Of a DNA stretch of 64,000 nt, positions 1-64,000 are shown in pieces. The position numbers and the translations under genes are program-made. How positions within the stretch are numbered: position 1 is the first letter of the stretch; each line of letters begins with the position of its first letter. The DNA is from Ophelia neglecta. Taxonomy: Eukaryota. The notes beneath the pieces were generated by a model. The model made no database searches. It was not told where the DNA came from and worked only from the letters and a program-made list of their open reading frames with translations. The stretch covers positions 12,152,001-12,216,000 of the forward strand of contig OZ260667.1 in the NCBI GenBank assembly GCA_965285935.1. The letters are read 5' to 3'.

Positions 1-233
1 TAAGTGATGAAAACTCTAAAATGCATTTTTATTTCATCGTGTAAATACACAATGGCAGGAATTTTTTTCAAATAGTCGAACTTGATTGAAAGATCGATTG
101 TCATAGATACAGTTACTTAGATTTTTCCAGATTGGGGATGAGTGATACAAGTTAGTAGCCGACTATTTTACTTGCGTTGACTGTATTGCAAATCAAAATA
201 TCCTACCTGTGTGAACGTTTTTTAGTCCCCTGA

Positions 234-537
234 GTGGCAGGTCCCCCAGCCAGACTACATATACTAACCCTAACCCGGGAGTCCCCCGGTCTGGTTGGCT
301 GGTCTCTTAGCCAGACTACATATACTAACACTAACCCGGGAGTCCCCCGGTCATGGTGGCAGGTCCCCCAGCCAGACTACATAAACTAACCCTAACCCGG
401 GAGTCCCCCGGTCTTGGTGGCAGGACCCCCAGCCAGACTACATAAACTAACCCTAACCCGGGAGTTCCCCGGTCTTGGTGACAGGTCCCCCAGCCTGACT
501 ACATATACTAACCCTAACCCGGGAGTCCCTCGGTCTT
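234..537. repeat. ~61-bp tandem repeat, 5 copies, each containing CTAACCCTAACCC
   Basis: Unit ggcaggtcccccagccagactacatatactaaccctaacccgggagtcccccggtcttggt repeated with few substitutions. Confidence 0.9.
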
Positions 538-1131
538 GAACCCTTAGTAAATAAAGCTGACCGTCTCAAATTTCTAGTATTTTTGGTATCCGGTCTGAAA
601 ATCCTTGTTTACTTCGTCCATCGTCCAGAAATACTGGTATATCTCGCCCCCGGGGTCTTAGTGCCCTACAGATTTGATTTCGGCGAACTTAACCGGGGGA
701 CCGAATCATCTTATATGCCTGTATTGTTCACATGATTGAACTGAATAATGCCATATCCTGTTTAAGGGTCTTTGAGAGAATATTGTTTGCTACATTTTCA
801 CCATGCGAACCTCGAGAATATTCCCTCCTCGGTAAGAGTTTCGAACAACAGTATTTTCATTGCTTTTGCTTTGTCTTATCATTGTTGTTCTGTGTATGAT
901 GCGGAACTCCAAATATTTTTTTTTTATCAGTACAAATATTTATTTCCATACTTTTGGAGGGGGAAAAGGGTTATGAAGTTATGTAAAAAAAGTTAACAAC
1001 ACATTTTATAAACCACACTTAATTTGTTTCCATTTTGAACATTTTGAGCAATAACCTTAAGCAAACATTTAGCATACGTATATGTCATATTCAAATATTT
1101 TTGTACCGATTATTCAGATCTTCTTCTCCAG

Positions 1132-1889
1132 CTATTCCGTGTTCGAGCAGTCCTGGTGAGGTGGATTATGCGACCTTCAGCCCGGCGTCTGGGCCCTGGG
1201 CCCTGGACTCCACGGTCACGTACACCTGCAACCCGAGACAAATACATGTCGCCGGGGACACCACTGTCACCTGTGTATTGAACAATGCTTGGTCTGGGAC
1301 GCTCCCCACATGTCAAGGTAAAGATGTCACATGACCTCACGGGCCCTAGACGCTCTGATATCGCCACCTATGTACTAAAAAACACTGTTAAACTGTGTAT
1401 TGCGAGTGGCATTTATAATATTTGAGAGAGAAAATGGTATGGTAGGGATCGAAAACAATGTATCGTACACGTTCTTTAATTCATTGTTTTTCAGTTCCAA
1501 TACTGTACAGTCACGGGACCACTCGAACTGAAGACCCCCTGCTGATCTCGGACTCGGACGATCAGTCATGCACCAAAGTCAAATTCAAGGCAATTAGTTT
1601 CATTGGAGTGCAACTGTTGATGGCCGAAAAACGTAAGAGTCTTCGACTGTCTGTAAAGATGGCATGTCCAGAGCTCGGAGTATTCGTGAACGAGCACAAT
1701 ACCTTCAGAAGTTCCAATGATGGTCAGTTGTATGCGTGCACTCTGATGGCGGGCCTAGTTATAGGTCCAGGGATCTATCGTTGTGACTTTGATTGTACCA
1801 CAGATGGGACCATGGGAGCTTTTACGGATGTCTTGATACGTGGTCAACCAAAACAAACTCTGGATATATGCGACTTAATGTTTACTTAA
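1132..1889 (+). CDS. 3' end of a multi-exon extracellular-type protein: Sushi/CCP exon (1132-1317) plus terminal exon (1495-1889) with a divergent F-type-lectin/discoidin-like domain; 5' exons not found in window
   Basis: cttctccag|CT...TGTCAAG|gtaaag is a phase 1-1 exon encoding IPC..PG...STVTYTC...GDTTVTC...AWSGTLPTCQ (4 Cys + Trp, Sushi consensus). Acceptor tgtttttcag at 1494 continues in phase 1 (VPILYSH...LDICDLMFT*) to TAA at 1889. Confidence 0.8.
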
Positions 1890-3321
1890 GTACGCGAAGC
1901 TTATTTTCAACGTTTAGTGATTTTCACTACGAGAATTGATTTCGGGTAATATAGCCCAACAGGCTCTATCCCAACACTTTAATTCGAACAATCATATATT
2001 ATGATGCACTGTAGCTAGACATGCCATCGATAGGATACATACGCTAATAGGTTTTCGGATTGCCAGGAATCATCCTGCTAAAATTCGCAGCTTTGCACGA
2101 GCTATATCCAGTCTCTGACATGTCCTGCCAACAAAAGTGCACCAAGACATTCATTGTTAGCGTCGCAGCACGAAGCTTGAATACTGTGTTTGGAAGCGGT
2201 GCGCCCATATGCGATTGGTTTCCTCTTTTATAAAGAAAAAGATACTAATTCTTTTATGTAAACACGATATGACGATGGCATTTAATAACTCGTCATTTGC
2301 ATGCGTACAGAGAATTGCGCATAACATGGCCAATCACATGTTAGACAAATAGAGGACAAGGCAATACAAACTGGGTTGGTAAGTTTTCACATAAATGCAA
2401 GGTTTCATCCCGTACGTTTCGCAGACACGGAACCATATATGTCTTGAGGCAAAATGTGGTGATATTTGAGGCGATATTCTTAGATTGTTGAAATTTTGAG
2501 TATAGACTATCCTGTAAATATATATACTTTTTAAGCATCCGACCTAATGGTTTACTATTTGAGTAAACCCTCCTGCAAATGTATACCTTCAGAGTCACCA
2601 TACATACGTTACGCTGTGGAGGGGACAATTGTGCGAATGTTCACCATTTTGGTAGACAGTACTGTAAATGTTAACAATTGGGGTAGAACATCATATATTA
2701 ATGTGTTTCCATCAGTTTTTAAACTTTTTTCTTCAAGAGCAATTTTTTTTCTTTGAAGTAATCGATCCTGTAATGTTTTTACTTGGAGTAGACCATTTTG
2801 TTAATGCTTACGAACTGAGAAGATCATTTGTTAATGTTTTTTCTTGTTCTTAAATAGAAATAAAATGCCCTGTTTATTCTGATTTCATTTGTAAAATTAC
2901 TTCAGAGTTTCTAATTTGCTGGCGACAAATAAAACGGACGCAAGCTGTCAGAGGTCATTGCAAATCGATTGATTTTTCAAAGACAAATCACACCAAAACA
3001 ACCATTTCACTGTAAAGATGTTCAAAGGGAAGCATGTCCTTAATTAGTACAAATGTGCCACTAATGTTATTCATTAGATACAAATATCATATGAAATAGA
3101 AAACATATTATCTGGTCATGAATGATTAAATGAGTTTCAAATATTGTCACGTATGTAACAAGTCTTAAAAGGAATCTCCCTATTTTTTATTTTCAATTGC
3201 TCCATGAAAAGAAATGTAAAGTGCTGTCCGATGATCAATATCCCACTAAAACTTTCTATAGATTATTATCTAAACTTACATGTAATTCAATATTGTGGGT
3301 GTTGGAATAGATAGACGAGGG

Positions 3322-3384
3322 GTGGATAGGTTAGAGCGACATATATGGCATATAGGTGGATAGGTTAGAGCGACATATATGGCA
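3322..3384. repeat. short tandem duplication, 2 copies
   Basis: ggtggataggttagagcgacatatatggca occurs twice in tandem. Confidence 0.8.
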
Positions 3385-4014
3385 AGTTTAGGTATATAGG
3401 TATCGTCCGCGGTAATTTTGCACGATTATTTACTTTTCGAATGGGTTATCTTTTCATATTTATGCTATCAAATGGGTCTGTTTTTCACCATTATGTTAGC
3501 AAATGGGTCATTACACTTCTATGCCTATCAAAAGATTCTAATTTTCCCCTTGATAGATAAAATAGCCCATACTGAGAGACTGTGGACCTAGCTACTTGTA
3601 AATGTAAGGCTGTGGTTCACATGGAATTTTCTGAGAATTTTTTTCTTCAAAAGGCTCAACGTTTGGAAAAAAAATTATCGAAAGTGTACCTTTTCGAGGA
3701 GTTTTAATCATAAAAATAAAAAATTTGAATAGTATATAAAAGTTTATGAGGAACAAAACCGTTTTTCATTACTCTCGTAAAAATACTCTTAGTGAACAAA
3801 CTAATATTAAAAATCCATGTCTGTAGGAGTCTGGCTTTTCAAAGTGACCGCTTTTGCCCTGCTGCCAATGATCCAGAAAATATGGAAAAAACATATATAC
3901 CAGTAAATGTCTTCATGTGTATTATAACATGCCTGATTTGTTTATCAGGCAACTTTTGCAAGCAATTCCCTCTAAGCCTTTGGGGAACATTTTCCGAGTT
4001 TTATTTGTTGCCAG

Positions 4015-4230
4015 CCGTCTGCTACCAGTGTGAAAGCTGTTATAAGCCATGTAAGACAGGTTTGCTGGGAACATGGGCGGTATCTATACTGTCCAGTGGG
4101 AAGTATGGCACTCACACATACCGGCGAACATGTGGTCAGCTCATAACAGCGCACATGTGGTCCGCCTCTGGGGCCTCTGGCTGTCGGACAACATTCGAAT
4201 CAACAAGTCTGTTCCTGCTTCTGTGCGTTC
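4015..4230 (+). pseudogene. possible highly degraded EnSpm/CACTA transposase C-terminal fragment
   Basis: Stitching frames gives KYG...AHVVRLWG-LW...TFES..LFLL, resembling the H..V..WGPLW..S.F.FES motif of CMC transposases; frameshifts are required. Confidence 0.3.
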
Positions 4231-4491
4231 GGGCTCCGCAAAGAGGGGCCGGTATGTGGTTACCTGATTTCTGCTAATAACGCTTGAACTTTTTATGACT
4301 GGGCCATACGGAGCACTAAACTCGAGCTGTAGGTACAATCGCAATTTCTATTCACCGAGTCCAACAAGTGAGCAACAAACAAGTTTCTGTGTTTTTCCTT
4401 TTAAAAAAGATGAAAGCGGTACGAAAATATTAGATTTAATAAGTTTTGCCTTAAAACTTGTCCGCCAAAACTTTAACTCTAGTTTTACCGT

Positions 4492-4953
4492 CATGACTTG
4501 TCCACGGGATTTACGCACATGACTTGTCCACGGGATTTACGGATATGACCCGTGCACGGGACTCACAGACATGACTTGTCCACTCAATTTACGGACATGG
4601 CTTGTCCACGGGATTTACGCACATGACTTGTCCACGGGATTTAAGGATATGACCAGTCCACGGGATTTACGGACATTACTTGTCCACGGGATTTACGCAC
4701 ATGACTTGTCCACGGGATTTAAGGATATGACCAGTCCACGGGATTTACGGACATTACTTGTCCACTCGATTTAAGGATATGACCAGTCCACGGGATTTAC
4801 GGACATTACTTGTCCACTCGATTTACGAACATGACTTGTCCACGGGATTAGGAACATGGCATGTCCTCTGGATTTACGGACATGCTCTATCTATGGGATT
4901 TACGGACATGCGTCTGTCCACGGGATTTACGAACATGGCATTTCTACGGGATT
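4492..4953. repeat. 26-bp minisatellite, ~18 copies
   Basis: Unit catgacttgtccacgggatttacgga, degenerating at the right end. Confidence 0.92.
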
Positions 4954-4982
4954 GACAAAAAAACCATGTATGCATTTAAATA

Positions 4983-5157
4983 CAGTAAAACCTGGCCTAA
5001 AGGACACTTGACAAATTAGGGACACACTGACTATAAAGGACATTGTTTTTAGTACAGTTGTAATATTTTACATGTAAAGTAACCTGTGAATTAAGGATAA
5101 CTGAGAGAAGAGGACTTTCCCAGTCCCTTAGCTGTCCCTAATTGTCAGGTTTCACTT
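4983..5157. mobile_element. Tc1/mariner (pogo/Tigger-like) MITE
   Basis: TA-cagtaaaacctg ... caggtttcactt-TA termini; internal inverted gacaaattagggaca / tgtccctaattgtc. Confidence 0.65.
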
Positions 5158-5163
5158 TATATA

Positions 5164-5465
5164 TATAATAAACAGGAGCATATTGACAAGAAGGTGAACG
5201 ACTCCTATAATAAACAGGATCTTATACACACGAAGGAGAACGCCTTTAATAAACAGGATTTCGTCGCAGGTGTAAACAGCAGTGTGCAGAATATATTCTG
5301 CACACTGCTGTTTACACCTGCGACGAAATCCTGTTTATTAAAGGCGTTCTCCTTCGTGTGTATAAGATCCTGTTTATTAAAAGAGTCGTTCTCCTTCGTG
5401 TTTATAAGATCCTGTTTATTATAGGAGTCGTTCACCTTCTTGTCAATATGCTCCTGTTTATTATA
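5164..5465. repeat. near-perfect spacer-less palindrome (foldback) built from 39-bp subrepeats
   Basis: Centre agaata|tattct at 5293/5294; the arms are reverse complements except for one extra 39-bp unit in the right arm. Confidence 0.92.
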
Positions 5466-7823
5466 GGAGTCAATATATATGTTCGCTTGTAGACAAGATT
5501 CCCGCTTCGTGTAATTTGTTTATTTTGGAACGTGCTTTGCGAGCTCACTTGAAATAATTGGTGGCAGATTTCAAGGTGTTTCTAGGCTCAGTATTTTTTT
5601 TTGCTCTAGGTTTGACGTCAGTACATCAAGCTCAATAACTCGGATGGATTACGTCATTTGGGATATCGGAGTCAAAACTGAAAGGGGGTATCGTCTCCCA
5701 AACTGGTATCTATCTCCGAAATTGGGTTTTTCTTAAAATTAGTACAAAGCTTATTATTCATTTAAGATGCATTCAAAGTTTGGTTATCATTGAAACAGTT
5801 CAAGTAGGAATGGAGCTCATAGCGTGGCTTGCCTACTTCTTCTTGAGATTGACTAGCATGTTAGGCAGTACAAACAAAATAGTTTTTAAACCGTGTTTAA
5901 AACCTCCGAAAGATCAGCATACCTAGACAAGCTTAATTAGTTAGCGCAGAAGCAGGTCGTGGATGTTCTGTCGGCTGCTTGAGCCCCGGTTGAATGGATA
6001 AAGATTAACTAGCGTGAAGCCGCTGAACTCAGTTTCTGCCAAAGACAAACCCTCATTTATTTTCTTGAAAGTAAGCGCCAGCTCGACTTTATTAATTTGA
6101 AATAAAGCCAGTTAGTAAGATGGCTTGGCCGGGTAAGTTTACCATTAGAGCAGCGATCTTCAACGTAGATCTAAGGCGCATGGCCTTCTGGGAAATGGAT
6201 GGCAGCCCTATAAGATATAGCCTCGACTGGAGTCGGAGGGGGAGCGGGTGGTGTGAAACAAAATGATTCGACGCCGATTCCATGTCTAACGATATAATCA
6301 ACACATGAGGCAGCCGTTGTTTTTGATCAATTTATTCAACATAACATTTGTGAATACAAATTATTTCATTTATTGTTGTTTTAAAATTCACAAGCACAAT
6401 AGGTCTGCAGAAAATGGTGTGAGAGCCACTCAACAAGCCAATAACAAGACAATAAATCAGCGATCAGGCTTGTGATATGAGTGGTAAAGTACCCAGTCAC
6501 TGCTTGTTATAATCATCGCAAAGGTCAGGGGCGATATTATAGAGTGTTAAATTGGCTTAATACCATAGATCTAAAACTGTTAGCTGCGGCTGACTATACC
6601 GAGCCGACTGATAACCGCTCTAACGGCGGATTGCCTCTGTCGACCAGAAGTCGGTTTTTGACGGGAAGTGAGCCAGAAGCTTTAACGAACAGGCTGCAAA
6701 AAGTGCCAGCTTGAGCTTTTACATTGTCAGTCGGTGCTTCACTGGAGGTTATTATTTATATCAGTCGGTTGCTATATAGATAACATTGCACTTGGTTACT
6801 CACACTAATAAACTTACCAGCCGTGTTGCCTTTGAGGTATTTAGCACGTTTCACGCCGAAGAAACCAAGGCGAATTTCTTTTGAAGCTACTGAGTGAAAC
6901 TTTTCAGGTGTAAGCTCAGAAATGCAACTTTTTTTGACTCAACGATTTGTGTGGATAGCTCATGTTATAAAGGTAGGCGGCAGATAAACATAATTTGCCT
7001 TCAATTATCTATTTATCCAAACAAACTTTGGCATGGCGAGCCAACGACCCCGGCCCGCGTCGGTCAGGCCGCTCATGCAGGTCTCCCAGGACTCGGGCAC
7101 ACAGCCAGGGGACAATTTTTACTATGATATAGCACGGTAGATAAAAACGACTCGATAAAAAATGCCAGGATACAGGATTTTTCTGATTGAGTTATGCGTA
7201 ATGTATACACGTGGGTAGTGAAGGGCCGCCGTTATTATGTGCTGCAGCTCTAGCCCCAATTGAATTTTTTGAGTCTGCCGTGTGTGAGGCATCAATCACA
7301 GTCACAAATAACTCTGAGCAGGTACACGTGTTCAATAGAGAATAAACCCAAGGCTCAACTGTGTGTTTACCGAGCACATCTTACTCAAGGTAAACACTCC
7401 GCTTTCATCACAACCACAAGCCAGATAGGAGTTCTACCTGCTGAAATATCGCTGTTAACACTGGATAACATATATCCTATTTATCAAATTATCCGAAAAG
7501 AAAGCAAAGGGTTTGACGAAAGACAGGTTTGTGACTCACATTTTCGTAATAATTTCGCTGAAAGAATAAGCACAAGAAACTAAATACTCGTTCATAAACT
7601 CCAATAAAATACGACACAGTCCCTATACGAATGGAGGAACATTAATTCATCACATTTATAAAATGAAAGTATAGTTTACTCGTTACATGAATATAAAAGA
7701 CAACAAACGTAACTGTTGCTGGTAGATATAATGTGGTGAAACCAGCAACCGATTACAGTCCGAAGTGCTTAAAGATATAAACAGCCGAATCAGCAAATCA
7801 CATGCCCACTCGACAGCTCATAG

Positions 7824-7882
7824 ATATATACATATATATACGTATATACGTATATACGTATATACGTATATACGTATATACG
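7824..7882. repeat. (TATATACG)n microsatellite
   Basis: Direct reading. Confidence 0.95.
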
Positions 7883-9158
7883 TATATACGTATATACATA
7901 TATTCTGAGTCAAGTGGGTTAGACATCTGAGAAGCTACAGTCCTGCTCAGGTGATAACCAAATACCTAATCAAATCGCTCCAAATTTAACTCTGATAAAA
8001 GTGTCTATGTATTTAGAACCAATGGTGGTTTCTTGTATATATGGACAAAAAAAATATTGGAGCTGGAGATTCTTGAGCGGTTCGTTAATAGAGGACATTC
8101 TTTGCATATATATGTATAAAATATGGTGGAAAAGCCGAGTCACATTTTCACCTTTATGCTTGGGCCACAACGAGTGATATTTTCACAGCTTCTCCGCAGC
8201 ACCTAGTCAGTCACACATCGCTGTTCATCTCTGACATCAGCAGATTCGGAAATCACGGAGGTTCATTTCTTAACAGTCTAATCGTGTAAGAAAGAGGACG
8301 CTTTCAGGATCCGAGTCTCAGGCGTGGAGCGCAACCGACGTATCTTAGGTGGAAGATACTTTTGGGGGAAGTGGGAAACCAGCTGTGAGCAGTATAACAT
8401 TTGTATTGGGGACTGAGAAACCATATTATTGAGTAGTATGATATCATACTTCAGGGGGAAACGGAAACCATCATAGGGGAACCCGACCCAAAACGATCTC
8501 GATCTAGGAAAATTCTCTCAAATTGGTACCAATTACTTTACTATCCCCTCTAGCCCTATCCCTCACGTTAAAAAACCGTTAAACATCCCCTTTATTGGAT
8601 GACTGAGATTATTTTGCGTCGAATTCACTGCGGAAGACAACGGCCATTTTTAGTCACGTGATACGAAACAAATCTTTGTGGCTTGCTAGCGGGCAACGCC
8701 AGATCGTCTGGTTTCCCAGTCCCCTAAGAACGGGTTTCCATCTTTGGTTGCTTTCATTTTTCGTGTGACATTTAGTTCAAGTCTATCCGGTGTATCCCAA
8801 GAACTTTAAGTGTGTGAGTCACGTGTGCGGAGGAGTGTTTTAAATATATTTAGGATGGTATATTTTTCCTAGCGTGGGTGTATCTGTGCTAAGGTCGGGT
8901 CAAACATAAAGGAAAGCAAATTAAAGACATCCAAAATCCTTACGGTTGTTGGTATAGCCTTGTGTCATATTGATGACTCTCTTGATACGATATACTATTA
9001 AGAAACATCACCGGGCCTCGAGGAAAAATCGGACCTGTGTTCTAATCTATGTTTGAGCAGGTCCACTTCTCAATTGGGCGAGCGTGTTTATGCACTTTAC
9101 TCGGTAAGATTCTCGTGCATGAGCAACTCTCGCCGCAATCTAGCGAGACGCAGTACGG

Positions 9159-9973
9159 TTATTTATGTTTATAGACAGTGCAGTGCACTGGGGGTCCCTC
9201 CTGCTGCTTCTCCTTCCACTCTTTCTCCATTGTGAACAGCATATAATTCATTTTGTGCTGATAATCCACTTGTAGCGTGTTCAAATCTTCGCTTGATTCG
9301 ACTTGCATTTTGTTCAGAGCCTCCTGCGCCCGCACACCAAACTCTATAGCTTGCTCGTGGCTTACTTCCTGTAATATAATATCATTGGTAAATGGTTTTT
9401 TTTTCTAGTTTTTGAATTGAACTACGCGATTTAGGAAATGGTCATTTAGAAAATAGATAATGACATAGAAATGCAGGTGATATTAACAAGGAGTCATAAA
9501 ATTCCATTACTATTTTGTCTTTTTAAAGTTAAATTGAACATAGAAAGCTGTCTGTGACCTGGAGTTGGGCGGCCTTGGTGTCATACTGTGCCTTCTTAGC
9601 CAGAAGGGCTTGGACCAGCTGGCTGTGTTTGTTGGCCAGGAGCTGGTCATAAACCGTCTTGGTTTGAGTGACCAGTGGACCGTAGTCCCTATCCGCGGGG
9701 ACCGTGACCGTCACGGTCGGAATGGCCTCTAAACACATACTGATAGGGCGCTGTAGTTTTGGCGGCATCGCGGCTGTCAGGAGAGGTACAGACCGGGTAA
9801 AGACCGACTTGGATGCACCGAAAGGCGAGTTTGGTGATATTCCCGCGTCTTCCGGGTTGTCTGCTATGTAGTGGACAGGAGCCCGTGTTTGGTTTTTAGC
9901 GATGTCTTCAGCTCTGACTGCTCGAGTAGTCGTCTGGGTCTCGGAGATAAACCTGTTTGACCCTTGGTCAGAT
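9159..9973 (-). CDS. two 3' exons of an uncharacterised protein with a predicted C-terminal coiled coil (exons 9973-9559 and 9368-9159)
   Basis: Acceptor ttctttacag at 9974; open frame to ...KAAQLQ|gtcaca (phase 0); acceptor ttatattacag joins in phase 0 to EVSHEQAIEF...MEKEWKEKQQEGPPVHCTVYKHK* (TAA 9161-9159). Composition is GC-richer and coding-like; no family recognised. Confidence 0.55.
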
Positions 9974-11551
9974 CTGTAAAGAAAAGCCGGGGTAGTCAGA
10001 ATTGTACAGGACATAGAAACATGTCAGCTCTGCGCAAGTGTCATAAGTGCGCGGCCATTTTGAAGGCTAGGAACGATAATAAATCTTATTTATTAATAAA
10101 AAAACACCAATCACGTTCACATGACAATTTCCTTATCTATTTAAGCTAAATAACTTGAATGCTGACATTCGATAAGCGTATTTTTGCGCATTCCATAAAA
10201 ACGTTTACTCTCGTGCCTGAACGAGAAATAACTTCCTCAATCTGAACATGCAAAGGGCGTGTAAAAATGGCATTTCCAACAAAACAAGGGAGTGCGGCAC
10301 TCCATGCTGTCAGATCACGGCAAGTAAAACTTTAATCCATCGAACACCTTGCAGATAATGCCGAACTCCCTAGATTTGCCTATCAAGACAGTTTTGCAGA
10401 GATGACCGTTAAAATAGTTGAACAATGGCCTTACTTCCATCACTTTTGTACATGTATTAGGGCTAAAATGGTCCCAAATGACTTGATTTAGAGAATTTAT
10501 TTAATTTTTTCACTGCGCAAATAGCGACAGTTTTGTTAATCCCCAATCTTTTGTTTTGTCTACTGCGCATAATTTAAATTCTTTAACTTCCGGATCACAC
10601 TTCGTCTGATTAAGGTCGAACTTTGACTTGGCGACCGCAAGATGGCCGCTGGAATCGATCCTCCTTGATGTTTTTATGTGAACCGCTTCCCCGAAATGAT
10701 AAAATCGAGGCCTTCTTACAAGTTCATAACCGTGAGGCAGTGTCTATTGTATATCATGTTTGGGGCGGGGGGGGGGACGTGTATGTTACTCCCTAGGCAG
10801 ATTATTTTAATGAAATCTCAAGGCAATTTGTTTAGGGATTTCAAAGTCAAATTTATTTTCTAAGAATTAATTCTAAGTCACTTATTATAATCAATATGGT
10901 GTTGTTCGTACAGGTTTTTCATTAATTTGTGATTCAAGTCCAAGCTGATGATCAGATCTGGGATAGAGTTTTTGCCGCCGCCGCGCCGTTCTAGGCAAGG
11001 TGAGAGGCATCTTGGTTTCGGGCTGTCCGTTTGTCTTTCGACAGTTGTAGCAGGTACTGTGAGAATTCTCGTAAAATTTACAGTCCTTGCATATTAATAT
11101 CCGCGCTATATGCAGGTCTATCCAACCTTCGGTCCTTTCTATCTATGGCCCTGGACATGCAAGACCCGGTTACGGCTTTTACGCACAACTGTGTAGTAGT
11201 GAATAGTTAGTTATAGGGATATTGGACACGGATACATAAACAAGATGGCCGCAACACAAAAAACAATCCTGATAACCTTTGAGCAGGTAAGTGAATTTGG
11301 TGCACAGAAACAACAGACGAGAAATCACCTGATAAGATTTTGGGCTTGATCCAAAAGATAAGGTAACCACCAAGCGCAGTTCTTTGGCAGAGCAATGTTT
11401 GGTAAAATAATGTAGATTAGTTGAAATAAAATAATAGGTACAAAGCGCAAAGCTCAAACGCGCACACATAACATGAAATAATAAACTTTGTGATTAATCT
11501 GATTACCTACAGTTGCCATGGTTATACCAACAATAAACGTGACCATTGCTG

Positions 11552-11737
11552 CACCGGTAAAATGTTTGCGTGGGTTTGAATTTGCTTTTTTTGCCAAACA
11601 TGACACTTCGAAAGTTTTTTTTTATTTTGTGCCCTATATACATGATATAACAGCCTATATCGGCGAGTCAAAATTTTGCAGCCTAGTGCTTTTTCGCGAA
11701 ATTCGCGAATTTAAAACCCCGCGAATACTTGTACCGT
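11552..11737. mobile_element. degenerate MITE with tttcgcg/cgcgaa-type TIRs
   Basis: accggtaaaatgtttgcgtgggtttgaatttgc versus the reverse complement of cgcgaatttaaaaccccgcgaatacttgtaccgt; a related half-element lies at ~26542-26602. Confidence 0.5.
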
Positions 11738-13113
11738 TATTATCATTCTACCTGAGCCTGTTTTCCTTATTGGAGCTGTTAGGGTTGGTTATAACCAGGC
11801 TACAAGGTGCCAGATATTTCGTTTCAGACGGTGGAGGTTTAACAAATGTATACAACTTCTTCGTCAGATCGACTTTCCTGATATCTAAACCTAGGTTTAG
11901 CATCTTTTTTAGCAGGTAGATTTCCCAATTGTCTTGCCAATATATCAAATCACGCATTGCAACGGTTTAAATGGTCGCGCTAGACTAAATTCACTATTAT
12001 GCAAACAAAATATGAAAATCCGCCTGTAAAGTTGTGATTATACCTATATGAAAACCCTATATGTGACTGTGAGTACAATGTTTTCGAGATTTAATGTTGC
12101 AACTGATACGTTTTAGGAGAAATTTAAACCAGGATATAAAATCCATGCAAACATTGAACCCGCAATTAAAACCCATGCAAACATTTTAAGGCATTACAGT
12201 ATTTCGCTTCAGACATCTAAGTCAATTTGTATACTATAGGTATACTATTCATGGTCAAATTGCTATCGGCTCCTATTTTGAACGTGTCATATTATCTTTA
12301 TTTGGCCACTCAACCAGGCTTTCGAGTTATACAGTAAGCAATGTGTTTAACGTAAATTACCGCTTTGTTTTTACTACGGAGGCAATCAATCGACACATTA
12401 CAGAGTCATATTTGTTCTTGTTTAATCATAATTGTAGAATTGAGTAGTTTCTACAATAAATAAATATTTAAATATATGTCTCCGTAAGACATATATATCC
12501 GTCACAGTTAGATTTGTTCAACAGTAACGAGAGTAAGATAACCCCCTCCCCCTCTCCCCTCTCCCCAGATTCACGACCTATAACTAGCTAGAAATCTGAA
12601 CTCGGAGATCCTTGGTGGGGAAACAAATGTTTCTACTCGAGCCTGTCTAAGGAACGGTGAAACAAGGTGAAATGTACGCCTGTGCCCGAGATAGCAGATA
12701 GCCTAGGTCATGACTGACACCAGTGTGAGGCATAAAAGAAATAGTATAAAGTATATAAACATGGGGGAATGTGGACCACTCTCTTTTCTATCAAACAACC
12801 GGCGTGTTGGGGGACATCGGAAGAACACTTTAATATCTATGAGCAGAGGTATCGATGTACACAGCAGCGTGTTGAATCTCCCAAAGGGTCCCATATGCGA
12901 TTTCCCTACCTAGCCCCCCCAAACCATCTCCAACTACCTATCCCCTCCAAACAATCTTCCGCAACATATCCCCTCCAAATTATCTCCCGCCGCCCATCCC
13001 TTCCAAACCATCCCACGCTGCCTTTCTCCTCCAAACTATCTCCCGCCGCTGCCCCTCCAAACTGTACCCGCCTTTCCCCTCCAAACCATCTCAAAACTCC
13101 TGCTCAATTCCCT

Positions 13114-13215
13114 GGACCGTCTATTGCATGGGACCCTGTTCCAAGGACCGTCTATTGTATGGGACCCTGTTCCAAGGACCGTCTATTGTATGGGACCCTG
13201 TTCCTGGGACCGTCT
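13114..13215. repeat. ~30-bp tandem repeat, ~3.5 copies
   Basis: Unit ggaccgtctattgtatgggaccctgttcca(a). Confidence 0.85.
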
Positions 13216-13242
13216 TTCATATGGTCCCGGGTATATAAACAC

Positions 13243-13372
13243 GATCAGCAGACGTCGCGATCGAAAAGTACAGTCGCGTCGCCCGAAAAGTCGTGTGTAC
13301 AGTGTATCATATATAAGCCTCACTGGAACTGTTTACGATCAAAAACAACTAGCACTGGCTCGAATCGTCTGA
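13243..13372 (-). mobile_element. fragment of the same non-autonomous DNA transposon family as 59631-60226, opposite orientation
   Basis: atcagcagacgtcgcgatcgaaaagtacagtcgc...gaactgtttacgatca...gctcgaatcgtctga aligns with the reverse complement of 59720-59830. Confidence 0.65.
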
Positions 13373-13772
13373 TAGAAACTCTCAGGCTAAAATGAATGCC
13401 CCCTCCACCCACTCTATGCGCGCTCCAAGCCTCTGAACAATCATTACCTGATATTTTACGATCGTTTTCTTTAGTTAGTGGACAGTTATTGATCCAGGAC
13501 ATATTCATCGTGTCCAGTTCACCTGCAGAGTTTACCTCTGATTGTGGTGATGTGTACCTAGTATACAGCGCCGGCGCAATCCCCGCCCCAAGCGTGCTGT
13601 TTCCAGCTTTTAATTTTCGATCAAACTTCGTACGTGACAGACGCCAAAATAAATGGATTGTATCCTACTCAGGCGGGGATCAGAGTGAATTTTTGAGATA
13701 GTGAAGAGAACATGATAGTTGTGACCGGGAAGGTTGAATTACTAACGTTACAGATGGACACAGAGAAGAGGG

Positions 13773-14045
13773 ACACTGATTGGTGACTCTGGGAGGGGAG
13801 TGGCCCTGGGAGGGGAGGGCTCACTGATTGGTGGCCCTGGGTACGGAGGGGTTAAATATAAGTGGCCCTGGGAAAGGCGGAGACACTGGGAGGGAAGGGT
13901 TTAAAGATTGGTGACTCTGGGAGGCGAGGATTACAGATTGTTGACCATAGGAGAGGAGGAGACACTGATTGGTGACCCTGGAAAGGGCGGGTCACTGATT
14001 GGTGGCCCTGCGAGGGGACAAGACACTGATTGGTGGCCCTGGGAG
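13773..14045. repeat. degenerate ~35-bp repeat (cactgattggtggccctgg core)
   Basis: About 7 degenerate copies directly abutting the 32-bp array. Confidence 0.7.
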
Positions 14046-15268
14046 GCTGAGAGGTGAGCCTGGGACTGGGCGGATAGGCTGAGAGGTGAGCCTGGGAAGG
14101 GTGGATAGGGTGAGAGGTGAGCCTGGGACTGGGTGGATAGGCTGAGAGGTGAGCCTGGGACTGGGCGGACAGGCTGAGAGGTGAGCCTGGGACTGGGTGG
14201 ATAGGCTGAGAGGTGAGCCTGGGACTGCGCGGACAGGCTGAGAGGTGAGCCTGGGACTGGGCGGACAGGCTGAGAGGTGAGCCTGGGACTGGGCGGACAG
14301 GCTGAGAGGTGAGCCTGGGACTGGGTGGATAGGCTGAGAGGTGAGCCTGGGACTGGGTGGATAGGGTGAGAGGTGAGCCTGGGACTGGGCGGATAGGCTG
14401 AGAGGTGAGCCTGGGACTGGGTGGATAGGGTGAGAGGTGAGCCTGGGACTGGGCGGATAGGCGGGGAGGAGAGCCTGGGACTGGGCGGATAGGCGGAGAG
14501 ATGAGCCTGGGACTGGGCGGATAGGCTGAGAGGTGAGCCTGGGACTGGGTGGATAGGGTGAGAGGTGAGCCTGGGACTGGGTGAATAGGCTGAGAGGTGA
14601 GCCTGGGACTGGGCGGACAGGCTGAGAGGTGAGCCTGGGACTGGGTGGATAGGCGGAGAGGTGAGCCTGGGACTGGGTGGATAGGGTGAGAGGTGAGCCT
14701 GGGACTGGGCGGATAGGCTGAGAGGTGAGCCTGGGACTGGGTGGATAGGGTGAGAGGTGAGCCTGGGACTGGGCGGATAGGCGGGGAGGAGAGCCTGGGA
14801 CTGGGCGGATAGGCGGAGAGATGAGCCTGGGACTGGGCGGATAGGCTGAGAGGTGAGCCTGGGAAGGGTGGATAGGCTGAGAGGTGAGCCTGGGACTTGG
14901 TGGATAGGCTGAGAGGTGAGCCTGGGACTGGGCGGATAGGCTGAGAGGTGGGCCTGGGACTGGGCGGATAGGCTGAGAGGTGAACCTGGGACTTGGGTGG
15001 ATAGGCTGAGAGGTGAGCTTGGGACTGGGTGGATAGGCTGAGAGGTGAACCTGAGACTGGGTGGATAGGCTGAGAGGTGAGCTTGGGACTGGGTGGATAG
15101 GCTGAGAGGTGAGCTTGGGACTGGGCGGATAGGCTGAGAGGTGAGCCTGGGACTGGGTGGATAGGGTGAGAGGTGAGCCTGGGACTGGGTGGATAGGCTG
15201 AGAGGTGAGCCTGGGACTGGGTGGATAGGCTGAGAGGTGAGCCTGGGACTGGGCGGATAGGCTGAGAG
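14046..15268. repeat. G-rich 32-bp minisatellite, ~38 copies
   Basis: Unit gctgagaggtgagcctgggactggg(c/t)ggatag; the 32-aa periodicity of the overlapping ORFs equals 3 units. Confidence 0.97.
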
Positions 15269-16674
15269 GGGGGCGAAGGGAAATAACTATGGCTAAGGTG
15301 TATGTACTCTGCAAGCGGTGGTCCTGATATCATTACCTATATCAGCGTGCTCACATGAGAGTGTAGCACGATGCCGAGCCTCTTTCAACAGGCTGGGTAC
15401 GAGACGAGACGCTATATATTAGCTGTAAAGTGATTTCTTTTGGCATCCAAGTTATTTGTCCACACTCCTAATAAAACCTGTAGATCATGGTAGTAGTGGA
15501 GCCAAAGGAATGCTTGAAGTCGAGAAATTTATTTCCGAGTGTATACTTAGGCCGGGTTGGCTATAGGAGTTACAGAGGAAGTTAGGCCTATTAGTTGTAG
15601 GTAATTCCACCGCGGTGTGGTTAACCCCCCCAAACGACCTCCTCGTGCACCACATCCGGGAGATGTGGAGGCTTTCTGGCCGTGATCTTACCTGATTGCC
15701 CTGTTAACGAGCACTCTCTTCAATGTCACACGCCGCCTGTCAGGCAGGGTTTGAGACCTGTTCCTGGTTGTTTGTGCCATGCACCCCCACCTCTAAAAAA
15801 AGAATTCCCCTTAGAGAATATCCAAATGATGGGTCATACTTACGATGGCGATTTCGTCACACAGCCCACATGTTGGGGCCGCCTATCAAAGCAACCAAAT
15901 AACAGACGAGATTGTGACCAGAAAGAATTGTTGGCACTTTTCCCGTGCGATTTATTTTCCCTTCACAGCCCATCGAACTTTTGTTTATTTGGCTTTATTG
16001 TCTCGGGAATAGGGACATCGCGTGAACGAGATTCAATAAACCGACCTATTGCCATTGTGACTTGACTTCTATACAGTAACTACAGGGCGGGAAGTGCTAC
16101 CAAACGACAGAATGTCACAATATCTCACGTAAATGTTGGTGAATATTATGTAAATGGTGAATGTCGGCCATTTTGATGCGTTTGCCTTGTGTGGTCAGTG
16201 TGGCGAGTGGTCCTTGTTTGCTTGTATGTAGACTCATCCTGAGGGTTAATCACCAATATACATGGTCTGTACATACACCTAGAATAAGGTCAATATTAGA
16301 TAGCAAGAAATTTGGTCCCTTGGACTAAATAACCAAGTGAACCACATCAATTTGGCGCCTATGTAGACTTCAAATATATCTGAAGCCAGCTGGCTGATGT
16401 TAACCTATATATAATATTACTTTTTGTAAAATATACCTATCGTTGTCAGAGTGTAACCTGCCAGAATGATAGTTTTAAACCATGAAGCTCATTTTCTGCC
16501 ACCAAAAAAGCCGTACACAACAACACCCCTGGATAAGACTGTCGAAGCTTGCAAATCACGTACACATGTTAAAGAGAGTTTATTAGGTACAGGTCCTCGC
16601 CTCCGATCAATTCGCACGACACTTAAAATTTACCTAGATACTTTAATTTGTGATTTAAAATGCGAGTACGAACC

Positions 16675-17686
16675 GTAAAAACTGGAACGTGAGAACGTGC
16701 GCCGTAAACACACTAAAACACGAGAACGTGCGCCATAAACAAACTAGAAAACGAGAACGTGCGCCGTCAACACACTAGAACGTGAGAACGTGCGCCGTCA
16801 ACACACTAGAACACGAGAACGTGCGCCGTTAACACACTAGAACGTGAGAACGTGCGCCGTAAACACACTAGAACGCGAGAACGTGCGCCGTAAACACACT
16901 AGAACGCGAGAACGTGCGCCGTAAACACACTAGAACGCGAGAACGTGCGCCGTAAACACACTAGAACGTGAGAACGTGCGCCGTAAACACTTTAGAACGT
17001 GATAACGTGCGCCGTAGACACACTAGAACACGAGAATGTGCGCCGTAAACACACTAGAACGTGAGAACGTGCGCCGTAAACACCCTAGAACGTGAGAATG
17101 TGCGCCGTAAACACTTTAGAACGTGAGAACGTGCGCCGTAAACACACTAGAACGTGGGAAAGTGCGCCGTAAACACACTAGAACACGAGAACGTGCGCCG
17201 TAAACACACTAAAACACGAGAACGTGCGCCGTGAACAAACTAGAACACGAGAACATGCGTCGTAAACACATTAGAACGTAGGAACGTGCGCCGTAAACAC
17301 ACTAGAACACGAGAACGTGCACCGAAAACACACTAAAACACGAGAACGTGCGCCGTGAACAAACTAGAACACGAGAACGTGCGTCGTAAACACACTACAA
17401 CGTGAGAACGTGCGCCGTAAACACACTAGAACGTGAGAACGTGCGCCGTTAACACACAAGAACGCGAGAACGTGCGCCGTAAACACACTAGAACGCGAGA
17501 ACGTGCGCCGTAAACACACTAGAACGTGAGAACGTGCGCCGTAAACACACTAGAACGCGAGAACGTGCGCCGTAAACACACTAGAACGTGAGAACGTGCG
17601 CCGTAAACGCACTAAAACACGAGAACGTGCGCCATAAACAAACTAGAACGCGAGTACGTGTACGTCATTAACACACTAGAACGTGA
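16675..17686. repeat. 31-bp minisatellite, ~32 copies
   Basis: Unit gaacgtgcgccgtaaacacactagaacg(t/c)ga; no unique spacers. Confidence 0.97.
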
Positions 17687-18185
17687 GGCAAAGGTTTAAA
17701 GGAAAAACAACGCATTCTACTTATATAATAATATAAACATCTAATACATTAACTTGTATAGTCAAACTACACTTCCAAAATACATTTAATAGTTACTCTA
17801 GCATGATGTCATTGGTAAGAGAACCCCAGACAAGGAATTGTTACAACAGAAGCTTGGTTTGCAGGTGCCACTGTAGGACTGCTGTGAATTATTGATGTTA
17901 ATGGGTTTGGTTCAGGAGGCCGAATTCGTAATCTGCCATCGACTATCTTATTATTAAATTACCCTGACCCATTTACACTGGGGACCCATGATTGTATCGT
18001 TATTAATATCAGGTCGGACGCTCGTAGAGGCGTTAAACCTCGCTTTTATGTTTGGACTTTCACCTTCCAGCTATGTTCCCTTGCTATACTTATGCACGCC
18101 CTCTTGAAGTCTTTTTGGCTTATGGACTTGGTACCAACCCTTGGATTTTTATCCTTTTTATCCCGCGCCAATCCTGCGAGGATTC

Positions 18186-18285
18186 AGGATGCACGGTCGA
18201 TGCACGGTCGATGCACGGTCAGGATGCACGGCCAGGATGCACGGCCAGGAAGTACGGTCAGGATGCACGGCCAGGAAGCACGGCC
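18186..18285. repeat. 10-13-bp tandem repeat (aggatgcacggcc)
   Basis: Direct reading. Confidence 0.85.
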
Positions 18286-19302
18286 TGCAATAACCGCACT
18301 GCGGCAACACAAACCATTGCAAAACTGAATTTCTAAAGTGGTGTTTAATGTGTCCGACGCCCTGTTTGTGCCTGCCGAACCTTCAGAAAGTGAGTCTGAC
18401 TTACTCGAGATATTTCATTAATGTTAATCTCCTTACGTATTACTAAATACATCGATCAAATAGTTGCCCTGGCCGCAAACATTTAGGCCTGTGTTTGATA
18501 CATTACACAGATAATCACAGATTTGTCCCACTCCCGCCCCGAGCAACCCCGAGAATATACTGAGATTTCTTTGGCCTTAACACTGCCCAGATTTATAAAC
18601 ACTTGGACGGTGTCATATTAAACCTGCCCAGCTCGGAGCCGTCGACAAGTGCGAGCGGTTCAGAGATGATGCGATGACTTGTGTAAGTGATACATTATAA
18701 CTATGAGAGACCATGTTGCTCTATATGTGCTAAACATTTAGGCGAATGTGCCCTAACAAGTGTAGAAATGTAATGCCAGTGCGCTAACTAGGGCAAATAT
18801 TTGGTAGACTCTCTGCCCTTACTATATAGGGCCGACTTTTTTTCTACCCAAAAGTAATGAAGTCCCCTCCCCCCCCCCCTCGGAGGCGAGAGAGGGCGAA
18901 GTATCAAAAAGGCTGTATCCCTTGGATCCTGTGCCATTGATCTTGTGCTCCTATAACATTCTATTAAAAAAAAACACTATTGCAATCCCCTTTTGGTGAA
19001 GGTGAGGTATCGTTACCCTAATATTTCTACCCCACCCCGACCCCCCTCCTCCCTTTAGCCACCCAGTACCTTAACCTTCTCTATTCTTCTGCTGACGATC
19101 CTGGGGCACATCAGATTTTCACAGTTCATTCAATGATATATAGGTACAAGCAAATGATTCATACACGTATGTATATTGGTTCCCAAACCTGCTCATCTTC
19201 ACTCGCCCTCGGTCCTTTCTGTCCCAGTGAATCTGAATCACTAACACATTTTTATTAACCTATTAGCTGCAAAATATTCATTAATTATAGCTGAACATTA
19301 GT

Positions 19303-19629
19303 TGTGCTGTGGCTCAGTATACATAAAGTTACTCATATTTAATCTCGGTTTGCATCCGGTTAGTTCGTAATTTTCCAGGTTCACCCCTCATAAATGTCCC
19401 TGGCCTATTAGATATCGCCCCCTCCCCGTGTCCCTCTTCCCGCGGAGAGCCGTGCTAACTCGTGTCGAGAGTACTCTGTTTACTATCTCTCCACATGTCC
19501 TATTACCGCCGACAGACCACTTGTCCTGACAGATGTGAATGTCGACGGAGATGGACAGACAGCTGTCGGGGCTCTGACCATCCTGGGGCACATGGCCCTC
19601 CAGCCTCGATATTAAACCTCAATCAACCG
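19303..19629 (+). mobile_element. probable degenerate tRNA-derived SINE
   Basis: A-box-like tgtggctcagt, B-box-like ggtttgcatcc, and a 3' tail gatattaaacctcaatcaacc. Confidence 0.4.
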
Positions 19630-21254
19630 TGAAGCCTTAAGCTCTGTCTGCCAATTAACAGCGGCAGTAAGCCGGCGGCGGACATCCGTACCATCTCTGC
19701 CGTACATCTGTTAAGTGGGTTCGTGGCAGTAATCCACTTCACAGTGTTTGTCTACCTCGACTCCGACAATGGAGTCCAAGGCAAATAAGTTGAACTGGAG
19801 AGGGGCCGCTCTTTGTTTGGTACAATGTTCAAAGCTTTAAGGCATTTTATCTAAGTGAAGCGAAAAATGTGATTGTACTGACTTATTAAAGTCTATATTA
19901 AAGATTTCATAAATGTCTGGGTTCATTTCTTCTTTATTAGCACTGTGACAACATAACAGTGGTAGTTTTTTCCCGGGGTTTCCTTTCTCGCTGTATCAGT
20001 ATGCGCGCTCACGGACATACCTGAATACTTTAAATGCCAGCGCCCAAGTCACTGAGAGCTGCTGATATTGTTTTGATGTTTAAGTAACAGGGGGCCAGCT
20101 TGTAGCAGAGGAAGAATGCTGCATGCGTACGGGAAGTCGACTGTACCTCAGTAATTATAGTTTGATCACCGCGTCTTCAACTTCCATCGCTCTCTTAAAC
20201 TAAAGTATAAACTATGAGGCAGTCATGGTGGGCCTCATTGGGCGCGGACAACTAGAACATTATAGTCATCAGGCCTATCACAAGGGAAGATGATCTAATA
20301 TCTTGTGAGGTTTGTATAACACCTGAGAGATGAGTGGATTGCGCAGTGTTTTTTTGTAGCCTGTACTCACGTCAGTGATGTTGTAATATATATTCCTGTA
20401 GAATCGATTAACACGGGGCTACCAGCTATTTATATCAAAAACGCGAGGTTCTGCTAGGTTTGTTTACATACCAATGTAAAGGGATAGGCGCGAATCCTTA
20501 AAACTTACCTTTAATATGTGGTGAATGAGTAATCCTTCTAAAATGTATTTTACTTGCGTGTGTGGTGAAAATATTCCAAGTATCACACGAATTGGTACCC
20601 AATTGAGGAGTCAAACTTTCACATGCATCCTCTCCGGCCAGCTGAAGATAACATATATACGAATATCAGTAATTCTCCAGCTGTTTGTTGCCTTGCTGTC
20701 CTCTAGCTATCAGTTTTATGAGCGCGCTGTGATGGGCTGAAGTGGTCTACCACTCGCGGCTCATTGAATGTGGGCGGGCGCGCGGAGGCCGGTGTTCGGA
20801 CAAACTGGGCAGCTTAATAGCACGCAATAGGCCGGGGAGGGAGGGAGGGGGGCTATTGATCAGTGGGGCGGCTACGCACAGACGGAGAGTGGCTATCGAC
20901 AGAGGCCCGAGGGGGAGCGTCCATTTTAGGTGGGTACGGGACATCACGCGGAGGGCTTTTCCCCAGCAAGAAAAAACTGGGCACCCTGATAAATGGTGTC
21001 TTTCGGGCCAAATTTATGGGTAGAGGAGAGGTGGTGAACTAGTGGAAAAAGTGGGGGAAGAGGGGGTGGAATCAAAGAATCAAAGGGGCCATGATAAGGC
21101 AATTTTTTTACGAACAAACATTCTGTATCAAATCTTATCGTCAAAAACGCCTAAACCTTTTCTTTTTGCTCCATGCAAACGTGACTAACACTCTTTTTTT
21201 TCTCCTACTAAACCTTCCAACCCCTCCCCTATCCTCTCACCAGTTATTCCAAGG

Positions 21255-21725
21255 TACATCCCTGAGCTACTAACTCACCGCCTGCAACACCCCTCTCCAA
21301 TTTTCTTTTGATGCGTTCCTGGGCTACCCCCCCCCCCCCCCCTTCTCTGTACAATTCTCTCGTGGTGCGCTCAGGAGCTACTACCTCCACCTCCACTTAC
21401 ATGATTTCGTGGTGCGTCGGTGTGAGCTAAGCCCCCCCCCCCCCCTTTCCAGTCTCGTCGTGGTCCTTCTCTGAGACACTGAACTCCACCTCCCCTCCCC
21501 AGTTATCTCTTGGTGTGTCCCTGAGTTACTATCACCCACCAACCGCAACCACCTCCTCTCTACAGTTCTCTCGTGGTGCATTCCTGAGGTCCTAACCACG
21601 GCTCCATCCCCCTCTCCTGTTATCTCATGTTGCATCCCTGAGCTACTGAACTTCTCCCCGCCTCCTAACACCATTTTTCTCATTGTGCGTTCCTGAGCAA
21701 ATACCCCCCCCCCCCCCCCCCCCCG
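21255..21725. repeat. degenerate ~55-60-bp C-rich tandem repeat
   Basis: Recurrent ...tc(g/t)tggtgcgttcctgagcta...(C)n units. Confidence 0.65.
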
Positions 21726-23940
21726 GAAATACGCGTTTATACAGAAACTGCCCAACTCTCCTGAATAAAACAATGTGAATCGATCTTGAGTAGAGCAGAA
21801 ATAAGTTTTTGACGCAAACACTTTGCTAATATTCACCCTTAATTAAATATTGGATGTGCATCTTGCTTAGCGTGCATTTTTCAAAAACACATTTATCACA
21901 TGAACATAAACTTTCAGCTGCGACCGACATAATATCCAGTGTAGCCCTATAAGCCAATAATCGTATTTTTTCTGTCAAATTTACCATGGTCCCTTATAAC
22001 CTTCAATCATTCAGTGTACGGTCGTATTTGTGTGGGACTGCGATGAAAATTTTTGTTAAATTAATTCAGGAACTGTTACATTTATTTAAAATATGGAAAC
22101 CGTGTCTATATTAAGTGGTTTATTATAATTTTTACAAATGATGCTGTAATGATGGTATAATGCCAACCGATGATGGCCCTCCCATGAGAGCTATAAAATC
22201 AAACTATCATCTAATGTTTAGAATAAATTCATATTCACACATTTCACATTTTATTGGGTTGAATTGGTTGTACAAACGAATAAAACTATCAACAGCTTTC
22301 CAATTGAACTTCATTCCGTATATCTGATAAATATTTATCGTGAAAGTGGATTACTCTATTATAACATGTGAATATTGTGAAAATGTCCTTAAAATGTGTA
22401 CCATTGTCTTTAAAGTTCTAGAAAATACACAAAAAGACGTGTCAAATACATTCCAGAGGAGATCTGTAAACAACCCAGCATTCTTAAACCAACTCAATAA
22501 TTATTGACACGATCTTGACATTGTACTGCTGAACAATGGTAGAAATATTGTAAACATATTATAGCTCGTATTCATTGAAATTCTCAGCGGCCAAACAAAG
22601 GACAGGGAAGCGCTTATTAGTCAATCATTTCTTTAGTCTGTATATACATTGATTCTTTGTCTAGTGGTGTAATGCACTGTATGCAAATTGTAAAATATAT
22701 TTATCTATATATCTTTCTGTCTATATGGTATACGCATACATGTTATAAGCCTTATATATTTTCACTAAGACACTCCACGAAACAACAAAACCTACATCTA
22801 TAAGTCATTGTCGTCTGCTAATTTTACTTTGAGTGTTTATCAATGAGGTCGCTAACAAAAAAATTGGCTGGCAAAATTGATTATTACTTTTAAACAGTAA
22901 AAAAGCTGAGCTCTTTGATTCACCACGTACCCTGCTTAAAATACTCTATACATGAAAACTTGTGACTAGTTCTACTCTTGAAAAAAAAATGCCCCATACC
23001 TTCTTTTCAAGGCAATTTTGATGAATATCTTCAATTGATTCTCGATATACTTTTACAGTAAGTAGTTTAACACGACAAACCCGTGCTGTGCCCCGAAACA
23101 GAATATATATGCAACGTATTTACTGATTACGTCATCCGACCATTGATCTGTGATCGAAACGATGGTGATTGAGAAAAGCTAGAGGTGTTTATGGAACACG
23201 CTTCCGCGAAGTAAACATTTCATAAAGTTGGTGCCAGTTGGTGTATCTTAAGTTCCTGTATAACATCCATTGTTGGCGACATAATCAAACAAATCTCCCG
23301 AACTTCACTGCAGAATAGTTTGTATTTGCCAATACTTGATCTGTTTTCGCGGTATGACCTGATGCCCGGATACCTAATTAAAAATTTGTCTACTAAGTGA
23401 CTGTTTGCTCATAAATACATTAATATATTCTTCACGTTAATTGCTACTCTAGTTTTGTTCAATATAGAAAGGGCCTAAGCTCATAGACTGTGTACAACTT
23501 GGGCTCCCTTTGTTCTGATTGTCTTTATATACACATCATACACTATTTGACAGTCAATTATTACTGCTAATTAACAAACTGCTGTAGACCTTATAATAAA
23601 CAATATAGTATGCTTCATGTTCATGTATAAAATCCTTTCATTATAAAGGATAACCTCCGTCGTTGAACAGCAGCCAACAACTGACGCCATGAATAATAAA
23701 AAGCTATAGGTGAACCTGACGAGAAAGCTGTCTCTGTCACAGTATTCAGATATAGTTGAGCAGGAGTGGTTAAGAAAATAGTATTGGTTAACAAGCAGAG
23801 TGGTATCCGTGTTATTACCTTTTTCTTAATGTGTTTTAAATGACCAGCTAGGGTGTTTTGAGCAGACAGTCAGCGATGTTCTACACTACTTTTATTTTCG
23901 AAACTGGGTGACTAGTTCCTCTTTCCTCCGCGCAATCCTT

Positions 23941-26900
23941 CTAGAACTTGGTTGAGTAGTAATGTAGCTCCTTGCCTGCGTCCGGGGCGTGAATGTCCAC
24001 CATGTAGGACAGCTTCTTGGCACTCACCCAACTGTAAGTGTTGTCAAACCTCAACACATCTAAAATCAATGTTGAAAACCTTAGTTTTAGTTTGCAATAT
24101 ATTGTATTTTGAATGTCGAACGCAACTTGGTAAAAGGAAAACTAATATATTCAGGAATATTAAAGGCAAATTTGCGCATTTAGGGACCGGTCCGGTCCGA
24201 GATTATGATCGGGGGAGGGGAGGGGTAAAGCCATCCGAGGTGGAATGGGGAAGGGGGAGAAAGAATAAACTTCAGCCGAGGGGCTCCGAAAGTTCCGGGA
24301 ACACATTTCGTCCATAAATGAAAAATAAATGACCTCTTTTCTTCTCTTTTGGATTGCCATGAAGTCCTAAATACGGAGGTACCAAATGCATTAACAAGCA
24401 TAGGCGGTCCTTACAAACGAGGTTGTTAGTAAAGAAAGGTCATAGGCGGTCCTTACAAACGAGGTTGTTAGTAAAGTAAGGTCATAGGCGGTCCTTACAA
24501 ACGAGGTTGTTAGTAAAGTAAGGTTGCTTTTCTGGTAATTACTAACTGTGTAGTGCCAGGTATCCGTTAAAGGGGATCCTTTACACAGTGTATGTCGAGA
24601 TTATAGAATATACAATGCATTCCTCCAGCTTGTCGAGCTACTTTACTTTACTAATAGTACCATTAGCTTCCAATGGTACCATTCCTTAATAACGAAAATA
24701 TCATGCAGCAAATTCATAATGTAAGCAGTTCCGCGAATATTTTATGCCATGTAAATTGTCCAATATCCAAGGGGGTACCTATTTTTGCAAGCAAAACACA
24801 GCTTTATTGTCTATTTGAAATATCCTGGGCTTTCTTCTTTCGGGGTTAAATCTCTCAAGCACAACCAACGTTTTTCAGAGGATCATTCCGTGGTTTACTC
24901 ATTCTTGCTTGCCTATTGTATTATAATAATCATCCTATGTTAGCTAGATCTTTTAATAGAAAGGTTGTAAGCCATATCCAGAGAGAAAAATTTGTTTTCA
25001 AACAGTTGAAACCGTTTGTTAATGCGAAGTTAGTAAAAAGAGGGCTGTTTAAAATATTTTTGTCCTGCATGTTTACCATAAAATTTGAAGAAACGAAGAT
25101 TGTTCGAAAATAATCTTGCATCTAGCTTTTTGGCTTGAAATCTCTTGCTAGTAAGTACTGTTATTTAACTTCCATTAGTCCGGTTGTATCTATTTCTCGA
25201 TAATGCTTTCCCTTATTTTTTTCACCGAGGGACGATTCTTAGTTTGATATCTTAATTGATTTCGTTACAAGCAAATGTACAATTAGGAAGCTGGAAATTG
25301 ATGTAGTTTGGCCTGCACCTGGTGGTTCCTCACGAATTCGGACCGATTTATTGAACTATTCTTGATCAATGAGTTTGCTTTGTCAGCCGCGTGTACACTT
25401 CCGTTTTATCACGTGGGTAGGAGAGCGTTTAGACATTTAGACATGTTTAGTTTCACCACAGAAAGGTGGGAGATACAGATACCCTTTAGGCCAGTCGGTT
25501 GGTCACTCGGCTGAGTTTGTTAGCACTGCTGGACGATATTCATGCTGTACTGTGTGCCATTATACAAAAAAATAGCAAACTTTCCGTTTTCCGGGACAAC
25601 CTTAGTGCAATACTTACAGGTGCCAGTCTCGGGACATGTGACCTGTCCGTTCTCGGGGACCATGTGACTGTTGACCCTCTCACTAGGTAAAACGACTTCC
25701 ATCTCGTTCGCCTTCTGACGTTCATCCGCCGTTCGTCGGAAAACTCCGAACCCAATGTCATTTCCTTCTGACTTAAATTGCCAGCTATAATGAAAATGGT
25801 AACAAAATTTACTGTGACATCTTTGTTAATATTTGTATAAGGCAGGTAAATAACTGGCATACCAGTTTGAAAATCCTACTGAGTTGGGAAGTTCATTCCA
25901 TTGAGGCGTGATTTGTACTCTAAAGCCTTGTTCCATCTGAAAACCTTGAATTAAAATATTGCAACTATATTTGGAATATGACTGCCCAATCACAAGTTTT
26001 CTATATTAAAACAATATTATTTAAACTATAGTTTACTTCAAACGTCGTTAATAAGGCACCTACTATAGTAGTATTCCCATAGTTATATTTCACCCTAGTG
26101 GTTAAATACAATGATCAATTGTGTTTCCACTAAACTTAGTTGTCCTGGCCCTATATTAATAAAAATTGGAGTAAAAATTTAGTTTAAATACTATAGTAAG
26201 GACTGTAGTATACTTTAGTATATAGAGAAATAACGGTTAATCGGTTACATTAGTATAGTTAATATCTTTCTCTTTAGTGATGCACTCTGGTAATTTAACG
26301 CTGGTGTTTACTGTGGTTACCCTCTTTAGTCATTCAGCGGTTTATTCACTTAAGTCGGCAACAAAGTTGTACTAGAAGGTACTCGTGCATTCTCGACGGG
26401 GATGGTGATCATGTGTGACCACAACTCATAACATTAAATATATAAAACCGTCAAAGAAGGCATAATGTATATTAGAACGGCTCTAAGTAAAAAATGATAC
26501 ATCATTTCATAATATAGAAATAAGCGCCTCAAAGAGAATGTATACTGTAACAGTTAAAATGTTAACGGGTTTTAAATCGCGAAATGAAACTGCCGCGAAA
26601 TTAGACCTCAGGAATATTTCAGCATCTAATGTGTTGGGATTCAGCAGAAAAATTGCTGACACACAGTATATAATGAGGTAAATGTGCAAATATGTGGATT
26701 TAACCCAGTCGAGAGCGAGGAGATGCCACTGGCACATATATAATGATGAGGGTAATGTGCAGTATGAATTTAACCCAGTCGAGAGAGGGTAGAGAGAATG
26801 TGGATTAGGGGGGAGGGGAGGAGGAGGAGGAGGAAAAAAAAAACAGCATTTCTTTGTGTATTCTTTTTGATACATATCCTCCATTAATGTCATTAATATT

Positions 26901-29900
26901 TTGATCATATAGGTAAGGCCTATTAAATATAATTGTCATCGGAGCAAGAATTAGCGGCTTGGGCTACACTATGTTTGTTTAACCTACCTGGATAGTCTAA
27001 GCCACTCATGAACCCTAGGACCTCAGTGTCAGTGATAAAAACCATCCTTGGATACGCAAAATAGTTAAAAAGATAACAATTGCGATATACACTGACATTT
27101 TGTCCGTTGGCGAAATTAAAATGCTTACACCGGTTGTTCGCATCGCAAGACGCCGGTTTATTACTGAATTATACATGACTACTGAAGTATGGTAATCATA
27201 TTCTTGCAGATTCTAGAATGTAATTATTCTTTTCTTATAAGAGTATAGAGAAATTATTCCTGTACTTTACCAGTGATTTTACCTTTTTCACTATTAAAGG
27301 TTGCTTATAAATGTATGACAAATATCAAGATACCTGTGAATTTGGACCACAGTCAGGGTTCTTAAAATGCTGATCTGATTATAATTAAGGTGCTCTGTTA
27401 AGGCATGTTATCTCACATTGAACGTGTACATTATGGCATAACGTTGGAGCCCTGAATATTGAAAGGTGGTGTTAATATAGAGGTGGTTTTTACTTTACTA
27501 GCTATAGAGAAACGAACGATGCTGGATGATGGTCGTCCGATGACATCAATGCATAATACACAAAGTGGGGAAAGTAAGGGGAGCACGTGTGCTCGGGAAG
27601 GCCAAGAAATGTAGCCGTAGGGGAGGTTTTTGTGAAGGCTGTCCAGCCCCAAGTTCTATCCAATATCTGGAAGCATATGAGGTGTACTTGAGGAGTACCT
27701 ATATACTCCGGGAATACTGTGAACATTTAAGAGCTATTATGATGTTGCTTATTTTTTATGATTTCGTTTAAAGTATCGTGGACACAGTGAGGCCTTCAGG
27801 TTTTATTGGGCACTAAAACCCATTAAATGATCAGCATGTTTGATACTGACTACCGAGAGTTGTCTTACCTGATCATTGAGTTGGGTTCGGTCACCTCGAA
27901 GTCCAGTTGTAGTGAGGATCCTCTTTGTATGGTGACGGTGGTAAAGTTACTCATGTCTACATTGTCCATGAAGTTGTCAATACGATAGCTTTCAGGGATA
28001 GGGCCACCCATACAAATCTAGGAACAGAACTAATTCGTTTTACCCGAATAATCATAATGGATGATTTAAGACCAAGTAACACTCTCCTAACCGTTCGCGA
28101 GTAAAATTCTTATTTCTAACTTCAAACCGCGTTTTGACTTTGAATTATTGCTAGTGTGTAATAAGACACTTAGTTAGGCATCGGAAACATTCAGGACCTT
28201 GGACCTACAGCACGTGTCTCCATCAGGGTCAGTGGCTGTTCCGCCCCAATTCACAGGAAGTTGATCAGCATCTATGTACTGAAGTAAGTGCTGTTTCCAA
28301 TTACCTTAATAAAATTGCGAAAAATCTTCTTAATTAGAAAAGCTGGTTATGTTTTGTTTGCAAATACTGTCACTTAGGGGAATTCAGCTACAATACTTAT
28401 TCAACTATTTCTAAGTTGGGTATCTCTACTATAATATATTATAATAAACAGTATTAAATAACTTTTATTCATTTTATCGAACCTTATAACCTTTAATCAT
28501 TGGATTTAGATATCACAAAATAAATTCTTATAAATCCGGTTAGAGGTGTCAGAAATATTGGTGAACTTACCACCGACCACCTGTATTTTGGAACGAGTGT
28601 ACTCACTAAGGAACGGCTTTGCCAAAGCATAGGCAACCGGGAAGATCTTAGGAGCTATGGGAAGAGTGTTTAAAAGAACAGGAAAATTATAAGGGTAAAG
28701 AGGAAAGTAAGGACAGTAGAGAGAGGGCACACAGGGTAGAGATGTACAGTAGGACATGAATTGGGTCGGGACGCTATGAGAAGTGGATTAGTATTGTGTG
28801 AGTCAAGACCTGAATTAAGACAAGTAATTAAACCTGAATGACGAAATGCATTCCCAATTCCCCCTGAATGACGAAATGCATTCCGAATTCCCCTGATTAA
28901 CAGAAACAAGGAATACTTCTGGAATGCAATAAAGAGAAATTGACGATATAATATGCTGATAAAGAGATAAGTAGGAATGCAGTATTTGGTGAAAGGTGAC
29001 ATAAAAAAAGTGTAAGCTGTACTATACTTTTAACCACCACAATAAACACCCCAGCCTTTACTACTTGCTCTACACTCACTGCCCAATACTTGTATTTTCC
29101 GCCGGGTATCTTCATGCAGAAATGCTTTGGCTAAGTTATATAATACTGGAAATATTTTTGGGGCTGGAAGAAATTTAACAGGCGTATGTGAAAAATAAAT
29201 ATAGAAACATTCATCAATAAAAAAAAAACACGAATGACATACTTTCTCAAAAGCATGAAGGATGAAATATGAAATAAAGTGGCAGCATGAAAAGTTGATA
29301 TACTACTTATCTGAACACATTTTAACAATGATATAGCTATGTGTTTTATATAGACACATGAATTGTAATTAAAAACGTTATTTTCAAAAAAAGAGCTACT
29401 CGAAGCCCTTACTACTATGATCAACATATAGATTGTTATCTGTTTAAATTAGAGCGAATGGCAAAATTAAAACCATTTTAATTATAAATTGCTATCATAC
29501 AAAGTATAGGCAAGCGGTATACCGTTAACGACATAGCAGGTTCTTAACGTCTCGGGGTAGTGAGCTTCAAGTAGTGCTAGTACTTCAGTGAATACTTCAA
29601 CCGCTGGATACAAATTTAAAAATAAAGGAAGAAGGTTTAGGCTTTCGTTAAAACAGCTTAAATCGCCTTTTATGCCCCCTAACTTAACATGTCGCGTATT
29701 AAAATTAAGTAATACTGCTCGCATCACGGCAAATTTGATCAATAAAGCATGTCCGTATATAAATCATCGGCAGTATGGAAAAAGGTTTCTATGCCTAAAA
29801 TGAAGCAAATGAAGAAAAATGTTGACAGATATCAGACCTGGTTTCCAAAGGTGTTTCATGCCTATTCCTTCCATGTCGAATATCATAACACACTGGTCAA

Positions 29901-32900
29901 TTCTACGGCCATTCTACAATCAAATATCATAACACACTGGTCTATTCTAAGGCCATTTTACAATTAAATATCATTACACACTGGTCTATCTTAAGGCCAT
30001 TCTATTTATATATTGTTGGCCTCTTAAAGAATAAGCACTATTTCAAGTGAAACTCGTTTTAAATTGTATGTCGGACTTCTTTTTTAATATTCTGGCAGAA
30101 ATCAGCAGTATATTTAAGGTTTCAAAAAAGACAAAATATGTAATGCTTTTAAGGCATGCTACTCTTACTGAAGGTATGGAGAAGCAAAGTACCTTCTTAG
30201 ATAATTCAGGAAATATATGCCGGAAGAGATGTTCCACCCAGTATGTTTTGTATTTGACAATTTCCTTCTTCGTTGTCGAAAACATCATTCCTGAAGAGAC
30301 AGGAGTGAATGGCTGTTATTGGACATGCTTAGTGCTCCACGTTTGTTTTTACTGGACATCATTATTATAATTAGGGGTGGTATATAATACTAACATTTGT
30401 GGGTTGGGAGTCGCTGGTATCGCTGGGCAAAAGTTGTGGGTTCGCGTCCCAGTCAGGGCACTGACTATATATATATTATTGTTACTGTTATTGTTATTGA
30501 AAATTCTAAGGTATTTGTTGAGTGGGCTGGGATGTGAACCCACAGCCCTTGCGGTAGAACTACCTAGCCCAGAGACTCTAGCCATTGTGCTGTAATGTTT
30601 TAATTCTTATAGATAGCTGTCACCCGTCTCTGAAGTATGACTGATATAGATAGATACTGTATGTCTTGATTGGTTGTATCAAGCGTACAACTCTTTGTTC
30701 TAATGTTCAACTCTTAAGTGATGTTGATATCTCTTTAACTCTATATTCAATCAATCATAACCATATTGTAAAGCTCAACTCTGAAGGGATATGAACCGCA
30801 TAAAAACTGTAAATTCAATAGATGATAACGATCGTGTCGATCATACAACTTAATTTACGACCATTTAATTCCAAATCGAACTTTCATAAGCCTCGTATTG
30901 TATCTGATGAATTGACGGAATTCACACTCCTGTCTCTATTGATAAGGATCAGTTCGATAGATGGAATCGAATGTGTTTGTGCTTTTGATAATAATCGTGT
31001 CGATCAATTGTATTGAAATTATTATGGAACTTGTAGTAAGTTAACAGAATATGCAAGTCCGAATTTCCTGATACTATTCTGTATATTGTGCAATCCCGCA
31101 TTTATGAGTTATAACGGGGCATGATATCGTACAATGCTTACACCTATATGTACGTATCAAGCATATATACCTTATATATGATGACATTGTCCTTACTTCC
31201 CTTTTTAATCATGGGTGCCTTTAGTAGGTCGTTGACAGTCGTCTTGCCACAATCAGCTGTACATGTTTTTCAGATAGGGACAAAAGGAATACTGTTTTAG
31301 TATTTTATGGGTATCAGACTGACCTTTGAGGTCGACAGTGCCCAATGTGTCTAACCAGATAGGGAATCCCTCCTTGTCGACCCCGTGGTACCCTCCAGGG
31401 TAATACTTGACCAGCACCTCAGGGAGGGGCCATTCTAGGATCCTATCAACTCCCATTTGTTTCCTCCACAATGCGTCCTGAAGATACAGTAATTATAATA
31501 AAAAAAGGAATTGCTAAACAAGAATATTATTTATCAAGAGTTGTCCATTAAAGCGTTCCGATATCACCGGGCACAGCCGCAAGCTCACATACACCTATCC
31601 CCAGCTGCTAAACTTTAAAATAAACTTGAAATGCAAATAATAATATTAAAGTATAAATTTTATATTTGCTAAGGGAAGTAGTTAACGGTTTTCCCAGATA
31701 GGAGTCAGAACACAAAACTGATGTCAGTGGTCATCGTGGGACAAAACGACATACATGTAGGCCCAAAGCCAGTCTATAGCGGTATAAGTTCTCAGAATGT
31801 ATTGACTACAGGTTTAATTGTATCAATAAACACAAGACCAATGTGGGGTTAAAGAATTGTTCAACATGAACACTTTAACAGCTTACATCATGAACAATTT
31901 AAAAACTGTTTCCTTCTTCATAGCATTGTTATAGCCACCCAATCAAATACATCTTCCTTATTTTTGGGGACTGGTGTAGGGAGGCCTGCTGCTGGTGGAA
32001 CCTGTTGATTGCTGGCCTATTTAATGGCCTGACTATTCCTGATTTATATTAATGATTGTGCTCGACTGCCGGGCATCCACAGCCGTTTTTTATATATCAG
32101 AGGATGCAGCATTAAAAAGAACGGTATGTTATTTGAATATTCATTTAGATAGTTAGTTATTTGGCTAGGACTGCTTCGACTTCACGACACGACTTTACGA
32201 AAATGTTATCATTTCGGACATAAGAAAGTTGCGCGTTATTAAAATTACAATATAGTGTTGCGTCAGGACAAACTGTCGAGTGAGGTATTATTGGCGAGCA
32301 TGCGGTGGTTTTATCTGTTACCATTGATCATCAACATTAACATTCGTATCAGCCTTGTTAAGCTATGTAGCCACCATTAGATGATTGTACCAATTAATCC
32401 AATTAGCTCACATTCTGAAGGTTTAATTGTTAATTGTTCATTTTGAATCAATTGTATTGTGAACTGGTCCTTTCATGACAGTTACTTAGAGTGACACATT
32501 GTCCCATGAGTATGAGATTGGAAGCTCACTACAACCCCGAGATGGTCAGCCAGGTTGAAGCAGTCGTTATCAGCTAATGCTATTCGCAAAAGACAGTGCG
32601 AGATGACGGATTATCTAGGTGATATCAAAGGTGCTCATTGAGATAACAGGGACATGCATGAACTTGTGAATGATTCGTTCCCTGTACCAATTCACTTGAC
32701 AGATATGGTTTGAACTATGAGTTATAGGAGATTTATATTTAGGGCCTCACGCATTTAAATTAAGAATAACAGTTAACATGCATGACAGTTTTGCGTCGTC
32801 ATTTCTCAAAGAGATAAATATATGACGTTATTTACTATTGTGCAGTACATGACTGAGAGCAGACGAGCTTATAATGTTGCACTGATTCTTAAAATGAAGA

Positions 32901-35900
32901 AGAAACAATGATGCAATCAGGTTAATTAACTTTAATTAAGTTGCTCAACATTCTGGGGATAGCTTATATTATTATATATTTCATAGGAGACACGGGCAAA
33001 GATTTGCTGAAGCTTAGCCACCTGTCATCTGTTATAAAGCCATGTACCCCGACTTATCCCTTATTTTGAAACAGCATGCACACTACCGTTCACCAATTAG
33101 GGCTATGTTCTCTAGGGAAAATACGGTAATCTCCCAAAAGGTGACCGGTATAGTGTGTCTATGCTCACCGACGGGCAATCAGTCGATAATTATATCATGT
33201 ACACCTGCCAATACAGTACTTACCTAGGGGGGGGGGGGGGTCATGGTTGGGCAGTGGTGTGAGAATGAGGCATAAAACCCGGCCCCAGTTAGAAGGGAAC
33301 TAAAACAAATGAGGGAGAGGGGAGCGGATGAGACGGGGTGCGGATGGAAAAGAAGGACGAATTTGGTAGAGAGGGAAGATATGGTAGGCTTAGAATATTA
33401 TAAAGACTAAGTGATGGGAGTTGGGGTAGGATTACTTGCGGGCATTTGCGGTACTGTGGCTGGCAGGGTTGCTCATAGTAGCAAAGGGTCGTGTCAAGAG
33501 GAAGGGGCGGGGGGGGGGGGGGGGTAGGTAGCTTTGGAGTAGACTGAGGGAAGGACACCACGAAGGAGGCAGTCGGCAGTTAGAATGGTAGCTACAATTA
33601 AGAGAGAAGCTTATTTTCTTCTATTAAAGCGTATATTTGGTGTAATATAAAACGCGGCTTCGGGAATATGGCAATTGGAGCCTATACCCTCGGGTCTCAT
33701 AGCTCCCAATAGTCCCCTGAATGGCAGGTATTGTTTTCTTATCGCTCGATTGCTTGACGACCCTGTGGGCACATCAAATCTCCTCCCATTAGGTACTCCT
33801 GCAATTCTTTGAACCTAACGGCGACACAACACTCATTTCCAGCCCAAGTCCCATATAAAATGCCCTACAGACAAACCTAAGACTGAAATTCGTCTCTCAA
33901 AGTAGCATGAATTTCTTTAGTTTAGCATGGTGTAAGTAACGTAAAGCAGTACTACTTACTTCTCGTAACATTTTCTCTGATTTCTTTAAATCCCATGATC
34001 GAGCTGTAAAAAGTAAAAATATAAAGATTCCCACATCCATCATCTTAAAACAAATCAAAAGGGCTACATCCAGTCTCGCTCAATGGATTTCTTTTATGAT
34101 ATATTTATACTAAATTACAAAAATGAGATATTGGCTTTCTGAAAAACTCTTCGGTAAAATTGTTGCCAACGTGACCATTATTTCATTTGGTTAGTATTTT
34201 CATCAATATTTTCTGTCGTCAAAAACATTTATCAAATTAGCGTCTAACACTGCGCGATGTAAAAATCCTAGGGAGGTCATTGACATCGGCTCGTTTTATA
34301 ATTAGACGTTTGTGTAGATGGGTCCTCTGAAATAGGAGAGCATTCAGGCCTCGCGGGATAAGATTTTACTCGCTTCACAACGTCGGGAGCTCAAGAGCAA
34401 ACGTCGATTTTTAAACGTATTTGAATGTATAACGTCGGACAACGCGCTTAAAAAATCCGACCGCGTCCCAGCTGCGTTCGCGTCGAGTATTACCCTGTGA
34501 TATGCACTTAGATATCCCGGGGTGATATAGGCCTAGAGATGTGTGGGACTCTTCAAGATGATGTGTGCCTGGTCTGAGCGATATGAATGTACTTCATATA
34601 TATCTTTATCAGTCGATTCGCATTCGCATTCGCATTATTGTAGTATCATAAGGTGTCTCTATATGTCAGGCCTGTCTGTCTGTTCAATGTGTGTAAGCCC
34701 TGAGCTCAAGTAGATAAGATAATCTAGAAAAAAACCCAAATATGAAACACTAGCCATACAAGATGATCTTGTTGAACTTTGCATGAAGCCAGTAGCTAAG
34801 TCAAAACTAAATCAGTTTTGACGAGCTTATTCAATTCTACATTATTATTAATCATAAAAGGTTTTGTAAATTAAGATTAATTTCCTAGTTGAGTTGCTCA
34901 TACTCATCAGTCAAGGTTCTTTGTCCTGTTAGCGCTAGTTATAAAGGTTAGATGGATAACTTATTTCATCAATGGGCTTACACAAGGATATTATTTTTCA
35001 ATACTTCGGCCTTTACATGTACTCAACAGGCTGACCGGTACTCTGACCATTATTTGATAATTTTGTTGATTTCGTATTGGGATTTATTACAGGCTATGGG
35101 AGTTTTGGGGAGTTTTTGTGGTTAACTGTGGCTAATTGTGAATCATTGTTAGGGTTACATTATATATTATTGTGATTTATATTAAGTTATGTTGAGATAT
35201 TGTTGGTTATTGTGAATTATTGAAGGTTATCGTGATTTATCGTGAGTTATCGTGAATTATTGTGAGTTGTCGTAGTTTAGTGTGAGTTATCGTGGTTAAT
35301 CGTCAGTTTTAGTGCGCTATTGTGAATTAATATGAGTAATCGTGAATTATTGTGAAATATTGTCACCTATTTTATGCTATCGTACATTATTGCGGCTATT
35401 TTAAATTTATTTTACATTATTGTGGTTATTCAATGTTATTGTACATTATTGCAGTTATTTAATGCTAACGTACCTTATTGTACAGATATTGCTTTAATGT
35501 GATTTATAGTTGTATATTGTGCGTAAATTATCACAAGTTATAGTGGTTTTTTGATTCTTTTGTGATTAAATGTGAGTTAATGCAGGTTATTATAGGTTAT
35601 TGTTAGTTGTCGTGGTTTACTGTGAGTTGTCGTAGGTTTTAGTAGTTTATCATGGGTTATTGTGAGTTATCGGGGTTTACTGTGTGTTATCGTATGTTAT
35701 CGTAGGTTATCTATGTTATCGTGGGTTTCGTGAGTTATAACGAGGTTTTTTGTTTGTTTTCGCGAATTATTTTATCTAAGTCTATCGCATGTTATTGTAG
35801 TTTATCGTGATATATCGTGGTTTATCGCAGGTTATCGTGGTTTATCCCAGGTAATCGTGATTTATTTTGGGTTATTGTTGGTTATCATGGTTTATCATGG

Positions 35901-37413
35901 GTTTATGGATCTTAGTGTACATTAGAATGAGCTTTTAGTGTAATAATATGGTTACTTATTTCATATTATTTGAGAGAAGAAGAAAAAATTAATTTACTTA
36001 TAGAATAATATAGGACTTTATCATTTGTCATTATTGATTAAAACCATAATGATCCGAGTACCAGTCATTCTTTGACTATGACTTTGTTAGGCGTGGTCGT
36101 TCAAATGAAACTCCTTGCTTCTACAGAAAAGCCAATGCAACATTGTGACAATCGGTACAAAAATATTGTATGTATACCAAATTATCGCTACACAATTAAG
36201 AGAAATTATAACTTACTTCTCTCCATGTAAAAAAACAAATGTCTTATTGGCACAATTAACCTATGACTATTGACCAAGATATGTGGAAAAATGAGAATTT
36301 AAAAACAACAATTTGGGGAAAAACTAATTTTAATTAAATAATCTAAAATTAATTCGCCTGAAATGTATGTCTGCAGATTTATACACATGGAATTATATTG
36401 GCACACTCAACTCGCTGTGTTACAGTGTAAAACCCCCAATCAAATCCCAAGCTCAGCCATTAGCAGACTAAACTTTATGTTATTCCCGAACTAAACCTAA
36501 AGAGGCCAGCCGGAAATATAGCATACTAACCAATAGACACATTTCATATGTTGAAAATAAACCTTGAAGTGAGGTTGCAGTTAAAGAAACGGTGGTCTCC
36601 AAGAGGTTGGCAGGGCCACTTTCTGCAGTGCGTGAGGATTAAACTTTAAATTTTTTTCATGGACGGGTAGAGGACTTCTCAATCAGTCTCAAGGACCGGC
36701 GCGGAGCTTCTTAGCCCCAGTCCCAAAGACGGGCTTAACCCTTGTCTTAACTATGGACTCGAGGACCGGTGCAGGGCTGCTTTTACGCTTCTATAAAAAA
36801 AGTTAGTGAAAATTTAAAGCGCGGTTTATTTTCACATTGTTTCTTGACCCCCCACCCCCACCCACCCACCCACCCAAACTCCCCTACCATCACCGCCTCT
36901 CCCTCCCACCCCCCACCCCCCACCCCTTACACGCACATGCATGCATTAATTATGTACTAATATATGCCTCAAGTCCACCGAGTCAAGTCACCAGGGAAAC
37001 ATGTGTATAATATACCTCTCAGCCATCTGCAGTAATAGTGGTCTATCCACTCAGGAGTAGCAATGTCACTCACGGCCTCCTTAAACTGAAAGAAACAGGT
37101 TCAGCTTATATAGAACAAGACTTAAAGGATATAAATGTAGACCGAATTCTTCAGCTTATTGTAATTTCCGCACTTCTTTCCTATAATTGATAAATCTAGC
37201 CTAGACCATAAATCATGTTTATAAAACATGCCGAGTATCAGGCTATCTGTACCTATGAAGTAGCTGGTTATCTTATACAGGACCCGCTGTATGATTGGAC
37301 ATGAATAGTCCAAATAACAAACATGTTAGTCATTCTATCAATCTATTGAACATTTTACAATTTACCTTGGCGAGAGCTTCTGTCTGTTTTGGGTTGAGGT
37401 TTTCCTCGGACAT
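23941..37413 (-). CDS. SEC14L2: SEC14-like protein 2 family (CRAL-TRIO_N + CRAL-TRIO/Sec14 + GOLD), complete, 12 exons, 398 aa; paralog A
   Basis: Exons, all GT-AG and phase-consistent: 37413-37366 [16 protein letters not shown]; 37085-37016 FKEAV...YCRWLR; 34003-33960 [15 protein letters not shown]; 31477-31324 ...[26 protein letters not shown]; 30290-30193; 29913-29838 ...[15 protein letters not shown]; 29603-29523 ...[13 protein letters not shown]; 28654-28571 [22 protein letters not shown]; 28304-28198 [16 protein letters not shown]; 28017-27869; 25784-25618 [14 protein letters not shown]; 24059-23941 [11 protein letters not shown]...*. Total 1197 nt. The symbol denotes the family, not proven orthology. 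Confidence 0.95.
24399..24524. repeat. 42-bp tandem repeat, 3 copies (SEC14L intron 11)
   Basis: Unit cataggcggtccttacaaacgaggttgttagtaaagtaaggt. Confidence 0.9.
28833..28896. repeat. 30-bp tandem duplication between exons 8a and 8b
   Basis: cctgaatgacgaaatgcattcc(c/g)aattccc occurs twice. Confidence 0.85.
29080..29163 (-). CDS. duplicated alternative exon 8a of SEC14L paralog A (probably mutually exclusive with exon 8b at 28571-28654)
   Basis: tttcttccag|...84 nt...|gtgagt, phase 1-1, encoding (A)[27 protein letters not shown](S); same length and phase as 8b. Confidence 0.85.
29883..30004. repeat. 44-bp repeat (~3 copies) comprising the exon 6 acceptor and exon start, paralog A
   Basis: tcataacacactggtc(a/t)attcta(c/a)ggccatt(c/t)tacaat(c/t)aaata units. 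Confidence 0.85.
30405..30593. mobile_element. two converging tRNA-derived SINE-head relics
   Basis: Plus strand: B-box-like gtgggttcgcgtcccag (~30437-30451). Minus strand: A-box-like agcacaatggctagag and B-box-like gtgggttcacatcccag (30527-30591). No full cloverleaf. Confidence 0.45.
35095..35910. repeat. degenerate ~10-bp satellite (ttat(c/t)gtg(a/g)g)
   Basis: Periodic ttatcgtgag/ttattgtgaa motifs across ~800 bp of SEC14L intron 2. Confidence 0.8.
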
Positions 37414-37871
37414 GATTCTTGGTGTGGTATTCCTTTGATTAACAAGAAGCTCGGTTCTCGGCTAGACACAGACAGGGGTTACTGTCAGGTGACAAGACAT
37501 GGGTCTTACGAATATCTACGGGAGAATCCAAATAATATCCGAAATATCAATGGAAGGTAGAACAGCTATCCTATCAAAACGTTTATTCCCTGCTGTTAAA
37601 GGTCAAGTCATAGTCAATTCTTTATTATAATAATGCAATTGGTTTATCACAGTTCAGTAACACGTTTATTCATATTGTATGTAAATAATGCATGTAAAAA
37701 AGTTCCACGTAATAAGTTGGTTAAGTACATTATATTTTACAACTTGGGCCCCTGTTATAGTTATTAGACTAGGTCATGTCACCTTTGGTAGTAGGTTCGT
37801 AGTACATAGATAACATCTCCTATCTTATACCCGACCCTATCCTCATACATGTAAGGAAGTTCAGATATTTG

Positions 37872-38860
37872 TTCTAGGGGCCATGGAGAGTTGAATGGTG
37901 GCCTTAAATTTAGGGTGGATCGCGTAGTTTGGCCATTACCTTATTCGATTTTGATTTTCAATGGGCGAAATGGGCCCAAAAATCGCCGAATTTTGTAATT
38001 TTTAGGTCAGAAATTCGTTTTAGAGGTCAAGGAGAGTTGAATGGTGGCCTTAGATTTTGGGTGGATCGCGTAGTTTGGCCATTTCCTTATTCGATTTTGA
38101 TTTTCAATGGGCGGAAATGGGCCAAAAATCGCCCAATTTCAAGTTTTTGGGCCGGAAATGTACTTTGGAGGTGAAACATGTTTGATTCAGGTACTTTAAT
38201 AGTGATTTTTTAATCGTTTTTCGAATAAGGAACTGGGGATTCGAACTAGGAACTGGCCATTTCCTATTTCCTAGTTCCTAGTTCGACTTTGTGTTTTCAA
38301 TGTGCAAATAATGGTGAAAATCGCGTTGCCTTTGTGTCTAATGACCTGGTAGGTATACCAAGAAAGATAAGTCATCATTAGAAGCTACTGGAAGATGCAT
38401 GGAATTCTTAAAATGGATATTTACTTACTCTCGGCGATTAATGAATCGGTTAAGTGCCATTTCCTAATTCATGGTGGGCAAGAAAATTTTACCACGGGTA
38501 CTTGTGTTTTATAGGCGTTTCACGCTCCCAGGATCATTTCATGGCCAATTTTGCATGTTTTTTCCCGCAAATTGTATACCCCCTACGACATCTTGGCCTT
38601 CCCGGCGGCGCCCGGTAGGCCAACTCGGCTGGCGGCCTCTTTCCCCTCAACTTTCAATGGGCGAAAAAGGGCCAAAAACCGCCGGATTTTGATTCTTTTT
38701 GGGCAGCAATTATCACTAGGGGTCATAAAGAGTGATATTGTGTGCTTAGATCTAGGTTGGTAGGTTTATTTCGAATAAGGAACTAGGAACTGGAATTAGG
38801 AAATGGCTTGAGTTTCATTTCCTAATTCGAACTAGGAACTAGGAACTATAGGAACTAGTA
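37872..38860. repeat. complex nested repeat (146-bp duplication plus ~550-bp period) just upstream of SEC14L paralog A
   Basis: ggagagttgaatggtggcctta at 37885 and 38031; tttcaatgggcg..aaa..gggccaaaaa at ~38102 and ~38652; ttcgaataaggaact at ~38220 and ~38770; (ggaacta)n runs. Confidence 0.75.
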
Positions 38861-40444
38861 AATCACTTGAGTCTGCTCGCTTTGTACAGACGAACTAAAA
38901 TTACTATACGCGCCCGCGCGCAAACAGCAAAATATGATACATTTCCTTCATTGAATGAAATGTCGGGACATTCATTTGTGAACATCTTTATTTAATAAGC
39001 GCTCTTTTTTCCGATACATCGTATTGCACCTGTCAGTAGAAACACTGACTACTGTCAGATGGTTTTGCAAATTGCGGATAAATGTTTTTTTTTCACCATG
39101 GTAATGTTGAGAATGAATCTAATGGGCGACGGGAAAAGGAAGGGGGGCTAGTGAACGCCTCTAGAACCAACACTTCAACAATAAAGGCAGGAGGGCTTTC
39201 GAAACGTTCTCTTAATATCATGAATACAACATTCAAACTACAGAGATGACATTAGAATAAAAATAAACCTGAAAAAAACAACATAGAATTGCACATTATA
39301 AAATTACAAACTCAATATAAGTGATTTGCGCAACCTTCAATTGGAAATGTTTATAATGACCATCCATAATGGACAAATAGTTTTAAATTTTTTATTCTTT
39401 TTTTATTAATGGATGCAGTTTGTTAAGGTTTTCTTTTCTAGTAAGAGCTGAAGGAGTTTCAGCTTGAATTTTTTGCTTACATTAATTTACAATATACTAA
39501 TATCATGAGAAATAAGTGAAAAAGTCTTACACCGATAGATTTATCGTTTGCTTTACAGTATAGGGCTTGTACATATATAAAAGACGTATAATTTAAAACA
39601 TGGATAATTCATATTATAAAATCCCTTAAGTATATAGGCCTTCAAGACTGAAAAGCTGTTAATTCAATTTTATTTTTCAACTTTTTTAATCAAAGTCCAT
39701 AATTCTGCCAATTTAATTCAATTCGACGGTAAATTTGACATTCTTTTAATACGCAAAAATAGTGAATATGTGCGACAAATTCATGCAAAAAAACTGTGCC
39801 CACATTTATTGCTGCATGTATTTGTCACTTGCTTTTCAGTATATGACCTATGCATACATACGAGACGTACAAGCTGATGCTAAAGTGACACTGCAATACC
39901 AGATAATAGACCGAAGGGCCATAGCCCCGAAGAGCCTTGTTGCCTGGTATAGTAGTAGTCCGAGTGCACCGACTTGTCCGTAATTCCATGTTACATGAAA
40001 GTATTGTAGCTTACATACATATAAAGCATTTTAAAACATAGCATTGTGTTAGATACATTTACAGTTTAGGGAAGGGGAGGAAGGGGGAGGTACTAATAGC
40101 AAAGTCCAAAAAACCAACCAGAATAAAGACCTTAATTAAAAATTAATGCATAATAAATACCGGTAATACACGAATAGTGCACATGCACGCCCAGAAGTCG
40201 TTCGCAACTAAATATGTATATTCAAATAAACCCTGCCATGCCCTACAACCAGGAAACCGTTCGATTCCGGTCAGCTCGGGCCTTCATACTGTCAACAATA
40301 TCTGTTCCAGACATCTACAACGCTGTAGTGGACATTTATTTTGAGGAAACCTGTGTCTAAGCTTTGCCCAAAGATGCTTTTAGCGTGTTTGTAGGGGTGT
40401 CCTAGTATAGCTACATGGTGCACGGCCCAATCTGTTCTATAGTT

Positions 40445-40723
40445 CATCACCCTAACACTGTGAGCATCACCCTAACACTGTGAGCATCACCCTAACAATG
40501 TGAGCATCGCCCTAGCACTGTGAGCATCACCCTAACACATCACCCTAACACTGTGAGCATCACCATAACACTCATCACCCTAACAATGTGAGCATCGCCC
40601 TAGCACTGTGAGCATCACCCTAACACATCACCCTAACACTGTGAGCATCACCATAACACTCATCACCCTAACACTGTGAGCATCACCATAACACTGTGAG
40701 TATCACCATAACACTGTGAGCAT
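40445..40723. repeat. 20-bp minisatellite with a higher-order duplicated block
   Basis: Unit catcaccctaacactgtgag, with truncated units recurring in the same pattern. Confidence 0.92.
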
Positions 40724-42631
40724 GATAACTATCATGAAGTGGGTGCTTCAGACTTTTAGTCGTTATATTCTATTCTAAGTGTAAATCATATGTACAGGGA
40801 TCATGCGTTTACCTCTACGCCTAAATCCTATGGCCTTGAGATAAACGATATACTATATACTTGATATAGTTTACAGTGGTCTTATTCTAGCCTCCATTCA
40901 TATGGATTATGTCTAATTGGGCACATCTGTTTTGGTGGTCTGCCCAAAAACCTTTCAGTCAAAATGCTATAGTTGATTTATATTGTTTGCCACACAATTA
41001 TAGGCAAGTTGGGTTTTTTTTGGTTGCCACACAAATATAGACAACTCCTTTATTAGACCGATCAATAATAGGTATATTCCGAGATTAGGCGAATCGTCCT
41101 ACTTTTCTGAGTTTTCAATTTCTTTGTTCATATGTAGGCCCTGGGGCAATGCAACTTTAGGTAATGTCGCAAACAAATAAGACCCTCTGTCTAATCAAAT
41201 TTAAACCCTGGGGCAATTACCTGTTTGCCATGGAGCTATTTACTTGAGGCCCTGTGTCCGTGATATTTTTGGTCCTCAAATATTGGATTTTTTGGACTTA
41301 ACGACACATAGACACCATGTGGGTCATTTAGTGTCCTCGAGAAATTTGGACATTGAACAGTAAACTTTTGGGCCTAGGTCAATGAAATTTAGACCATAAT
41401 GTGTACACAAAAGGAAAATTTCGAGCTCCATTTCTGCTGGAGATACATTTGCCCTTTGTAGTCTGTCAATTGGTAAAAGAAGGTCCTCGGTATTTGCGGA
41501 CCGAATTTGGCACAAAAGGGCTGAGATATAAGCTCGAGTATAAGGCCCCTGTGGAGCAGTAAATTAGTGGGCGTTTAGGTGTAGCCTCCAATTGGAGGCC
41601 TACTACACCAGCCTATTCAGTTCAGCACGAAGCTAGTTCCAGTTAACGGGTGGGAGGGAGGCTGCGACCTTGGTATCGTTGGCGACAATTCAGACATTTT
41701 TTATCGGCCCAAGACCCTTGGTCTGCCGCTCACCTCACCCCAGACAGGGAAGGTGCCTTTCACTGCGCTCCCCTTCTCACATAATGACCACTCGATCCAC
41801 AAATAAAGCAGTAAAATCATCACCTCAACAACGACAACAAGTTCTGGGCATTTATGTGCACTGCCTACATTAAAGTCATCATCCAGAGTCCGGGTCCATT
41901 GATCTCGAGCTCCCGAGAAGGTTTGGACGATCCAGAGCATCCTGAAGCATATCGAGGTCCGCAGCTTGCCAACAACCAATTTGCCTTCTTATTTAAAACA
42001 ATTCAACACATGGAAGACTTTGCTTGCAATACGACCGGTTTAGTAAACATATATAAACATTAAAGATGATTTTACAGTGAACTTACCGTTGAAGCTATAT
42101 ACATGGAAGTACGAATAAATAAATGATGTGCAAAACACTAAAAAGGGCACAAAATGTGTGTCTCTATACGGAGGTTCAAAAGCGAAAAATATTACACATG
42201 CTGTGTTTCGGTACTATGGATGCAGCTTGTAGGCAGAAGGGGCTGGGAAGGGGGGGGGACTCATGAATGCATCCATCTGTTTCTGCAACCCGATTTTAAG
42301 AAGGCCAAACGTCATGGTTTAAGAAAAAGTGGGAAAAGCCCAATAATTTTCCCACCACATTGGTTTGAAAAACAGACTAGCGTTAATCGTTAAAAAATTA
42401 CATATGATGCTGCACGCAGGGACGCAATCACTGAAACTTTATTATAAGCCAAATTAAAAGGCGACCAACTTCTTATTTTTGATTGACTTGGATATTTTGT
42501 TTTAGGGAACCCACGTATAGAGACTCACATTGTAAGTATACTAGAACGTTACCTCCAACGTCACAGGGACACGGCCGTCATCCACTTACCTCGCTGTTCC
42601 ACCATACAATAAATGACGGTAGTTATCAACA

Positions 42632-42882
42632 TAATGTTCAGTTATCCGTTCCTAGATATATATGTTTTTTCTAGGCGTTAGGTCTTTAATCAATTCCTAT
42701 ATTAATACAATGTTCATAATCACTTGCCAGATTATTTTAAGGTACACTTCGATGATAATGTTCCGTTATCCATTGCTAAATATATATGTTTGTTCTGGGC
42801 GGTAGGGTCTTTAATCACTTCCCATATAAATTAAATGTTCATAATCACTTGCTGTATTATTCTAAGGTACACCTCGATAATA
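42632..42882. repeat. ~124-bp diverged tandem duplication
   Basis: ataatgttc..ttatcc...ggtctttaatca...aatgttcataatcacttgc...aaggtacac occurs twice. Confidence 0.8.
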
Positions 42883-45664
42883 AGCCCTTCTTCATTATTG
42901 CTGTAGGGTAAATATCGGTTCTACGTCTGGAGTCATTTAATCATTCAATAATGTATAGGCCTAGATGTAGGTACACAGGGTTGGGACAGACGCCCGTGAG
43001 TACCTTGAGGAATGCCAAGGTCACTGGGGTTGTATTGTACTCTAGTCCAGACAGACGTTGTGTTATATAAGATCTGCTGGGAGTGCCCCATACACTGATG
43101 ATACCATTCGCACGAAGAGCTTCGGGGATTTCTTATTCCAGCATTTTGATATGGCATTCTTGTTAAATTCCTGGTCTTTCATGTCCGAACCGTTCTATGT
43201 GAATAGCTGAATTCTGTAAAAAAAAAAAAAAAAAACATTTTTATTTTTCAATGGACTAATTTTAAATCTTCACATAATACCTTTTTTGTTTAAAAACATT
43301 CCACGGCTTTATTATGTACAACTATCAATACTTCTAGGTATTTACAATTTTGACAAAGTCAAGTACATGGAATCAATTGCTCTTATAAATCCTATAAAAT
43401 TATCTTTTTTATTTAATATCTTTGAAGCACGTGTTGATCTTGGCAATGAGTAGATAAAAAATATATAGGGTAAAGAATAGGTCTCATTTAATTCATGAAG
43501 CAGAAGCAATAAGTAAGCTCATTACGGGAAGAGAGTGAAGGGATTTAGTTTCACGCATTCCGGGCCCACAATAAAGGAAGCAAAGTTTCACGCATATTAA
43601 ATTCCGTACTGTTTGGCTTAGTTGACTAATTCGTTCCTTGGTATTCTGAGCGCGTTTTGTGCGGCCTACGGCTACTTACTGCGCGTAATCAAATGATGAA
43701 CGAACATGATTTACGCAATTCATATAGTGAATGGCCCTAAAAGACGCATGTTAGGCCTGCTTTATCTGTCCTATCCACACTGGTCATATAGGTGTTTCAG
43801 GCTTCTCTCCTTCTGCTAAATGTCTTTGTCGCCGGTCCCCATGAGACATATAATAATATACAATAAATTGAATAACTGTAAATGCCGTACCGTTTCATAT
43901 AAGGTCGGCTCTGGTAACTTTCAACAGCAGACAGTTTTGGTCTGGGGGGAGGGAGGGGGGGGGCGCACTGTAGCTAAAACCTGCTCCCGTGACTGGCCTT
44001 TTGTTCGACTATGAAAACTCGAACTGTGAAGACTAAAATTGCAATATTTCGGAGACAAAACTTATATACTGTTGCAGCGTGGCTTCACTTGGCCGCAAAT
44101 GAGACGTGCATGCTATATGTGGCCTGTCTACAGACACAATTAAAATTCGAACGGTTAGGGGGGGGAGGGGGGACTAACCTAAATGTACATGTAACGTTTA
44201 TGGCTAAAGGGAGGCCTATGTCTATACACCTGACCGATCCTTTCTGTATGTATATATTTAGTTGATGCTTGTCGGCGTCATAAGGCATCTCAAACTTAGA
44301 TGAAATTAATTCAAATGCGAATTTCTCCATATTGCTCCTTATAGCAATGCCAAATTAACCTGTAATTTTATTTATCGCGCTACCCCTTCTAGCGAATGCC
44401 GCCCCGAGTCACTCCTTAGTCAGGCAAGAGTTGCCAAACTGGTTTGGTGCCAGACGAGGTACTGGAAGGTGCTCAAAGCCATGTATTGTGCCTCGTGTTC
44501 AAGGACCAAGCCGTTAAATCCAGGCCAGGACCGAGTTTCTCTCCTATGCCATCATGAGCTTAGTCTTGACAATAAATAGTACTCACTATTTAATACTGTT
44601 TCACTTTCCACCCTTTCCAGGATTTTTACTCCAAGTTGCTCACACACAAAATTATTATGTTACTCGAAAAAAATTTTATATGCCATTATATTGAAAAACA
44701 GGACTATCCAGTGTGCTTAAAAGCTTTAGGTTTTTTTTCTCTATAAATGCTCTGTATTTCTTTATACCCGTATGGCATTGATGTAATAGACAGGTATTGA
44801 TGTCATCCACAGAAATAAAACTAAAATAAGGGAAAAGTAGTAGCGTAGGCCTACTTACACGTACGCCTGGTTTAATAATCATTTTATTGATACTAGCCTA
44901 CCATATGGGGATCACATGCTTTCAACAGTCAGCATTACTTTCCTAAATGCACAAGTCCCGCCTATACAGGTTTTTTTTTCTATTTTACAATGCTTAAAAG
45001 TCTTGTTGTTATATAAAATATAAAGGCTTTAGCTACTATGTTAAAGCTACAAGAAGTTACTGGTAGTCTTGTTTATCAGCTCTTGTTAATGGATTTACAT
45101 ACAGCTTAGAAGTAAAGTTGATTCGGATCACATTAGCCTTTCCTGTACCGTTAGGTTATGGACAAAAAGTTATGACAAGATGATCGCAGTGACACAGGAC
45201 TAGCATTCTAAAAATTCATGAATCAGTAAAAAATCATTGACAAACATAAAATGAGTCACTATAGTATCTGCTGTCCAACAGCCTGACACAAAATAATATA
45301 TATCAAGCAACACTGACCAGATTTGCACACTAAAACAAATCGACTTTTAAAATAAAAAATACTGAAAACACAATATACAATGCAGTATGTATGAGAACCT
45401 GTCCTAATACAAATAACAAAAGTTCTGAAAGGATGAGGTTATCGAGAATGTTATAGTATATAATTCAAACACAAGATCAGGCCGAACCATCAGGAAAAGA
45501 AATTTTAGTGACTATTATATGTATTAATATTGTAATATTCCGACAAACCCCAATGGTGAAAATTGTATAGATCATAGATGTTGTTATTATCTAGCTGCAA
45601 ATGTGTTCAAATGAATGATAAAATGAATTATGTTATAAGCCTGATATCTTCCGCCTGTCTTTGA

Positions 45665-45825
45665 TGGGGGGGGGAGCAATTATTTTTCCACCTATTTCCG
45701 AGGGGGGGGGCGATTATTTCCACGTATTTCTGAGGGGGGGGGGCATTTTTGTCCGCCTATTTCTGAGAGGGGGGGGCAATTTATTTCCCACCTATTTCCA
45801 AGGGGGGGGGCTAATTTTTTGTTGC
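45665..45825. repeat. ~34-bp poly-G-containing tandem repeat, ~5 copies, possibly a transposon subterminal array
   Basis: (G)7-9..att(a/t)tttcc(a)cctatttc(t/c)ga units. Confidence 0.75.
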
Positions 45826-46828
45826 CGTATTTATTTAGCAATATAGAAGCAACGAAAGTTACAATTGGTATTCAGTCCCTATACACGGTATTTTATTCGA
45901 CATCACATACTCTTGGACAAATGTTCATGGTCGATAGTTAAACACAATTGCATCATGCATATTTATTGTAAGCTTAATTGTGAACTCCAGTCTGCACACC
46001 CGGGAAATGAAATGTAGACTCATCAATTTTTTTACAATCATATACATCCGTTTTATTGGACCATGTAAAGTGCTTATACCTTACACATTTCGATATGCAT
46101 CTAAACTGAACTGAAAAAACCGCACTGAACTTATTTTAGAACCCCATCGTTGTATCCTAACATTTTTTAGATTGAAATATTATTATTTTGCATAATTCAC
46201 AAACAAATAATTTTTGAAAAAAAGTCAATGTTCCTCAAACAAATACCACAGGGAGAAAATTTGTGAGATATAAGCACAATGGCAAACAATTGAAACAGAA
46301 GGGAAATTTTTTGTGACAAAAATTAGAAATGAAGCATACAATACTTAAAAAAAACCGAAAGTAGTATGGGAGGCTGTTTTCTTTAATGCAAAGTTACTCT
46401 CTAAGCAAAAATGTGCACTTTCGTGAGGACAGTTTCTAGTAGATTTTCCTTCACTCTCACCCAATTTCTAATAAATCGTTTATCAATGTAACATGCGATA
46501 GGTTCAACATGAGAATTACATGTCATGACAAAAGTTGTTTATTTCTGATGAAAATAGCTTATCTTTCAAGCCATCCAAAAAATTATATAAATTCTCTTTT
46601 TATTTTCTCAATTACATAAACTGATGAGACTGTGGAGAATTTGTAGTGAATTGTATACTATTCAGTACAAGAAAATAAATGAAATTATCAATTTAGCCAT
46701 TTCTAAAGGTTAAGAGGGTTACTGGAAACATATGATCAATTTTACTTGGCCTTATTAAGAAGATAAAACCAATAAAAAGAATAAGAAAAGCACATTATAA
46801 CATGTAAAAGTACCTGCATTCAACTCAC

Positions 46829-48406
46829 CTTTCTATCTTGGCTGTTGCAGGTTTGGAGTTGACCTCAGTCTCATTTCCACTTTGACATCTAATCTGTGTG
46901 GGTGTATCTTTAGTTAGTGCCTGATAAGTACAAAAACCTGCCTACTTTATACATCTTCAATATTGAACCATATAAACTTAAGCACATCCTCAGAGCAAGG
47001 AAATTTGCACATGTATATGTGTATAGTGCAGAGCAATGCATTTATAAGTGTACCATAATTAATTGTATTTTGGAAGCATTTGTAACTAAGTGCTCAATAT
47101 CTACATGCAGAGTCATAACTTACAGGTACCTACATCATTTTCCATGCTGAGAATCAAAATTACTCCAGGAGGCAAAGACTGAAACACATCCTCTTCATCC
47201 ACCTCTGCTCTTGTACTTTCCAGAAATATATGTGAATATTCACCTCCAAACTTGGCCCTTCCTACAGATACAAACATTACCCATCAGAAACATACACATA
47301 CAATAAGTAACCCAACAGTGAGTACAGGGTAACATATTTAAAAAGGACCAATATTTCTTCTAATAAGATCAGATATCTACATTGAAATGATAATGATAAC
47401 ATGAGTATACAAAGTAACACAGAAGGTATACTAAAACTGTTAATCTCAAAATTTTGTGAATGTTTAAGTAAGAATCCCGCAATTTCATTAAATAATTTTC
47501 CCCCAAAAGAAAAAATGGCTAAAAAAATAGCAAAATAAAAAATAAGTTTCTAAACAGTGTAGTATAGGCTGGAATGTGGTAAATTTTACTGCTTACTAGT
47601 TGCTTCCAAGTGGCTCCTACAGTGCAAGTTATAAATATTTTCAATACAACTAATTTGCCGTTGCTTGTCAACATGCATCCGGCCACCAGTTTTTGCACAT
47701 TTTGTAGGGTTAAAAACACTGAATCACGAAGTTTGGGAAAAATTTAGGGCATGCAAGAAAACATTGTCGAAAACTCTAATTAAAAGGCTGCTAGATAAAA
47801 TTTGTCAATGCCATGATTATTTTTGATAGCAAAATAATGGGAATTTGCCAAATATTGCCATTTTGAAGTATCAACATTTTTTTCCAAAGTGATGCTGACA
47901 CTAGCATTGATACTGATATTAATTGATAAAACACTGTAACATAAGACATTGATTTTCTGATTTTGCAACATAATAATTCTTGTTGTTTCGTGTCATCATT
48001 ACCCAAAAAGACATTCTATATTGGTAATCTGAACATGTGACCATGATTCCCGCAAATATAGCTGGAATATTTTACCTTTCTCAAGAACCTCTTTTAGTGA
48101 CTTGGCCATTGTTGTTTTCCGTCTACCATCACTTGTTTCAATTGTGATCATTTTAGCTGGTAAGTATGATGTAATATATCACTATGATGAATTTCAGATA
48201 ACCTAAGCATCTAATTTTTGGTTAATAACTACAAGCAGATAAATATCAATAAACATTTTTTTTATATATATAATCAAACATACACATGAACTTGACCCAC
48301 CTTCATGTAGCAAAGTTTTTCTGCACAATGTGACATTGTTATCAGTATTTCTGATGTCTCCCAAAGAGTCAAATGCTGCCATGCCATCAAATGAACAAAT
48401 GAGAAA
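46829..48406 (-). CDS. spliced accessory ORF of the CACTA element with a CIDE-N-like (ubiquitin-fold) domain; exons 48406-48301, 48156-48076, 47261-47134, 46920-46829; 3' part not found
   Basis: Four GT-AG exons with matching phases (0-1, 1-1, 1-0, 0-2) and no stops: ...KMITIETSDGRRKTTMAKSLKEVLEK|GRAKFGGEYSHIFLESTRAEVDEEDVFQSLPPGVILILSMEND|ALTKD... Confidence 0.65.
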
Positions 48407-48613
48407 CTAAAATATAAAACAGAACAGAATTAGATAAAACCAAAACAGTATATGGTCATCCAGTGGTGTAGCATTTCTTTTGGCGAGGTTAAATTACATG
48501 TACATCTTCAAATGTATTGGAAACAATATAAATATTTGAAATACTATTTAATTTCTATTTGTGAAAAATTAGAGGAACTATGTACAATATTTGTGATGCA
48601 TGGCCGTCTAAAC

Positions 48614-51053
48614 CTAGTCAGCATCAATGTTATGATGAAGAACTGTTGCATAATCACCAAACAACCAGTACCTAGGTAGAGGATGTGGATCAAGCAAATC
48701 ACCTACATTCAGCATACAGAAGATGTGTGTTTGTTTCATTATGGATGCTTGGTAGTGTCTTTCAGATGACACTGTTTCCATTTTTTCACAGAACAAGTAA
48801 GGAGTTCCTGCAACAACATAACAACATCTCACTGAGGCAAACTGCAAACTGAGAATATTCTTGTACAACCACACATTCACCACCATATACAGAGCCATAC
48901 ATATGCAGTGATGATCCTCGCTTAACCTGAGAAATTCCACCTAGAAGTGCTTCCAAGAATGTTCTTTCCTCATCAAGACTTTCCACACTCACCACTTTTA
49001 CACCTGTTAGCTCAAATTTTCCTGCGGAGAGATAATTTTCCATCTCCAGGTGCATGGTTTGCATGTACTGGTGGCGCTGAGCCATTGTCTTGCAAAGATT
49101 CTTACGATTTTTTGTTCGTCTTACAATGTTAATGAAGAAGGAATGTTTTGCTTCAAATCGCATACACCAAGTATGCCTCAATGGGCCATACTTCAATACT
49201 GATTCTTTGTAATGTAGAGAGAAGTGACCTTTTGGTTTTAAATGAATATCAGGAAATTCATTGTGATAGATGGCATGGAATTTCTCAATAAGACCCTCTA
49301 GATATACCACTCCAGCAGGTAAAAATATAGTACTCATGACCATGTCAATCATCTCTTTTAATGCAATTGCGTGCTCCCACTTAGCATCATTTTGTGGAAT
49401 GATATGGCCAAGAAGCAGGGGCAACAGGCGTACAAGACACCACACCTGGGAAGACTTCTGTTTCAGGTTAAAGTGACCATTCACAATGGCAACTTCGGGT
49501 TTGTTACATTTGTCATGAGACATGAACCTGAAGTTTTGAATCAACTCACAAAAATCTTCAAGTGAAAGGATACGAGTTTGACTGTAGTGAAACATAAGGC
49601 ACTGTAGCACATCACTAGCAAGCCCAGATTCAAACATATCATGCATAACATCTGGAGGGAGGCCATTCACTACATGAAAATAACTCAGCTCATTTAGCAC
49701 TGATTTTCCAGTTATACCATAAGCAGTTGCCAAAGTTGGATCCTGCTGGACAAGATCTGCTTGAGCATTGTACTGTTCTACAGTTCGGCGTTCAAATGAT
49801 AAAATGTCACGCATAGTCCTCAAATCATTCTTCTCAATCAAACAAAATCTGCATGACCTCAGTGCAACAAATGACTTTATAAATGACCCTATCATATGTG
49901 ATCCCAGGTTATCAGAGATAGCCACAAGGATAGATCCACGAAAAGTCCTACGACCTCCTGCTAGTTCAACAACAAACCTGTATCCTCAAGGTCCTTCAGG
50001 TCTCTGATAAGGGGAGCAAGGATTGTTTCAAAGCCATACTGCTTTATGTGTTTTGCTTTAGCTAATATGGCTAACTGAATACTATGTACGATGTGACCTG
50101 AGAGAAGGTGAAATGTTACCAATTTGGAAGTAAAAACCACCATATTTGTAACGAGGTGCATAACACCCAGCTTGTATTACACCTGTAAACTCATCCAAGT
50201 AGAGCAGTATTTGTAACAATGTAGGATCACTACTCCAAAATGCATTATTTTTGAATATCTGGCCATCACAAAGATCTCGCAAATTGTTATCCCTACTCTG
50301 ATGAGGATTCAAGATTTCACCAAGAACATCTTCCTTCTTAACAAGCTGTTTCAGTGTTTCTAAAATTGGGACGTATTGCATGCTGTCACCACTTGTTCCA
50401 CCTAAGAAATATTCTTGTGGCCCTACATAAGTTAAATTTCTTTCAATATATCTATTCAGATAGCGGGTGTCACAAAACTTCAGCATATGGTCAAGTGCTA
50501 GTCTATTTTCTGTTTGCACAACACAGAGAACTTTTTCGACAGTTTCCCTTTGAACACTTTCATCTTGTAATACTGTCTTAAAAATTCTTTGAGCATTAAT
50601 GTCTTTGCTTTCAGTGAGTGCTGCAGCAAACTCCAAAAATGATGAGCAAGTTTTGTATGGAATTTTTTGTGATTCTCTTGGAGCGAGCACAGATTTTGCC
50701 AATACTCTACCAAGGTCTTGTTCAGCCATCTGTTCAGAAACAACAATGCTGTCATCATCAATTTCCAATGATGGTTCATAGTCAATTATCATGTGTTCAT
50801 CTTCATCAATATTATCATCCAATAGTTCATTAGATTGAAGTTCCTCAAATGAATTGTCAAACAAGTGTTTCTGTCAAAGATGTTTTCTTAAGCCATGCAC
50901 TGACCTAAACTGTTTTCCACAATGCTTCCCATAACATGTAATGGAAAAATTTGGCTCATTTTGGTGTCAAATGCCATAATGTGTAAGCAGTTCTTTACGT
51001 TGTCTAGTCTGATAAGCACAAAATGAACAAACAAAAACAGTCAACTCATCCAT
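48614..51053 (-). pseudogene. EnSpm/CACTA-type DDE transposase with two N-terminal C2H2 zinc fingers; 2 in-frame stops and 3 frameshifts
   Basis: ATG at 51053: MDELTVFVCSFC...H..I*H; C...CGKQF.....RKHL*QKH. Motifs LYLDEF, SDNLGSH, CRFC, PPDVMHD, KPKGHF..HY...YGPL..WCMRFEAKH and C-terminal LLDPHPL..Y. TGA at 50969 and 50876; frameshifts near 50090, 49980 and 48850. Confidence 0.9.
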
Positions 51054-51849
51054 TTGAAATAAAAATTAAAAGTGCTTAATCATGTGAATAAAACCATTAA
51101 AACAATTGGAAAGTAATTTATAAAAATGGTTGAATTAAAGAAGAAAATAAATCAGCAAATTTCGTTTTCAATGTTAATTTAAAACCGAGGAACTGTTTAT
51201 ATATCAGTAATCTTGATAATTCAAAAATAAGTTAGACCCATTAGTAGACTAAAAAGGATAAACATTTATTTATTTCGGGTTTCTTTTCTAAATTTGGGAA
51301 CGCTGGGTAGTTAAATGTTATTATTTTATTATGTAGGGAAAGAGTCTCTGATATTTGCAGAGTTCTGAGATCCTTGACTTATAAGGCCGATGGTATGATA
51401 TACCCCTTGTTTTATAATTCAGGCATCCTAATGCTTAATGGTTAGTATTTTTACTAAATTAGCCACTTAACTTGGCAGATAATCAGCAAGGACTACATGT
51501 ATTCATCGTTTAGCTTTAACGTTAAACTTGTATCCTTTTACAAGTGTTAGGGTTTATGAGAAATAGAAATATCTTCACCTGAATAACTGCTACAAATCCT
51601 GTTAAATATCTGCTCAGATATTTCATAGACAGCACCTGGAAGAGAACAATGTTGTTTTATTAAAAGTAAAATCTATATTTAAATGTTTGCTTCAACAAAG
51701 ATTGCTCAACAACATGTATATAAGTAAAAGCCTGCATTACTAGTTAGATGACATATTCAGGGATTTCCGGTTGAATTAGGACTAGTACAAATCATGTGAA
51801 TAACCTTCCTGAGGTTGTTTGAAATTGATCAACAACTATTATGTAGCCT

Positions 51850-52550
51850 GGCTGGTTCATGTGCGAAACAGTAGGCGCGCACGATTCAGTTCGCCGCCGG
51901 CGTAGGCCGGGTTGTGCCTGTCACGTGGTCGGCTGATGACCGGCTGTTATGAATCGAGTGTAACCGGCAAAACCAATATGGCTGCAATGTTCGTGTTTGC
52001 GGACGAGCTGGCATGTGGTAGGGGGCATAAAAGAGGATGAATTCGTTCAGTCGGGGCTTTATCAGCAATTATGTATGTCTATTAAGGTTAAACTTTAAGA
52101 TACAAGATCTGTGTGGACGTTTCTTACGCGTGACCCTTACCCTACCATGCCTATAGACAAGGTCAGGTCAAGCCTCACCGTCAAATTCAATACTTTGGCC
52201 GAATTTGGGATGGAGCAGTGAAAACTGGGATGTTCCACATTATCAAGTGAAATCTATTAAATAATTTGGTTGTCCGCTTATACAGCAGCTAACATTACAT
52301 CAATTTCACGCATTTTTTTACTCATATAAGCCAAACATAATCGGTGCCAGATTTAATTGGTGTTCATTACAACTTACACCGACAAGTGGTCGCCATCTTG
52401 TTCGCCGGTCTTGCCGCTAATTTTTCTCGGCTGATGCGGCGTACGCCGGCGGCTGATTTGCTGGGTCGAAACGAGGTTCACGAAAGTTCGCCCGGGCCAC
52501 CCAGCGCACGCCGGCTCACTTCGGCGAAGTCAATCGAGTGCGCCTAGTGT
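51850..52550 (-). promoter_or_regulatory. CpG-rich putative promoter / first-exon region of the CACTA element
   Basis: Local CpG enrichment, E-box gtcacgtg (~51920), and a YY1-like caagatggcg on the - strand (~52392-52401) followed by donor gt|gtaagt. Confidence 0.4.
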
Positions 52551-53892
52551 AGAAATACATTCAATTTTGTGTGTGGGGCATAGAAAGTTAATTTAATGTT
52601 TGAGAGTCCACCCATGTGACAAATGAAGTGCTTGACAGCTAACCTGCAAACCCCCACCCCCCACCCCCCACCCCCCACCCCCTCCCCTCAAACACGCGCA
52701 AGCACTCAATAATAACGAGTGCCTGTAGGCCCCCCTATATATATATGGCTAGCTGTGCGTGAACGATAATACCAGAAAGCCCTATATGGGGTTATATAGT
52801 TGAGTATTATTGTGAACATTCTTTGAGTGAAGAAGTTTTTATTTTACTTACAGGTACATGACGCAGGCTGAATGCTTGTGTATATATATGCGTTGTATGG
52901 TTTTGGTCTTCGAATAATATGAACAGATGAAATGGCATAACCTGACACGGGAAACCATAGGCCTAAAACATATGTGCTCAGAAGTAGAAATACCAGCAGT
53001 GACCCCTACCTTGAGCGTTGGTGTCTTAGACATGACAGAAGGAATAAAATACTACTTCTGTAAATACGACATGGTACTGACCCCTATGGGTAAGCAGTAG
53101 CTGCATATTTTAGTACAAAGTAGTATAGGCATTACGTGCCCTACTGGCTCCTTCAAAAGTGAGAAGAGTTTTTTACATAATTATGCAGTAGGCATTGTCA
53201 ATTGAATAGAAGTTTCGGACCCAATTGCTCATTTATTTTCTTAAAAGAATTAGGATTGTACTGCAAATAGGCATAATCGGTATAATCGTCATCAGGCCTA
53301 TTAATTATATTTTATTACTGGTATTTTTTAGACCTATTGCCACAATTTATCCTCCTCACTATTATTATTTTTATTTTATGTTTTCCTATTTCTAAAACGG
53401 CAGTATGACAACAATGCATTAACATGCATGAGATCAATGTAATTCCTTATTAGGCCCTATAAACTGATTACATTGTTCATCAGTTTGATAACATTTGTCA
53501 TCAGTGTGATCAAATAGGTAGTCAATATGATCATGTTGACACATATTCAGAATGTTACAAATCACAGGTTGTCAATATGACTGTTCTTAGGCATAGGTAG
53601 TCAACTTGACTACATATACTGGTCATTCTTCCAGTGGAAAAGTGGTAATATTTCAATTGTGGATATTATGCTGAATCTGTCATTTCATGCCAAAATATAT
53701 ATTCCTTTGTGACCTTGGTAATGGATATAAGGGGATTATAAACCTTCCAATATATATATCAAACGAATCTCCGCCCGTAATGTATACCGATGTGGTCAAT
53801 TAGACTACATAGCTAGTAATGTGGCTGTCAGACTGACTACCAAAAATACTAGGCCTACATTACTACCCTCTGACTACCCCGTGTTTTCAGTG

Positions 53893-54783
53893 ACGGGATT
53901 CTGGACGGTTCTCCAATAACATTTGTGACGTTCGGTTTGAGCTCTAGCAGCATTCTAGCTTAGTTCGTGATGTTCTAGGAATGTTCTTGAAATTTGTGAG
54001 GTCATTCGGTTAGGTTGAACATTATTTTGAGTTTTTCTGAGGTTCCCGAATGCGACAGATGGCCCCTTCTGGAACGTTCGAACTGTATTTTAGGAAGGAG
54101 CGGTCTGTTCGGAAACAGTTATGAAAGCATTCTATCCATACTGAGATCAGTCGGTTAATTCAATGTGATCGAAATTAGGCAAAAAAATTTCAAAAAAATG
54201 AAAAAAAAAGACCTGCGTAGCATTATGTTAAAAACCGTTAAAATTAATCTAGATGACCTGGTCTGCCTATGGAGCGTCTTGGTCAGCTCTGGCCCACCTA
54301 ACACCTCACGCTCCTGCAGCTTCATCTCGGCCTCCTCCATCTCCAGCTTTGGCATCATCTTTTTTCTTTCCTTTGGGGCATATATTAAGTCTAAATTATG
54401 AGCTTCGTCCTATCACCATTCGCGCGAACGTCGGACTAGATTCGGAAAGTTGTGAACGAACCAGAAACTAGCTATGCGAGAAGCGATAGGATGGGAAACT
54501 GGCTATTCGAGGAGCGTTCGACCTATTCGGAAGGGTATAGGAAAGCGTTCGCAGAGTGTTCGAAAGAATCCGGTACGACATCAAACCAATGATAAGTTCG
54601 AGCTACACACCGTAAGAATTCGGAAAGGATTCGGAAAGGATGCTAGATTAATGCAGAAAGTATGCGCCTAAAAATGCCTCCCTCTTCGTTTTGGCTCTTC
54701 GGAACGAAAATAGTAAAACATATTCTAGGAACGTTCGGAAGCCCATACGTTTCGTTAGGACCAGAATAAAGATGTAAACCTAG
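53893..54783. mobile_element. remnant of a non-autonomous DNA transposon (Harbinger-like), interrupted at the CACTA end
   Basis: Dense gttc/ttcgga/gaac motifs, inverted about a central region; ends ...gatgtaaacctag. The matching end was not found. Confidence 0.35.
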
Positions 54784-55499
54784 AAAACATCTCCTGCCCG
54801 ATAAATGTGTGTGTGTGGGGGGGGGGGGGGGGGGGCAAACAATTAACTTGAGTGCTGCCTTGTGTAGAAGGGAGAATATGATCCTGTACATGTTACGTAA
54901 GAGCTCGTATAGATCACGAGTGATCAGGAATTATAATATACTGCTAAATATGACGGAAAGAAATACGGTTTTAATTTAATATGGTAGGATTTCCATGACA
55001 ACTGTTTTATTTTGTCTATTTTACGAAGTAATAAAACTGAAAGAACTGTTCTTTCTTACAGTTTATATTTACAAGTTGGTCATTTCCATCATACTTTGTG
55101 TATAACAAGCTAATCCCTGCATTTTGAATTAAAAACATTCTTCCAAGTTTAGGGGTCAAGTTGGGGTCAATGAAAACTCATAATTGTATTATTTTGTCCT
55201 ATTTTTTCATAAAAAGTTAAATTTTGACATCAAAAGTCATTACAAGCATCAAATGTTGTACTCGAATATCTATACAATCAATAACCGAATGGAATATATG
55301 GGTAACCTTGATTTTTTCAAATTAAATCAATTATTTTAAGTTAAGATGGACCAAATACGGCAAATATTTCCGAATTACTTAATTTCTGAATAACTCAATA
55401 AAGGGCACAAACAGCTACTTTCGCCTACACAATCATTTTCTTCGAGTATATGATATAACAACTCATCATTGTTTTGACTGGTACATCAGTATTAAGTTG

Positions 55500-56200
55500 T
55501 GTTCTTGTATAATTACTCGTTTTCGGGTTTAGGGTACATATTAGGCGGCTTAATACACAGACAATTGGGTTCAGGCAAGAAACTGTTTGTATGTCTCATC
55601 GATTTTTTGGGGGGGTTTGATATGATGAATAGGAACATTTTATTTAATAAACTCATCAAGTCAGTTATTCGTATCCGCGTCATAAACGCACTCCGGAATT
55701 TATAGTCGAAAACTACATTCAGTGTATAATGCCGAGAAGGACTTGGTAAATTGATTGATATTATAATATGATTAGCCAAAATAGGAATTGCCGTTACCAT
55801 GGTTACTGAGTTGTCACGGAAGTACTTGAGCGATCTCACATTTTACTTTAACAATCAACACGGCATTGTTGTTACTGCTGAATTAATAATGTTACATCTG
55901 CCGTTGGCAGACGATCTTACACTATCTTACACGATCTCCGACTCACCTGGAGGACTACAAACACAGATGACGCTCTTAACATCTAATGCGCTCTTAATCT
56001 ATTCATTATTCATGAAACAAAAAACAAAACATATGTTCTTGTTTGGATGGAAGGTATGATCTAGAAATGTGTTTAATTTTACGATACAAATTACAAGGCA
56101 ATATTCATAACGACACTTAAACAACTGCCGAGTTTGGCATGCTGGTATTTTATATAAACTTGGGATGCTGGGAATTCGTGGCAAAGAAATAAATGGCTGG
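55500..56200 (+). pseudogene. degenerate non-LTR retrotransposon (LINE) reverse transcriptase fragment
   Basis: KKLFVCLIDF..GFD.MNRNILFNKL...I....INALRNL (D..KAFD region) and LHLPLADDLTL...SDSPGGLQ...KTK (ADD catalytic motif), with stops and frameshifts. Confidence 0.85.
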
Positions 56201-57677
56201 CAGGTTATTAACATGGTCGCCGGCAGCGGTTGGCTCTTCCCTGGGCGGGGGGGGGGGGGGGGGGGTCGTCATGGAGAGAGGTGCCTGCCGCTGTGCCACG
56301 AGATTCAGTTCTTGGGCCGCTTTTGTTTTTGATATATATATATAAATGACATTGCTGATAATATTCAATGCGACGTAAATCCTCTTGCAGACAGAACGTC
56401 CCTTTTCTCTACAACAAGGCAAGGTGGCTACTTTGGCTTAACTATGAATAATTTGTACAACGGTGCTGACTGCGCGTCCGCATGTACGTAGGGGTGGTAT
56501 ACATGCAACTGCATGCGGCTGAGCACTCAGCTCCGGCGTTTCGTCCTATCTGCGATAACTGCTACGACCGACAACATTTCAAAGTCGATAACACAAAATG
56601 CAAATGAAAACGTGTTTCACTTGATGTTTCGTGACAATGACGATATATTAGTTGCCCGTAATTTTCGTCATGGCTCCAAATTGAGTTATCCTACTGGTAA
56701 AGCCCCAGTAACTGATAATAACGAGTTATAATGAAAACCCACACTCATTTACAAAATTGGTTATTAATCGCAGTTTATTTGGGATTTTATGTTTATTTCC
56801 ATGGTGGCACTCGAACAACTTTTAATGTTTTCATTTCTGATCACTGCATACGAATATAAATGTAAAACGTCTGACAAGTTCCAAAGTTGTTTTTCAAAAG
56901 TACAATTTCATGAACGTTTACTCCACTTTTCGGTAAATGTTTTTGTGTAAGCACATATCACACGTGCTATGCCCGTGTGCAGTGCAGGCTTAGTCATTTA
57001 GTCTAGTGACGTCATCATAACACTGATATGTATTTAGAACCAGAGACTTATACCCTGCCACTGCCACTTCACACGTGCTGCACAATTTACAGGTGGAAGC
57101 TCGACCTTCTTAGGGACCGCACCTTAGAACTTGGCCATGCCACTGCCACACCGCCTTGCCATTTAGCCTTGCCACTCTTCCTGCCATTTCAAGTTGCCAC
57201 TTAACCCTGCCATTTTTTTACCTTGCCAATGCCCCTCGCGTGCTAAGAACATTGACTCTCTACTGCCACTCTAATCACAGTATCAAGGTTGGCTCATTTT
57301 TAGTCTACCCTCTGAACCACGGTTCTAAAACCACACTAATCAATAATTAATACATAATTTAGGGCGACAATTATTATTTTTTTTATACAGTTAGGTTTAA
57401 TGTGAATTTTCTTATGCGAGAAGCGCGTCACGGCACACAAGAGACTTTTGTACAGAAAGGCGCTTAGGGTAGTGGTGCCGTCTGACGAGTACACTACTTT
57501 ATAATTTATTTATCCTTGATTTATACATCAGTGCCAACATTTTCTTCCAACCACTCGTATGAGCAAAAGAAGCATACTGTGCACTGGACCGTCTTTTGAC
57601 GTACGCACCCTAAGCAGTTGTGTTTTAATCTTGGGATTTTGGATTGCTTCGGCGCACTTGGCCCTCTGAACCAGTTC

Positions 57678-57763
57678 TTCTCAGCATAGAGGTTATCAGG
57701 GCTTTACAACTTCGTTGAAAGTACTTTTCATAGGCTGGGGCCTTTGAATTGTGGAATGCGCGC
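57678..57763. repeat. ~86-bp direct repeat, copy 1 (copy 2 at 58816-58902)
   Basis: ttctcagc.tagaggttatcagggctttacaacttc.ttgaaagtactttt..taggctggggcc..tgaatt.tggaatgcgcgca. Confidence 0.85.
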
Positions 57764-58277
57764 AGATTCAGTCCACGGTAGCAGTGTGAGAATGTAGTTC
57801 TTGTAACCACGAGACAAATACAAATACACAGGCCGTGTAAGGGTTTGGTTCCACCTTGTTCTGAATGGCCATAATATACACGCAGTAGTCCATATTTGGT
57901 CTTAAAATAATTAATATATTCCATTATTTCGTTAATCCATCAGAGTTAAGTAGGCACAGACTCCCTGAACAGTGTCATCGATCTATATTAAACCAAGTTT
58001 ATACATCTGTCCTTATCTGTAAGTATCCTTATACATAGTTGAGCACAGTCAGTTTAATCATTGATAAAATGTTGACGTTTAATTAATACCACTTCGCAGT
58101 ATACTATGTTATTAGATTGAACCCTGGAGTCCGCGATTTAGGATCAATGATATGTCTGATTCCTTAACCACATCTTTGTACCAGGAAATCGACTAAGCAA
58201 TGCTTAGGGGTTTTTTTTCCAACTTGTTTGTTTGTTATCGTATCTTCTTTCCCGCGTTGAATTATCGGAGATTCATT

Positions 58278-61200
58278 CTAGAACTTGGTTGAGTAGTACT
58301 GTAACTCCTTGCCTGCGTCTGGTGCGAGGATCTCCACCATGTAGGACAGCTTCTTGGCGTTCACCCAACTGTATGTGTTGTCAAACCTCAACACATCTAA
58401 AATAATATTACAGTATTACATAAAATTAGTGTAAAATCACAGTAGCTAATGTTTATCAAATCAGAATCTGAAGGCTTCCGCTTCTAACTTCCATTAAACA
58501 TTGAAATTGTGAGACACATTTAAGTAAAACTCAAGCCCCTTCCCGGGAATCAATATGGGATCGCTTTCTTGTAAATGCGTGTCAATCTCGGGTAACGTGG
58601 GCTTTAGGTTCTTAACATAGGCCCCTTCATACACAGGGCCTTTTAAAAATGAAAATCTCCCATATAGAGTCACTATATACTAAAATGACGTCCAAGGGGA
58701 TGAGGGTTATCTATTGGGGGAAGGAGGGGGGGGGGGGTATTTTTATATAGTATATAGTGACTCTATATGGGAGACTTTCAGTTTTAAAAGACCCTGTGAG
58801 TACATACTTATATCCTTCTCAGCTTAGAGGTTATCAGGGCTTTACAACTTCCTTGAAAGTACTTTTCTTAGGCTGGGGCCTATGAATTATGGAATGCGCG
58901 CATATATTTGTCCCTAGAACTGTCCGTTCCCCCGGACCACGTAGTGGCAATAATACCTACATGTGCCAATCTCAGGACATGTGACCTGTCCGCTCTCGGG
59001 GACCATGTGACTATTGACCCTCTCACTAGGTAAAACGACTTCCATCTCGGCCGCCTTCTGACGCTCATCCGCCGTGCGCCGAAAAACACCGAACCCAACG
59101 TCATTTCCTTCTGACTTAAACTGCCAGCTATAATGAAAGGAGCCAATGTTTACTCTGATATTTTGGTAAACAGTTGTAAGAAGTATCGGTAGACGTCGTA
59201 AAAAGGGAAGACCTGGGTGGTTGGATGAGTTGTGGAATAAATGTCCGCTATTCTCAAACTATTTTAGATGGAATATCTCTTGAGTATTTTTTCCTTTCTT
59301 TATTATCAACAACTTTGTAAAGATCGCCTTTAGTCCTATATATACCTGATCATTGAGTTGGGTTCGGTCACCTCGAAGTCCAGTTGTAGTGAGGATCCTC
59401 GTTGTATGGTGACGGTGGTAAAGTTACTCATGTCTACATTGTCCATGAAGTTGTCAATACGATAGCTTTCAGGGATAGGGCCACCCATACAAATCTAGGA
59501 ACAGAACTGATCGGTAACCTTAACGTTCGATAGAAAAACGGGAATATATATATTAATAAAATAAGTCCCCTCTGACCGTATTTAGTTATTCTATTCACAT
59601 GTGACACCCGTTACAACACCACGATAAGCAGGTGTCTGGACTTTTCGAGCGAGCGCCAGTTCGAGCGGTGGCTATACTGGTCGTTTCGAGCGAGGACATC
59701 GGACGTTTCGAGAGGGGCCATCAGACGTTTCGAGCGGGGCCTGTTCTAGTCGGTTATGATAGTAAACAGTTTCAGATACAACTTTTCGAGCGGTGCGACT
59801 GCACTTTTCGATCCCGACGTCGGCTGATACATGGCGGACATGACTACTAGGCATGGAACGACCTCTGGTGGCATATCCAAGAGGAGCTCCCAGTGATACG
59901 GACTGATTTGGAAATGAAAAAAGCGTAAAAATGCGCCAAACTTGTGCAATTTCGAAGAGAATAATCGTGGAAAAGGTAGCAAGTCACCGTATTTAAAAAA
60001 AAAAAAAAAATAAACGAGATTCAACCGTTCTAAACATCGTCGGTGAACTGCCTTTAGTTATCGCCAACCAGGGGGCTACAAGAGTCGAACTGAATATAAA
60101 GAGATTAGCAAACAGTAATACAGTAATATAGCTACATTATCAAGATTTATTAGCTTAACTCCTATAAAACGCCCCGCTCGAAAAGTTCCCCGCTCGAAAT
60201 GTCCCCGCACGAAACGACCCGGGACCGATAAACAACAATGATGAATGGTTCTTCACTGAAAAAGCTTATTTTGAAAACGTTCGCATCGACTATTAACAGG
60301 TGGCAGCAAAAGCTCGTCGCAACTTATTTTGTATAGACTGTCGACGAGGACTTGTCTAATAAGGGGCAGTTAACTGTTCCAACACTACAGTAAATATTTC
60401 CATCTAACAGCTGAAGTGGTAATAATTTGTTATAAAAAAATCTAGGAATATACCAGTTAAATCATGTGAAATAAGTTATTTGGCTATTGATAACTCTGCT
60501 TTGTCCTTAGGAGACATGATAATCCCATTTCCACTTACTGTTTCCAGGTTCCTTCACCAAACACCGCTCCATTACATTAATAGACCAACCATACGTTGGC
60601 TTCTAGAATGTAACGTCTTTATATTTATCTAATTTACTATTTAGTAACTAGATATATTAGTTAACATTACATGTGGCAATGTGTATGTATGATTATCCGC
60701 ACGTTATATTTGATATCTAGTTGCGAGTTGGATTGTTGTTCTGCACTATGCGCATGTATGTATGCTTGTATGAAATCTGTCCACTCGCTCTGTGTACTTT
60801 GGGAAATAGATGTATCGTTTCTTTAGCCAATAAACTCATAAGATAACTTTTTTTTTGACGTTTCAAATTTTTTTGATTTAATTTGATACACATTTTAATT
60901 TGTACTTATAAAGCTCAATTAGCACTAAAGAGTAACACAATAGCCTTTAGTACTTTAGGGATCCAAGTTAATAAGGCTTTTCGGTTATTTTCATCAAACA
61001 ACTGTCTCCTAACTTTGATTTGGAGAAATAGTCCAGCCAGATTATTATCTTCTCCATGCAACTTGGATCCCACCCAACATGTTCCAGTATTTCTAAAATA
61101 AATGGTCTATTTGGGCATAATATGTCGATAGGTACACACACCCCCTCGCCCCAACCTCATTTTCCAACATTTGTTAAGGACATTAAGGTGCGAGGTGTCA

Positions 61201-63078
61201 AACCCTGGATTGTACTGTGGCCTACTCGTTCACTGTTTTCTTTGAATTCCTTGCTATGATTTTTGTCGGCCACTAGAGGTGGCATAAATATCATCAGCTG
61301 AAATGTTGACACTTTTGGACACGAGTATTGTTTTAACCAAGAGGAAATGTATGACTCATTTGTGAAGCTATGCTGATAGTTTTAATATTACCATTCGGTT
61401 GGGAAACAGGAGCAAGTAAGTACCTTAGACCGACAGCATGTGTCACCATCAGGGTCAGTGGCCGTGCCGCCCCAATTCACAGGAAGTTGGTCGGCATCTA
61501 TATACTGGAGTAGGTGCTCTTTCCAATTGCCTTAATAATTGAAAAACAATCGTTAGTAAGAAACTTTGGTTATGTTTTGTGGGTAAATATATTATTAGAT
61601 GAATCCAAATAATAAACATAAGCTTGAAATAATGTTCCTTGACAGTATTTATTTTATTTTCGTAGTTCTGCCATCAAGTTTCAAGAAAAGATTTTTTTTT
61701 TTATTCCATGTCATTTGGAAAAGCTATAATATTTACTTTAAACGAAATTCTTAAAATTTCGGTTAGGATTGCGAGCAGTATTGGCGAACTTACCTCCTAC
61801 AACCTGTATTTTAGTGCGCGTGTATTCACTAAGGAACGGCTTTGCTAAAGCATAGGCAATCGGGAAGATCTTGGGCGCTATGGGAAGAGAGAGTTAGAGA
61901 GTTTGAAAGATAAGAAAGAGAATCAGGATAAGGATGAAGTTAGGACAATGAACATCGGACATATAGGATACACTGGCTGTTCCACATAAAGACGTACATT
62001 GGCTGACTAGGTAAATTCTGGTACGATAACTAGTGTATGGTCATTTAGTAATACGTCGGTAATAGTAGTAATAAACCAAAAGACCTTAATGTCATGCAAA
62101 TTCAACTGAATAAATTATAACAATTATGAACTAATGGGTGGAATGGTAGGTTTTTAGGATTAAGAGACCATTGCGCTTAAAAAACTATTGATTGCTTTTC
62201 AAAGGACTAAAAACGGCTTCAAAAATTATCCAAGCCTTCACTACTCCCTCTACATTCACTGCCCAATACTTGTATTTTCCGCCGGGTATCTACCTTCATG
62301 CAAAAATACATTAGTTTCTATAATACTGGGAAAAATTTTGGCTGGAAAAAGGGCAAAATATACATGGAAAAGTATTCAATGTTAAAATCAATGATGTCAA
62401 AATTTTACAAATGCGAGAAAGATGAAAAAGATGACAACATAGGGACATAGACGGCCAATCATTATACATCAGTAGGCACGTATACACCAATGTAATAAAT
62501 AATTATGATAATAGCAATCTCCTTAATATGAGTACTGTCTCTAGAAAATATTAACAATGATCAAAGAACAACTTATGTGGAAAGCTGGCAAATTGGCAAA
62601 ATAAATTTTACCATTCTAAACTTATAAACAAACGTAAGACCATGAAATTAAGTTTAATTTGCTCGATATCTCAAAAGTGTACCATTAATAACAAAGCAAA
62701 TCCTCAATGTCTCGGGGTAGTGAGCTTCAAGCACAGCAAGTACCTCGGTCAATACTTCAACCGCTGGATGAAAATTAAAAAACAAACATGAGTAGTCTAA
62801 TATTTAAATTAAAACAACTAAAATACACTTCCAGTCAATTAATAGTTCATGCATTGATGTGAAATATTTTATACATGCGGTAGCATTGCAAAGTTTATAT
62901 GATTAACATTAAGTATTAAGAGGGAATGTATTGAAGCTTGTACGGATGAAAAGGTACAACTATAATGCAATAAATCAAAAACTATATTGAAGGAAAGCAG
63001 ACCTGGTTTCCAAAGGTGTTTCATGCCTATTCCTTCCATGTCGAATATCATAACACACTGGTCAATTCTACGGCCATT
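58278..63078 (-). CDS. SEC14L2: SEC14-like protein 2 family, tandem paralog B; exons 6-12 (5' exons beyond window)
   Basis: Exons 63078-63003, 62763-62683, 61877-61794, 61530-61424, 59494-59346, 59127-58961 and 58396-58278 (stop TAG). Lengths and phases are identical to paralog A (76, 81, 84, 107, 149, 167, 119 nt) with no disablements. Confidence 0.93.
58630..58802. mobile_element. MITE with ~50-bp TIRs, TA-flanked (intron 11 of paralog B)
   Basis: cacagggccttttaaaaatgaaaatctcccatatagagtcactatatacta ... tagtatatagtgactctatatgggagactttcagttttaaaagaccctgtg. Confidence 0.85.
59631..60226. mobile_element. non-autonomous DNA transposon with GG..CC ends, subterminal ttcgagcg repeats and an 8-bp TSD (Merlin/MULE-like)
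   Basis: Left arm ggtgtctggacttttcgagcg..., right arm ...cgctcgaaaagt...cccgggacc; flanks gataagca (59623-59630) and gataaaca (60227-60234). Absent from the 180-bp equivalent intron of paralog A. Confidence 0.75.
62260..62341 (-). pseudogene. disrupted exon 8a of SEC14L paralog B
   Basis: Homologous to 29080-29163 with AG/GT retained, but 82 nt long, with TAG in the homologous frame (PKFFPVL*) and indels. Confidence 0.8.
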
Positions 63079-63477
63079 CTACAATCAAATATCATAACAC
63101 ACTGGTCAACTCTACGGCCATTCTACAATCAAATATCATAACACACTGCTCAACTCTACGGCCATTCTACAATCAAATATCATAACACACTGGTCAACTC
63201 TACGGCCATTCTACAATCAAATATCATAACACACTGGTCAACTCTACGGCCATTCTACAATCAAATATCATAACACACTGGTCAACTCTACGGCCATTCT
63301 ACAATCAAATATCATAACACACTGGTCAACTCTACGGCCATTCTACAATCAAATATCATAACACACTGGTCAACTCTACGACCATTCTACAATCAAATAT
63401 TATAACACACTGGTCTATTCTAAGGCCATTTTACAATTAAATATCATAACACACTGGTCAACTCTACGGCCATTCTA
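63048..63477. repeat. 44-bp tandem array (~10 copies) of the exon 6 acceptor and exon start, paralog B
   Basis: Unit tcataacacactggtcaactctacggccattctacaatcaaata. Confidence 0.95.
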
Positions 63478-63703
63478 AACTCAATTCAAAATATACATGA
63501 ACCATAACCAGATATATACAGAAAATATAGAATAAACGTTGTGGTCAGGATGTCAGCACTAGGAAAGCCCTCTGGTAAACATTAAATTACAATAAACGAA
63601 AAGGTAAAATGGTAACCGATCATACCACCTATAAATTTTTACTGTTTTAAATAAAGAAACAACAATCACAAAAAATATTAAATTAATAAATTGCATGAAT
63701 TAC

Positions 63704-63734
<31 letters not shown>

Positions 63735-64000
63735 TAGCCATCACGATTTTGTCGTGCCATCACGTACGGCCAGAAAGGAAAATATAAGGAAAAGCACTCA
63801 ATTTAAATATATAGGTAGGAGAGCTGCAGCGCGTCCAGAGATGGAAAATATATAATAAATTTATTGAAATTAGATCATCTGTGATAAAAGAAGGCAGAGA
63901 AACAACAAGAAAAGAAGAGTCACCCGCCGTGAAGGGAATCCCAGTGTCCGCACAACCCCGCTGAGGCAAGGCAGCCGACAAGAGGTGCAACAACAGACAT

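What the first reader, a model, noticed from the sequence alone, without database searches (positions are those of the whole stretch)
28571..29163. Hidden duplicate exon 8: probable mutually exclusive splicing of the Sec14 lipid-pocket gate helix
Seen: intron 7 of paralog A contains an intact 84-nt, phase 1-1 exon (29163-29080; ttcttccag / gtgagt) encoding [29 protein letters not shown]. It lies just upstream of exon 8b, which encodes [29 protein letters not shown]. The nucleotide sequences are strongly diverged while frame, length and family motif are kept, which suggests selection on both. Established: in CRAL-TRIO/Sec14 proteins this segment forms the mobile amphipathic lid that opens and closes the ligand cavity. 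Inference: one gene makes two lipid-transfer isoforms with swappable lids (P/A, S/H, Y/D and S/R changes alter charge and helix kink), possibly tuning ligand or membrane specificity. The ORF track does not show this exon, and I know of no such described switch in this family.
Basis: partly seen in the sequence, partly recalled or inferred. Interest (0 to 1): 0.85.

Follow-up and report, generated by a model that had tools for sequence, protein, structure and literature searches.

The report
Duplicated gate-helix exon in SEC14-like gene
An invertebrate lipid-transfer gene (SEC14-like 2 type) carries two intact, selectively maintained copies of the small exon that builds the lid over its lipid pocket, so it can very probably make two proteins with different lids, although no RNA data exist to show that both are used.

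Summary
On the minus strand, 29163-29080 (8a) and 28654-28571 (8b) are two 84-nt, phase 1-1 exons with normal AG/GT sites, lying between exon 7 and exon 9 of a SEC14L2-like (CRAL-TRIO + GOLD) gene.

Both copies show purifying selection:
- Nucleotide identity is 57%, with differences of 7/4/23 at codon positions 1/2/3.
- Both are equally distant in protein from outgroup exons.
- Each alone passes the Pfam CRAL_TRIO threshold.
- A neutral relic would stay intact with P < 0.01.

The exon encodes the Sec14 "helical gate" (human SEC14L2 residues 195-221, KPFL hinge).

The duplication is older than the tandem gene duplication in this window. Paralog B keeps 8b and only a broken 82-nt remnant of 8a. 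About 30 loci from other animals have a single lid exon.

No RNA run exists for this organism, so either/or splicing remains an inference. It is strengthened by RefSeq same-length isoform pairs at exons 5, 6 and 7 of SEC14L2-like genes in a chiton, bivalves, a limpet and an annelid; the chiton pair is confirmed here as tandem exons. The switch type is therefore already annotated in the family, while a lid-exon pair was not seen elsewhere.

Earlier notes of this scan report other either/or exon clusters in this genome.

The parts
29523..29603 (-). Exon 7 of gene A (81 nt, phase 1-1). It encodes the ...EAHYPETL...VVN strand and helix just before the lid and donates the first base of the Ala codon completed by 8a or 8b.
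   Evidence: Pfam CRAL_TRIO positions 79-103
29080..29163 (-). Exon 8a: upstream copy of the lid (helical gate) exon, 84 nt, phase 1-1, acceptor ttcttccag, donor gtgagt. It keeps family-consensus Asn9, Asp18, Leu26 and the junction Ser; its hinge motif is KAFLH.
   Evidence: no variant in three DNA runs
28655..29079 (-). 425-nt intron between 8a and 8b. It holds a length-polymorphic 30-nt tandem repeat (28826-28885). The first ~30 nt after the 8a donor are unusually conserved with paralog B.
28571..28654 (-). Exon 8b: downstream copy of the lid exon, 84 nt, phase 1-1, long pyrimidine tract, donor gtaagt. Its hinge is KPFLS and it has derived Ala9, Tyr18, Val26 and junction Gly. It is the type kept by paralog B and by the closest relative L013.
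28198..28304 (-). Exon 9 (NWKQHLL...), the common acceptor for 8a or 8b.
29133..29148 (-). Arm 1 (inside exon 8a) of the only 15/16-complementary pair in the 1.4-kb region; a candidate RNA pairing element.
28449..28464 (-). Arm 2 (intron between 8b and exon 9) of that pair. Pairing would loop out 8b.
   Evidence: not present in paralog B
62260..62341 (-). Paralog B: decayed remnant of 8a. It is 82 nt, has a stop in the homologous frame and frameshifts in its 5' half. Its 3' half plus donor are ~100% identical to A. It would introduce a premature stop if spliced in.
   Evidence: the B sequence is confirmed by loose ends of contigs in three runs
61794..61877 (-). Paralog B: intact exon 8b (25/27 residues identical to A's 8b).

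Best explanation
Gene A (about 37.1 to 23.9 kb, minus strand) is an intact SEC14L2-type lipid-transfer gene. Its exon 8 encodes the gate helix, the KPFL hinge and the following strand of the CRAL-TRIO pocket. This exon was tandemly duplicated long ago. Both copies have since been kept as coding exons and are most probably used one at a time (exon 7 to 8a to 9, or exon 7 to 8b to 9). That would give two isoforms that differ at 8 of 29 lid residues. The differences include the hinge (KAFLH in 8a, KPFLS in 8b) and an Asp18/Arg21 pair in 8a against Tyr18/Ser21 in 8b. Shown: the anatomy, selection on both copies, the age of the duplication, the identity of the segment, and either/or isoform pairs at neighbouring exons of the family in other animals. 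Inferred: that 8a is spliced at all today, that use is exclusive, that 8b is the default (it is the copy retained by B and L013 and has higher GC3), and that the swap changes gate dynamics or ligand and membrane preference. A possible, unproven control element is a 16-nt pairing between 8a and the intron downstream of 8b.
For: Anatomy. Selection: 57% nucleotide identity, with differences of 7/4/23 at codon positions 1/2/3; dN 0.22 with dS saturated. 8a and 8b each differ from the outgroup exon of L012 at 8 of 27 residues, with 3 unique changes each, so their protein rates are equal. In a neutral simulation, an intact frame, intact AG/GT and no indel occur with P = 0.005 at t = 0.35 and 0.0001 at t = 0.7, with 14-20 amino-acid changes expected against 3-4 observed. 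Pfam CRAL_TRIO scores are 23.7 and 24.9 bits. 8a matches the family consensus at positions where 8b is derived. Age: B carries an 8a remnant at the homologous place; A-B dS is 0.7-1.1 in exons 7-9; L013 shares 8b's derived states. Gate identity: SEC14L2 residues 195-221, Sec14 gate residues 229KPFLD233 (PMC3057712), and helix 197-208 plus strand 217-219 in the model of homologue P0136. Precedent: same-length RefSeq isoform pairs confined to one exon in Liolophura, Mercenaria, Dreissena, Patella, Mytilus and Owenia, with tandem exons 6a/6b seen in the Liolophura genome. There is no polymorphism in 8a or 8b, against 32 SNPs and 4 indels in 1.7 kb of intron.
Against: There is no transcript evidence: the only runs holding the locus are three DNA runs of one sample. 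Double inclusion or double skipping would also keep the frame, and the 425-nt intron gives no steric exclusion. 8a was lost in paralog B and is absent from L013 and about 30 other loci, so it is dispensable in some contexts. 8a's GC3 (0.30) has drifted towards intron composition. Zero variants in 84 nt is not significant on its own (P about 0.2). The RNA pairing has no comparative support.
Confidence: 0.68

Rival explanations
1. 8a is a silent relic. It was a working alternative exon for most of its history but is no longer spliced in gene A, as already happened in paralog B, and it is intact only because the loss of use is recent.
For: B's copy is broken. L013 lacks it. 8a has low GC3. There is no RNA evidence.
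Against: A's copy has no disabling change and both splice sites are as good as those of constitutive exons. Protein-level divergence is no greater than 8b's. Intactness under neutrality is improbable unless the silent period is very short. No variants were seen in three runs.
Confidence: 0.12
2. Use is not exclusive: 8a is an ordinary cassette exon that is added in front of 8b (a tandem 56-residue lid), or both can be skipped. All four combinations keep the frame.
For: Both exons are 84 nt and phase 1-1. The intron between them is 425 nt with normal sites, so 8a-8b splicing is mechanically possible.
Against: None of 115 family members compared has two gate segments. The exon spans a helix and a core strand of the fold. 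Family precedents are same-length substitutions, not insertions. The structural effect of a double lid was not modelled, because the joined model was left out.
Confidence: 0.08
3. The conserved 3' half of 8a with its donor flank is kept for an RNA-level role (splicing decoy or regulatory element), and the coding look of 8a is secondary.
For: A stretch of about 75 nt (29122-29050) is ~100% identical between A and B even though B's copy cannot code. 8a carries the only 15/16 pairing in the region.
Against: Patchy gene conversion between A and B (exon 6 dS 0, exon 10 dS 0.03) explains the identical patch. The codon-position pattern and consensus residues along the whole of 8a show protein-level selection.
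Confidence: 0.05

Closest known systems
RefSeq same-length isoform pairs of SEC14-like protein 2 genes in Lophotrochozoa: Liolophura sinensis X1/X2, Mercenaria X1/X2, Dreissena X1/X2 and Patella caerulea (exon 6); Mytilus edulis X4/X7 and M. galloprovincialis (exon 7); Owenia fusiformis (exon 5)
   Same: Same gene family and same exon structure. A single small CRAL-TRIO pocket exon is duplicated in tandem, and the isoforms differ only in that exon and have equal length. The tandem 6a/6b arrangement was verified in the chiton genome.
   Different: Those pairs affect exons 5-7 (pocket wall and floor), not the lid exon. The chiton copies are only ~80 nt apart, so steric exclusion is possible, whereas here the gap is 425 nt. 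Those isoforms are annotated models; here there is no transcript evidence at all.
Tandem duplicated exon substitution, i.e. mutually exclusive exons in general (reviews PMC9741552, PMC9013439)
   Same: Adjacent homologous exons of equal length and phase, both under purifying selection, of ancient origin, and swapping a structurally equivalent segment.
   Different: Exclusivity and its mechanism are unproven here. Frame-based (NMD) and steric mechanisms do not apply.
Sec14 helical gate (A10/T4) and gate-dynamics variants such as Sfh1* (PMC3057712)
   Same: The same structural element. The KPFL hinge shows the largest opening motion, and altered gate dynamics change phospholipid exchange activity.
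   Different: Those are yeast PITPs studied with engineered point mutations. Here a metazoan SEC14L2-type gene would swap the whole gate by splicing. No lipid-binding data exist for it.
Human SEC14L2 (supernatant protein factor / TAP; PDB 1OLM, 1O6U, 4OMJ)
   Same: CRAL-TRIO plus GOLD architecture. Exon 8 aligns without gaps to residues 195-221.
   Different: Roughly 45-60% identity per exon. No lid-exon duplication was seen in the vertebrate proteins compared.

Membership tests
Mutually exclusive exon pair from tandem exon duplication | Two adjacent homologous exons in the same intron-exon context | tested here: met
   8a and 8b are 425 nt apart between exons 7 and 9, with 20/27 residues identical
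Mutually exclusive exon pair from tandem exon duplication | Same length and phase, with canonical splice sites on both | tested here: met
   84 nt each, phase 1-1, AG/GT, pyrimidine tracts 14/20 and 15/20
Mutually exclusive exon pair from tandem exon duplication | Purifying selection on both copies | tested here: met
   Codon-position differences 7/4/23, equal protein distance to outgroups, neutral retention P <= 0.005
Mutually exclusive exon pair from tandem exon duplication | Mature transcripts contain exactly one of the two | not testable with these tools
   No RNA run holds the locus; only three DNA runs do
Mutually exclusive exon pair from tandem exon duplication | A mechanism enforcing exclusivity (steric, frame/NMD, incompatible spliceosomes, competing RNA structure) | tested here: inconclusive
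   Steric and frame mechanisms are not met (425-nt intron; 84 nt keeps the frame), and both copies are GT-AG. There is one candidate 15/16 pairing between 8a and the downstream intron (3% of simulations have any such pair, 0.7% one touching 8a) without comparative support
SEC14L2/3/4-type lipid-transfer protein (CRAL_TRIO_N + CRAL_TRIO + GOLD) | CRAL_TRIO domain | tested here: met
   Exons 7, 8a, 8b and 9 hit PF00650 at successive profile positions 79-153. Exon 8 hits PDB SEC14L2/3/4 chains
SEC14L2/3/4-type lipid-transfer protein (CRAL_TRIO_N + CRAL_TRIO + GOLD) | C-terminal GOLD domain and N-terminal CRAL_TRIO_N | tested here: inconclusive
   Exons 2-4 and 10-12 align colinearly with full-length homologues that carry PF03765 and PF13897. 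Single exons do not reach Pfam thresholds, and the joined protein was not built
SEC14L2/3/4-type lipid-transfer protein (CRAL_TRIO_N + CRAL_TRIO + GOLD) | Binds and transfers a hydrophobic ligand | not testable with these tools
   Needs recombinant protein
Sec14-fold helical gate segment | Corresponds to the gate helix and the KPFL hinge that cover the pocket | tested here: met
   Gap-free alignment to SEC14L2 residues 195-221. The K-P/A-F-L motif matches Sec14 229KPFLD233 (PMC3057712). The model of P0136 has helix 197-208, helix 211-215 and strand 217-219 within the exon's span

The most novel reading that the evidence does not exclude
SEC14L2-type genes of spiralian invertebrates repeatedly diversify their lipid pocket by either/or exons (exons 5, 6 and 7 in other species). 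In this lineage the gate helix itself is the swappable module. 8a replaces the hinge proline/histidine with alanine, which none of 115 relatives has, and 8b replaces a conserved acidic residue with tyrosine, also unique. One gene would then make a fast-gate and a slow-gate, or differently targeted, lipid carrier. Exon choice would be steered by pairing of 8a with the intron downstream of 8b.
Probability: 0.3. Interest if true: 0.65.

Novelty: new variant of a known kind. Interest (0 to 1): 0.45.

Why it matters
The gate helix controls entry and exit of the ligand in every Sec14-fold protein, and how gate sequence sets exchange kinetics and ligand choice is still studied with engineered mutants. 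A gene that naturally carries two selected versions of the whole gate offers a ready comparison of two isoforms that are identical outside 29 residues. Together with the annotated exon 5/6/7 pairs in molluscs and an annelid, it suggests that either/or splicing is a recurrent and, in the literature I could search, undescribed way of diversifying this lipid-transfer family. The decay of 8a in the tandem paralog also illustrates the trade-off between gene duplication and alternative splicing.

Tried and rejected
Laying them could only check the assembly and polymorphism.
- Direct search for 8a-type exon fragments in the 5.8-billion protein set found three short ORFs, none of 8a type. One of them (P0152) sits on an 88-kb contig whose DNA could not be served.
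- An exon-10 search added only L015, which has no exon 8 within reach, and L016.
- P0195 turned out to be an intronless copy, and P0286 was not on record.
- A scan of metagenome contigs gave 25 host-derived loci, all with a single lid exon.
- Seven other SEC14-like loci of the same genome have one lid exon each.
- RNAduplex-style energy scans were abandoned because of time-outs and uninformative long interior loops. They were replaced by an explicit count of 15/16 helices against Markov simulations.
- Rejected: 8a arising by recent duplication of an 8b-type exon. That would need reversion to the family consensus at four positions, at least six nucleotide changes.
- Rejected: 8a copied from another paralog. 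No paralog in the genome is more than 52% identical to it.
- Literature searches for such a switch in Sec14/CRAL-TRIO proteins found nothing relevant.
- Left out by rule: building, searching or folding the joined (spliced) isoforms. All searches were exon by exon, by reference.

Full report
**Observation**

Reading the minus strand confirms two 84-nt exons. 8a lies at 29163-29080 (acceptor ttcttccag, donor gtgagt) and 8b at 28654-28571 (acceptor cccatag, donor gtaagt). Both enter and leave in phase 1. Exon 7 (29603-29523, 81 nt) supplies the first base of the Ala codon. Exon 9 (28304-28198) supplies the last two bases of the junction codon, which is Ser after 8a and Gly after 8b. The window has no N runs.

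**The gene**

Exon-by-exon comparison with full-length homologues places exons 2 to 12 of an apparently intact SEC14L2-type gene (gene A) from about 37.1 kb to 23.9 kb on the minus strand.
- Exons 7, 8a, 8b and 9 hit Pfam CRAL_TRIO at successive profile positions.
- 8a (23.7 bits) and 8b (24.9 bits) each exceed the 22.6-bit family threshold on their own.
- A tandem paralog, gene B, occupies about 63.1-58.3 kb on the same strand.
- The window is contig 12, 12.152-12.216 Mb, of a 762-Mb assembly.
- The closest named proteins are gastropod, bivalve and annelid SEC14-like 2 proteins at roughly 50-60% identity per exon. I cannot name the organism.

**Is 8a a real coding exon?**

- 8a and 8b are 57% identical in nucleotides, but the differences fall 7/4/23 on codon positions 1/2/3. 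dN is 0.22 and dS is saturated.
- Against the single lid exon of outgroup loci (L012, L016, L017), 8a is as close in protein as 8b: 19/27 and 19/27 residues against L012, and 18/27 and 17/27 against L017. With L012 as reference, each copy has three unique replacements.
- Against 115 family members, 8a keeps the consensus where 8b is derived (Asn9, Asp18, Leu26) and 8b keeps it where 8a is derived (Ala7, Pro13, Ser16). Each has one residue seen in no relative: Ala13 in 8a and Tyr18 in 8b. 8a is up to 81% identical to vertebrate lids.
- A neutral simulation gives P = 0.005 (t = 0.35 substitutions per site) or 0.0001 (t = 0.7) for keeping an open frame, AG/GT and no indel. It predicts 14-20 amino-acid changes where 3-4 are seen.
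- Contigs of three DNA runs reproduce both exons exactly and show no variant in any exon of the stretch except two in exon 10. The 1.7 kb of intron carry 32 SNPs and 4 indels. For 8a alone this is not significant (P about 0.2).
- I conclude that 8a has been under protein-level purifying selection for essentially its whole history.

**Age and distribution**

- Gene B has an intact 8b (25/27 residues identical) and, at the homologous place, an 82-nt remnant of 8a (62341-62260). The remnant has a stop in the homologous frame and shifted frames in its 5' half, and it would cause a premature stop if spliced in. Its sequence is confirmed by contig ends in all three runs. The exon duplication therefore predates the gene duplication, whose dS in exons 7-9 is 0.7-1.1.
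- The remnant's 3' half, its donor and ~30 nt of intron are almost identical to A. Exon 6 (dS 0) and exon 10 (99.4% identity over 166 nt) show patchy gene conversion between A and B, so conversion is the likeliest cause. An RNA-level role cannot be excluded.
- The closest relative found (L013, an ENA contig; exon 4 is 84% identical) has a compact gene with one lid exon of 8b type. It shares 8b's derived Ala9, Tyr18, Val26 and junction Gly, and it has no trace of 8a in its 217-nt intron 7. The most parsimonious reading is that the duplication predates that split (A-L013 dS above 1.2 or saturated) and that 8a was later lost there.
- More distant loci have a single lid exon of ancestral type: L012/L016, L014/L017, the chiton gene L019 and 25 host-derived metagenome contigs. 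So do seven other SEC14-like loci of this genome.
The selection evidence within the genome outweighs that.

**What the exon encodes**

8a aligns without gaps to human SEC14L2 residues 195-221 (PDB 1OLM, 1O6U, 4OMJ) and to SEC14L3 and SEC14L4. It contains the K-P-F-L motif. In yeast Sec14 this motif (229KPFLD233) is the part of the A10/T4 helical gate that moves most on opening (PMC3057712; gate concept also in PMC7385082). An AlphaFold model of homologue P0136 (mean pLDDT 83) places a 12-residue helix (197-208), a short helix (211-215) and a strand (217-219) within the exon's span.

The hinge change (KAFLH against KPFLS) and the Asp18-Arg21 against Tyr18-Ser21 pair are the most conspicuous differences.

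**Is the use mutually exclusive?**

This could not be tested.
- Nothing in the sequence enforces exclusion. The intervening intron is 425 nt, both exons keep the frame, and both are GT-AG with sites comparable to constitutive exons.
- The only 15/16-complementary pair in the 1.4-kb region joins exon 8a (29148-29133) to the intron between 8b and exon 9 (28464-28449). Pairing there would loop out 8b. Of first-order Markov simulations, 3% have any such helix and 0.7% have one touching 8a. This is a post-hoc observation, it is AU-rich, and it is absent from B. I list it only as a candidate.

Indirect support comes from the family. In 90%-identity clusters of SEC14-like 2 proteins I found same-length isoform pairs whose differences are confined to one exon:
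- exon 6 in Liolophura sinensis, Mercenaria mercenaria, Dreissena polymorpha and Patella caerulea;
- exon 7 in Mytilus edulis and M. galloprovincialis;
- exon 5 in Owenia fusiformis.

In the Liolophura genome the two exon-6 versions lie in tandem about 80 nt apart, and the gene has the same exon structure as gene A. Either/or exons are therefore a recurrent feature of this family in spiralians. A functional Sec14 fold also has room for one gate segment only: none of the 115 relatives has two.

**Mechanism proposed**

One pre-mRNA joins exon 7 to either 8a or 8b and then to exon 9, giving two lipid-transfer proteins that differ only in gate helix, hinge and adjoining strand. 8b is probably the default form. 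It is the type retained in B and L013, it has the stronger pyrimidine tract and donor, and its GC3 is 0.56 against 0.30 for 8a. 8a would be a regulated alternative. After the gene duplication, B specialised on 8b and let 8a decay while A kept both. The functional consequence (gate kinetics, ligand or membrane preference) is inference from what is known of the Sec14 gate.

**Novelty**

Full-text searches found no description of mutually exclusive exons in Sec14/CRAL-TRIO genes, but the RefSeq models above show the phenomenon at neighbouring exons. The present case is a new variant (the lid exon) of a known kind. Earlier notes of this scan record other candidate either/or exon clusters in the same genome, in B56 and CASTOR. 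They add context only.

By rule I did not build, search or fold a joined spliced protein. All searches used single exons by reference, or alignments with one exon per row. The two isoforms and the hypothetical double-lid product were therefore not modelled.

Noticed in passing
window 29871-30002 (gene A) and 63041-63484 (gene B), minus strand: A 44-nt minisatellite made of the first 44 nt of exon 6 (encoding [13 protein letters not shown]). Each upstream unit ends in ...TTGTAG, which supplies an acceptor-like AG for the next unit. There are 3 units in A (the last is the real exon start at 29913) and about 10 in B. 44 is not a multiple of 3. RefSeq isoforms of Patella, Liolophura, Mercenaria and Dreissena differ in exactly this exon-6 segment.
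   Followed up: partly
window 27866-28031 vs 59343-59508; 29836-29886 vs 63001-63051: Patchy gene conversion between the tandem paralogs. Exon 10 is 99.4% identical over 166 nt and exon 6 is identical in its coding part (dS 0), while exons 7, 8b and 9 have dS 0.7-1.1 and the introns are unalignable.
   Followed up: partly
window 28826-28885: A 30-nt tandem repeat in the 8a-8b intron is length-polymorphic: a contig of run X2 lacks one unit. A very divergent haplotype (8 SNPs in 164 nt) covers 28646-28809, just upstream of 8b.
   Followed up: no
window 29003-29369: A 366-nt stretch around exon 8a shows no SNP in any of the three runs' contigs, whereas neighbouring intron has one about every 50 nt. 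This could be constraint or haplotype chance.
   Followed up: no
L018:6001-7197: An intronless 398-residue SEC14L2-like gene on a 699-kb ENA contig of another organism; a probable retrocopy that is still open.
   Followed up: no
L019:9316-9561 (Liolophura sinensis, CM072729.1): Tandem exon 6a/6b about 80 nt apart, corresponding to RefSeq isoforms X1 and X2. The short spacer would allow steric exclusion.
   Followed up: partly

Follow-up and report, generated by a model that had tools for sequence, protein, structure and literature searches.

Minisatellites whose first unit spans an exon-intron boundary, with the splice site reiterated 5 to 25 times, are described in the accessible portion of PMC1557585, according to which F7, LAMIN B2 and PDGF use the authentic donor only, and CBS intron 13 and 6-16 also use the next two. 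At CBS 844ins68, where splicing has two identical 3' splice sites to choose from, strongly prefers the distal one and yields normal mRNA (PMC2630376 and PMC1802585, both in extract), gene conversion has been discussed as well, to go by the title of PMC2630376. The unit of the ABCA7 intron 18 VNTR is 25 bp long and begins with a splice site, and use of the site in the next unit gives a frameshift and an NMD substrate; repeat length tracked exon skipping and expression there, and an effect of copy number on NMD was sought and, in the available part of the paper, not found (PMC5954066). Intron gain by tandem duplication (the Rogers model, with ATP2A1 as an example) needs, in the excerpted text of PMC3265369, an AG-GT motif that supplies both donor and acceptor. 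As for competition between 3' splice sites, the partial text of PMC9225289 gives an overall preference for the upstream site, reduced under exon definition (the class with long introns on both sides), and human EST data in which the class with a long upstream and a short downstream intron mimics exon definition. A literature search turned up no precedent for a multi-copy minisatellite on the acceptor side, which is weak evidence of absence, and a closer one could be among the earlier cases of repeats affecting splicing that a supplementary figure of PMC10078293 sums up.

The locus discussed here lies in a stretch of 64,000 nucleotides (the window) and has the features of such a splice-site-spanning minisatellite: its units run head to tail, are of minisatellite size and reiterate a splice site within the intron. 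It is the acceptor side rather than the donor side that is repeated, and the terminal unit would span the boundary, to judge from the intact frame and the fit to homologs.

A lipid-transfer gene pair and its 44-bp array

Comparison of the window with itself reveals two paralogs in the same orientation, about 33 kb apart (Table 1). Exon 4 of paralog A matches the solved structures of SEC14-like proteins 3, 2 and 4 (E 2.5e-12 to 5.3e-07), and by sequence similarity the host gene is a SEC14L2/3-like lipid-transfer gene of the SEC14L2/3/4 family, whose members are CRAL-TRIO plus GOLD lipid-transfer proteins. A protein search with exon 4 returned 404 proteins at E <= 0.001, the best 150 of which were listed; a word-index homolog search with the same exon yielded 12 candidates, none significant, no Pfam match was obtained for any of 12 ORFs or exons, single exons of the host gene among them, and Rfam gave no match. 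Intron sizes, repeats and protein similarity suggest that the DNA comes from an invertebrate animal. The introns of paralog A are GT-AG and the array-bearing exon is the sixth. With five full-length homologs its 398-residue model shares 31-41% identity; these are the ones counted out of eight longer homologs aligned (one lacked the exon 6 region and two vertebrate-looking ones were left out), and in all five a model with the 76-nt exon 6 outscores one that is 21 nt shorter. Exon 5 of paralog B was not found in 63475-64000, which places the 5' half of this gene outside the window and means that B is known here from exons 6-12; exons 6, 7 and 8b-12 have an open frame and canonical splice sites, and exon 8a carries several indels.

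Table 1. Window coordinates of the gene pair, the two arrays and the tracts of near-identity
Feature	Position	Strand	Remarks
Paralog A, SEC14L2/3-like gene, 12 exons and a duplicate exon 8	23941..37413	-	intact 398-codon frame
Paralog B, exons 6-12, open frame using exon 8b	58278..63078	-	exons 1-5 beyond window end
Exon 6 of paralog A, 76 nt	29838..29913	-	
Exon 6 of paralog B, 76 nt	63003..63078	-	acceptor AG 63080-63079, donor GT 63002
In-frame CAG 21 nt inside exon 6	63057..63060	-	deletes 7 residues; weak, score -3.0
Unrepeated 3' half of exon 6, 38 nt	63003..63040	-	purine 0.66, 4 GAA words
44-bp minisatellite of paralog B, 10 units	63044..63484	-	TRF, motif count
Exon-start copies of paralog B, units 1-10	63474, 63430, 63386, 63342, 63298, 63254, 63210, 63166, 63122, 63078	-	
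Unit 1 of paralog B with its own T-rich intron end	63444..63500	-	score 2.7
Variant unit 2 of paralog B, AG to AA	63400..63443	-	43/44 nt as in paralog A unit 2
Decoy acceptors of paralog B, units 3-9	63122..63399	-	13-nt acceptor identical
Array of paralog A, 3 units	29879..30004	-	exon-start copies 30001, 29957, 29913
Putative gene-conversion tract, exon 6 and flanks	62998..63107	-	0/110 mismatches vs A 29833-29942
Putative second conversion tract, exon 10 and flanks	59343..59508	-	1/166 mismatches vs A 27866-28031

Exon 8 is duplicated in both genes (minus strand; A 29080-29163 and 28571-28654, B 62260-62341 and 61794-61877). The copies 8a and 8b of paralog A are 84 nt each, with 36 base differences and similar peptides; 8a of paralog B is 82 nt long and its indels break the frame. 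Since one copy of exon 8 outscores both copies together in five of five homologs, 8a and 8b look like mutually exclusive exons in A. The gating helix of the Sec14 pocket presumably falls within this segment, so the 8a and 8b proteins might handle lipids differently. Mutually exclusive exons in this context were not found in a limited literature search, and the duplication is possibly more interesting than the splice-acceptor array itself.

Read on the minus strand, the array unit joins 13 nt of acceptor ending in AG to the first 31 nt of exon 6. The initial annotation had described a 44-bp unit repeated about ten times in B and about three times in A, and TRF bears this out with 10.0 copies in B (95% matches, no indels) and 2.9 copies, or three units, in A (90% matches), a difference between paralogs as read on one haplotype. 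All 12 matches of a 17-nt junction motif in the window fall inside the two arrays; 0.28 matches would be expected in the window, and none of 100 shuffles reaches 12. The acceptor variant with AG changed to AA, which the annotation had reported as common to both arrays, is indeed unit 2 of each (exon-start positions 63430 in B and 29957 in A; 63416-63442 and 29943-29969 on the plus strand). The annotation also spoke of identical decoy acceptors, and this is correct for B, whose upstream units comprise seven identical 13-nt decoys (units 3-9), one dead unit (unit 2) and one that differs (unit 1), but not for A, where neither upstream unit has the identical acceptor: that of unit 1 is purine-rich and differs at 8 of 13 positions, and unit 2 has lost its AG. 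None of the eight G-type units that lie upstream in B matches the real exon at position +13. Units 4-7 of B are identical (176 bp), 5 of its 10 units are distinct variants in a fixed order, and units 3-9 contain two private variants.

Two smaller observations concern the units themselves. Unit 8 of B has a single C-to-G change at 63149 that creates an additional AG and disrupts the word most like a branch point (consensus yUnAy), which lies 28 nt ahead of the closest decoy acceptor, that of unit 9; this may be chance. Within the exon-derived part of the decoy units (29927-30001, 63092-63474), 6 of 9 distinct variants fall on third codon positions (P 0.04), a bias that is not counted as evidence, the test being post hoc.

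How unusual it is for a repeat to lie across an acceptor depends on how many repeats there are. Arrays of period >= 20, after merging and with both 44-bp arrays included, number 26 and cover 6311 bp, or 9.9% of the window; with random placement, selection being ignored, and the A and B arrays counted as one event, the expected number of arrays whose founding unit covers an acceptor is 0.32 for 20 acceptors, and for 40 splice sites it is 0.65. The 44-bp repeat itself is beyond chance, but its position across an acceptor is not far from chance in this repeat-rich genome. Other large arrays in the window are 32 bp x 38 at 14044-15269 and 31 bp x 33 at 16673-17687. Mobile sequences may be present too. 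Two minus-strand ORFs (48786-49985, 399 codons, and 50082-50873, 263 codons) have no Pfam match; eukaryotic hypothetical proteins resemble the larger at 0.92-0.96, and some of their clusters carry Transposase_21 (12% of members) or Plavaka (14%), so that a disrupted DNA transposon is probable here. Positions 13244-13294 and 59778-59828 match over 51 bp in inverted orientation (86%); the second site is in intron 9 of B, beside short 22-bp and 16-bp repeats (59682-60214), and the match is likely a small mobile element.

Probable exchange between the paralogs

Between the two genes, exons 7, 8b, 9, 11 and 12 differ at 65 of 558 bases (dS 0.56, dN/dS 0.07), with 16 of 81 differing in exon 7, and introns 6 and 7 align at 68-69%. 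Against this background there is a run of 110 identical nucleotides that covers exon 6 together with 29 nt upstream and 5 nt downstream, and variant unit 2 has one mismatch in 44. At exon-level divergence the chance of such agreement is 1.3e-6 for the 110 nt, 0.03 for unit 2 and 2e-7 for exon 10 alone (1/149), and at intron-level divergence it is 1.7e-6 for unit 2. With dS at about 0.56 and yet 0/110 and 1/44 mismatches, the array would have moved between the paralogs by recent gene conversion, and I strongly infer that the unit 2 variant is shared through recent transfer, either by gene conversion or by unequal exchange. An ancestral origin of the shared unit was considered and rejected, for 43/44 identity fits neither dS 0.56 nor introns at about 68%. 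The recent conversion behind the shared variant had been overlooked in the initial annotation. The exon 10 tract suggests that gene conversion between the paralogs is recurrent; exons 11 and 12 are better conserved and have not been homogenised.

These patterns also bear on the trustworthiness of the assembly. Units 4-7, being identical over 176 bp, could have been miscounted in a short-read assembly, and the identity of exon 6 between the paralogs could in principle stem from cross-mapped reads. However, a collapsed or polished product would not readily account for distinct variants in a fixed order in half of the units of B, for a second locus at which the 44-bp unit has variants of its own, for a window without N in which other arrays reach 1.0-1.2 kb, or for homogenised tracts that are not all perfect (1/44, 1/166) and that pass over the better-conserved exons 11 and 12. 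It is very unlikely that the array or its copy number is an artefact of assembly or polishing.

The direction of the exchange is less clear, and transfer from A to B is mildly favoured by the sequences because two units of A share two derived changes that occur once in B; against this direction, the array junction resembles the intron end at unit 1 of B more than that of A. Upstream of unit 1 no homology was detected between the intron 5 ends of A and B (z -0.5, where three other introns give 4.0-12.3). Unit 1 of A might be the original exon start of that gene, displaced by converted sequence, and unit 1 of B is likely the original acceptor of B. How the first duplication arose is a separate matter. 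The annotation had derived the unit from microhomology between intron and exon, which is plausible and at the same time partly circular, as the junction of a tandem duplication holds exon-derived bases by construction; an independent intron end is available only from unit 1 of B, where a comparable AT-rich motif stands 6 nt farther away from the AG.

One more stretch of near-identity deserves mention in its own right. From the 3' part of exon 8a into its donor flank, A and B are nearly identical (29069-29110 versus 62249-62290, with an exact run of 36 nt) although 8a of B is broken; conversion may have left a third short tract here, or an element that serves the choice of exon 8 may have been conserved.

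Choice among the reiterated acceptors

To follow the reading frame, every AG in 63003-63520 was joined to a phase-0 exon 5. There are 42 AG positions, all 38 that lie upstream of the last acceptor lead to a stop within 25 codons, and the frame is open only from the AG before 63078 or the CAG before 63057. The claim of the initial annotation that only the last acceptor gives an intact protein thus stands for the full-length frame, but it missed the internal CAG, whose product is seven codons shorter; as the main acceptor this site was rejected, since it scores lower in five of five homologs. Units 1, 4 and 7 add a length that is a multiple of three and nevertheless meet a stop in the next unit. 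Used as acceptors, decoy units 3-9 would give exons of 120-384 nt with the stop in the following unit, those of units 6-9 (120-252 nt) being within the normal size range, and unit 1 would need an internal exon of 472 nt. With unit 9 the protein would end after 162 residues, with six exon junctions downstream. A stop upstream of several exon junctions makes a standard NMD substrate. As in AS-NMD, the decoy sites would bring a stop well upstream of the last exon junction; these unproductive sites have not been kept in paralog A, where both are degraded. As both are dead or degraded, A must use the last acceptor to make an intact protein.

The sites were scored with a crude matrix built from the 17 other acceptors of both genes, six of them paralog pairs, with one pair left out at a time. 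On this scale the exon 6 acceptor reaches 1.7, a value exceeded by 16 of the 17 others (median 5.7) and equalled or exceeded by 31% of 603 ordinary intronic AGs in gene A. Because the score is so low, the decoys are copies of a weak type of site that these introns constantly skip. One branch of the annotation had the spliceosome skip many identical decoys, and this agrees with the anatomy of the locus and with the human F7 and CBS precedents; the skipping is less remarkable than was said, given the weakness of the acceptor. The unit 1 site of B scores 2.7 and is preceded by a 77-nt stretch free of AG. At the other end of exon 6, the donor 76 nt downstream scores 8.7, where 18 real donors span 4.3-11.4. 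The four GAA words in the unrepeated half of exon 6 compare with none in a decoy unit; purine-rich words of the GAA type act as splicing enhancers, and this half is a candidate exonic enhancer. G runs are absent from the array unit.

Intron lengths differ between the two genes. In B intron 5 exceeds 922 nt and intron 6 has 239 nt, and in A intron 5 up to the decoys would measure 191-235 nt, a length at which the upstream sites would be expected to win. It is suggestive that B falls into the class with a long upstream and a short downstream intron, the one mimicking exon definition, and that A, with both decoys disabled, is short, a fit made on two loci with human thresholds (250 nt). Concealment of the decoys by RNA structure was considered and rejected, as the folding of the array region does not surpass that of shuffles (z -1.55; 5/100 as good), and so was selective opening of the real acceptor, the 14 nt before it being 0.32 unpaired and those before the decoys 0.24-0.70.

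Now considering the frame, the weak site and the tracts of near-identity together, it is probable that the last acceptor is chosen by exon definition, that the other units leave with the intron and that a minor leak is cleared by NMD. The array would then be a minisatellite that is tolerated and lies across a splice acceptor by accident. A slippage duplication, probably aided by the short AT-rich likeness of intron end and exon, may have begun the repeat; array units and exon 6 would recently have been swapped between the paralogs by gene conversion, with expansion in B to follow. As the acceptor is weak, exon 6 would be recognised across the exon, by way of its donor 76 nt downstream and the purine-rich half that only the last unit possesses, and the last unit would win while the other nine units leave with intron 5. 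Any minor leak, most likely to the adjacent unit, would give an early stop and be removed by NMD, and the copy number of the array would then matter little. Several points stand against this account: competing 3' splice sites generally prefer the upstream one (PMC9225289, in the part available), unit 1 outscores the real acceptor (2.7 > 1.7) and follows the AG-free stretch, the unit has none of the G runs by which CBS splicing is steered to the distal copy, the exons of units 6-9 would be of ordinary size, and both the precedents and the 250-nt threshold are human.

Some of the same points would suit a rheostat in which each added unit diverts B transcripts to a decoy and to NMD and in this way tunes the output of B, as an accidental or a selected effect. 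The 13-nt acceptor is the same in seven decoys, in near-identical upstream context, each of them would bring a premature stop followed by six exon junctions, upstream 3' sites compete well in general (PMC9225289, partial text), and repeat length has been linked to splicing at thousands of human loci (PMC10078293) and to exon skipping at ABCA7 (PMC5954066), in what is available of these two papers. However, the branch of the initial annotation that made array length an NMD rheostat finds no support here, the length of the ABCA7 repeat, the one analogue in which this was put to the test, was without effect on NMD in the same partial text, and A has lost its decoys rather than kept them. Furthermore, arrays of the F7 type use only the nearest one to three sites (PMC1557585, in extract), and added distant units should therefore not matter. 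A rheostat is unlikely on balance. The more ambitious proposal, an acceptor minisatellite passed on by conversion whose copy number sets the share of B transcripts lost to NMD, and so a transferable and heritable dosage dial, is harder still to credit, and its further element, that purging took place in A with its short intron and amplification in B with its long one, is likewise improbable.

Another possibility is that paralog B was recently crippled, with unit 1 or another upstream acceptor dominating, an mRNA with an early stop as the result and A covering the function. Unit 1 does retain its T-rich intron end, with a higher score than the real acceptor, a redundant paralog lies next door, and the array looks young (two private variants in units 3-9), for which reason the undecayed exons of B do not by themselves speak against crippling. 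On the other side, exons 6, 7 and 8b-12 have remained open with canonical sites while 8a gathered several indels, the use of unit 1 requires the 472-nt internal exon, and the intron architecture favours exon definition. I would give crippling little credence, and choice of the last acceptor across exon 6 seems the better reading of B.

There is also the question of whether the array is removed as an intron of its own, a gain of the Rogers type in which an upstream acceptor is used, a GT in the unit serves as donor and the frame is restored. Introns can arise by tandem duplication (PMC3265369, in the text available), and routes in two pieces that keep the frame exist on paper. Yet the exact protein is not recovered by any two-piece route, the GTs in the unit score 3.9 at best and otherwise from 2.1 to -9.1, where all 18 real donors are higher, and the unit is without the AG-GT junction motif of the Rogers type. 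On the route test and the internal GT scores this explanation was rejected, and it must be called extremely unlikely.

Comparison with known splice-site repeats

If the exon-definition account is true, the locus is functionally ordinary and a handy natural test case, not a new regulatory device. Eight upstream AG-bearing unit acceptors precede the real one, which is the reverse of the F7 donor case, and since the decoys lie upstream of the real acceptor, the locus pits scanning against exon definition for 3' splice sites, with the A/B pair providing a short-intron and a long-intron context. It would also present a splice-site array moving between paralogs by conversion. If, on the other hand, length did tune expression through NMD, the array would be a simple copy-number dial on paralog dosage. 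Two small twists set it apart from the known cases, the acceptor side with many copies and the probable transfer between paralogs. Within its gene family the locus differs from other SEC14L2/3/4 genes in having a duplicated exon 8.

The Rogers model has in common with this locus a tandem duplication inside a gene that is neutralised by splicing; unlike there, the repeat here only lengthens an existing intron. The ABCA7 VNTR is on the donor side, and the array described here is on the acceptor side. CBS 844ins68 shares the duplicated intron/exon junction and the resulting identical 3' splice sites, but it has two copies, and G runs promote the distal choice in the portions of the reports available, whereas ten copies and no G runs are found here. 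The 37-bp array of human F7 intron 7, and those of CBS intron 13, 6-16, LAMIN B2 and PDGF, likewise have a unit that spans an exon-intron boundary and a repeated site. In that group, however, it is the donor that is repeated, downstream of the authentic one, and here it is the acceptor, upstream, so that a scan from 5' to 3' meets the decoys first; site use and length polymorphism have been measured in the F7 group, and the present array is known from its sequence alone. By analogy with these systems, the array most likely works as the F7 and CBS cases do.
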